Positions 1 to 51,784 of a stretch of 51,784 bases of DNA are shown one piece after another (the first letter of the stretch is position 1; each line of letters begins with the position of its first letter). The stretch is from Octopus bimaculoides (taxonomy: Eukaryota). The stretch is from NCBI RefSeq assembly GCF_001194135.2, contig NC_068993.1:61907947-61959730 (forward strand), written 5' to 3'. The notes under the pieces were generated by a model that worked only from the letters and a program-made list of their open reading frames with translations, did not search any database and was not told where the DNA came from. The position numbers and the translations under genes are program-made.

Positions 1-75
<75 letters not shown>
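1..75. repeat. (CT)n microsatellite; representative of many (TA)n, (CA)n, (GA)n, (AAT)n and (TACA)n tracts
   Basis: Direct reading. Large tracts include 17095-17150, 17320-17420, 20295-20480, 24490-24720, 34818-34890 and 50280-50560. Confidence 0.97.
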
Positions 76-81
<6 letters not shown>

Positions 82-2434
82 TTTACCTGTCTAACCAACT
101 AGCTACCTTTCCACTTTGTTATAGGCTTTCATTCTTTATGCGAAACAGTAATTTAAAATCATGTTGGGGCACCACAAGATAGCAGAAGATTCTTCGCCGC
201 TGTATGTATGCATGTATGTATGTACGTATGCATGTATGTATGCATATATGTATGTATGTATGTATATATATATAAAAGAGAGAAAGGGGGGAAGAATTCA
301 TTTTGAGGCACACTGAATGATGATTGTTTTTGTGTGTGCGTTGTTATTGATGTTGTTGTTTTTGTTGTTGTTTAGCCCCAAGTAAGCGCTTATGAATCAG
401 TTCTATGATCAAAATTTTTCCAGTCGCGACCACCCCATCATTTGGGGGTAGGGAGATGGGAATAACTTATTCATATTTTGAATAAAGCAACGAAACAAAA
501 ATATCAGTCCTTGGCTATTAGTCTTTTTGTACCGCAATTTCCGGTTATGAGAATGGAGGAAGCGGGGGATAGGCAAGAATATTTTGTGCGAAAGTATGGT
601 ATAATGGTTTTAAATTTTAGCACAAGACCAGCAGTTTTATAGAAGGGGCATCGACCCCCGAAAAGATCAAAGGTAAAGTTGACCTCAGCAGAATTTGAAC
701 TCAGAACGTGAAGAGTCGAATTAAATGCTGCTAAGCATTTTGTCCGACGCACTGACGATTCTGTCATCTAACCGCCTTAAAATATGATATAATATGCACA
801 CGAGCTTTGGGCAAATGAAAGTAAAAAAAACTAAGCGGGATATTACTGAAAAACGTTGCGATCCCTGGAATACAGCCTCCTTCGTAAGTTTTTAAGTACC
901 AGTGACATAATGGGGACTGATTAAATCAACTATTTGATGTTCTCTTTAGAAATAAGTTACGGTGGAAGTTTATGATGATATACAATTTCATTAGATAATT
1001 AAAAAGGGTGTGTACCTCGTAAACACAGGTTTTTTTAAAAAAACACAATGAAAGAATGATGTAAGACGAGATTAACATAATTCTATTTCAAAATGTTTTA
1101 TCTGATCGTCGAGAATATTTCAATGTCTCTATAAGAATGTGGTTCACAACTATCTTTAACACAGATAAGAACTCTCTCTCCTTCTCTCTCCCTCCCGCCC
1201 CCACCCCCGTTTTGTTTTTTTAATTTCTTTTTATACTTATCAGTAAGAGAACGCTCTAAAATAAATTCTGGCGATTATTAATTATCATGGCTGACTTTCA
1301 AATTACATTGCCGCTTACGTTGCATCCAAAAAAATTTTGATATCTGTTATCTCACAATTCTTTGAATCTAATCTTTTGATATCCCAACGTGGGTTGGTGG
1401 GTAGGGGGTCTCGCGAGGAATGAGCTAAATATATCCCGGATCAAAAGAGAAACGCGTTGTTGCTACCATTGTTGTTGATATTTATCTCCAGCTCAATCGT
1501 AGTCTTGAAGGTTTATGATCAAAGACATTCCAGCTGGACAAAAATGCTTTCTCCGACTTAACGTTCTGAGTCCAAATGCCGCTGGAGTCGCCTTTACCTT
1601 TCATCTTTATGAGATTGATAAAATAAGCACCAGTTGGCACTAGGATCGATGTAATAGACTTACTTTCTCTTTCGATACTACTAGCCTTGTGCTATTATTT
1701 GAAATCAATATAAGGTCGACGGTTTTCTTATGAAATGGAATAATTATACGAGAAGCTGAACTATAATGCGAACAGTTCTGTCACAAGCTGCGCTTACAGG
1801 TGGATCTAAAATTATCGAAATGACAAAATAGCTCTACATATTTAGAGTACACACAATATCTATGTTTAGATATGTGAACTGAGCCCGGGAGAAATGGTTC
1901 ACAAGATTTTAGGCAACGCATAACTATGGTCTCACTCACTAACCTATACAACATATAACTTCTTAATTATTCTCCACAATTTAACCTGGGAGCACGTGGT
2001 TGTTAAGAAAACGTCTTGCCACACAGCCAGGAACTCGCTGTATGACGAGAAATCACTGTGTAATGATGAGAATCCACTTTTTAAGAGAAAACCCAGTGTA
2101 TTCTCAGACAATTTTGTTTAATTTTTTTTTTTCATTCACCAAATTTAACCAGGTGCCTCCCTCATGCCGATTGTGAGCCGACCTTTCATATTGTCAAGCG
2201 TAACTAGGTCTATATAAATCACATGATTGATTCTTCTCATCCCACCCATCATGTTTATGTAGAAAACACATGGATGTCATTGTAAGCGTGTGTGATTCAA
2301 TAAACAGACTACACAGATTTATAGACATCCTTGAAGCGTTGCCATTGTCAGTTGGTGACTTATTTGTAAACAAAGCAATAAAAAGGAAACTGATATCGCT
2401 GGTTTATTTGTAGATTTCAAAGTCCTGTTTTTTC

Positions 2435-2436
<2 letters not shown>

Positions 2437-2467
<31 letters not shown>

Positions 2468-2666
2468 CCTTTCGACTGTAGGCACAAGGCCTGAAATATG
2501 GGAGAGGGGACTAGTCGATTACATCGACCCCAGTACGCAACTGGTACTTAATTTATCGACCCTTAAGAGATGAAAGGTAGCGTCGACTTCGGCGGAATTT
2601 GAAATCAGAACGCAATACCGCTAAGCATTTCACCCGGCATGCTAACGATTCTGCCAGCTCGCTGCC

Positions 2667-2751
<85 letters not shown>

Positions 2752-2978
2752 CAACAACAACAATCCTTTCTATTTTAAGCACAAGGCCGAAATTTTGGGG
2801 GAGGAAGCTAGTCGATCACATCAAGTCCAGTGCTCAACTGGTACTCAAGTTTATCGTCCTCGAAAGGATGAAGGCCAAAGTCAACCTCCGTAGAATTTCA
2901 ACTCAGAACATAAATACGGACGAAATGCCGCTAAGCATTTTGTCCGGCATGCTAATGATTCTGCCAGTTCGCAGCCTT
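2437..2978 (-). mobile_element. Two head-to-tail tRNA-derived SINEs (family A) with (ATT)n tails
   Basis: Each reads GGCAGCGAGCTGGCAGAATCGTTAGC..TTCAAATTCCGCCG..CCTTTCATC..GGTCGAT..GTACCAG..GCCTTGTGC then (ATT)n. Other copies at about 600-778, 1557-1708, 14775-14915, 16170-16395, 33985-34147, 37835-38045 and 50085-50275. Confidence 0.85.
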
Positions 2979-3331
2979 AATAATGATTTCTAATACTGAC
3001 ACAAGGCCATATCATTTTAGGAGAGGATAATGGCCGATTCGATTGAGCCATAGTTTTTAAATGGTACTAACATTATCGATCCCGTAAAGACTAAAATCAA
3101 ACGATACGTTCGACTGTTAGGCCTGTTGGCAGGCAATTCGCTTATTTGGCCGTAATGACCTCACTTCTTTGTAAATGGGCACAAGCATGGCTGTGTGATA
3201 AAGGAATCTCCTTCATAGCTATATAGTTTCGAATTGAAATTTCTTTGCGTATCTTCTACCACAAACTTGGGCCAACCAAAGCTTCATCTGGTAAACTTGG
3301 TAGACGGAAAGTGAGCGGATTTCCGTCTAGC

Positions 3332-4578
3332 AAAACTACAAACTACATCATTGTATAGCAACCTGAAGTGTGTTGTTCTTATTGTTTTTGTTTTCTAACT
3401 CCGAGTGAACTCTGATCAAGTAGACTTCAGAGCAAAGGGTATTCCACCCGTAACCATTACATAGTGGTTGTTTTAATCCGTTGCTCGATTTAACATCACC
3501 GCCTTGGTCATTGGCTGCTGTTAACAAAGTTCACTCTGTAGCAGAGACGTTGGAGTCAGGTCTTCAGTTTGAGAACTTCCTCTTTTCCTTACAATAGTTA
3601 CAGAAGTCCTGAAAAGGAGTCATGGGTGCTGTCATTCTTCCTCTGATGAAGCTATTAAAAATATAAGCAAAAATGTTCCCTTCATAAAGCTGTGGTTTTT
3701 ATCACAAGAGTAGAGGAATAAACAGAAAAATTTGCAAAGTTTGCTGTAGCTATTAAATTTCAGGTAGATCTAAAAACAGGCAGAAAGATAGACAGGAGGA
3801 AAGGAAGACAAGAAAAAAAACTGAGTTAAACATCAAATGTAACAGAAAAACAAACTAAAGACTAAGATTCCAGTGAGATTTTGATATCTGCACAAGCGAA
3901 AAAATAAACCAAATGTGGAGTCAGAAACGCTGACATAGTTATTAGTAAGATTTATGAAAACACCTTTGTAGTAGATTGCAATCCCTGAGGGGAAGTTACG
4001 TTAACGAACGAGACAAAAATAATGTTTCGTATAAAAGAAAACACGCCTTCAGATTTGAAGTTTGATGTTGGACAAAGATTGTAGAACAAGATACAAAATA
4101 TAAATTATTTTTAACCTAAACATATTAAACTCCATAATGAAAATAGTTATGTAAGGTGGGTGTGATACAAACATGGAACAAGAAAAATGCTTTATGGTAT
4201 AAAACAAACATATTTAATGTACATTTAGCGGGAATATATTAGGACACTTGTTTCAAACTTGCGTTCTGGAAAGTGCTCCTTACAGTAGAACGTTCGTTCA
4301 TTTGTTAAGGGTATGTACTAAGTCTTCTGGGGAAGTTATCTGTTTAGACAAGCATCGTCTTTAAAGAGAAAGTTCTCTCATAAACTTCATTCATAGTAAT
4401 GAAATCTGTGTTAAGTTCGAGCAAGGATTGGTTTTTAATGAATCAAAAACTACAAACTACATCATTGTATAGCAACCTGAAGTGTGTTGTTCTTATTGTT
4501 TTTGTTTTCTAACTCCGAGTGAACTCTGATCAAGTAGACTTCAGAGCAAAGGGTATTCCACCGTAACCATTACATAGT
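3332..4578 (+). repeat. 134-bp near-identical direct repeat (3332-3465 and 4446-4578)
   Basis: The copies are identical apart from a 1-base indel (ATTCCACCCG vs ATTCCACCG). Confidence 0.9.
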
Positions 4579-6956
4579 TTCTTTTTCTTTCTTTTGGGTA
4601 CCAAGTATTTAGGGCTATATTATGCTGTGTGTTTTCCCTTTATAGACAGTAGAATGTATTTCGAGTGATATTAGCTGCTACTTGTAGTTTAGATTTCTGA
4701 TTAGATATAGTACATTCAGTGATCGACTCTCATTAAAATCAGACTAATTAAGGAATTGACAATGTCCCTAATTATCTAGTTACAAATTAATTGAAGAATG
4801 AAGATCTGATTATTTCTTGGAAACCGACGAAATTTGAGAAGTAGGACAAACATTTTGATTTCAAATTTTGGCACGCGGTCAGCAACTTCAGTTTCGACCT
4901 CGAAACTATGAAAGGCAAAGTGGACATCGGTGGAACTCTGCTAGCTCGATTCCTTAAAAGGACAAGCATATTGAAATATATACTGTAGCTGAACTACATT
5001 GTTTCTCACCTGATAAGTTCGTTCAAATTGGAAAGCTTTTATTTGGTTAACATCCGGTAAGTGGTAGAATTAGTCAGTAGCCAGGTCCAATCTCCGACCA
5101 ACCAGCTAAAGATTATTGTCAGAAACGGTGAGGAACGTTTTGTACGTTTAACTCATCTTCCAGAATATCTGTTTTTCATTTTTTCCCAATCTTTAATGTA
5201 GAACTTTTTCGATCACTCACAGCTCATGCTATTCGCCCCTCTTTCCTCTCCCATCTTCTATCCCTTTCCATGCATGAGAAGAAATTAATTCTGCATTTAT
5301 CAAAAGGATTTATTCTGATCACCTCTATTAATCTTCAATGTCTAATAAAAGTTAACTATTCTAGTTTGCTCTTTATATTCTTATATTTCATCGGTTCAGC
5401 TTAGGGGTAATTTTGTTTATATCGTTAATGAATTAAAGTTCAGTTTCGCAAAGTTGTGGATAAAGTCTAGGTGTACAGGAAAAATTCAATGAACGAACAG
5501 TGCTGCTTCATTACAGCAAGTTGGATGCGTTCCGTAACATTTAAGGGAATGGGACGATTGGGTGTGGCTGTTTGGGCGTCAACGATTTAACACTGTAACT
5601 GTTTTGGCGACAGTACGTTTTGGCCCAGTGGGTAAATACACAAACGCCTGCGCGCAGAAGTGTACATATATATATATATATATAGTGAGAGAGAGAGGGG
5701 GGAGAAAGAGAGAGAAAAATTAAGACAATGAGAGAAACATTAACACGTCTGATACCAAATACTTCAGTGTCGAATCATCGACGTTAAAGAGGCGGAGACC
5801 AAACGACTGTGCCAGAATGCTCATACTGGGAAAGTTCATTAAAACCGGTACGACTTTACTTAATAACAATAAAATTTACATCTGTTGGACAGAAAAATAA
5901 CTTGGTAGAACAAGGCAATAATTCTATCACATTATTCTATTGAACAACAGATGTTGGTTCCATTCTTACTATTTCACATCTGTTGTACAATAATAACGCG
6001 ACAGAATTATTATGTTATTCTACCACGTTATTTTCTAACCAACAGATGTTAGTTTCATTCTTACCAGGCTAAAACTCAGCAGTTTCAATGAATTTCTCTA
6101 ATGAAATAATATGTGAATGTTACTCTACAATCTAGCTTGGTTACTGACTGCTCCCCCGACTTCATCTAATTTTTCTTGTAGACTTAAAGTGAATCTTCAC
6201 GGTTTAGCTTTGCGTCGTCAGATTACTTTCACTATGTAGGTTTGCATGCTAATGACGAAAATTTCATTCAGTTCTCATAGAAATTAACAATAAGAAAAAG
6301 TTACAAACATTTGAAAGTTTGAAATTTTAGCTAATTAGAAACCTCCATTATTGACATACCGGAAGTCATACTTGTCGTTTGACAATAAACTGACGTTTGT
6401 TTTCAAATCATCAACAATAGCCACTTGCCGTCTGCTTCCTATTTTCAACCGGATGTAGGAACCAAGGCAGCAAGCAGTGTTTTATTTATTGTCATTTTTA
6501 GATGCATTTTAAAAATATTTTACAAAATAAGCGTTTCAGGAATGAATTCATGAGTTTCAGAAATTTATGGGATAACATGAAGATGGAGTGTAATGCTGCA
6601 TTTATTTATTCATTTTTTTCTTATTTTTCACGACAATGAAGAAGATACATCACAGGATGCATGCCTGATACGAGAATCGAACGCACCACTACCTAATAAT
6701 CACGAGCTCAACACCTTAACCATTACCCATGTAATTTCACTCATAAGAAACGCGCGCTGGGTCAAGCCTTATCTTGTAGGTCTGCGGTTACTTTTCTTAA
6801 ACCAGATCATGGAACAGAAATCTGGACTCAGCTTCGAAAATATCACGAGACTACAATTCTATATAAATTTTTTGTCTAAGACTACATTATTTTTGAATAG
6901 TTCCTAATGCAAAATGCTTATCCATGAATTAATGTATTGCTATTGTCTATTTTCAG

Positions 6957-7023
6957 ATCAATGCTACAAGAATGGTCGGTTTTACGATGTTGGAGAGTCC
7001 GTCAAAGACAACTGCAACGAATG
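6957..7023 (+). CDS. TINAGL1: TINAGL1 exon a: (D)[21 protein letters not shown](C)
   Basis: tttcag|...|gtaagt; 67 nt, phase 1 to 2; Cys spacing of the TINAG VWC-like module. Confidence 0.88.
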
Positions 7024-7739
7024 GTAAGTAGGATTATGCTTTATAAAGACACACACACACACACACGCACACACACACACACACACACGCACACAGATAC
7101 ATTGAAGAAACATGGGGACGGTGATATATTTATGTTTTCAGCAATAAACACTTTATTTCACGAATAATTTTGACAAGACGAGACCGACAGAGCCAAGTAT
7201 AAATATATAAGANNNNNNNNNNNNNNNNNNNNNNNNNNNNNNNNNNNNNNNNNNNNNNNNNNNNNNNNNNNNNNNNNNNNNNNNNNNNNNNNNNNNNNNN
7301 NNNNNNNNNNNNNNNNNNNNNNNNNNNNNNNNNNNNNNNNNNNNNNNNNNNNNNNNNNNNNNNNNNNNNNNNNNNNNNNNNNNNNNNNNNNNNNNNNNNN
7401 NNNNNNNNNNNNNNNNNNNNNNNNNNNNNNNNNNNNNNNNNNNNNNNNNNNNNNNNNNNNNNNNNNNNNNNNNNNNNNNNNNNNNNNNNNNNNNNNNNNN
7501 NNNNNNNNNNNNNNNNNNNNNNNNNNNNNNNNNNNNNNNNNNNNNNNNNNNNNNNNNNNNNNNNNNNNNNNNNNNNNNNNNNNNNNNNNNNNNNNNNNNN
7601 NNNNNNNNNNNNNNNNNNNNNNNNNNNNNNNNNNNNNNNNNNNNNNNNNNNNNNNNNNNNNNNNNNNNNNNNNNNNNNNNNNNNNNNNNNNNNNNNNNNN
7701 NNNNNNNNNNNNNNNNNNNNNNNNNNNNNNNNNNNNNNN

Positions 7740-7801
<62 letters not shown>

Positions 7802-10642
7802 TTCTATGGAATACAATAATAATTAAGAGCACAGAAGACGCCAAATACGTCCAACCACTACACGATTCACTTAAATATATACAGGTTGAAAAAGAACGGG
7901 ATAATTTCGCAGTTTATTTGTTGATGGCTATAACGTTTCGAACATTGTCCTTCTTCGGACAGTGGAAACGGAAGAAAGAAGAGCAAGTGAAATTAAAATA
8001 AAGAAACAGGGAAAAGGGGGAGACAACGTACCGTTAGATTACGTGTTTGCCCGCTGACTACATATATATATATATATAAATCACTTCGTAATTGAGAATA
8101 ATTGAAGCATGTATAATGAAGATAACTCTACGGGGATAAAGATGATGCGAAAACATAACGCAAGTGAACAGGGAAATAATTGGCTATCCTCTTACAATTC
8201 TGTTTCAGAATAATTGCTTCTCTTCAAAACAGATGTACCAAAATTCTTCGGATATACAGAGATCTTTCAATCTAAATTACACTTGCTTGTCAGAATATAG
8301 CATTAACAAGCATCGGAATTTGCATATAATACGCTGGTTGGTCATGTCTTAAATTAGATACTACATGTGTGTGTGTGTGTGCCTCAAACATTATAATGCA
8401 GATAATGCTGAAAGGTGTAGATGCGGAGATTGATATGATGTGGAAACAATTTGCATGCAACGTGTTACTACTACCAGCAGGCACACAATGCACATTTTTC
8501 AATCTACTCAGCTGTAATCAGTACCAGCTGGGGCACATTAGAGATGAGTACATATTTCATATATATNNNNNNNNNNNNNNNNNNNNNNNNNNNNNNNNNN
8601 NNNNNNNNNNNNNNNNNNNNNNNNNNNNNNNNNNNNNNNNNNNNNNNNNNNNNNNNNNNNNNNNNNNNNNNNNNNNNNNNNNNNNNNNNNNNNNNNTATT
8701 CATATATTTCCTTATTGCCCACACGTGGCTTAAGATAAAGTGGACAAACAAGGACATACAAAGGATTAAGTCGACATACAAAGGATTAAATTCGTTTACC
8801 TTTATTTCCCTTCACACCTCCAGAAAATATATTTCTATGCGGAACAAGAATTAAAAGCAATCAAGTTGTACATCTTCATACAATGGTTGTGAGTCCAGTT
8901 TTTAAACTGTAGTGATTCACGCTTTGAAAAGTAACATGCTTCAAACTTCAGCAATAATAAAAACAAGGTTTTCATAAAATGTGTTGTTGTAAAAGTCTAC
9001 AACTCATATTCGTGAGTCATATTCTTTTAGACAATTTACCTTGTTTATTAAATTCCAAATAATTCTTTCTTTTTTCTTAAAATTCTTCTGTCATTTCATA
9101 ACTCAACATGTTCAATTTAATTATTTTCCTTTCAGTATCTGCCAAGATGATCATCCATTCTCCGACCATGTCTCATGGTCATGCACCAGTCATGTCTGCT
9201 TGATGCGGCGAGATATGGTTGAAACCGTCAACTATGGTCAATATGGGTAAGTAACTTCATTTCCTTCGTTAGACTCACGAAAACTCTTCGATGACTCGGT
9301 GGAATTCACTATGATAGGGAATTTTAACTTAGCAGATATAGAATTGTATAGCATCGTTTATCATTTATTTTGTGATTTGACCAAGGTGCCGAAATAGATA
9401 CCACGTGGCCGTAAAACGAACTTCTTAAACACGCATCCATGCATCCACCTATCATCTATAATTCTTTTTTTTCAATCCACCTCCAATAAATACCCAGAGC
9501 TCAGCTTACAGATGAATTTATAACTAGCACTCCGTCACCCACGACGTCGAGGGTTCCAGTTGATCCGATCAACGGAACAGCCAGCTCGTGAAATTAACTT
9601 GCAAATGGCAGAGCACTGCACAGACGCGTGTACCCTCAACGTAGTTCTCAGGGATATTCAGCGTGACACAGAATGTGACAAGGCTGGCCCCTTTGAATTA
9701 CAGGTACAACTCATTTTTGCCAGCTGAGTGGACTGGAGCAAAGTTAAATAAAGTGTCTTGCTCAAGGACAAGGCGCCGCCGGGAATCGACCTTACATTCT
9801 TACGATCGTGAACCGCATGCCCTAACCACTAAACTACGCCCCTTCACAGAAGAATTTACCGTAGTCAAGAGTTACCCAACCCTGCTAGTTCTAACGTTAA
9901 GTCTGTGATTTCAGGGAGAAGTTAATTTCACTCCATATTTTCACTGCTTGCTGTTGAGTATAACGCTTGTCGCTGGGAGATATTCGACGTAATTTTTAGT
10001 GTGTAATTATTGAGGTGAGATAACAAATTAAAACAGTTAAAGCTCCAGGTAGAAAGCTACGTCGTATTTGTTCCAGCGCTCTGAGATCAATTCCTGCTGA
10101 GGCCAAGATTTCTTTTTTCTCCTATTCCTTCGTGTCATTAAATAAAGTATCACTCGAGTACTCCAAATCTTCTTTCTTCGCNNNNNNNNNNNNNNNNNNN
10201 NNNNNNNNNNNNNNNNNNNNNNNNNNNNNNNNNNNNNNNNNNNNNNNNNNNNNNNNNNNNNNNNNNNNNNNNNNNNNNNNNNNNNNNNNNNNNNNNNNNN
10301 NNNNNNNNNNNNNNNNNNNNNNNNNNNNNNNNNNNNNNNNNNNNNNNNNNNNNNNNNNNNNNNNNNNNNNNNNNNNNNNNNNNNNNNNNNNNNNNNNNNN
10401 NNNNNNNNNNNNNNNNNNNNNNNNNNNNNNNNNNNNNNNNNNNNNNNNNNNNNNNNNNNNNNNNNNNNNNNNNNNNNNNNNNNNNNNNNNNNNNNNNNNN
10501 NNNNNNNNNNNNNNNNNNNNNNNTCTCTCTCTCACACACACACACATCTTTCTTTCTCTCTCCTCCTCTTTCTATCCTCCAATCACCTCCTTCCTCTTTC
10601 CTCCCCTCCCACTCTGCTCTCTTCCTCATTAGTTCTCCTTCC

Positions 10643-10692
<50 letters not shown>

Positions 10693-11437
10693 AGAGCTGG
10701 AACAAACGCCGCAGTGCATTTTTTCCGACTTTCTAACGATCCTGCCATTCTACCATTCTGAAGTTAATAATAATATTAGTTTCAAATTTTAGCACAAGGC
10801 CAGCAATTTCCGAAGAAGGGCTAAGTCGATTATATGGACCCAAATGCTTAAATACCTCCTTCACCAAAATTACCGGCGTTGTGGCAACATTCAAAATCAA
10901 TATTGAATGTATGTATAACAGAAATGATCTAAATTTACTTGATATTTCCTCAACAATTTGAACATGTTTTAACGCAAACGAAAAAAGGTTAAACGGATGA
11001 AATCTGAAGAACAGGAAATAAATAAACAACGATAAAACAACATTTAATTTCTATCAAAACAAGTCACCAAAATATTTTGAAATCGAACCTAATGATCTTG
11101 GATTCGAATGCTATCATTTTTACGGTAATTTTACGTAAAAATGTTTATAATTTATATCCTGTTTTTTACTTATTTTTCCCTTTTTAGATGGAAGGCCAGC
11201 AACTATTCTTTCCTACATGGTCTTACATTGGCTGACGGAATCAAATACAGATTGGGAACTTTCCAGCCCAGCAACCAAGTTTTCAGCATGTCAGCGTTGA
11301 AATCTCACCACGAAGATAGTCTTCCAGAATCATTCGACTCGAGACAAAGATGGCCAGGTCTCATATCTGACATCAGGGACCAAGGTGACTGTGGTTCTTC
11401 TTGGGCCGTCTCTACTGCAGGTAATGTTCCTTCATTT

Positions 11438-11475
<38 letters not shown>

Positions 11476-14400
11476 ATACGTATGGTGCAAAAATTAGAAA
11501 ACACGAAGACGTGGGGAAAAAACAGAATGTATTAGGTTCACATTCAGGAAAAATAAAAGGAAAAGTCCTTTACATTTCAAGCCTACGCTCTTCTACAGAA
11601 GAAATAGACGAGGAAAGAGAAAAACACAGAGAAAAGAACAAACGTGCCTCAGTTAGACGGTCAGCGCATGCTGAAATATATGCATGTATGAGTGTGTGTG
11701 CAAGCGCGCGCGTTCGTATTATGTGTGTATGATGCAACAATTAAAAAACACGAAAACGAGGTAAAAACAAACAGAATGTATTAGGTTTACGCTCAAGAAA
11801 ATTAGAAGGGAAAGTTCTTTACGTTTCAAACATATGCTTTTCTACGGAAAGAATAGACGAGGAGAGAGAAAATTACAAAGATAAAAGAACAAACGTACCT
11901 CAGTTTGTATATACGTACGTACAACGTGCGGTTATGCAACTAGATATGGGAGCCATTCTTTTTTTTTTGCCATCTTTGTAAATGCGCAATCAGACTGATC
12001 TATGTATGTTCCTTTGTTTTTCACAGCTATCGCTTCCGACAGACTTGCCATTGGATCCAACGGAAGACTAGTCCAAACAATATCCCCTCAACACCTACTT
12101 TCTTGCGTCGGAGGATCAAATAACAGCTGCGAAGGAGGCAACATTGACCAGGCATGGGGTTTCTTGCGAAGATACGGGTGAGAAAGTCTTTCTTTTATCT
12201 TTTACTTATTCCACTCATGCTGGATTACCATCTTGAAGAATATATTCACACAAATCTAACTCTTATTCTACCAAGTTTAGTATTCATTCTATCTATCACT
12301 TTTGCTGAACTGTTAAATTATGGGGAGACCTTGTAGCAAAATGTGAAACCATTATTATTGTTGTTGTTGCTGTTGTCATTATATATTTTGTCTTTCTATA
12401 GTGGTGTCACGGAAGATTGTTATCCATACCAAGCAAGGACAGATCAATGTACCATTCCAAAACAAACCTCTCCTGATATATGCCCAAGTGGTAGAGTCTT
12501 CAAAGAACACATGAAATTTAAGATGACACCGCCATATCGTATCCGAAATGATGTGAGTGTTCATAATTTCTCGTATTCTTTTATTTGTTTCAGTGATTTG
12601 ACTGCGGCCATGCTGGGGCACCACCTTTAGTCGAGCAAATCGACTCCAAGACTTATTCTTTGTAATCCTAGTACTTATTCTATCGGTTAATTTTGCCGAA
12701 CCGCTAAGTTCGGGGACGTAAACATCGCTTGTCAAGTGATGGTGGGGAGAACAGACACACACACACACATATATATAAAATATACGACGGAATTCTTTCA
12801 GTTTCCGTTTACCAAATCCACTCACAAGGCTTTGGTCAGCCCGAGACTACAGTAGAAGACACTTGCCCAAGGTGCCACGCAGTGGGACTGAACCCGGAAC
12901 TATGTGGTTGGTAAGCAAGCTATCTACCACACAGCCACTCTTGCGCCTATAAAGATAGTATCGGTTGTTGCGTTTTATCCAGAGTCTACCCTAGGCGAGC
13001 ACTCATTTCATTACCCGCCGTTCCGGCTGTGACCTACCTTGTCCACTGAAGCCTTTCCACAGCGTTAGTTTGGAAGACGGGGCAGCATGGAATGGTCTCC
13101 ACGGTCACCTGACCTGATACCAATGGATTTCTTTTGTTGGGGGTTTTGTAAAGAACAAGGTTTATGAGAAGAATCCCAAAACAGTAAATGAATTAAAAGA
13201 TTACATTTCTGACGCATTCACTGAAATTGATGGAAATTGGAATTTGTGCCGGACTGTCTTTCAGAGTGTTCTGAAGAGGTTTGAAGAATGTTGCAATGTT
13301 GAAGGAGGACATTTTGAACATCTGAGAGATTAAACATTATCTGTTTAAGAGGTGCATAAACAATATGGCTGTAAGGTAGAAATTTAAATGTAATAAAATG
13401 TTTTTAAAAGAAATTTGAAGTGCCTACGTGATAACTTTAACCCTAGTTTTGGGCCACCCTGTATATATATGGTCATGTTTTTATGGAGGTATCTATTCAG
13501 GTATGACTGAATGAATGAAATGAGTGGAAATGAGAGACAGAAGTAATTAACACACTGAAAATATTTTTCTTCTTTTTAGGAACACACGATTAAGAAACAG
13601 ATTTATGAAAATGGACCAGTACAAGGTAAGATTATGTTAGACATTATCCATATCAATGATTTTTTTTTATCTTCTGTTTATTGATTACATATGTGAACTT
13701 GTGACTGTTAACTCACGTCTAAGCCTTAGTCTATTGACTGACGCTTGAATTTCAGTTTATTTTCTCGTGCCCGAGCCACAGTTTGTTTGTTTATGTTTGG
13801 ACTTCATTGTTCACTCATATTTGAACCTCAGTTCAACCTGAGCTTAACCTTATTGACTCCTGGTTGAACATCAGTTTATTCCTCGATGCTTGAACCTCAG
13901 TGAATCAGTAAAGCGTAAGACAAATTTTTTCTGCTTTATGTTCCCTAGATCCTTGCGTTCTTCGTTCAAATCACGCCGAAGCCATCTTTGGTTTTCATCC
14001 TTTCAGTTTTGATAAAATAAAATAGCATTCTAGGGTATCGGTTCTCAACCGCAGATCCCAGGACTGTATGCCCTCATGAATTCTTCCGGTGGTCCCCGAC
14101 AGTCTTCCAGTTTTTTGGTGCTGCCTCCTAAACAGAATCGAGGTTTTGTGACCCGGATATTAAAAGGATTGAGAACCGCTGGTCTAGAGCGATGGTAGGG
14201 TTGCATTCTCAGAGCATTAGAAGAGATACCTTGTGGTATTGTTCTGGATGTTTGTGTTCTGACTTTTTGGATAATAAATTTAATCTATCGCCCGGTCTAA
14301 ACGCAACCACCTGGTTATTGAGTGCCTTTAACAGGGTATATTCTGTTGCGAGCATTAGGGCCAGCTCTTCGGCTTATAATAATTTTCTCACACAAGTCTC

Positions 14401-16790
14401 GGAAACCTGAACAAAATAAATGATTATGGGTGCTGTCCCTCCCATCCTGCCCAAACGGTAAAAAGGGGTTCATTTTTTCATTCTTTGTTTCCATTTTACT
14501 GTATTTTTGTTTTCATTTCTATTCTCTTGTTCTTCTCTTTCTCCAGCTATATTCAATGTGAAAGAAGACTTCTTTGTCTATAGATCCGGTGTCTATCGTC
14601 ATGTCAACACGGTTTCAAACCTACCTCAATCCTATCATCAAACTGGCTCTCACTCGATTAGAATAATTGGGTAAGTGATATAAAACTGGGCTATATTCCA
14701 TTTACGTATGCTAACGTGTGACAGTGAAAACAAGAAGAAAGAGTATTCCAGTTATATAAGCGTATGACATCCTGAGTGCAAATCCCGCCCAGATCGACTT
14801 CGCCTTTTATCCTTACGGAGTCAATAAAATAAGTCCCAATCGAATTCTGAGGTCAATGTGATTGACTGGTTCAATCCCCCAAATTCCTGACTTGGTACTT
14901 ATAGTAGAAAGAATTATCATCAAGATTGGTAGATCGGCAGAATCGGTAAAGAACCAGAGCAATTGCCTTTTATATGATTCCGGCCGTTTACGCTCATGTT
15001 GAAATCCTACTGAGATGAACATGGCACTCCATCATTCCAAGTTTTCACAAAATTTCTGATTTTGTATCTATTTTGGAAACAGCTATTATCTTCATTTACA
15101 TATTTACTATCATAACTATTATGATAATAATATATATCATTATCATAATATATTTCACTACTTTTGCTTTTTATTCATATTTTCATGTTTAAAATAAGAA
15201 AATTTGATTTTAATTTTCCCCCCTTTTTTTTCCAGATGGGGTGTTGACTATTCCAATGGATTCCGAACAAAATACTGGGTAAGTGGAATATCCCTGGTAG
15301 TTGTGGATATTGAAGTTGAATTTCACAGTTACCTGTTGTTGTTGTTGTTGTTTAGCTCCGTGTTAGAATCGATCTTGCAGACCTATGATTAAAAGTATTC
15401 TATAGCCTTGACATTTCAGTCTCAGTGTAGCAGGATTACATCATACAATGTAGTCTATTTTTTTTTAAACTTCCGAAAAAAGTATATATATATACATGCA
15501 TGCGTACATACATACTCACACACATACCTGCATACAGACACACTCGCACACGCAGTAATTGCGACATGAAAGAGACAGGATTAAACGAAAAGAAGAAGAA
15601 CTAAATGTTTAACAACGAGAGAAGCCGAAGTAGGTGGGCAGTGTGGCGTGATGGGCGTACGTTATCGATAACATATGACAGGTACATAAAAACGGTTTAT
15701 AGCGAGGGCAGCGTACAATGGCGGTAGAGTAAAATGGAGGCAACTGGAAACAGAGGTCGTGAAAGTAACGGGAGGTGCTACTTCCGCTACTCACATCCTC
15801 CACTTCCTATGGCATACTCCTCCATTCCTCTACTTCTCGTTGTTCGCTTCACGCTTCCTCTTCCCGATTAACTTTTCCTTCTGCTTTCCATTACTTCCGG
15901 TTCCTGCCTTGGACAAAACTATAAGTAATAGCGTGTAAAGACTGAGTTAAAATCCGTATGGAAGGTTGCTCGTGGAACTCGAAATCCCAGCTTTTGTAAG
16001 CACAACAGATGTTCTACCACTGGACCAAAGTAATCCTTCGAATTACTTTATTCATTTTAGGAACTTTACACTTACCTTCGAGAATTGTATGTTGTTGACG
16101 TCATAAGAATTTATGAACTTTATATGCAGAGAGTTCTACTGAATATTTTTGCTCAATATTCATTTAACTAAAGCAGCGAATTGGCAGAATGGTTACCACG
16201 CCGAACAAAATGCCTGGCAGCATTTCGTTCGTCTTTACGTTCTAATTTCAAACTCCGCCGAGGTCGACTTTGCCTTTTATCCTTTCGGAGTCGATAAAAT
16301 AAGAACCAGTTGAGTACTGGAGGTCGCTGTAATCGACTTACCCCCTTCCCGCACTCCCCGAAATTGCTGACATTACGCTAAAATTTGAAACCAGTATTCA
16401 TCTAACTAAACGACCGGGAAGTGGTTTGATGAAATAAAGATAGTGAAAGTATCAAAACAGCTTATGCACATACGATGGATCCGGACAAAGAGACACACTG
16501 CTAATTACATTGGTAACTTCTATGAAATTCTCACTTTTTTAATTTTAAAGACAACCGATTTTCTTTTTATTCTTTTGCAGCTCTGTGCCAATTCTTGGGG
16601 ACCCAACTGGGGAGAAAAAGGTTACTTCCGTATTCTTCGAGGCGAAAATGAATGTAATATCGAGTCCTTCGTGATTAGTGCTTGGCCCCACCTTCCACAA
16701 AGAATTCATCGTTATCAGCTTGTACGTAAACGAAGATCACTTGACGAAAATACAGTAAAAGAAATTCTTTTTGGAACGAGAAACAAGTAA
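6957..16790 (+). CDS. TINAGL1: TINAGL1/Swim-like secreted cathepsin-B-like pseudo-protease; 5'-partial spliced model, 9 exons, 1136 nt
   Basis: Phase-consistent GT-AG exons give: Cys-rich CYKNG..DNCNECIC module, pro-region [40 protein letters not shown] (Ser at the catalytic Cys position, typical of the TINAG family), [25 protein letters not shown] and [26 protein letters not shown]. Confidence 0.93.
9136..9246 (+). CDS. TINAGL1: TINAGL1 exon b: [36 protein letters not shown](G)
   Basis: ttcag|...|gtaagt; 111 nt, phase 2 to 2. Confidence 0.9.
9527..9846 (-). mobile_element. tRNA-derived SINE family C
   Basis: A-box AGTGGTTAGGG and B-box-like GTCGATTCCC head, body CCAGTCCACTCAGCTGGCAAAAATGAGT, 3' end GATCGGATCAACTGGAACCCTCGACGTC. 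Other copies at about 18077-18335 (+), 18463-18845 (-), 25980-26100 (-) and 50560-50870 (+). Confidence 0.85.
11188..11420 (+). CDS. TINAGL1: TINAGL1 exon c: WKASNYSF...[14 protein letters not shown]
   Basis: tttttag|...|gtaatg; 233 nt, phase 2 to 1; contains the papain active-site motif with Cys replaced by Ser. Confidence 0.95.
11483..11905 (-). repeat. Two diverged tandem copies of a Penelope-like terminal segment, about 250 bp apart
   Basis: GAATGTATTAGGTT..GGAAAAGT.CTTTAC.TTTCAA..GAATAGACGAGG..GAACAAACGT.CCTCAGTT occurs at about 11525-11655 and 11773-11905. Confidence 0.7.
12027..12177 (+). CDS. TINAGL1: TINAGL1 exon d: [49 protein letters not shown]
   Basis: cacag|...|gtgaga; 151 nt, phase 1 to 2. 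Confidence 0.95.
12402..12552 (+). CDS. TINAGL1: TINAGL1 exon e: GVTEDCYPY...[11 protein letters not shown]
   Basis: ctatag|...|gtgagt; 151 nt, phase 2 to 0. Confidence 0.93.
12581..12950 (-). mobile_element. tRNA-derived SINE family B with CORE-like ACCTTGGGCAAGTG segment
   Basis: Near full-length. Related copies at about 3170-3320 (+), 17925-18055 (+), 19185-19380, 29390-29650, 30196-30290, 34890-35040 and 38350-38480. Confidence 0.85.
12990..13461 (+). mobile_element. Tc1/mariner transposase 3' remnant with right TIR
   Basis: Translates [31 protein letters not shown] / frameshift / [20 protein letters not shown]...EGGHFEHL*; ends TTTTGGGCCACCCTG followed by TA. Confidence 0.88.
13580..13625 (+). 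CDS. TINAGL1: TINAGL1 exon f: [15 protein letters not shown]
   Basis: tttttag|...|gtaaga; 46 nt, phase 0 to 1; cathepsin-B-type I..NGPV motif. Confidence 0.92.
14036..14181. mobile_element. hAT-Charlie-type MITE, 146 bp
   Basis: Ends TATCGGTTCTCAA...TTGAGAACCGCTG (CAGCGGTTCTCAA-type TIR); 8-bp flanks TTCTAGGG / GTCTAGAG fit the NTCTAGAN target. Confidence 0.75.
14547..14670 (+). CDS. TINAGL1: TINAGL1 exon g: [18 protein letters not shown]...TGSHSIRII(G)
   Basis: ctccag|...|gtaagt; 124 nt, phase 1 to 2; retains the catalytic His. Confidence 0.95.
15236..15278 (+). CDS. TINAGL1: TINAGL1 exon h: [14 protein letters not shown]
   Basis: ttccag|...|gtaagt; 43 nt, phase 2 to 0. Confidence 0.92.
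15610..16035 (-). mobile_element. Probable tRNA-headed SINE of a further family; single copy here
   Basis: Minus strand starts with A-box-like TGGTCCAGTGG and B-box-like GATTTCGAGTTCC, followed by about 360 nt of GC/CpG-richer body. Confidence 0.45.
16581..16790 (+). CDS. TINAGL1: TINAGL1 last coding exon: [21 protein letters not shown]...[21 protein letters not shown]
   Basis: ttgcag|; 210 nt to TAA; catalytic Asn in ANSWG. Several AATAAA hexamers follow at about 17570-17700. Confidence 0.95.
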
Positions 16791-17090
16791 AAATGGTAAA
16801 AATCGTTTCTACAGCACTGTTTACACTAGGAAACACTTCGAAAGGCTTTTTTTTTTTTTAAACAGAAAACCAAAGAAACACAAACCATAACATGACTCAT
16901 CCATTGACGAGTTACCATTCCCCTGCCCCACGGAACTGGATTTCTTTGTAATATTTTAAGTTGACTCTTTCTATCCCCTCTATCTATCTACATGGTTATC
17001 GCTTTTTAACTTTCACACTCATTCTTTACGACCTTTTTTTCTGAGAAGCATGGGGTGAGTTAGATAAATATAACATAAAATCTTGATTTT

Positions 17091-17154
<64 letters not shown>

Positions 17155-17355
17155 CATAATCGTTCAAGCTGAAGATACATAACGTCGATGTTTTTCATAC
17201 TGATCGATCATTCAGGTGACTATATACATACATAAATTGTATATTTGTTTGAAGAAGCTGAAGATATACAACGTGGCTATGTTTTTCGCCCTGCGCGATC
17301 CTTCAGGTGACGATTTACATACATACACACATATATATATATATATACATGTATA

Positions 17356-17411
<56 letters not shown>

Positions 17412-19011
17412 AATATGTGTAAGAAAAAGTTCTGAGGCGCATTTTTAACTAAAACTGAGTGTTCCTAACAGTGAAACTGTTTCTAAATGAAATGACTGTA
17501 CGTCAAACGTGCGTCACGTGTGTTTATATGAAGAATTCTACATAATTGATATAATGCAGACGGTTTAATAAATAAGAACAAAAAATGGAATAGTAAAATT
17601 AGGGTGAAGAAAAAATATAAACAGTGCTACTACTCAATAAAAAAAAAATAGCCAAAAGTTTTTTCAATGAAATAAATGAATATTTCAAATAATAAAGCTT
17701 TAACATTTATTAAATAAATATGAAAACCGTTATACGGAACAGCAACGAAAGAAGACAGGTCTAAGCTCAGACACAAAGGTAAGGTATATTCGTTTATATA
17801 AGAGTTTGAAACTTTCTATCTATTCCATATATATATATATATATATGTGTGTGTATAGAGAGTTAGATAGGAACTCTTGTCCCCATATTGAAAACGCCAA
17901 CATTTCTTGATCTGTACTGAAGCTTACCAACCACATGGTTCCGAGTTCAGTCCCACTGAGCGGTACCTTGGGCAATTATCTTCTACTATAGCCTCGGGTC
18001 GACCAAAGGCTTGTGAGTAGATTTGGTAGATGGAAACTGAAAGAAGCCTTTATGGATATATCAACCTGTGAGATGTGAAGACACATGGCTTAGTGGTTAG
18101 GGTGTTGCACCCACGGTCATAAGATTGTAGTTTCAATTCCTGGACTGGGCGATGCATTGTGTTCTTGAGCAAGATATTTCATTTCACATTGCTCCACTCC
18201 ACTCAGCTGGCCAAAATGAGTCATCTTGTGACAGACTGATGCTCTATCCAGAGAAACTGGCAAACAGGCCCTTAGGAGTCGAAGAGCTTTACCCTTATCC
18301 TCCATCAACCTGCTAGAAATAGCTGCCACACTCTTACTATGTAAAAACAAAAAAAAAACATCAAAAAGGATAATATAGTTGGAAATTAAATCATTCAAAA
18401 AGATGTGATGGTCACATCTGGAATGTTTTTATCATAGATTTACTCAATCAGGATTGTTGTTGTTGTTGGCACTCCGTTGCTTACGACGTCGAGGGTTCCA
18501 GTTGATCCGATCAACAGAACAGCCTGCTCGTGAAATTAACGTGCAAGTGGCTGAGCACTCCACAGACACATGTACCCTTAACGTAGTTCTCGGAGATATT
18601 CAGCGTGACACAGTGTGACAAGGCTGACCCTTTGAATTACAGGCACAACAGAAACAGGAAGTAAGAGTGAGAGAAAGTTGTGGTGAAAGAGTACAGCAGG
18701 GTTCGCCACCATCCCCTGCCGGAGCCTCGTGGAGCTTTAGGTGCTTTAGCTCAATAAACACTCACAACGCCCGGTCTAGGAATCAAAACCAAGATCCTAT
18801 GACCGCGAGTCCGCTGCCCTAACCACTGGGCCATTGCACCTCCACTCAATCAGGATTAAGCCAGAGCTTAACAACGATAACAAAGCAACAAAAGCAGATA
18901 GGCACATAAACAAACAGGGAAAGGAAAGTGAATTCAGGAAGAGTAAAGTACAAAACCTCTCGTTATATTTACAGTTGAAAAAGAAAGAAAAGTGATTTAT
19001 TGAGAATATAT

Positions 19012-19079
19012 TTATTTCAAAATTGTAACAATTAATCCACAATCATGGTTACTTTTATTCCTCAGGCTGTAGATTTCAT
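19012..19079 (-). CDS. CENPC: CENP-C last coding exon: EIYSLRNKSNHDCGLIVTILK*
   Basis: tgaacag|; 68 nt to TAA. AATAAA overlaps the stop and recurs about 15 nt downstream. Confidence 0.88.
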
Positions 19080-20308
19080 CTGTTCAAAGTAGAAAAAGCA
19101 AACAAAAATACACATTAATTAGATTGACAACCTGACATTTGATCGGTTTTTGAATTTTTACTTTGGGGTCATTTACTCATTCTTTTGTTTCAGTCATTTG
19201 ACTGCGGCCATGCTGGAGCACCGCCTTTAGTCAAACAAATCAAACCCAGGACTTACTCTCTGTAAGCCTAGAACTTATTCTATCGGTTTCCTTTTGCCGA
19301 ACTGCTAAGTTATAAGGACATAAACACACCAAAATCAGTTGTCAAGCGATGGTGGGGGACAAGCACACACACACACACACACACAGAGTGTACTGGGTGC
19401 TCTTTACATGACACCAGCACCAGCTATGTTGAGTTGACATAGTTGGGGGTAAGAAAAATGTCAAACAACACAAGAAGCCTGCAGAAGATAAAGATCTGAG
19501 ATGATGTGGACAGAAGTGGTGAGGTGTGATCTCAGAACAATGACCCTCACAAAATCGATGCTGAAACACTATCATATGTATAAAAATGATGATAAATATC
19601 ATCCTTCCCAGAACACTGTACATGGTTTCTTGAACACAGAGGCCTGATGACATGCTCTGATTGTATAATAATATATGTCTGATGAAATGGTCTGGTTATA
19701 TAATAACATGTCTGATGAAATGGTCTGATTATATAATAACATGTGTCTGATGAAATGCTCTGATTACATAATATACTGAAGTACATTATTGAGCAAATAA
19801 ATAATTTGCCACTTCTCACAATAAATTTTGGGTAACGGATTATCAAATGTATTAACAAAATTAAAAAAAGGAAAACATTCTTTTAAAACAAGAGTGATCT
19901 TACTTACTTTCTGGGACCATAAAACTGTCTCCTGTTGTCAGTATCATATTCTTGTAACCAATTCTTACTTTGAGTTTACCAAATTGCACAAGGAACATCT
20001 AGAAAAATACAGGAAAAATAAAAAATAAAAACTGACACAAAATGCTACAAGTGCTCTAATGGTTTTTCTTTAAGTAACAAGTTTCGAAAAGGAAATTTCA
20101 TTTTAAGGGGTGGGGATTGAAAGAAGGTCACTGTGACATGGTGACAGGGATGTTTGTATTTTGAGTGGAGGAATGCAAAATAATCAGGCTTGGAAGTTTG
20201 GTTCTACTACATGTCTGGGAAGGCAACAAGTCATTTGATAAAGACTGTGTGCAATATAAGTGTGTGCCAGCCATGTTTATTTTTATTTATGCACCATCTA
20301 TATATATG

Positions 20309-20383
<75 letters not shown>

Positions 20384-20398
20384 GTATNNNNNNNNNNG

Positions 20399-20473
<75 letters not shown>

Positions 20474-21759
20474 GTATATATACACACACTCTTTACTCTT
20501 TTACTTGTTTCAGTCATTTGACTATGGGCATGCTGAATGTGGCCATGCTGGAGCACCGCCTTTAGTCGAGCAAATCGACCCCAGGACTTATTCTTTGTAA
20601 GCCTAGTACTTATTCTCTTTTGCCGAACCACTAAGTTATGGGACATAAACACACCACCATTGGTTGTCAAGCAATGGTGGGGGACAAACACAGACACACA
20701 AACATATACATACACATACATATATATATACGACAGGCTTCTTTCAGTTTCCGTCTACCAAATCCACTCACAAGGCTTTAGTCGGCCCGAGGCTAGAGTA
20801 GAAGACACTTACCCAAGGTGTCACGCAGTGGGAATGAACCCGAAACCATGTGGTTGGTAAGCAAAACACAGTTAAACCTGGGTAGTATTTTAATTAATAA
20901 ATTGCAATTATAGATTTTGGTTCTTTCTATATAACTAACATTAACTCAGGGTGAGGAGAAAGAAACATGGAATAGTAGACTAAACAGTTTGAATTGCATT
21001 CCGTTCAGTTGAATGAAGCTTAACAACTTATCGATCTTGCCTGTCCACTCTAAGACGCAGGTCAAAATGGTCAATTAACCCTGAACTTCAGCATCTAACC
21101 CAGGCTGTATTAATTAGCTGTATGCATGCTATCAATCTCTAAGTGTCTCCATAAGAAGCGCCTCACACACCAAAAAAAAAACAAAAACAAAAAAACGATC
21201 CAAGGGACATAACTGCATCAAACCCCAAATAGAAAATCACAAATAACAGTGGATAATGGCCGGACTAACATGAACCGCCTCTTCCCAGAGATAAAAATGG
21301 ATTTTCGAAAGGCCAACACCCCTATCTAGAATAAGCGGAAGCTAACCAAAGCATCAATCCACAAGACCTGGGAGAGGTCTACTGATGTGAAAAGACAGCC
21401 AAGTGTCAAGAACAGAGGAAACAAGTCATCAATGGCTTTAGCTCCACCAAAACAATCGAATTGACATGTTCTGCTTCTGCAATACTTTTCCTCCATCCAT
21501 TGTAGGTACAGTTTTTATATCCACCACTAAAAGTATTTGGTTCTTGTTCTATAAAGAGATATTCAATGAAAATATGGGATGGGGGATTAAAGTAAAGCTG
21601 AAAAATTGTCTTTGTGAAAAGCATCACTGGGGGTTTTTATCCACTTCTCACAACATAAACAGAGGTTAGGTTCTATATGCCCACGGGCATATGGCGTAGT
21701 GGTTAAGAGCATGGGCTACTAACCCCAAGATTCCGAGTTCGATTCCAGGCAGTGACCTG

Positions 21760-21803
<44 letters not shown>

Positions 21804-24547
21804 CAACATCAAAAAATACTTTAGGAATGAGAACTCAGGTTTGAAATTTCCCCAAGACACCTGATGAAGGCTGGAGGGTATATCAGCTGAAATGTGTTAA
21901 CAACAAACAAGATGAGGACAGATATCCATCAAAATGTAAATGATATAAAGAGAGGTTCTTTTTCAAAGCCATAGGGTTGAAACTACTTTCTGCATTTAAT
22001 GACGATAAAATTTTGAGCAGGTCTAACCACTTTCTGTGTAAAAAGGGTTAAAATTGTTCAAATCTTAGAAAGAATTTATGAAACACAAACTGTAATCACC
22101 AAGTGGATGTCATATTTAACATCTTTATATCATTGTATTAATAGTGCAATATGAACAGATGTGAATTATAGAGGAGACACACACACAGAGTACTTACCAC
22201 TTGATTCCTAGAACGGTTCAGTTGTTTATAGGCTCCTTTCTTCATAGAGATCATCCCCATAAATGCCTTCTCTGAATCCAAACAACAGCAATACACAATA
22301 TCATGTTCGTTTGCTGAATCCAACATGCTATTGTTTATGTACCTATATGTCGGTTTGGGTGCAAAACAACCTACAACAAACAAAAAAACAAATGTTTATT
22401 AAATAAAGAGGGAAAATCCTTCAAAAAAAATTACACATATATCTGCTTGTATGGTCATGGATCAACTTTGATGCATTAAATCTATGACCAAATGAGTTCC
22501 AACCATGACATTCCTGTCTTTATTTTTTCCCCCAGAATCAATGTATCTTGGACATTATTCAAAGTGTCCTATTTGTTTGTAAGATAATAGAGAGGGCGCA
22601 TTTTAATTGATATACAGTAATCTCTCGACTATCGCAGGTGTTACATTACTAGACCCTCTGCGATAGGTGAAAATCCACGAAATAAAAACAGTACCGTACT
22701 GTATATTTTTTTAATCATTTTTATAATTTGTATATATTTATTTTATTATAAATACAAAACAACACCACAGAGGGACCGACATAGGGAGGATTTTTTTGTG
22801 GCACCAGCACAAGTGAGGTTGCCATGCAGCTTGCTAGACTCTGAATCCCAAAGAAGGAAGGCAACTTTATACTAGGCGATGAGGAATAGAGAGGGGTAAA
22901 GTAGGAGTGGAAAAATGTTGGAGTAGAACCAGTGAAGAGCCACAAAGACAATAACATTTTAAAAACTCTAAGTCCATACTTGACGTGTTTGAGTAACTTT
23001 TATCATCAGGTTTTACAACTGTCAGCAGGGATTTATTTCTAATGCTCCGAGTAGTATACTCTCCAGCATTTATATGATCTGGAAATAAAAAGGAAAAAGA
23101 GAAGCAACTATAAAAACAGGCTCCTCGTCATCATTTAACGTCCATTTTCCATGCTGGCATGGGTTGGACGGCTTGACAGGAGCTGGCAAGGCCAGAGGCC
23201 ACTCCAGGTTGCATAGTCTATTTTGGCTTGGTTTCTACAGCTGGATGCCCTTCCTAATGCCAACCACTTTACTGAGGGTACTGGGTGCATTTTTTTATGT
23301 GGCACTGGCACCAGTGCTTTTTACGTGGCACCATCATTAAGGCATTTTTATGAAGGCCCAGCACCAACACCAATTGATAAAATAATGAACATACTGAGAC
23401 TGAACCTGAAACCATATGGCTGGGAAATAAAAAAAACTCCCTGACCACAATGCTTGCTTTTATTACTGCTCCCTTCTGTATAGCCTATGCCTGGCACTCC
23501 GTCGGTTATGACGACGAGGATTCCAGCTGATCCGATCAACGGAATAGCCTGCTCGTGAAATTAGCATGCAAGGGGCCGAGCATCCACAGACATGAGTACC
23601 CTTAATGCAGTTCTCAGGGGGATTCAGCATGACACAGAATGTGACAAGGCTGACCCCTTTGAAATACAAGTACTACTCATTTTTGCCAGCTGAGTGGACT
23701 GAGGCAACGAGAAATAAGATGTCTTGCTCAATAACACACATTGCCAGGATTTGAACTCACGACCTTACAATTGTGAGTTGAATGCCCTAATCACCAAAAC
23801 TTACTTTTACTCTTCAATGTCCGTTTCTCAGTTGGTGTTGTCTGAGATTTTTTGTTTCGGGAAGGTGAGATTTTTTGTTTGTCTTCTGAGACATTTGATG
23901 GTACACCTGAGGGGAGGAAAAAAAAAAACATGAAATTTCATATTTTACAGACATTTCTGTAAACAATGAACAAAAATGAAAGAAAAAAAAACATGCAAAA
24001 GAATAAAGAAAATATGAAGAAAAGAAAAGAAAAATAAAGAATAGGAAAAATGTAAGAGAATAAAAAAACATAATAGAATGGTAACTGCCATGGAATGTAT
24101 GTTTGTGCATTTGTATATTTATATACACACACACACACACACACATTTATTTATTTGTTTCAGTTCCCAGGACTTACTCTTTGTAAGCCTAGTACTTATT
24201 CTATCAGTCTCTTTTGCCAAACCACTAAGTTACGGGGACGTAAACACACCAACATCAGTTGTCAAGCGATGGTGTAGGGACAAGCACAGACACACGCACA
24301 AATACATACATATATATATACAACAGGCTTCTTTCAGTTTCCGCCTACCAAATCCACTCACAAGGCTTTGGCCGGCCCAAGGTTATAGCAGAAGACGCTT
24401 GCCTAAGGTGGAACTGAATCCGGAACCATGTGGTTGGGAAGCAAGCTTCTTGCCACACAGCCACACTGTGCCTATAAACACTAACACAAATATGTATGTG
24501 TGTGTGTGTATGTGTATATATATATATATATATGGCTGGATGGATGC

Positions 24548-24587
<40 letters not shown>

Positions 24588-26985
24588 ATACATATATAAA
24601 TATATGGGTGGAGGAATGCATGTGTGTGTGTGTATATATACATATATATATGGCTGGAGGGATACATGTATATACATACATAAATAATATATGGATGGCG
24701 GAATGCATGTGTGTGTGTATAAAACTTACTTTTACTTTTCACTGCATGTTTCTCAGTCGATGACGGCTGAAGTTTTGTGTGTCGTTGCGGTGAAGATTTA
24801 TCTTCAGGCACACATGAAGGTACACCTGATGGGGAAAATGTTCGTGTTTTATAAAGATTTCTAAAAAATAAGGATCAACAACTACAAAGAAATATATATA
24901 AAAAAAAAAAAAGAAACAACGAAGAATGGACGGAAGAAAAATTAAAATATCAAAAAGAAAAATGAGAAGTGGAGAGAGAAACAGCAAAATGAGAATAAGA
25001 TAAGGGCAGAGGAACCACCACGGACAGAGCAAGATCCCCCCCCCCCACCTCTGTTGTGGACAGTGAAGAGATGATATCTGCAGACTGCACCACTGCATGT
25101 CAGGAAGTGCAGTGTTAATCCTCAGTTAGGTGAGGGATATTTTAGGAAATATAAATATAAGGGCTACATTCATGGGTTTGTCTGACTATCTAAGATCAGG
25201 TCTGTCCAATCAGGACTGACTCCTGGATATACAATAACTTGAATGACCCCCTCATACAATATTCCAGCCATCCGTTTTTGCCACCCACTATTCCTGGGAG
25301 GATTGTTGGGGTAGTGTCCTCCTCAGCCACATCCTCTAAGGGGTCCTATCGAAAACACCTGTCATTACACTCTCCGGCTGGATTCCCAAGCGCACCCATC
25401 CGAGACTATAGCTATTATCCAACCATTTCACTGTTGGTCCTACCTTAAGTCTCCTGCCAGTTGGCTCAGCGTGAAGAATCTGTGGCATTGTAATCACATG
25501 TCCAAAGTGCCAGAGCTGCAACTTCTCAATACAGAGAAGTTGCAGCTTGACTGGGAGAGACTTAATGATCTCTGACCCAACACCCTGTCAAGTAATGTTA
25601 CTCCGCAGATACTTCAGAGAAACCCATTTAGGCCCCTTATATTTTCAATTATATTCTTCTGGTCATTACCCAAAATCCATGATCATAGGTGAGGACAGGC
25701 ACAATACTGAATATTGAAATTAAAATACATTTTCTTAAAATATCCTAAAATTGAACAGTGATCAGATTTGTGCCTTTAGAAATACAGTCAATAATTGCAT
25801 AAGCTTTGCTAAAATTTCTGTGCATAAACATCGCATTTATAAGAGTAAAATGTCATCCTTAAGGATAAAGAATAATGCCCCTTCCTGAGTCATAGATACC
25901 TTTAGGGCCTGTTTGGGGGTTCCTGGACAGGATGTCAGTCTGTCGCAAGATTACTCAGTTTTGCCTGCCAAGTGGATAAGAATAATGTGAAATGAAGTGT
26001 TTTGCTCAACAACACAATGCATCAGCAGATCCCAGGAAATGAAACCACAAATTTACAATCATGGGTCCAGCACCCTAACCACTAAGCCATGTATCTCCAC
26101 CTTCCTTTATTTGTACGTAGTTTAAAATCATGATTAAATAAGCAAAAATAATTATGTATACTTGTCATTAAGCAAAAAGAAGCTGTTATATACATGGGTT
26201 ACAGTTTGACAGCATCCAGCAAGTCACAGGGCTGTGCCAAGTTCCAGTGTTGGCTTTGGCATTGTTTCTGTGGCTAGATGCCCTTTCTAATGCCAACCAC
26301 ATTAAAGTGCATACTGGGTGCTTTTTAAATGATATATATATATAACTTACTTTTGCTTTTTGATGTCTGTTTAGCAGTTGGTGATGGCTGAGACGTTTTG
26401 TGTTTTGAAGGTGAAGGTTTGTCTTCAGGCAAACCTGAAGGTACACCTAAGGGAAAGAATTTCTTATTTTATAGCTATTTCAGAAAACGCTGAACAACAA
26501 AAGAGAAACAAGGAAAAGAAAGAAAAACACAGGTAATACAATAATGTGAGGAAAGGAATGAAAAAATAATAGTGAGAAAGAGTAGAATAAGAGGATGGCT
26601 ATAGATGCATGGTTTAGATAGCTCAAAAGATCTGCTGGTTGCACTCATTCTGTTGTTACTTCTTTATAAAGCATCTCCTTTGCATCAGTAAAAGTTCATG
26701 ATGATGCTAGTGTGCCAGTCATTGGGGATAACATCTCCCTGCATAACTAGCTTCATTAAGCAAATAAATTAATAATGTGTACATCCAGCTTCGGATATTT
26801 TAAGTATCTTGGCTACTATCACCAAAAGACCTACCAATTTCCAGGGTTTTATATCCTTCATGGCATTTTCTACTAAACGGCAGTCAACCTCAATGTATGT
26901 TCTTGGGTTTACAAGAGAGAAAGCAAATGCTCTTGATGTATGAAGCAGAGCTTATTCAGATCAAATGCCTCTGGAGTTAGAAAGT

Positions 26986-27018
<33 letters not shown>

Positions 27019-27637
27019 ACTTACTTTTATTTTTCAACATATTTTTCTCAGGTGGCTTGGGTTTCTTGTGTCGTAGAGATGATTTGTCTTTTGGTACACC
27101 TGGGGGTATAGCTGAGAGGGGGAAAAAGTTCCTATTTTACAGACATTTCAGAAAATAATAAACAAAAAATAACAAAGCAAAAAAAATAAAGTAGAAATGA
27201 AAATCAAAGAAAGAAAAAAGAAAAATAAACAAAAAAAATGATGAGTAATAGAGGGAAGAAGAGTTATTTACAGAGTGATAGCAAATAAGAGCATGCACAG
27301 AGTAAATCCAACTTGCTCCACTGCTTCCATGGTGGACAACACCAGAATCTCCAGACACACAAAAACACTGAACCATCAAGAGATTACAGCATCCCACGAC
27401 TGGACAACTGCATGTCAGGATGAGCAGCATCGAGCTAGATGAAGGCATGGCATATTTCAAGAAATAGATGTATCATCATCATTATAATATTCACTTTACA
27501 ATGCTCGCATGGATTGGACAGAATTTGTTGAGGGGAATTTTCTACAGCTGGATGCCTTTCCTGTCACCAACCTTCACTATGCTCCATTGTCTGCTCTGAT
27601 GTGGTTTCTACAACTCGATGCCTTTCTTAACACCAAC

Positions 27638-27680
<43 letters not shown>

Positions 27681-30600
27681 GTATGTATGTGTATGCATTT
27701 GTATGTGAAGGTGCATAGCTTAGTGGTTAGGGTTATTCGGCTCAAGGTCCTAAGGTCATGAGTTCAATCCCTGGTGGCACATTGTGTCCTTGAGCAAGAC
27801 ACTTTATTTCACGTTGCTCCAGTCCACTCAGCTGGCAAAAACGAGTAGTACCTGTAATTCAAAGGGGCCGGCCTGGTCACATTCTGAGTCATGTTGAAGG
27901 CCACGAGTGTCTACAGACTGCTCAGCCATTTGCAATTTCAGAAACAGACTCTTCCACTGATCAGACCAACTGGAACCCTCATCGTCATAACCGACAGAGT
28001 GCCAGTCTATGTCTGAGAGTGAACCTCTCTGAGAACCTGGGTGAGATATTCCCTTGCTTGGTAACAGTTGAGTGCCACAGACAGGAAAGGCATCTGCTTG
28101 TCGAAAATATGTCTCAATAAAACCTTATTCAACATTGGTGAGCATGGAAGACTGATGTTAAATGCCTTTGGAATTCCAAGGAATGATGGAGTAAAGCCTC
28201 TACAGTTAGAAAATGTGTGTGTGTGTGTGTGTGAGAAAAGCACTGAGTCCACTAAACGGGTCACAATGCGACAGAATGACCTTCTGATCAGGGGAGAATG
28301 TCAACTGCTTAACTGGCCCAGTAGGGTGGCATCATTTGAAAACTAAAACACACAAAGCATGCTGTGATCAGCAATGTGTAACAACATCCAATTGTCCGGT
28401 CGATACAGTGATATATATATATATATATATATAATATATAAAACTTAAATTCAACTTACGATGAAAGTAAACAAAGTTTGCTTTAGAAGTGTTGAGATGT
28501 ATTGAAAGATACAGAAAATAATTTATCCTCAAACGCAGGATAATGCTAATACAATAGCATGAACAGGATAAACTCGCCATATATTGCAGAAACTTACTTT
28601 TAGTTTTCAATGTGGGTTTAGCAATTGGTGATGGACGAAGTTTTCTGTGTCGTAAAGATGAAGATTTGTCTTTGAGCACACCTGAGGGTACTGCTGGGAA
28701 AAAATTTCGTATTTTATGGATGTTTACAAAAATAATGAACAAAAGAAAAAAAAAGAAAATAAAGTACAAAATAAAAGAAACAAACAAAAGAAAAATGTAA
28801 AAAAAAAAAAAAACGAAAAGAAAGACTAGAAAGAAAGAAATAAGGAGAGAATGAGAAGACTATACTGCGGGACAAAAACTGACTTGCTCAGGCTAAGTCC
28901 ACCTCGACCATTGCCACTACTGCTTTCTACATAATCAACTTTAGGTTAAAGAATTGTAAATCTCAATTCTGTCTTTGTCCCTCCAACACTGCCAACAGCC
29001 CTGTGATTTAATCACAAGATCCAGTTCAAAGTGAGGCTGAAAGTTCCTTTATCAAACATACTAGAATAGTACGCATCAAAAAAGACTGGGAATTATTTCT
29101 GCCACCTTTCAGTAAATCTTGGTGGTTTCCGTCAAGTCTGGCTCCACTTTCTTTTGGTATTTCATTTTATCTTCTTTCAGTTATTCTTTACTCTCTTTAT
29201 TCTCACAGACTAACATTTATTATTCTTTTATCTTCTCTATAAATTTCACCCACTTTTTTTAACTAAAAATAAAAATTCTTTAATACTGAATGGTATTCTG
29301 TAACTGGTTTCAGTCATTGGATTACAACCATTTTGGGGCATTGCCTTCAAAAGGCTTCAGCTGATCATATCAACCCACAATTGCTTTCAGCTTGGTATTT
29401 ATGTTATCAATATCTATTTGTCAAATTGTTAAGTCACACTTTTTGACACAATATCAGTGTTTTTTCATAAGCACTGGTAAAAACAGACAAAAATACACAC
29501 ACAAACAGACATATGCACAGTCTTTTCACCAACCAAACTGCAATCTTAAGATATCAGTCATCTTGACGCTACATTAGAAGACACTTACCTAAGGTGCCAT
29601 GCAGTGAGATTGAACTCAGAGCCACATGGTTCCATAGCAAACTTGTTAACCACAAAGTTATATACATAAAACTTACTTTTACTTTTCAATGTATGTTTAG
29701 CAGCCAATGGTGGCTGAGGTTTTTTGTGTCGTGAAGGTGGGGTTTTGTCTTTGGCTACACCTGAGGGTGAAAAAAAAAAAAAAACGTAGATAAAGCTGAA
29801 AATATTGACAACAAATAAGAAGTAAAAAGAAGCAATGACAATAAAACAAGAAGAAAGATGAAAAGTAGAGGAAGAAAAAGAGGAAAAGAAGAAAAGAACA
29901 AAGGAACAGCAACTGCTACAGTGTCCAAGTCCACCTTGTTCACCTCCACTGTGGCCATCATATGACTCAATAGATTTTCAGAAACATTGGATAGTAGAGA
30001 GATTGCAATACCTGCCATGATAATGTTTGTGTGAAAAGAGCTATGCCACATAATAACAAGGCATGGAATTGTTTCAGCCATTAGGCTGTGGCCATGCTGG
30101 GGCACCACCACTGCATGTCAGGCGGTACAGCATTGGACCACAGCCTGCTGGAGGAGTGCTATATGTAGGTCAATTGTGACCAGCATTGCCTTACTGCCTT
30201 ACTTGCCCAAGGTGCCACGCAGTGGGACTGAACCCAGAACCATGTGGTTGGTAAGCAAGCTACTTACCACACAACCACTCCTACGCCTATACAAGTCACT
30301 TACTTTTATTCTTCAATGTCTGTTTCTCAGTTGGTGTTGTCTGAGGATTTTTGTGCCGAGAAGGTGAGGATTTGTCTTGCGGTACACCTGAGAGAACAAA
30401 AGAATTTCATAATTTACAGATATTTCTGAAAATATTGAACAACAGCAACAATAGAAACTGGAAGAAAAACAGAAGCAAGAAACAAAAGAATGGAAGGTAA
30501 AAGAATGCAAAATAAAAGAATAGAAAGAGAAGAGCTAAATCTCTTTACAAACACCAATCAATGATATGGTCACTCCTCAGAAAAAACGTCTACACAGTGA

Positions 30601-33600
30601 AATAAGGAAAATGGTCATCTGTGGATGGTACCCAATTATTGGAGTACTACCTAGGCACCACACATGTGTTGACCAGGGTCTAAAGGGTTGTTTTAAGATT
30701 CTCATAATGCATCAACATCATCATTAGTTTTAACATCCACTTTTCCATGTTTGCATAAACTCCATCCAGCCCATGCAAACATGGAAAAGTGGATGTTAAA
30801 ACTAATGATGATGTCGATGCAAGTAAAGCACAGTAAGGCAACGAGTTTCTACAGCTTTATGCCCTTCTGTCACTGACAAGGGTGGGAAGTAAAGTAAAGG
30901 TAGCTTCTCAAGTTATGCCGAGTCATAAGGACCAGTTTGCTGGTTCCCATGGCATATAAATTCCCCACATGGATACTGTAAACTGTCTTTTATATAAGGG
31001 ATTCTTTTCTAATTCAGAGGATAAATTACATATCAGTTGTGTACTGGGATCAATCTAATCGACTGCCCCCCCCCCACACCTCCCCAAAAATTTTGGGCCT
31101 TGTGCCTTGGAGTAGAAAAAAAGTGATGGAGTAAAACTTGACGACTATATGTGAATTCGTTAACTTACTTTCGTAGTTCAATGTACGTTTAGCAGTTGGT
31201 GATGGTTCAGGTTTTCCCCATTTTAAAGGTGAGGACTTTTCTTGGGGTACACCTGAAGGAAAAGAAGAATAGATTTAAAGATATTTCAGGAGATAAGGAA
31301 CAACAACCAAAGATAAAGGGGGAAAGGATAGAAAAGAGAAAAAAGGAAAGGAAAATAGAAGAGAGGAAGAATAGAAAGGAAAATAATTGAAATGAATTTT
31401 CTTTTTTTTAACATGCAGAGAATAAAAGAAGAATGGCAAAATAAAATATGAAGGCANNNNNNNNNNNNNNNNNNNNNNNNNNNNNNNNNNNNNNNNNNNN
31501 NNNNNNNNNNNNNNNNNNNNNNNNNNNNNNNNNNNNNNNNNNNNNNNNNNNNNNNNNNNNNNNNNNNNNNNNNNNNNNNNNNNNNNNNNNNNNNNNNNNN
31601 NNNNNNNNNNNNNNNNNNNNNNNNNNNNNNNNNNNNNNNNNNNNNNNNNNNNNNNNNNNNNNNNNNNNNNNNNNNNNNNNNNNNNNNNNNNNNNNNNNNN
31701 NNNNNNNNNNNNNNNNNNNNNNNNNNNNNNNNNNNNNNNNNNNNNNNNNNNNNNNNNNNNNNNNNNNNNNNNNNNNNNNNNNNNNNNNNNNNNNNNNNNN
31801 NNNNNNNNNNNNNNNNNNNNNNNNNNNNNNNNNNNNNNNNNNNNNNNNNNNNNNNNNNNNNNNNNNNNNNNNNNNNNNNNNNNNNNNNNNNNNNNNNNNN
31901 NNNNNNNNNNNNNNNNNNNNNNNNNNNNNNNNNNNNNNNNNNNNNNNNNNNNNNNNNNNNNNNNNNNNNNNNNNNNNNNNNNNNNNNNNNNNNNNNNNNN
32001 NNNNNNNNNNNNNNNNNNNNNNNNNNNNNNNNNNNNNNNNNNNNNNNNNNNNNNNNNNNNNNNNNNNNNNNNNNNNNNNNNNNNNNNNNNNNNNNNNNNN
32101 NNNNNNNNNNNNNNNNNNNNNNNNNNNNNNNNNNNNNNNNNNNNNNNNNNNNNNNNNNNNNNNNNNNNNNNNNNNNNNNNNNNNNNNNNNNNNNNNNNNN
32201 NNNNNNNNNNNNNNNNNNNNNNNNNNNNNNNNNNNNNNNNNNNNNNNNNNNNNNNNNNNNNNNNNNNNNNNNNNNNNNNNNNNNNNNNNNNNNNNNNNNN
32301 NNNNNNNNNNNNNNNNNNNNNNNNNNNNNNNNNNNNNNNNNNNNNNNNNNNNNNNNNNTATATATAATGATACTAATAGTGAAGCCTCTTGGCTTCACTA
32401 TTATTATGCCTGTCTGTCACCATCTTGCCCAAAACTGGGCAAGATGGTGAAATGGTGTGAGAGCCGTTGCTATGGCATTGAGGTAGATCCAGCCACCCCT
32501 GTTAACGGGGACAAAACCCAGATTTAAAACAGTTGATGATGAAGACGAAACCAATGGAATATCCATCATACTATGGCTTACATTCTCTTATATGTTCATT
32601 TCTAAGATAATAGGGTGTAACTGGATAAAGATTTGGGTGCTATTTCTAGCAGGCCGACTGACCACATAGAGATTCCCTTGTAAGCTTAAGCAAAGCCCTT
32701 GCAGTGTCTGAGTCATGTAAACAGGTAAGATGACAAACCTTTATTTTTTTCTGCAGATCTGCCACCACTCTCTGGTTTCTTTACAATCTTCATAGACTTT
32801 TGGAAAGTTTTTTCTGTTTCGTCAATAAGAGACAAGTTGGTGTCAAATACATCAAAGTAGCGTGTCTGGACTATTGGTTTATGAACCCCAAATGCAGAAA
32901 TCACTTTTCTGGGTGACTCTTTACTTTTCTCCGGACTAGTGCTGAAGCTGTCAGAAAAAAAAAGAAAAAATTCCAAATTCAAATTAATAAGATCTGATAG
33001 TTTCACAACATAGAAAGTATATCATTGACCAAGTTGTGATCTCTGTGCATTCATGTGTGTGTGTGTATTACAGAATGGACTAAACAGAACAGGAGAAACA
33101 TGGGATGGAGTGTCACCAAAGAGGTCACAGGATGTGTGATGAAAGATTTCAGAAAAGGACACTAAAATAGGAACAATAATAAAACTGAAGTGAACACTAA
33201 GTATATTGCGCAAAAAAATATGATCATTTCCAAATATAACTATATATATATACACACATATGTAAAGTACAGTGACACATTATGGTTAACATAGAGATAC
33301 AAAAGAGATAAAAGACAACAAAAGAAAAAGATAAGAGAAGGAAAGAACAAAAGAAATTATGGAAGTTACCTTTCTGACACTGATATCTTCCTCTTTTTTC
33401 TGGTTGATACAGCTTCTGGCAAAACCTGTGAAGAATATATAAATATATAAGATGACATCGTAGAATATGGAATATAGTTATTCACTTTTATATAGATACA
33501 TACAGAGTGGCCCAAAAGTGCGTTTACAGTTATCATGTAGGCACTTGAAATTTTTTTTAAAACATTTTATTATATTTAAATTTCTATCTTACAAACTGAA

Positions 33601-34814
33601 AAGGGAGCTTGACAAAATTAACTAAATTAGCATAGAATAATGGTTTCATATTTTTTATAATTAAGATCTAAACTGCTAATATATGAATGCTAAAGAGATA
33701 GTTGAATAATTGGAAACCTACTTTTGNNNNNNNNNNNNNNNNNNNNNNNNNNNNNNNNNNNNNNNNNNNNNNNNNNNNNTATATATATATATATATATAT
33801 ATATATTCTTCTATATAGATATATATATGGGTCGATGCCAGTAATGCCTGACTGGCTCCCATGCCAGTGGCACATAAAAAGTACCATCCGAGTATGGTCG
33901 ATGTTAGTGCCGCCTGACTGGCTCCTGTGCCAGTGACATGTAAAAAGCACCCACTACACTCTCAGAGTGTGCTTTTTGAGCAATTTTGAGGGAGAGACTA
34001 AGCCAATAAGATCAACCCTAGTGCCCAACTGGTACTTATTTTATCAACCCCAGAAGGGTAATAGAGGCAGAGTCGACATTGGCAGAATTTGACCTCAGAA
34101 TGTAGGGAGTCAGAAGAAATGCATTCTGCCAGCTCACCACTGCCTTAATTCCAAATTATGTTAATAAATTTTACTTACATCTGCATTATTATTTATATTG
34201 TCATTTTCTAGATCATCCTCATTTTCTTCATCATCTTCATTTTCTGGAAAACAAGATAAAAAATAGAAATAATACTTTTCTAAATCTCTCAAAGAGATTT
34301 ATACAGTAGTAACATGATAAAGTGGTGGTATGTTGTCAACGTAATGTGACAGTCCCATGAACAGGAAGAATACTACTGCTATTTAGCCCTAAGAAGCAGT
34401 ACTGCTTCCTGTCAGCCTTGACACATTTCCTGTGTCCTATTTTCGAAATCAGTGAATGTATTTCACTTATGTTTACAGAAGTAGCTAGGCATCGACAGCT
34501 CTGAAAGGGGTTTCAAGGAATAGTGTCCCTGCCTTCCTGAGCTAGTTTTCCACCACATATCTTAACAATCGTGGTAGGGGCCTTGGTCTCGGGATAATTC
34601 ATATCTCGAAATTGAGGTTTGGGGTAAGTAAGGGCATGCTCCCTGTAGAAAATGCAGTTCCAAAAAAGCCTCATGATAGAAAGGGAGAATGGGCACCAGC
34701 CAGCCAGCCAGCCCAAAGGTTGGTGTGGGCTGCACCTGCCTACCTTGGTTGCTATGGCATTGAGGTAGATTGGGCCACCCCTGTTAACGGGGACAAAACC
34801 CGGATTAAAACACT

Positions 34815-34894
<80 letters not shown>

Positions 34895-36291
34895 TCAATG
34901 AGCTTCTTTCAGTTTCCATCCACCAAATCCACTCACAAGACTTTAGTTGGCTTAAGGCAATAGTAGAAGACACCCTGGGTGCCCTGTTGTGAGACTGAAC
35001 CCAAGACAACATAGTTAGAAAGCAAACTTCTTACCCACAGATCCAAATTGGGACTCCAGGGGTGGGGATATTTGCTAAGGAGGAGGAAGTCACCAACAGA
35101 ACAGAAATTGCTGAATTCATCCATGTTGTCGTTGAGAAAGAAAGAAAATGAAAGAGACAATTTGGGAGAAAGAAAGTGAATGAAGGAGAGAGAAATGAGT
35201 GAAAGTGAATGAGAAAGAGAGTGAGTGAGCAGAAAATACCTTGACATTCCTTTGAACTTGAAAGACTTGTGTTGCCTCCATTTTTGACAGTTATCTCTGT
35301 TTCTTCAGCTGGTGGATCACAGACATTTATGGAGAGACATTCCTTTGCAGGTGATGAAGCATCCTTTTGGACAAAAGATTCCTCATCTTCAGGAAAGGAT
35401 TTCATACCTCGCTTAGTGATTATTCTGACATTGTTGTTAGAATTAGAGGATGCAGGAGACACTTCAGAAGTCTTTGCAGTGGTCACCTCCTTCTCTGAGA
35501 CTATCACTTCTTGATGGTCACCGTCTTCAGAGTCAGCAGCACTAGTGTCGGCTAGTGACTTCATTCCACGTTTACTGATGACTCTTTGCACATATGAAAC
35601 CCTTCAACACAAAATGAAACCATTATTAATGAACTGTTTTCTATATTTATTTTGTTTATAGAAGCAGAATTCAAAGAATAAGACAAAATCCTGATTTCAA
35701 AGAAATACAACTTTGAGATTTTTTGCCTAAGCAATATATATATATATATATATATATAGCCATCTGGTTCACCAGTCCTCAGTCAAACCGTCCAACCCAT
35801 GCTAGCATGGAAAGCGGACGTTAAACAATGATGATGACGATAATGATATATATAAATATTCTGCCTATGTGTCTGTGCACACCTTTGAATGCAATGTATC
35901 CCAGAAGGTTTGCAAATCAAAAGACATTTTAAGATCCACAAAGATCCGAACTTATCCACAGCTCTTGGTGGTCCAAATCGGATATGCAATTTATGTGGGT
36001 GTCTTTTCAAAACATTGTCTCGTTTAAAAACCCACATCAGATGCCATAATGGTTCTAAGGTGTAGGCACAGGAGGTGGTCAAACTCTCCATAAGGAGTAG
36101 ACAACCACCATGATTGAGCACTAGCCTCTAAAGCATTTTTTTATTCTCTCTCTTTATTTTCTGTGTTCCTTTCTGCTGAAGAGCACAGGCTCAAAACATA
36201 AAAGACTTTCTCACATTCTCGAGCGTTAAACTAATGCACCTGTTTGTTATTTATATATCTGTCTTTGTCTTTTGTTTTTCTATAAATTCCA

Positions 36292-36332
<41 letters not shown>

Positions 36333-39300
36333 CAAAAATGAGACAAAAACACAAAACATCCAGACAGTTAGGTGACACAAGAAAGGGACAACACATCCAG
36401 ATAGACGATACAAAGAAAACAAGGACAGGTCATTCGGAGTTTTCTTACTCAGTCGAATTCCAGATTATCGTTGCAATTTTGGCTGGTTATACTCAAGATT
36501 GCTCTAATCTGGCCAGCCCCAAAGTAAAAATAAGCTAAGAGCACTAGATTCCTGGGAAGAAAGCAGCAAATATATATGAAAACAAGGACAGAAAAAAACG
36601 GAGAAATGGTACACAAATACAAATAACAGGACATTAACAACGGGTGTCTTTCGACTAAGGACAAATTAAATTAAGCTGGCGTGTGTGGAAGTTATGGCGG
36701 GGACATAAAATATGACAGGCACAGGGAGGAATATGGATGTTGCACAGATGGTAGTCAAACCAAATTAGTGTGTGCTTCGTGTGCATATGTATGTGTATAT
36801 GCATACACATACAATATATTCTGTTTTATCCAAGAGCTTAAAGATAAGAAGAAATACTTACTCTTCAGAAGCATTTGAACAAGAATCTGACATTGACTCA
36901 ACAGGAAATGATAATCTGCAAATAAAAGGCTCTCGTTTAATAACCAAATAAAAAAAATACAAATCAAAATACACCCCCATATCCCCCGCCCCCAGTCCTA
37001 TAGAAATATATTTCATAAAAAAAAAACATCCTAACTGACAGATTATGAAGTGGGAAGAGTTTTTTATCTTTTTTGTTTTAATACACCTTCTCAGTGAAAC
37101 AATGCCTGTACTAACATTTTACAACTCTCCCTCTCCACCCACCACTCCATATCAATATCCTCTTCATTTTAAGGCTTTGTTTTTCTATAACAATATATAT
37201 TATTTCATTCTTGAATAGCTCGACCCCTAAAATACTCTTCTTGCTATAGTCTTTAATAAACAACCCAGAAATTAGGACAAAACATTGAAGTAAATCACCA
37301 ACATTATCAGCATTTAATAGCCTTTTTCCCATGCTTGTATGATTTGGATGGTTTAAAAGGAACCAACAAGCCAGATGACGGTGCCTAGCTCCTACTTTGG
37401 CCTGGTTTCTATGGCTGGCTGCCCTTCATAACAATAATCCCTTTACAAAGTGTACCTAGTGCATTTTTCATGACACGAGCACGAGTGATGTTTTGCAAAT
37501 ACCTAAAAGACAAGATCCCCTCAACCGAATGGGAAATAGTATCGAAGGAGATGAAATTATGATAGAGGGACAGAAACGGGCCTTAATATTATTTGTTTCT
37601 AACATAAGCACATGCCATGAAATTTCAAGGAAGGATTTTATGATAATAGCATTTGTTTTTAAGCTTACCTTTTCCTGGCAGGGAAATTTGTGAGAGAAAG
37701 AGGAGACACACTATTCCTGGCATCATTATCATCATCTGCTGCAGGTTTTACAGCCACTATTTTCTGAAATAAACAAAAATAATATTTAAATAAATATTTC
37801 ACATAATAATCCTCAACATAATAAATATTCTTTTCTACTCTAGGCACAAGGACCAAAATTTTGGGGGAGGGGCCAGTCGATTAGATTGTCCCCAGTAGGC
37901 AACTAGTACTTAATCTAGTGACCCTGAAAGGATGAAAGACAACATCAACCTTGGAGGACTTTGAACACAAAACGTACAGATAGACAAAATACCGCTAAGC
38001 ATTTCGCCTGGCATGCTAACATATCTGCCTGCTTGTCGCCTTAACATAATAGATATCAACATAATAATCCTGTTGCAATTTTTTTTTTTTATGACTTGAC
38101 CATAGGAAGAAAGGAGAGCATCCGTGACCCCTTCTCATCTGATGGGAGAAAAAGAAGAAATTATGCTCAGAGGAAATTCTGTTAAAAGTACTTAAGGATC
38201 AGGTGGTGATAGGCAACAGATTGAGTTTATCACAAAAGAGCAGGAACTCATGGACTTCCACAGTTTGTCTGCACTCACGTAGCAAAGGTTGTGGTGGAAG
38301 GTTGGCAAAGAAAATTCTGGTACCTCCACCATAACTACTAAAAGCCATGATGAACCATTTTCACTCACAAACCTTTAGTCAGTCTGGAGCTATAGTAGAG
38401 GGTATTTACCTGAGTTTCCACATAGTGGGACTGAACCCAAGACCATATGGTTGGGAAGCAAGATTCTTCACCACACAGCTACATGGGAAAATATCATCAC
38501 CATTTAACGTCCGATTTCCATGCTGGCATGGGTTGGACATTTTGACTGAAAACTGGTAAGCTGGGGAGCTGCACCAGGTTCCAATCTGATTTGGCAGGGT
38601 TTCTACAGCTGGATGCCCTTCCTAACTCCAACCACTCCAAGAGTGTAGTAAGTGCTTTCTACATGTTACTGGCATGGGTGCCAGTTGCATAACATCGACA
38701 TCGGCCATGACTACGATTTCACTTGGTTTGACAGGTCTTCTCAAGCATAGTACATCATCAAAGGTCTCAGTCACTGGCTCTGTGAGGCCCAATGTTCGAA
38801 CAGTGCTTTTTACGTACCACCAGCATGGGTGCCAGTTACACGACACTGGCACCAGCCACAACTGCAATTTCACTTGGCTTGACGGGTCTTCTCAAGCACA
38901 GCATATTGCCCAACGTTCCAGTTATGCGACACTGGCATCGGCCACGACTATGATTTCACTCAGCTTGAGAGGTCTTCCCAAGCAAGGCACATCACCAAAG
39001 CTCTCATGGGAAGTATTTGAATGGCAAAATTGAAAAGATACTTACAACATTGTCAGTGTGGTTCGCAATTTCTACATCAGAGTCTGCAAAAAAGTAACAA
39101 AATAACTTATAAATCAATTAACTTTTATGTGGTTATGTTCTTAATGAAGCAGACTGCGTTAGGAAAAGCTGTAGTAAGAAACTCACTTCAAAGCTACATG
39201 GTTCCAGGTTCAGTCCTACTGCAGGGAACCTTGGGTAAGTATCTTCTACTATAACCTTGGGTCGACCAAAGTTGTGCGAGTGGTTTTGGCAGAAAAAAAA

Positions 39301-42300
39301 GCTGAAAGAAACCTGTCATATATATGCGTGTGTGTGTGTTTGTCCTCACTGCTGCTTGACAGCCAGTGTTTGGTGTGTTTACATTCCTGTAACTAAGTGG
39401 TTCAGTAAAAGAGTTGGATAGAATAAGTATCAAAAACAAATAAGTACTGGGGTCAATTCACTCGACTAAAGATTCTTCTGCCTTGAAGTGTGTGTACTGA
39501 CCAAGTAGATCTGTAATCAAAGGTACAACCACCTTTATCACTTAGTCTTTCCTTTCAGACAGTGTATCTAAAGCTACTTTATCCAGTTAAGTCCTGGATC
39601 AAAACTGTTCTAATCAAGACAGTATAGCAGCAACATGAGCACTCTTGAACTTTAACTGCCCACATTGTAGCTTTTTACTTTTAACTACCAATTTTGGTTC
39701 ACCATGTGATGGTCAGATCCACCCACACCTTTAACATGATGGACTAGCCTAGCATCTGTTCATCAGTTATAAAATGGGAAGTTCTGGCCTGCTAAGTCCC
39801 TAGGGAGAAGAGTTTTACTATGAGCGATCTGAGATTTTCATGTGAAAACATTTTGATTTCCTTTTGCAGTTTTCAGCTTGGACAGATTTCAAATCAGAAT
39901 CGTTGATGTTATGCTTAGTGTCTAACAAACATTTTGAACAGAAGTAACCAGAATTTTTGTGATGCTGTATTTCAGGTTCTTTTTTCACTAACCTTTATAA
40001 CTTCATTTTTATGAGCATTTAAATCCATATGTTTTAACAAATATAATGACCTACCATTTTGCTGTATCAAATTTTAGCAATAGTAATAAATGTTTCCGAG
40101 CAGTCGATTGCAACTTGTCTTTGAATTTGTTCTTTAATATCTATTCGGACATCAATTAATAGAACTTGACCCACAATTCATACAACATTATATACCTCTA
40201 TTACAGCATGGGAAATAAATAACGTAAACAGGAAGAGCATCCAGCTGTAGAAACCAAGCCAAAACAGACTGGAGCCTAGTGCAACTCTCCAGCTCACCAG
40301 CACCAATCAAACCCTCTTACTCATGCCAGCATGGAAATCAGACACTAAATGAGGAGGAGGAGGAGCAAGTAATAAAAAGAAGATAACTGGAAGTGTTTCT
40401 TATTACCAGTTTCTGTAAAATAGTCATCGAAATTTTCAAATCCGTCTTCATCAATTCGAATATGTTTCCCTTCCAAAATAGCCTTTCCTAGGTTTCTGAA
40501 AACAACAAAAATAATCATTTTAACAACACTCAATTAGCAATAATTATAAATATAGTTAATTGTTAATTAATTTCATCATCATCATCATCATCGTTTAACG
40601 TCTGCTTTCCATGCTAGCATGGGTTGGACGATTTGACTGAGGACTGGTGAAACCGGATGGCAACACCAGGCTCCAGTCTAATTTGGCAGAGTTTCTACAG
40701 CTGGATGCCCTTCCTAACGCCAACCACTCAGAGAGTGTAGTGGGTGCTTTTACGTGTCACCCGCACGAAAACAGCCACGCTTGAAATGGTGTCTTNNNNN
40801 NNNNNNNNNNNNNNNNNNNNNNNNNNNNNNNNNNNNNNNNNNNNNNNNNNNNNNNNNNNNNNNNNNNNNNNNNNNNNNNNNNNNNNNNNNNNNNNNNNNN
40901 NNNNNNNNNNNNNNNNNNNNNNNNNNNNNNNNNNNNNNNNNNNNNNNNNNNNNNNNNNNNNNNNNNNNNNNNNNNNNNNNNNNNNNNNNNNNNNNNNNNN
41001 NNNNNNNNNNNNNNNNNNNNNNNNNNNNNNNNNNNNNNNNNNNNNNNNNNNNNNNNNNNNNNNNNNNNNNNNNNNNNNNNNNNNNNNNNNNNNNNNNNNN
41101 NNNNNNNNNNNNNNNNNNNNNNNNNNNNNNNNNNNNNNNNNNNNNNNNNNNNNNNNNNNNNNNNNNNNNNNNNNNNNNNNNNNNNNNNNNNNNNNNNNNN
41201 NNNNNNNNNNNNNNNNNNNNNNNNNNNNNNNNNNNNNNNNNNNNNNNNNNNNNNNNNNNNNNNNNNNNNNNNNNNNNNNNNNNNNNNNNNNNNNNNNNNN
41301 NNNNNNNNNNNNNNNNNNNNNNNNNNNNNNNNNNNNNNNNNNNNNNNNNNNNNNNNNNNNNNNNNNNNNNNNNNNNNNNNNNNNNNNNNNNNNNNNNNNN
41401 NNNNNNNNNNNNNNNNNNNNNNNNNNNNNNNNNNNNNNNNNNNNNNNNNNNNNNNNNNNNNNNNNNNNNNNNNNNNNNNNNTGCGTCATACAGTCTGCCT
41501 TTTACTCTGAGTGAGAGTCCCTTTGTCGCCAGCAGGGGTAAGAGCTCTCTAAACTTTGCCCAGGCTATTCTTATTCTAGCAGCTACACTTTCAGCGCACC
41601 CACCCCCACTACTAACTTGGTCGCCCAGATAGCGGAAGCTATCGACTACCTCTAGTCTTTCACCCTGGAATGAGATAGAAGTTTGTACAATATAAAGGCA
41701 TCCAGCTGTAAAAACATTACCAGATTAGATTGGAGAGTGGTGCAACTGCTGGCTCTCCAGTCCTCAGTCAAACCGTCCAACCCATGCCAGCATGGAAAAC
41801 GGACGTTAAACGATGATGATGATGATGATGTGAATAAGCACTACATTTGAAAGAGTAAGCTGAATGCTAAAAGATTACAAGTTCATACCAGAAAACCAGG
41901 GAGAGTGGTCATGGGAAGGTTAGTATCAAAAGGCATTCAGTCTTATTAAGCCTCCTCAGTAAAGTATACACTTCACAGTACTTGCTGCCAAAAATTTGAC
42001 TTTTTAAGATAATTCCTCACAGCACATGGAACATCAATTTTACAAAGTTTATTCACTGATTTTGGTCAAACTTTGACAAATACTGGACTATCAGAATTGT
42101 TACATAACCACACAGAATACCTTGCAGTGTTCAAATATGGCTAATTTACATTAAGAGATCATATTTTGTCACGTTCAACTTAGCCTTTAATCCTTTCAAG
42201 AGACAATAAGATAAAGTATGCATCAAGAACTGGGCTTAATTCCTTTCGAGTGTTGAGGTGAGTGGGGCGAGTTCCTTTGGATTGTTGGGCCTCACAGAGG

Positions 42301-42502
42301 CAACGGCCAACATCTTCAACATTATGTCGTGCTTAAGAAGAAGACCTGTTAAGCTGAGCAAAATTGCAGTTGTGGCAGATACTGGAACCAGTAAAAAGAA
42401 TACAGAAATATAAAAACCATAATCAAATTATGGTGAAACTCAAGAAATATAATTATATCAGACACATACTTACATTCCAATTTGAGCAGTGGAAAGTGCC
42501 AT
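19012..42502 (-). CDS. CENPC: CENP-C-like kinetochore protein; spliced model, 21 coding exons, 2133-2157 nt (710-718 aa)
   Basis: All 20 introns are GT-AG and the phases join without a stop. The N-terminus IGINLGKAILEGKHIRIDEDGFENFDDYF resembles the Mif2/CENP-C N-terminal motif. The C-terminus (FAPKPTYRYI..LDSEKAFMGMISMKKG..MFLVQFGKLKVRIGYKNMILTTGDSFMVPENEIYSLRN..GLIVTILK*) lines up by eye with the CENP-C cupin dimerisation domain. The identity is from recognition, not from a database search. Confidence 0.85.
19650..19780. repeat. About 33-bp minisatellite, 3-4 units
   Basis: Unit approximately CATGTCTGATGAAATGGTCTGATTATATAATAA. Confidence 0.8.
19908..19998 (-). CDS. CENPC: CENP-C exon 20, cupin core: MFLVQFGKLKVRIGYKNMILTTGDSFMVPE
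   Basis: tttctag|...|gtaagt; 91 nt, phase 0 to 1; matches the CENP-C cupin pattern F.V..G....IL.TGDSF.VP. Confidence 0.92.
20491..20864 (-). mobile_element. SINE family B copy
   Basis: Collinear with 12581-12950. Confidence 0.85.
21255..21390 (+). repeat. Unclassified interspersed repeat, possibly LINE-derived; second copy at about 42940-43090
   Basis: Both share ACTAACATGAACCGCCT.TTCCCAGAG.TAAAAATG...CCCTA.CTAGAA..A.CG.AAG...CAAGAC.TGGG.GAGG. Confidence 0.55.
21685..21945 (+). mobile_element. tRNA-headed SINE with (AAT)n spacer and Penelope-like tail
   Basis: TGGCGTAGTGGTTAAGAGC..GAGTTCGATTCC head, (AAT)n, then GACAC-CTGATGA-AGGCTGG..TCAGCT-GAAA. Confidence 0.65.
22198..22370 (-). CDS. 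CENPC: CENP-C exon 19, first part of cupin: CFAPKPTYRYINNSMLDSANEHDIVYCCCLDSEKAFMGMISMKKGAYKQLNRSRNQV
   Basis: gttgtag|...|gtaagt; 173 nt, phase 1 to 0. Confidence 0.87.
22615..22760. mobile_element. Tigger/pogo-like DNA transposon end, truncated
   Basis: TA-CAGTAATCTCTCGACTATCGCAGGTGTT resembles pogo/Tigger TIRs; the other end was not found. Confidence 0.5.
22980..23078 (-). CDS. CENPC: CENP-C exon 18, linker: HINAGEYTTRSIRNKSLLTVVKPDDKSYSNTS
   Basis: tttccag|...|gtatgg; 99 nt, phase 1-1. Confidence 0.8.
23493..23790 (-). mobile_element. SINE family C copy immediately downstream of the R8 donor
   Basis: Collinear with 9527-9846. Confidence 0.85.
23805..23906 (-). CDS. CENPC: CENP-C repeat exon R8: VPSNVSEDKQKISPSRNKKSQTTPTEKRTLKSK
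   Basis: ccctcag|GTGTACC...|gtaagt; 102 nt, phase 1-1. Confidence 0.85.
24146..24475 (-). mobile_element. SINE family B copy between R7 and R8
   Basis: Collinear with 12581-12950. Confidence 0.82.
24730..24825 (-). CDS. CENPC: CENP-C repeat exon R7: VPSCVPEDKSSPQRHTKLQPSSTEKHAVKSK
   Basis: ccatcag|GTGTACC...|gtaagt; 96 nt, phase 1-1. Confidence 0.85.
26351..26446 (-). CDS. CENPC: CENP-C repeat exon R6: VPSGLPEDKPSPSKHKTSQPSPTAKQTSKSK
   Basis: In-frame acceptors at 26446 or 26434 (96 or 84 nt); donor gtaagt; phase 1-1. Confidence 0.85.
27025..27111 (-). CDS. CENPC: CENP-C repeat exon R5: (TIPPG)VPKDKSSLRHKKPKPPEKNMLKNK
   Basis: In-frame acceptors at 27111 or 27099 (87 or 75 nt); donor gtaagt; phase 1-1. 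Confidence 0.83.
27708..28005 (+). mobile_element. SINE family C copy between R4 and R5
   Basis: Reverse complement of 23493-23790. Confidence 0.85.
28598..28693 (-). CDS. CENPC: CENP-C repeat exon R4: (TVPSG)VLKDKSSSLRHRKLRPSPIAKPTLKTK
   Basis: In-frame acceptors start the exon at 28693, 28690 or 28681 (96, 93 or 84 nt); donor gtaagt; phase 1-1. Confidence 0.85.
29677..29760 (-). CDS. CENPC: CENP-C repeat exon R3: VAKDKTPPSRHKKPQPPLAAKHTLKSK
   Basis: ccctcag|GTGTAGC...|gtaagt; 84 nt, phase 1-1. Confidence 0.85.
30304..30387 (-). CDS. CENPC: CENP-C repeat exon R2: VPQDKSSPSRHKNPQTTPTEKQTLKNK
   Basis: ctctcag|GTGTACC...|gtaagt; 84 nt, phase 1-1. Confidence 0.85.
31169..31252 (-). CDS. CENPC: CENP-C repeat exon R1: VPQEKSSPLKWGKPEPSPTAKRTLNYE
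   Basis: ccttcag|GTGTACC...|gtaagt; 84 nt, phase 1-1. Confidence 0.85.
31457..32358. other. Assembly gap (902 N) inside the CENP-C-like gene
   Basis: N run. Other gaps at 7213-7739, 8567-8696, 10182-10523, 20388-20397, 33727-33779 and 40796-41481. Confidence 0.99.
32739..32947 (-). CDS. CENPC: CENP-C exon 9: FSTSPEKSKESPRK...GGRSAEKNK
   Basis: ctgacag|...|gtttgt; 209 nt, phase 2 to 1. Confidence 0.83.
33370..33425 (-). CDS. CENPC: CENP-C exon 8: VLPEAVSTRKKRKISVSE; NLS-like RKKRK
   Basis: ttcacag|...|gtaact; 56 nt, phase 0 to 2. Confidence 0.83.
33503..33600 (-). mobile_element. Terminal fragment of the same mariner family
   Basis: TA-CAGAGTGGCCCAAAA...GTTATCATGTAGGCACTTGAAATT... is the reverse complement of 13360-13461. 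Confidence 0.75.
34179..34243 (-). CDS. CENPC: CENP-C exon 7: acidic ENEDDEENEDDLENDNINNNAD
   Basis: ttccag|...|gtaagt; 65 nt, phase 1 to 0. Confidence 0.83.
35240..35601 (-). CDS. CENPC: CENP-C exon 6: VSYVQRVISKRGMKS...SSSKECQ; disordered, Ser/Glu-rich
   Basis: gttgaag|...|gtattt; 362 nt, phase 2 to 1; matches ORF 35031..35591. Confidence 0.85.
36150..36660. mobile_element. Penelope-like terminal-repeat remnants
   Basis: CTGAAGAGCACAGGCTCAAAAC is a decayed hammerhead-type core; the related motif occurs at 11568-11598 and 11817-11847 on the minus strand. Confidence 0.45.
36862..36915 (-). CDS. CENPC: CENP-C exon 5: LSFPVESMSDSCSNASE
   Basis: tttgcag|...|gtaagt; 54 nt, phase 2 to 2. Confidence 0.82.
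37669..37763 (-). CDS. CENPC: CENP-C exon 4: KIVAVKPAADDDNDARNSVSPLSLTNFPARK
   Basis: atttcag|...|gtaagc; 95 nt, phase 0 to 2. Confidence 0.83.
38485..39000 (-). mobile_element. RTE-type LINE/SINE 3' end with internal modular repeats
   Basis: Family signature GGTTGGCGTTAGGAAGGGCATCCAGCTGTAGAAAC...CCAACCCATGCTAGCATGGAAAGCGGACGTTAAAC-(GAT)n. Other copies at about 23125-23345, 26165-26330, 27470-27640, 33835-33965, 35765-35840, 40245-40350, 40573-40795, 41695-41830, 47985-48325 and 49540-49735. Confidence 0.75.
39046..39083 (-). CDS. CENPC: CENP-C exon 3: (D)SDVEIANHTDNV
   Basis: ttttgcag|...|gtaagt; 38 nt, phase 1 to 0; the only candidate I found that bridges exons 2 and 4. Confidence 0.8.
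39160..39470 (+). mobile_element. SINE family B copy
   Basis: Reverse complement of the 12581-12950 family sequence. Confidence 0.8.
40407..40495 (-). CDS. CENPC: CENP-C exon 2: NLGKAILEGKHIRIDEDGFENFDDYFTET
   Basis: tttcag|...|gtaata; 89 nt, phase 2 to 1; conserved N-terminal motif. Confidence 0.9.
42474..42502 (-). CDS. CENPC: CENP-C coding exon 1: MALSTAQIG(I); exon starts at 42511
   Basis: tttcag|aaatggatcATGG...|gtaagt; ends in phase 2 and joins exon 2 in frame; A at -3 and G at +4. An upstream coding extension cannot be excluded. Confidence 0.7.
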
Positions 42503-43589
42503 GATCCATTTCTGAAAAAGATGAACAGGAGATTAAATTAATTTTTTTTTTTTTTCTAATTTTATTTTATAGATCAATTAGAAAGAGGTGAAGTACCTAT
42601 GACCCTTATTTTCCAAGGCCTCCAAGATTAATCCTTTAGCATTCAGGTTACTCTGCCAGACATAATACCAATTTATTCATTCATATTGTTTTGAATCAAT
42701 CACACATTAATTTGTAGCTTCAAGATTTCAATGTGGTTGTTTATTTTTAGAATGACATTATAGGGTAGGCATGAGAGGCCTGACCTGGCCAGTTTGATCA
42801 TATAATGAGTAGAATATTTTGGCCGGATGTGAAGAAAAAAAAAAACAATAACAAATCAACCTTTTATTAAAGGTGGTCAGCTATGATTCTCTGGCTCGTG
42901 CAACAGCCCTTCATACTGGACAGGTTAAAGGATGGAGCCCAACTAACATGAACCGCCTGTTCCCAGAGGTAAAAATGAGTGCACATAGGGACAGTAGCCC
43001 TACCTAGAAAAACGAAAGTTATGAAGCTTCAAAGACATTTCAAAGCCAACAAGACTTGGGGGAGGAAAACCTTCTTTCAAAGAAACATGATGTGGTGCAG
43101 CAATATCTGGAAGGAAGACCAGTTCCTGAAGCACAAGTGGAGATGGACAGGCCAGACACCCACACCTTAAGGAAAACAGCACCCTAAATAAGACATCAGG
43201 CCCTGGTCTGAAACTGATAAGGGAGGCAGAAAAGAGGCCACTCTAAAAATTGCTGGAGGCAGGAGGATACTGATGCAAAACTGAAGAACCAGAAATCTAA
43301 CCAGAATGAAGAAGACAGACAAGAGTCAAGAACAGTGGAGAAAAGTTATCATCTATTTTCCAAAGGGAGCAAAAGGCTTCAGTAGATAAGCTATGACCAA
43401 CCAACAGTTAGTTCGAGGTTGTTGTTGTTGTTTAGCTGCTGATCAATCTTTTAATGAGCGGAATTATAATTAAAAGCATTCCTGCTATAACCATCCAGTA
43501 ACTACTGTTGCCAAACGAGTACTAACACTGCACGAGACTAGAACGTGCATGAGGAAGGCCTGTTACGAAGATCATGGTGGATCTAGGAG

Positions 43590-44860
43590 TATAAGAATTG
43601 GAGGAGATATGATGGCTCGGCCAACCCTCCCCAGTTCTTATATTAATCATTAAAATCCAGGGATCTAGTTCAAAACGGGGGCACCAGTTTTCATTTATGT
43701 TTTTGGTACCGAAAGACTTTCAAACTTCGTATACTTATCTATTTTGTGTTATAGAACAGAAAAAAATTTTTGTATTCGGAGTTATTTCATGTAAAAAATT
43801 GTCTTACTTCGAGAATTTCAACCAATCACTGACAAGTATTCAGCTGTTTACACTTACTCCTTTGGCAGTTTAAGCGGTGTAAAGCGTATTTAATCTCCAT
43901 TTATAATTTCGTTAACATCTGCCTGAACTGTATGTGTACAACATTTGCTTTTTTCATTTTCTTTCACGCGTGTTTATTTCGTTAACATCTGCCTGAACTG
44001 TATGAAATGTTTATTAGCTACTGCCTAACCCTACTGCCAATATGCTTCAGCCATTTTTTGACAAGGAATAATAATTTTATCACTGCCAGAATCGTTTGAG
44101 AATCGTTTGTTTACGTAGTCAGCACTTAATGTATTTGGCTGAATGGACATCAGTCATTGGTTGAAATTACAGAAATACGACAACTTTAGCATGAAATAAC
44201 TTGCGATGTACGTTTTTTTGTTAAGAAGACTAAGAGAAAAAGATGTTTTATATGACACATTCTACCAGTGTCCCAAGTTTCAAAGTGTTTCGTTAAGAAA
44301 ATACTGGTGCCCCCGTTTTGAACAAGATCCGAAAACTGTTGCAGTTGGTTGTTCCATTCCCTCGTCTCTTGCGTTGTTTTTTTTTTCCGTCGTCTCTTCA
44401 TTTTTTTTACGAGTTGTTTGAGAGATATAATTTCGTGTTCGTACTAGGGGTCACCAGTTATAAGAATTGGTGTTGTATGAGAGATTTCGTATCACGTCGG
44501 GTCACCAGTTATAAGAATTGGGTGAGATATGATGGCTCGGCCATCTCTCCCCAGTTCTTATATTAATCATTAAAATCCAGAAATACAACACGAGGGATAA
44601 CGGTAACAACAGAACATAGTTTATTCTAGGTTGGTGTAGAGCTGTTTCGTTCCTGGGTGAATAGGCATGCCGCTAGAATACCAAAGAAGCTTCGACCACA
44701 TGTCGGGGACGAGTTGTGGGATACGGGTTGTCACCACCGCTGCCAGCGAGAAAAGAGAAGGAACGCTATTGCTTTCTTTCCACATGTTACATTGTGCATG
44801 CGTGGTCGGGTACTTCCGCTGACGGCTAGTCCCAAGATGGCGGCCACACGCGCCACTACA
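43590..44860 (-). mobile_element. Internally deleted LTR retrotransposon, probably Gypsy-type: complete 5' LTR 44510-44860, tRNA-Trp PBS 44491-44507, last 71 bp of 3' LTR 43590-43660
   Basis: Minus strand reads TGTAGTGG...AATAAA...TTCTTATA-AC-TGGTGACCCGACGTGAT, complementary to the tRNA-Trp 3' end with one base missing. 43590-43660 repeats the LTR 3' end. The 4-bp flanks are GGAG (43586-89) and TGAG (44861-64). Confidence 0.75.
43661..44330. mobile_element. Non-autonomous TIR element (MITE), 670 bp, nested in the LTR remnant
   Basis: 28-bp TIR GGATCT(A/T)GTTCAAAACGGGGGCACCAGT with one mismatch; imperfect inverted similarity continues for about 190 bp; no TSD; no ORF. Confidence 0.85.
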
Positions 44861-45770
44861 TGAGGGCGGTCCTCAATATTAACTTACACCAAATCCTCAA
44901 CAGCTATCTTCATAAAACTGTCAGCTTGGTGGACGAGTACTAAAACTGCACCAGACTAGAACTTGCACGAGAAAGGCCTGTTACAAAGACAATGGCGAAT
45001 TTAGGAGGACAGTCCTCAACAGTCATCTTCATAACACCAATCAGCCTGGTGGACGAGTGCTTTGGGGTGAAACGGATCCCAAACAGACTGTGTACTTCTC
45101 AGTTATCCAGTACCATCTTCACTATTTTCAACACAATTGTGCTGTCTAACCAAGATGCCAGAAGTGTGAATCTGATCAACGAAATTCATTTATAGTCATT
45201 TACATTTCGAATCAGAGAACCACCGACGTCAACTTTAAAAGAACGATAAACTAACAATTACGTACTGACATGCATTTAAATTCCTATAATGCATTCCGGT
45301 GTGAATAGAATTATAAGAGAACGTGGGTGAAGGTATAATTTGACAGCTATTTCTAACAAGCTGAATGGCCACGTCCAGGCTCCGTTATCGGGTTGTCTGT
45401 AAACATTAGTCTCGATATACGCCTTAGAAATAGCGTAGAGACTGTAAGCTACATACACACGCGCGCGCGCTATATCTGTGTATACAAGAATATGCGTATA
45501 AGTATGTCAACAGCGTCAAGGCATGTGTATAAAATGTAGCAGAGTGCATATATAAGAATATATGTGAGTGTTTGTGCACATAATGTATTATCTGTATGTG
45601 TATATGCACACGCATATATATATATATATATATACACACACTCATGTACATGTGACAGTGTGTGTTTGCGTATATATGTATGAGTGTGCATATTCACATA
45701 CACGTTATATAAATAATGTGCATTTAAAACAGAAACGTCAGTACAATGTTATCCAAACGATAATACTTAC

Positions 45771-45900
45771 ATATCCGACCGTGTACGACCACCATATACC
45801 GCCACTTATTCTGTAATTCTCTGCTCTACAACTTTACTATGAAATATAAACAAACAAATGAAACTCACAAACATTTACAATACCGCCATAATGCTAGGTG
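45771..45900 (-). other. Probable non-coding first exon of CENP-C; 5' end approximate
   Basis: Strong minus-strand donor gtaagtatt at 45770, just downstream of tandem CCAAT boxes. No transcript evidence. Confidence 0.4.
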
Positions 45901-45926
45901 GAACAACACTGAATAATATTGACCTT

Positions 45927-45990
45927 CTGATTGGTTAGAAATGGGGAATTAGGTGGTGGGGGAACAGATCTTCTTGTGTTCTGATTGGTT
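45927..45990 (-). promoter_or_regulatory. Two CCAAT (NF-Y) boxes, probable CENP-C promoter
   Basis: CTGATTGGTT (AACCAATCAG on minus) occurs twice about 54 bp apart upstream of the inferred first exon. Multiple CCAAT boxes are typical of cell-cycle gene promoters. Confidence 0.45.
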
Positions 45991-46873
45991 GAAATATAAA
46001 TGTCAACGCGTGTTGATTTCATTTTTTTTCTTTTAGGCACCAGGCCAGAAAGTGGTTGTTTATATCGACTCGGCCGTCAGTAAGTAAATGTTACCTAACC
46101 TCATGCAGACCCCGACCGAGTAGAACCCTGTTTAAAAGCGTTCGGTCGTGACCATTCCGTCACTTTGCATATTAGGGACCATTTGGATCTTTCTGATTAA
46201 TTTATTAAATGTGTCTTTTTTTTTTGTTCATGACGGTGTTGTCAGGTTTCACTACATATTTTTAGCAAATCGAGCAAGGATTCAGAGGCCTTCTTGACTG
46301 TTGTTTTATTTTATTCGGATTCGATCTCATGTAATAGTACAAAGATATTATTGTAATGCATTGATACTGAGACTAGCGAACCCCAACCTTTTTACGCCAC
46401 GGACCTATTCCCAACAAAGCAATTTTCCCACGGACATAAGAAAACAACATGCATAATATGTAATTTAATTATTACATATATAAAGTAAAAACACCCAGCA
46501 GACTGTCATATCAATGAAATAGAAATAATTTTTTTAAAAATTTATTGTTTGTGAGATCTGGTACCAAATGACAGGCGGTCAGGTGGGTGGGGACCCCTAA
46601 TTTAAAGGATGTACTGAGGATGTATGTCTATTATTGTTCCTGTTTACAGGTCTTCTAACTACTTAGGACGTGCTACAAGACCTACCACATTCTTCAAACT
46701 ATATAGTCCTAACATTTTCTAATTTATGCACAGAGCCAGCAATTTTGAGGGAATGAGTTTAGTCTATACCACTTTCAAAACGAGATGGGTTGGATAAACA
46801 AGTTATATAAAACCCAACGGCGAGAACGTGACACAAATCTGATAGTTTTAAGATTTGTGTGAAAGTAAAGACA

Positions 46874-47310
46874 TAGGCGTGTGGCTGTATGCTACGAAGC
46901 TGGTACTACTAAAGCAGAGTGGTCCCGAACGCGCAGTCGCTAGCTAGTCGTGAGTGGTCGTTCCTAACTCTAACCCTAATCCTAAACACATGTATTCATT
47001 TGCACACGCGCACTTTTTGTAGGATCGACCACTCACGACTAGCTAGCGACTGCGCGTTCGGGACCACTCTGCTTTAGTAGTACCTAAGAAGCTTGCTTCC
47101 CAACCACATGATTCCAGGTTCAGTCCCACTGCGTGGAACCTTAGGCAAGTGTCTTCTACTATAACCATGGGTTTATGAGTGGATTTAGTTGACGAAAACT
47201 GAAAGAAGCCAGTCGTGTGTGTGTTCACCACTGCTTGACAATAGGTGTTGATGTGTTTACATCCCCCGTAACTTAGCGGTTCGACAAAAAGAAACCGATA
47301 GAATAAGTAT
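46874..47310 (+). mobile_element. SINE family B copy split by the 183-bp MITE
   Basis: The head TAGGCGTGTGGCTG resumes as TAAGAAGCTTGCTTCCCAACCACATG after the MITE. Confidence 0.82.
46902..47084. mobile_element. Young 183-bp MITE with perfect 59-bp TIRs, Mutator-like by its 9-bp TSD, inserted in a SINE
   Basis: Arms 46902-46960 and 47026-47084 are exact reverse complements; TSD TACGAAGCT / TAAGAAGCT. Confidence 0.88.
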
Positions 47311-47699
47311 CAAATTTGAAAGATAATAAAATAAAAACTTCGATTTTATATCTGGTTTACAACAAAATAAAACAAGATATTATTTAATAACAACAGAAAA
47401 ATATTTGGGTTGTCAAACCGCATAATGGCTGAGACAGTGGCAGCTCGTGTATAGGAACAGCAGCGCCCCCTATTTCCACCCGATTTTATCGATAACATTC
47501 AATATAATGAATCCTTTTTTCTTTAATTCTTTCTCTATACTTGTACATTATATAATCCATAAGCTTAATGCCAGTAGCCATCCCCTAGTTTATATATATA
47601 TGGGTTTTCTCGTTACCTGGGCTAGAGAAGAAGTTCCAAGTATGGAAGCAAGGTCTAGAATCAAAGGGCCTTAGAGTTAACTTAACAAAAACCAGTCAT

Positions 47700-47920
47700 A
47701 CTAAGTAGGAAGGCAGACAAATCACAAATCTTTTCAGGTAGATGGCCCTGCTCAATCGCTAGGAAAGGTGTAAGTGTAAACTCCATAAGATGCACCCAAT
47801 GTAAGCTTTGGACACACAAAAGGTGAAGCAACATCAGAGGAAAGTTAACAGGGATACTAACTTTTGTATGAGGAAGGTATACAGGTACAATAAATGCTGA
47901 AAATGCACAGAAACTAGACT
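47700..47920 (+). mobile_element. Degraded copy of the same RTE LINE region
   Basis: GRWPCSIARKGVSVNSIRCTQCKLWTHKR*SNIRGKLT..FV*GR, with stops; homologous to 51550-51670. Confidence 0.75.
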
Positions 47921-48914
47921 CCATCATCTGCCAATGGGGTAAACTAGAGAACCCTCCACAAAAATTTCGGGTCTTGTGCCTAGAGTTGTGCCAGTGGCAC
48001 ATAAATAGCACCATTCAAGCATGATTGTCACCAGCGTCGCCTTTGAGCATTGCCAGTGCCGCTGGACTGTCCCCTGTGCAGGTGGCATGTAAAATACACC
48101 ATTTTGAGCGTGGCCGTTGCCAGTACCACCTGACTGGCCTTCGTGGCACGTAAAAGCACCCACTACATTCTCAGAATGGTTGGCGTTAGGAAGGGCACCC
48201 AGCTGTAGAAACTCTGCCAAATCAGATTGGAGCCTGATGTAGCCATCTTGCTCGCCAGTCCTCAGTCAAATCGTCCAACCCATGCTAGCATGGAAAGCGG
48301 ACGTTAAACAATGATGGTGATGATATATATCAAAAGGATGTGTTATAATTTTATTCCGGAGCCATACCAACAATCCAATAATATTATTCCACGTATACAA
48401 AACAACCAAGTTGAAGAGTTGGGAGATTTGACTGACTCATCAAGCAGATCCCTGTTGTAATTTTGCAACAAGCCAGCCTTGATTGAGCAAGCCATGATTT
48501 AATGATCCCTTTGTAATTCAGCCCCAAGATTTATGATCATAGACATTCCAAAAAAGACCATTGCAACATTTTTTTTATTCAGGCATAGTGTATCTAAAAC
48601 TACACTATTTAATATGTCTCTTCCATTTTAAAACTTGCAAAGGCATAATTTAGCTGTGATTTCTAGCAGATAAAGAGTTCTCACAGAGCTTCTTTCTATT
48701 TAAAAGAGGCAAAAATGATTTAAAATGAAAAAAAAAAAGACAAACAAACCAACTTGTGACAAGATTTAATTTCAGAAAACATTCTTTATTAAGGAAAAAG
48801 CAGTAATTATATAAAAGATATATATTTATATATATATAACAAACAGTGGATTTATCTTAGAATATTCATGAACAAAATAATGATAATAGTAGTCATACTA
48901 GTAGTAGTAGTAAT

Positions 48915-49360
48915 AATAAAAGGTTCAAATTTTGCCACATGGGCAGCAATTTGAGGGGGGGGGATGAGTCGCTTACATCGACCCCAGTAGGGTGTATATG
49001 TCAATTTGAACTTCTCTCTTTGAATTTTCCATATTCTCTTGTGAGCTTTAATATTCTCTTCAACTCTAGGCACAATACTGCAAAGCACTTCGCCTGGCAT
49101 GCCAACATTTCTGCCAGCTCACCACCTTAATAATAATAATAATAATCTTTTCTACTCTAGGCACAAGGCCTGAAATTTTGGGGGAATAGGCCAGTAGATT
49201 AGATCAACTCCAGTACGCAACTCGTACTTAATTTATTAACCCTCCCGCCAGTAGGATGAAAGACAAAGTCAACCTCGGTGGAATTTGAACTCACAATGTG
49301 AAGACAGATGAAATACCACTAAGCATTTCACCTGGCATGCTAATGTTTCTGCCAACTAGC
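48915..49360 (-). mobile_element. Two tandem family-A SINEs
   Basis: Same head, body and (ATT)n tail as 2437-2978. Confidence 0.8.
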
Positions 49361-50293
49361 CTGCATTATGTGAGCTTTAATATTAGCACTTCTAATGTGA
49401 TGAACCGATGCTGTATGTACAAATTTATATGAAGTAATATATATTTTTCTGAAGCATTTAATGGATTGAAGTTTTACTTTTCATATATGGACTGATAACC
49501 CAGAATTTCGTCTCAAATCCAGAATATTCCATAATATCATCATCATCGTTGTTTAACGTCTGTTTTCCATGCTGGCATGGGTTGGACGGTTTCACTGAGG
49601 TCTGGAGAACCAGTGGCTGTACCAGGCTCCAATCTGATCTGGCAATATTTCTACCGCTGGATGCCCTTCCTAATGCCAACCACTCTCTCTGAGAGTGTAG
49701 TAGATGCTTTTTACGTGCCACCAGCACAGGAGTCATATATTGTGAACTTGGATCCTAGTAGTTTATCACTTGGAGCAGTCAGGCAGCGTACCTATTAATT
49801 TAGATCACCAGTAGCCTAAACCCTTCCTATTTTGTATATGTGTGCGTGTGTGTATACGGATATATGTATGCATGTATGATACACACATAGCGACATTCAC
49901 ACAATGACCAAATAAAGAAGAGAACATGTGAAGAGAATAAAACAGAAAACATCTTTATTTCATTCAGTTACAGACACATGGTTGTATAAATCTGTAGGTA
50001 TTTAATAAGTTTAAATTCATTTAATTATTCACTAATAACAATTTCATATATTTTTCTTAGATATATATATATAGTTATATAACTGGTTTCAAAATTTGGC
50101 ACAGGGCCAGCAATTTTAGGAGAGGGAAATAACCGATTACATCAACCTCCAGTATTCAACTGATACTTATTTTATTGACCCCCGAAGGGATGAAAGGTAA
50201 CATCAATTTCGGCAAAATATGAACTGAGAATGCAAAGAGCATTTTGTCTGATGTGCAAATGGTTCGGCCAACTTACATAGCTATATACATACA

Positions 50294-50324
<31 letters not shown>

Positions 50325-50456
50325 TATACATACACACACACACATATATATATATATAAATACATAAACATACATACATATATATATATATAAATACATA
50401 AACATACATACATACACATACATATATATTCATACATATATATATATACATATACA

Positions 50457-50562
<106 letters not shown>

Positions 50563-51473
50563 AGGTGAGGTTAGAGCATTGAGCTTAAGATCGTGAGGTC
50601 ATGAGTTCGAACCCCAGACCAGGCTGCGTGTTGTGTTCTTGAACAAGACACTTTATTTCACAGAAATGAGTTGCGACATCACTGGTGCCAAGCTGTATCG
50701 GCCCCTTTGCCTTTCCCTTGGATAACATCAGTGGCGTGGAGAGGGGAGGTTGGTATGCATGGATGACTGCTGGTCTTCCATAAAAACAACCTTGCCCGGA
50801 CTTGTGCCTTGGAGGGTAACTTTCTAGGTGCAATCCCATGGTCATTTGTGACCGAAGGGGGTCTCAGCATATATCTATACATATACACATACACACATAT
50901 ATGTACGTATATACGCATGCACGCACACACACACATACACACACACAAAAGCACTTCATTGGAATTTAAGTTGATATTCAAGAATCCAAGTTTCACGTTG
51001 ACCAAAAACCAACATTTATTCCACAAGGACCCAGATCACAAAGGACATTCTAACATAACAGCTGACCGAATGAGGTACGAGATCACAGGTAGAACAAGTT
51101 GTTGACTCTTCCAACATAAATTTCTGCACACAAATTCATGTGTAAGTTCAGGAAAAAGTAATCATTCATAAATGATAGCGTTGATTATCTCCCTTGTTAA
51201 AGTGCCGTGCAAATAATTTAATTTCATTCAATCCTAAATGGTAATGTATCCTTTTGTGATTTTAAATTTTCGCTGAATAATTGTTGACATCCACCAACAT
51301 GAAACCTTGGAGTCTAGATTATTGGCATAGATTCCATTAAAGGATTTATAATCCACCTTCGTGGTGTTGAATACTTTTTACTAGCCTATTAAGATGAATG
51401 TGTGTGTGTGCATGTGCGTGCGTAACACTTTAACTTTGTTTCAGCTCAAGAGCTGGGGCACTGCCGTTATGTA

Positions 51474-51527
<54 letters not shown>

Positions 51528-51541
51528 TATATATATATGTA

Positions 51542-51784
51542 ACAAAACCTTTTAGAAAAGGAGTAGGTAGTAACTCTATAAGATGTACCCGGTGCAAGCT
51601 ATGGACACATAAGAGGTGCAGCAACATCAAAGGCAGGTTAACTAGCAAGTTAGTTTTTGTTTGTGGCAGATGTTCAGGTGCAATAAAGACTGCAAACAAA
51701 CAGGAAACAACTTCTATCTCATTCCAGGGTGAAAAACTAGAGGTAGTCGATAGCTTCCGCTATCTGGGCGACCAAGTTAGTAGT
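51542..51784 (+). mobile_element. RTE-clade LINE ORF fragment, running off the window
   Basis: Open frame RKGVGSNSIRCTRCKLWTHKRCSNIKGRLTSKLVFVCGRC...EKLEVVDSFRYLGDQVSS: Cys-rich insert followed by the RT thumb motif EVV..F.YLG. Confidence 0.82.

Follow-up and report, generated by a model that had tools for sequence, protein, structure and literature searches.

A putative octopus CENP-C orthologue with an array of basic repeat exons in place of the CENP-C motif

On centromeric nucleosomes, the acidic patch and the tail of CENP-A are both read by the CENP-C motif, which has defined CENP-C since the 1990s. To our knowledge, it is the sole direct structural link between CENP-C and the CENP-A nucleosome, and the lineages known to us that do without this link lost both proteins together. 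The locus described here lies in a 51.8-kb stretch of Octopus bimaculoides DNA, hereafter the window. The original prediction placed in it a CENP-C gene that keeps the N-terminal motif and the cupin and has no canonical CENP-C motif. Is this gene a true CENP-C, is the motif really missing, and what stands in its place?

Gene model and relationship to CENP-C

Independent rebuilding of the gene gave 21 exons on the minus strand, encoding 718 residues, with the ATG at 42502 and the stop codon at 19014-19012 (Table 1). All junctions are canonical AG/GT and a single frame runs through without interruption. The earlier gene model was reproduced, with the 33-aa linker of exon 18, the repeat exons before it and the cupin exons after it. 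The two coordinates of the prediction are true exon edges: exon 9 starts at 32947, and the first cupin exon ends at 22198. All exons but R5 are one-to-one collinear with those of an O. vulgaris gene annotated as “Mif2/CENP-C cupin domain-containing protein”, and orthologous exons share 83-98% nucleotide identity. Both boxes of exon 6 recur in O. vulgaris and also in P0027, a relative at greater distance; exon 9 is 81% identical to an ORF of a related species, and exon-7 sequence runs directly into exon-8 sequence in all annotated O. vulgaris isoforms. The O. sinensis gene is misnamed in RefSeq.

Table 1 Features of the octopus CENP-C gene, in gene order (window coordinates)
Feature	Position	Strand	Remarks
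Exon 1	42474..42502	-	ATG and MALSTAQIG(I); donor GTAAGT; orthologous to O. vulgaris N-terminus MALSTAQIRT
Assembly gap, intron 1	40796..41481	.	frame continuous from exon 1 to exon 2
Exon 2, N-terminal box	40407..40495	-	NLGKAILEGKHIRIDEDGFENFDDYFTET; presumed Mis12-binding box of CENP-C
Exon 3	39046..39083	-	DSDVEIANHTDNV
Exon 4	37669..37763	-	KIVAVKPAADDDNDARNSVSPLSLTNFPARK
Exon 5	36862..36915	-	RLSFPVESMSDSCSNASE; recovered via orthologue
Exon 6, acidic/Ser-rich	35240..35601	-	boxes RVISKRGMKSL (35585-35553) and RIITKRGMKSF (35426-35394)
Exon 7	34179..34243	-	acidic stretch NEDDEENEDDLENDNINNNAD
Small assembly gap, intron 7	33727..33779	.	flanking exons both phase 0, join in frame
Exon 8	33370..33425	-	VLPEAVSTRKKRKISVSE; resembles a nuclear localisation signal
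Exon 9	32739..32947	-	conserved box ISAFGVHKPIVQTRYFDVFDTNLSLIDE (32901-32818); phase 1-1
Assembly gap, intron 9	31457..32358	.	very probably conceals an additional repeat exon, orthologous to O. vulgaris Ra
Repeat exon R1	31169..31252	-	84 nt, phase 1-1
Repeat exon R2	30304..30387	-	84 nt, phase 1-1
Repeat exon R3	29677..29760	-	84 nt, phase 1-1
Repeat exon R4	28598..28693	-	96 nt; 84 nt from second in-frame acceptor at 28681
Repeat exon R5	27025..27111	-	87 nt, or 75 nt via second acceptor; without O. vulgaris orthologue
Repeat exon R6	26351..26446	-	96 nt, or 84 nt via second acceptor
Repeat exon R7	24730..24825	-	96 nt
Repeat exon R8	23805..23906	-	102 nt
Exon 18, 33-aa linker	22980..23078	-	NHINAGEYTTRSIRNKSLLTVVKPDDKSYSNTS; 99 nt, phase 1-1; homologous to pre-cupin strand
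Exon 19, first cupin part	22198..22370	-	
Exon 20, mid-cupin	19908..19998	-	MFLVQFGKLKVRIGYKNMILTTGDSFMVPE
Exon 21, cupin end and stop codon	19012..19079	-	

The C-terminus of the protein matches Pfam CENP-C_C (PF11699) with 41.2-44.6 bits, for a cut-off of 29 bits. Its best PDB matches are all CENP-C chains (7xhn_C, 6o2d_A, 7x85_A, 6o2k_A and 2vpv_A), from human, fission yeast, chicken, fly and yeast, and the octopus protein reaches 58.7 bits with a profile made from the C-termini of mollusc CENP-Cs. AF2 confidence for the cupin is only moderate, in its last four or five strands. At the other end, the N-terminal box IRIDEDGFENFDDYF is common to the N-terminal boxes of CENP-C from the bivalve Mactra and to a Nucella fragment (E = 8.4e-5); searches of this box with Pfam Mif2_N and against the PDB gave no match. 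The cupin was thus confirmed as predicted, and the N-terminal motif in part, by its likeness to the Mactra and Nucella sequences. We presume that the box resembles the fungal DExGxExxDxFF box.

After the O. vulgaris gene, the next-best relatives are the Mactra protein, the Patella “centromere protein C” and two other CENP-C-like proteins. On this sequence evidence, the gene in the window is orthologous to CENP-C, a protein of the inner kinetochore. As the CENP-C motif was not found, we class the gene as an orthologue by descent and as a variant rather than an ordinary member of the family.

The missing motif and the repeat exons

The CENP-C motifs of human, chicken, rat and yeast, as given in the PDB, were combined into a motif profile. 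It gave no match at all to the window protein, and its top score in a six-frame translation of the window was 7.2 bits, for a partial match on the wrong strand. On three CENP-C homologues that served as positive controls, the same profile scored 32.3 bits (P0031), 17.3 (Mactra) and 12.9 (Patella). Regular expressions for the motif were equally negative in the protein and gave zero matches in any reading frame of the 51.8-kb window, on either strand. YW, WW and FW are all absent from the whole protein, as the original prediction stated for the exons. Its sole tryptophan, in LKWGKP of repeat R1, is an arginine in O. vulgaris.

The motif is also missing from the six frames of the 62.8-kb O. vulgaris locus, which contains no N anywhere, and from each of the 25 annotated O. 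vulgaris and O. sinensis isoforms; these have no tryptophan, save in the N-terminal extension of one. Nor was it found in the 4-kb full-length transcript contigs of P0027, obtained from several RNA-seq runs. The conserved CENP-C-motif exon is 105-108 nt long with phase 1 splice junctions (Talbert 2004; PMC549713, supplementary figure S1). Exon 18 (99 nt) and R1-R8 (84-102 nt) resemble such a phase 1-1 exon of ~105 nt in phase and rough size only, and comparison of exon 18 and of the repeat profile with the motif exon using hhalign gave probabilities below 0.1%. As judged from these searches, the ~24-aa CENP-C motif (RRSxRxxxxPxxYW) is genuinely lost from the octopus gene.

The region before exon 18 is occupied by eight visible tandem exons, most probably nine, of 84-102 nt and phase 1-1. 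They encode a unit of about 30 residues with the consensus (SVPS)GVPxDKSSPSRHKKPQPSPTAKxTLKSK. Within the window the unit is confined to the CENP-C gene and has one orientation throughout. All copies are open, with lengths that are multiples of three and a conserved acceptor and GTAAGT donor, and mean pN is 0.26 versus a pS of 0.42. Annotated isoforms show cassette skipping of R1, R4, R6 and R7. The array (243 aa) has a pI of 10.6, with 58 K/R versus 17 D/E, and 11 S/T-P sites, five of them S/T-P-x-K/R. It is similar to no Pfam family, and AF2 confidence is low along its entire length. The exact SPKK tetrapeptide was not found in the array, where the forms seen are SPSR, SPLK, SPQR and SPTAK; the likeness to the SPKK-type tails of histone H1 and sperm H2B is one of composition only. 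When aligned by profile to canonical CENP-Cs of other molluscs, the repeats occupy the place of the motif and of the basic linker that follows it. The earlier suggestion that the repeats replaced the motif therefore fits in position; descent of their sequence from the motif could not be demonstrated with hhalign.

Comparison with O. vulgaris also bears on the assembly gap in intron 9. On one side of the gap, O. vulgaris 28800-29126 matches window 33019-32701; on the other, 29647-30053 matches 31453-31031. The repeat exon Ra (DVPSDVPKDKSSPLRHKKPQPSPTAKQTLKSK), at 29233-29337 of the O. vulgaris locus (L002), falls within the 520 nt left unmatched. This sequence comparison suggests that an orthologue of Ra most probably lies in the gap, as an additional repeat exon.

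Alternatives to loss of the motif

It had been proposed that a motif exon hides in this gap, or was missed. The gene contains three gaps whose lengths are merely estimates, and the small exon 5 came only via its orthologue, so that another exon might have escaped the gene model. But the donor of exon 9 and the acceptor of R1 are both phase 1, hence the frame is continuous across 31457-32358, and it is unbroken across every other gap as well. The O. vulgaris interval matching the gap has Ra as its sole exon content, neither octopus locus has the motif in any frame, and the isoforms are free of tryptophan apart from the extension mentioned above. The gapless collinear O. vulgaris locus, the isoforms and the relative's transcripts essentially refute a hidden exon, which we regard as extremely improbable. 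The other candidate is the sequence YTTRSIRNKSLLTVV, within exon 18 at 23058-23014, which had been singled out as the nearest relic of the motif. It could be a degenerate yet functional motif that kept the arginine anchor and exchanged the aromatic pair for Val-Val: the T-R-S-x-R pattern is present, and both O. vulgaris and P0027 conserve TRSMRN and LRSMKK. However, MAFFT and the mollusc C-terminus profile place LLTVVKPD on the conserved pre-cupin strand (ipvvnpet) with high posterior probability, some 65-70 profile positions downstream of the motif. Exon 18 has no profile similarity to the motif exon (hhalign probability, 0.07%), the PDB motif peptides remain unmatched, and the lysine of RNK is a glutamate in O. 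vulgaris. The alignment argues for a pre-cupin strand, and a functional relic is highly improbable.

If the motif is truly absent from this gene, a canonical motif-bearing CENP-C could be encoded elsewhere in the octopus genome, leaving a specialised paralogue in the window. CENP-C duplications with subfunctionalisation are described for Drosophila (bioRxiv 10.1101/134817). When the O. vulgaris protein was used in an exhaustive HMMER search, just seven relatives came up at E values of 0.001 or less, including four CENP-Cs from other species; a divergent paralogue would easily be missed at this sensitivity. Against a paralogue, this search gave no second octopus protein, the O. vulgaris and O. 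sinensis entries (two clusters examined) fall on one contig per species, and the longest O. vulgaris isoform maps to the single locus. P0027, the only other close relative group, likewise has no motif, and the window gene keeps all other CENP-C landmarks, the N-terminal box included. We consider a paralogue unlikely. The repeat exons might also descend from a tandemly duplicated CENP-C-motif exon of which the basic, proline-containing half was retained. KSSPxRHKKP in the repeats may be compared with RSSRTRLRP in the motif, the array stands at the motif's place in the profile alignment, and in Patella the Arg-rich half has outlived the aromatic one. The repeat exons agree with the conserved motif exon in phase (1-1) and in size class (PMC549713), but phase 1-1 exons are common, which makes the phase match weak evidence for such descent. 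As the repeat profile reaches a probability of only 0.09% against the motif exon in hhalign and the motif profile scores nothing on the array, this origin appears quite unlikely.

Comparison with known CENP-Cs and proposed mechanism

Like canonical CENP-C, Mif2 and Cnp3 (human 7xhn_C, chicken 7by0, rat 4x23, yeast Mif2 6qld), the octopus protein has the PF11699 cupin, its N-terminal box is acidic and of the DEDGFENFDDYF type, and it is long and disordered in the middle. The order of N-terminal box, middle, basic region, pre-cupin strand and cupin is also the same. In contrast, it has neither the RRSxRxxxxPxxYW motif nor a second, “central domain” copy, and its one tryptophan is not conserved. 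Among molluscs, Mactra antiquata (KAL4237037.1) and the limpets Patella vulgata (XP_055956396.1) and P. caerulea share the cupin, the pre-cupin strand and the Lys/Arg-rich linker with octopus. Mactra has the octopus-type N-terminal box twice and keeps the motif (RRSSRTRLRPVAWYKNERVVFDY), of which octopus retains nothing, having the exon-repeat array instead. In Patella, the Arg-rich and ERIVYDY parts are kept and TLESHK replaces P..YW; octopus has neither part.

Turnover of exons has a parallel in grasses, where small exons in a poorly conserved stretch upstream of the conserved C-terminus of CENP-C were recurrently duplicated or deleted and copy number varies among related species (Talbert, Bryson & Henikoff 2004, PMC549713). 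Similarly, R5 and Ra differ between the two octopus species, the orthologue of Ra being probably in the window gap. Grass CENP-Cs, however, kept the motif, their duplicated unit is an exon pair, and the sequences are unrelated to the octopus repeats. The precedent invoked from insects, in which the cupin would be kept without the motif, proved wrong: CenH3-less insects lost CENP-C entirely (PMC9252888). In Lepidoptera, other holocentric insects and Mucor circinelloides, CENP-A and the whole CENP-C gene were both lost (PMC9252888). These lineages and octopus both do without the reading link from CENP-A to CENP-C, but octopods are reported to keep CENP-A, together with a motif-less CENP-C. Since CENP-A expression is reported in the octopod Amphioctopus fangsiao (PMC12210499), the motif-less CENP-C would belong to a lineage that kept CenH3. 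Chicken cells are viable without the CENP-C motif, and there CENP-C can support kinetochores via other contacts without reading CENP-A (PMC9252888). The chicken motif is nevertheless present and used in mitosis, whereas the octopus gene has none.

Our preferred account is that of a CENP-C orthologue that lost its motif and carries in its place a repeat array acting as a basic tail; we give this account as a whole a probability of about three in four. The N-terminal box, presumably the docking site of the Mis12 complex, is retained along with several conserved internal boxes and the C-terminal cupin, which serves dimerisation. From its composition, the array may form a strongly basic tail without ordered structure, which would bind DNA or nucleosomes in a non-specific, multivalent manner. 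Binding could be tuned by CDK phosphorylation at the S/T-P sites, and cassette splicing could adjust it further. Specificity for centromeres would instead rest on contacts with other kinetochore proteins via the conserved boxes and on self-association of the cupin, not on direct reading of CENP-A.

More tentatively, and with considerable doubt, cephalopods, with CENP-A and ordinary monocentric chromosomes, may have uncoupled CENP-C from direct CENP-A reading. A fast-evolving, alternatively spliced basic array rich in CDK sites would have replaced the motif, repeat number would set the stickiness for centromeric chromatin, and copy-number differences between sister species and isoforms would be those that a centromere-drive arms race predicts. 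The sequences suggest that molluscs hold a graded series, with an intact motif in the bivalve and a half-degenerate one in limpets. Cephalopod CENP-C escapes motif-based searches. Animals that deleted the motif yet retained CENP-A as well as the N-terminal box and the cupin would be a natural experiment on how CENP-C finds centromeres when it does not read CENP-A, in which the sufficiency of multivalent basic repeats, of kinetochore-protein contacts or of cupin self-association would become testable.

Gene organization and C-terminal domain

The gene lies on the minus strand of AT-rich metazoan DNA containing seven assembly gaps. Its exon model rests on open frames together with splice signals and the phase of each intron. 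It comprises 21 exons, from the ATG at 42502 to the stop codon at 19014-19012, with AG/GT at all exon junctions and a single unbroken frame of 718 codons. The limits of the region originally singled out are real exon ends: exon 9 starts at 32947 and the first cupin exon ends at 22198. The 33-aa linker of the original prediction is exon 18 in our independently built model as well. A location of exon 1 inside the gap 40796-41481 was ruled out, as this exon was found elsewhere (see table). Runs of (TA)n and (CA)n occur at several points of the window, some of them adjoining gaps.

The spliced C-terminus is recognized by Pfam CENP-C_C with 41.2-44.6 bits (cut-off 29). The solved structures it matches best are human CENP-C, S. 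pombe Cnp3, chicken and Drosophila CENP-C and yeast Mif2. Pfam score and structure matches therefore agree on a CENP-C cupin, as had been proposed. The N-terminal box was matched neither by Pfam Mif2_N nor by the PDB. An AlphaFold2 model of the O. vulgaris protein, calculated with a seven-sequence alignment, averages a pLDDT of 36, a quality insufficient for fold searching. Conservation of the two exon 6 boxes extends to O. vulgaris and to P0027, a distant relative retrieved from RNA-seq contigs (RLISKRGMQSFP, KRISKRGMKSFP). Within the middle region, conservation is highest in the exon 9 box (P0027 counterpart YGVHEDTGIKNNFQNMGTNLQVIDEDE). This box may be comparable to the acidic-hydrophobic CCAN-binding stretch of vertebrate CENP-C.

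Features of the gene, listed from its 5' end, and other repeats of the window (window coordinates)
Feature	Position	Strand	Content
Exon 1	42502-42474	minus	begins MALSTAQIG
Exon 2		minus	contains N-terminal box IRIDEDGFENFDDYF
Four exons after exon 2		minus	acidic and Ser-rich; two R[VI]I[ST]KRGMKS[LF] boxes
Exon 6 boxes	35553-35585; 35394-35426	minus	R[VI]I[ST]KRGMKS[LF]
Exon before exon 9		minus	resembles a nuclear localisation signal
Exon 9 box	32818-32901	minus	ISAFGVHKPIVQTRYFDVFDTNLSLIDE, conserved
Exons after exon 9		minus	R1-R8, then linker exon, then three cupin exons
R5	27025-27111	minus	repeat exon
Intronic element (examples)	26470-26500; 23930-23965		TTTTCAGAAATRTCTGTAAAATAYGAAA
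SINE-like family	23121-23311; 26193-26326; 38494-38636; 40230-40362; 40582-40766; 41694-41822; 48152-48314; 49552-49727	both	
Second repeat family	24166-24478; 12646-12953; 19245-19385; 20580-20864; 39170-39429		
LINE fragment	25339-25587	minus	reverse transcriptase

Search for the CENP-C motif

Regular expressions of the form R-x-S/T-x-R...P...[YFW]W gave no match in the six frames of the window. All hydrophobic-Trp pairs on the gene strand of the window were listed and none is motif-like. A motif profile was also built from PDB sequences (human 732-776, chicken, rat, yeast Mif2 and the human central domain). It scored 32.3, 17.3 and 12.9 bits with three other homologues taken as controls. 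Across the six translated frames of the window, the best hit reached 7.2 bits and was partial and on the wrong strand; the window protein gave no score at all. This protein contains a single Trp, in LKWGKP of R1, the first of its eight repeat exons (R1-R8), and an Arg occupies that place in O. vulgaris. No Trp is found in the 25 annotated isoforms of O. vulgaris and O. sinensis, save in the N-terminal extension of one of them.

According to one suggestion, a motif exon could hide in the assembly gap 31457-32358. This gap is intronic, with exon 9 on one side and R1 on the other. Because both flanking junctions are phase 1, the frame crosses it without any need for the gap sequence. Orthologues were retrieved using the full-length protein model as query; word-index protein searches with exon 9, or with linker plus cupin (one extra junction Val), returned only a genomic ORF or nothing. 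The O. vulgaris orthologues are annotated as “Mif2/CENP-C cupin domain-containing protein” and have many isoforms. The longest one, P0019, served to locate the O. vulgaris locus (L002) on chromosome OX597826.1, as 62.8 kb with zero N. Apart from R5, every exon of the window has a single collinear orthologue in L002, with 83-98% nucleotide identity. The whole 51.8-kb window, flanking DNA included, is collinear (reversed) with OX597826.1 75.93-75.99 Mb, again with 83-98% of nucleotides identical. Downstream of CENP-C, O. vulgaris has a Peptidase_C1 gene.

O. vulgaris positions 28800-29126 correspond to window 33019-32701, and 29647-30053 to window 31453-31031, which reaches the gap edge. The intervening 520 nt of O. 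vulgaris hold one extra repeat exon, Ra (DVPSDVPKDKSSPLRHKKPQPSPTAKQTLKSK), at L002 29233-29337. Scanning all frames of the O. vulgaris locus with the motif profile and with the regular expressions gave no motif. Since the interval matching the gap contains Ra, the missing sequence most probably includes a ninth repeat exon rather than a motif exon. The absence of the motif noticed at the outset thus holds both in the window and in the gapless O. vulgaris locus.

The T-R-S-x-R stretch of exon 18 had been viewed as the nearest relic of the motif. MAFFT and a profile of canonical mollusc C-termini, running from the motif through to the end, align this stretch differently: LLTVVKPD of exon 18 is superimposed on the conserved pre-cupin strand (ipvvnpet) with high posterior probability. 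This strand is located about 65-70 profile positions past the motif, corresponding to 85-110 residues in Mactra, Patella and P0031, another CENP-C homologue. The alignment of the window protein starts at profile position 36, immediately past the motif, and its last repeats overlie the Lys/Arg-rich linker. When compared to the motif exon with hhalign, exon 18 and the repeat profile gave probabilities of 0.07% and 0.09%, respectively. Profile alignment and hhalign both reject exon 18 and the repeats as relics of the motif. In exon format, exon 18 and all repeat exons are phase 1-1 and 84-102 nt long, and the motif-exon module described by Talbert et al. (PMC549713) is 105-108 nt long with phase 1 splice junctions. 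Such a format is compatible with descent of these exons from that module but, taken on its own, only hints at it, and the hhalign probabilities argue against it. Overall, we consider that the gene is a CENP-C orthologue lacking the CENP-A-reading motif, with a probability of about three in four.

The repeat exon array

The repeat unit consists of an exon and about 150 nt of upstream pyrimidine-rich intron. Copies are confined to 23.8-31.3 kb, in one orientation, and are 67-79% identical at the DNA level. Every copy retains the acceptor and the AAAA/GTAAGT donor, remains open and is a multiple of three nucleotides long. Mean divergence between copies is 0.26 at non-synonymous and 0.42 at synonymous sites. 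The repeats are real coding exons under moderate constraint. A dispersed transposable element was also envisaged and ruled out, since the copies stay within the gene, all point the same way, and keep their splice sites and open frames.

The array encodes 243 aa with a pI of 10.6 (58 K/R versus 17 D/E), 40% of which are Ser, Thr or Pro. It contains 11 S/T-P sites, five with the full CDK consensus. AlphaFold confidence is low along the entire array. R1, R4, R6 and R7 are skipped in annotated isoforms and Ra is used with two acceptors. O. vulgaris lacks R5, and no counterpart of Ra can be seen in the window, where the gap occupies its place. Thus, the number of repeats is changing between closely related octopus species. 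A conserved intronic element of about 30 nt is located 30-40 nt upstream of every repeat exon. At R6, this element provides an 11-aa 5' extension (TFSEIAMKCIS) in O. vulgaris and has a stop codon in the window.

Relatives and possible centromere recognition

Only seven relatives, at E up to 0.001, were retrieved when the O. vulgaris protein was used in an exhaustive HMMER search. The P0027 cluster, with full-length members of 955-992 aa, comes from 4-kb contigs of several RNA-seq runs (SRR8281688, ERR4030425, ERR9682754, SRR11869391). It displays the N-terminal box, both ISKRGM(K/Q)SFP boxes, an exon-9-like box, a long Lys/Ser/Pro-rich region and a cupin (PF11699, 34.5 bits). No CENP-C motif was detected in this cluster (motif profile -1.1 bits). 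From the shared boxes, we infer that P0027 belongs to another cephalopod. Two RanBP2-type zinc-finger-like modules (DW-x-C-x-x-C...C-x-F-C-G) are visible in P0027, P0033 and P0034 (L003, L005) at residues ~770-840. They sit between the basic region and the cupin of this group, and the octopus genes are devoid of them.

The bivalve Mactra antiquata has two copies of the N-terminal box, a canonical motif (RRSSRTRLRPVAWYKNERVVFDY) and the cupin. CENP-C of the limpets Patella vulgata (P0030, “centromere protein C”) and P. caerulea (P0039) keeps RRSRRVRV...ERIVYDY, and TLESHK replaces P..YW. Thus, the bivalve has an intact motif and the limpets a half-degenerate one, and the octopus lineage has lost it.

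The O. sinensis RefSeq models (P0011-P0025) are misnamed “muscle M-line assembly protein unc-89” or “nucleolar protein dao-5”. These models stop within R7, the repeat exon at window 24730-24825, in a shifted frame (...VPEDKPHRNDTKKLSRHRLRNIQ*) and are thus devoid of linker and cupin. The frameshift is probably an indel of that assembly.

Octopods are reported to possess and express CENP-A (PMC12210499). A motif-free CENP-C would retain dimerisation via its cupin and may dock the outer kinetochore via its N-terminal box. Contacts of the conserved boxes would allow it to find the centromere. The basic repeat tail could contribute a non-specific, multivalent affinity for DNA or nucleosomes, tuned by CDK phosphorylation and splicing; a specific role of the array is put forward tentatively. 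Such a mechanism is plausible because the CENP-C motif is dispensable in chicken cells (PMC9252888). The insect precedent first invoked, with the cupin kept and the motif lost, is incorrect: CenH3-less insects, as well as Mucor, have lost the whole of CENP-C (PMC9252888). Duplication of CENP-C exons has a precedent in grasses (PMC549713). Neither cephalopod CENP-C nor a motif-less CENP-C turned up in the literature searched. The gene itself is already known by automatic annotation in O. vulgaris; what is new is its architecture.
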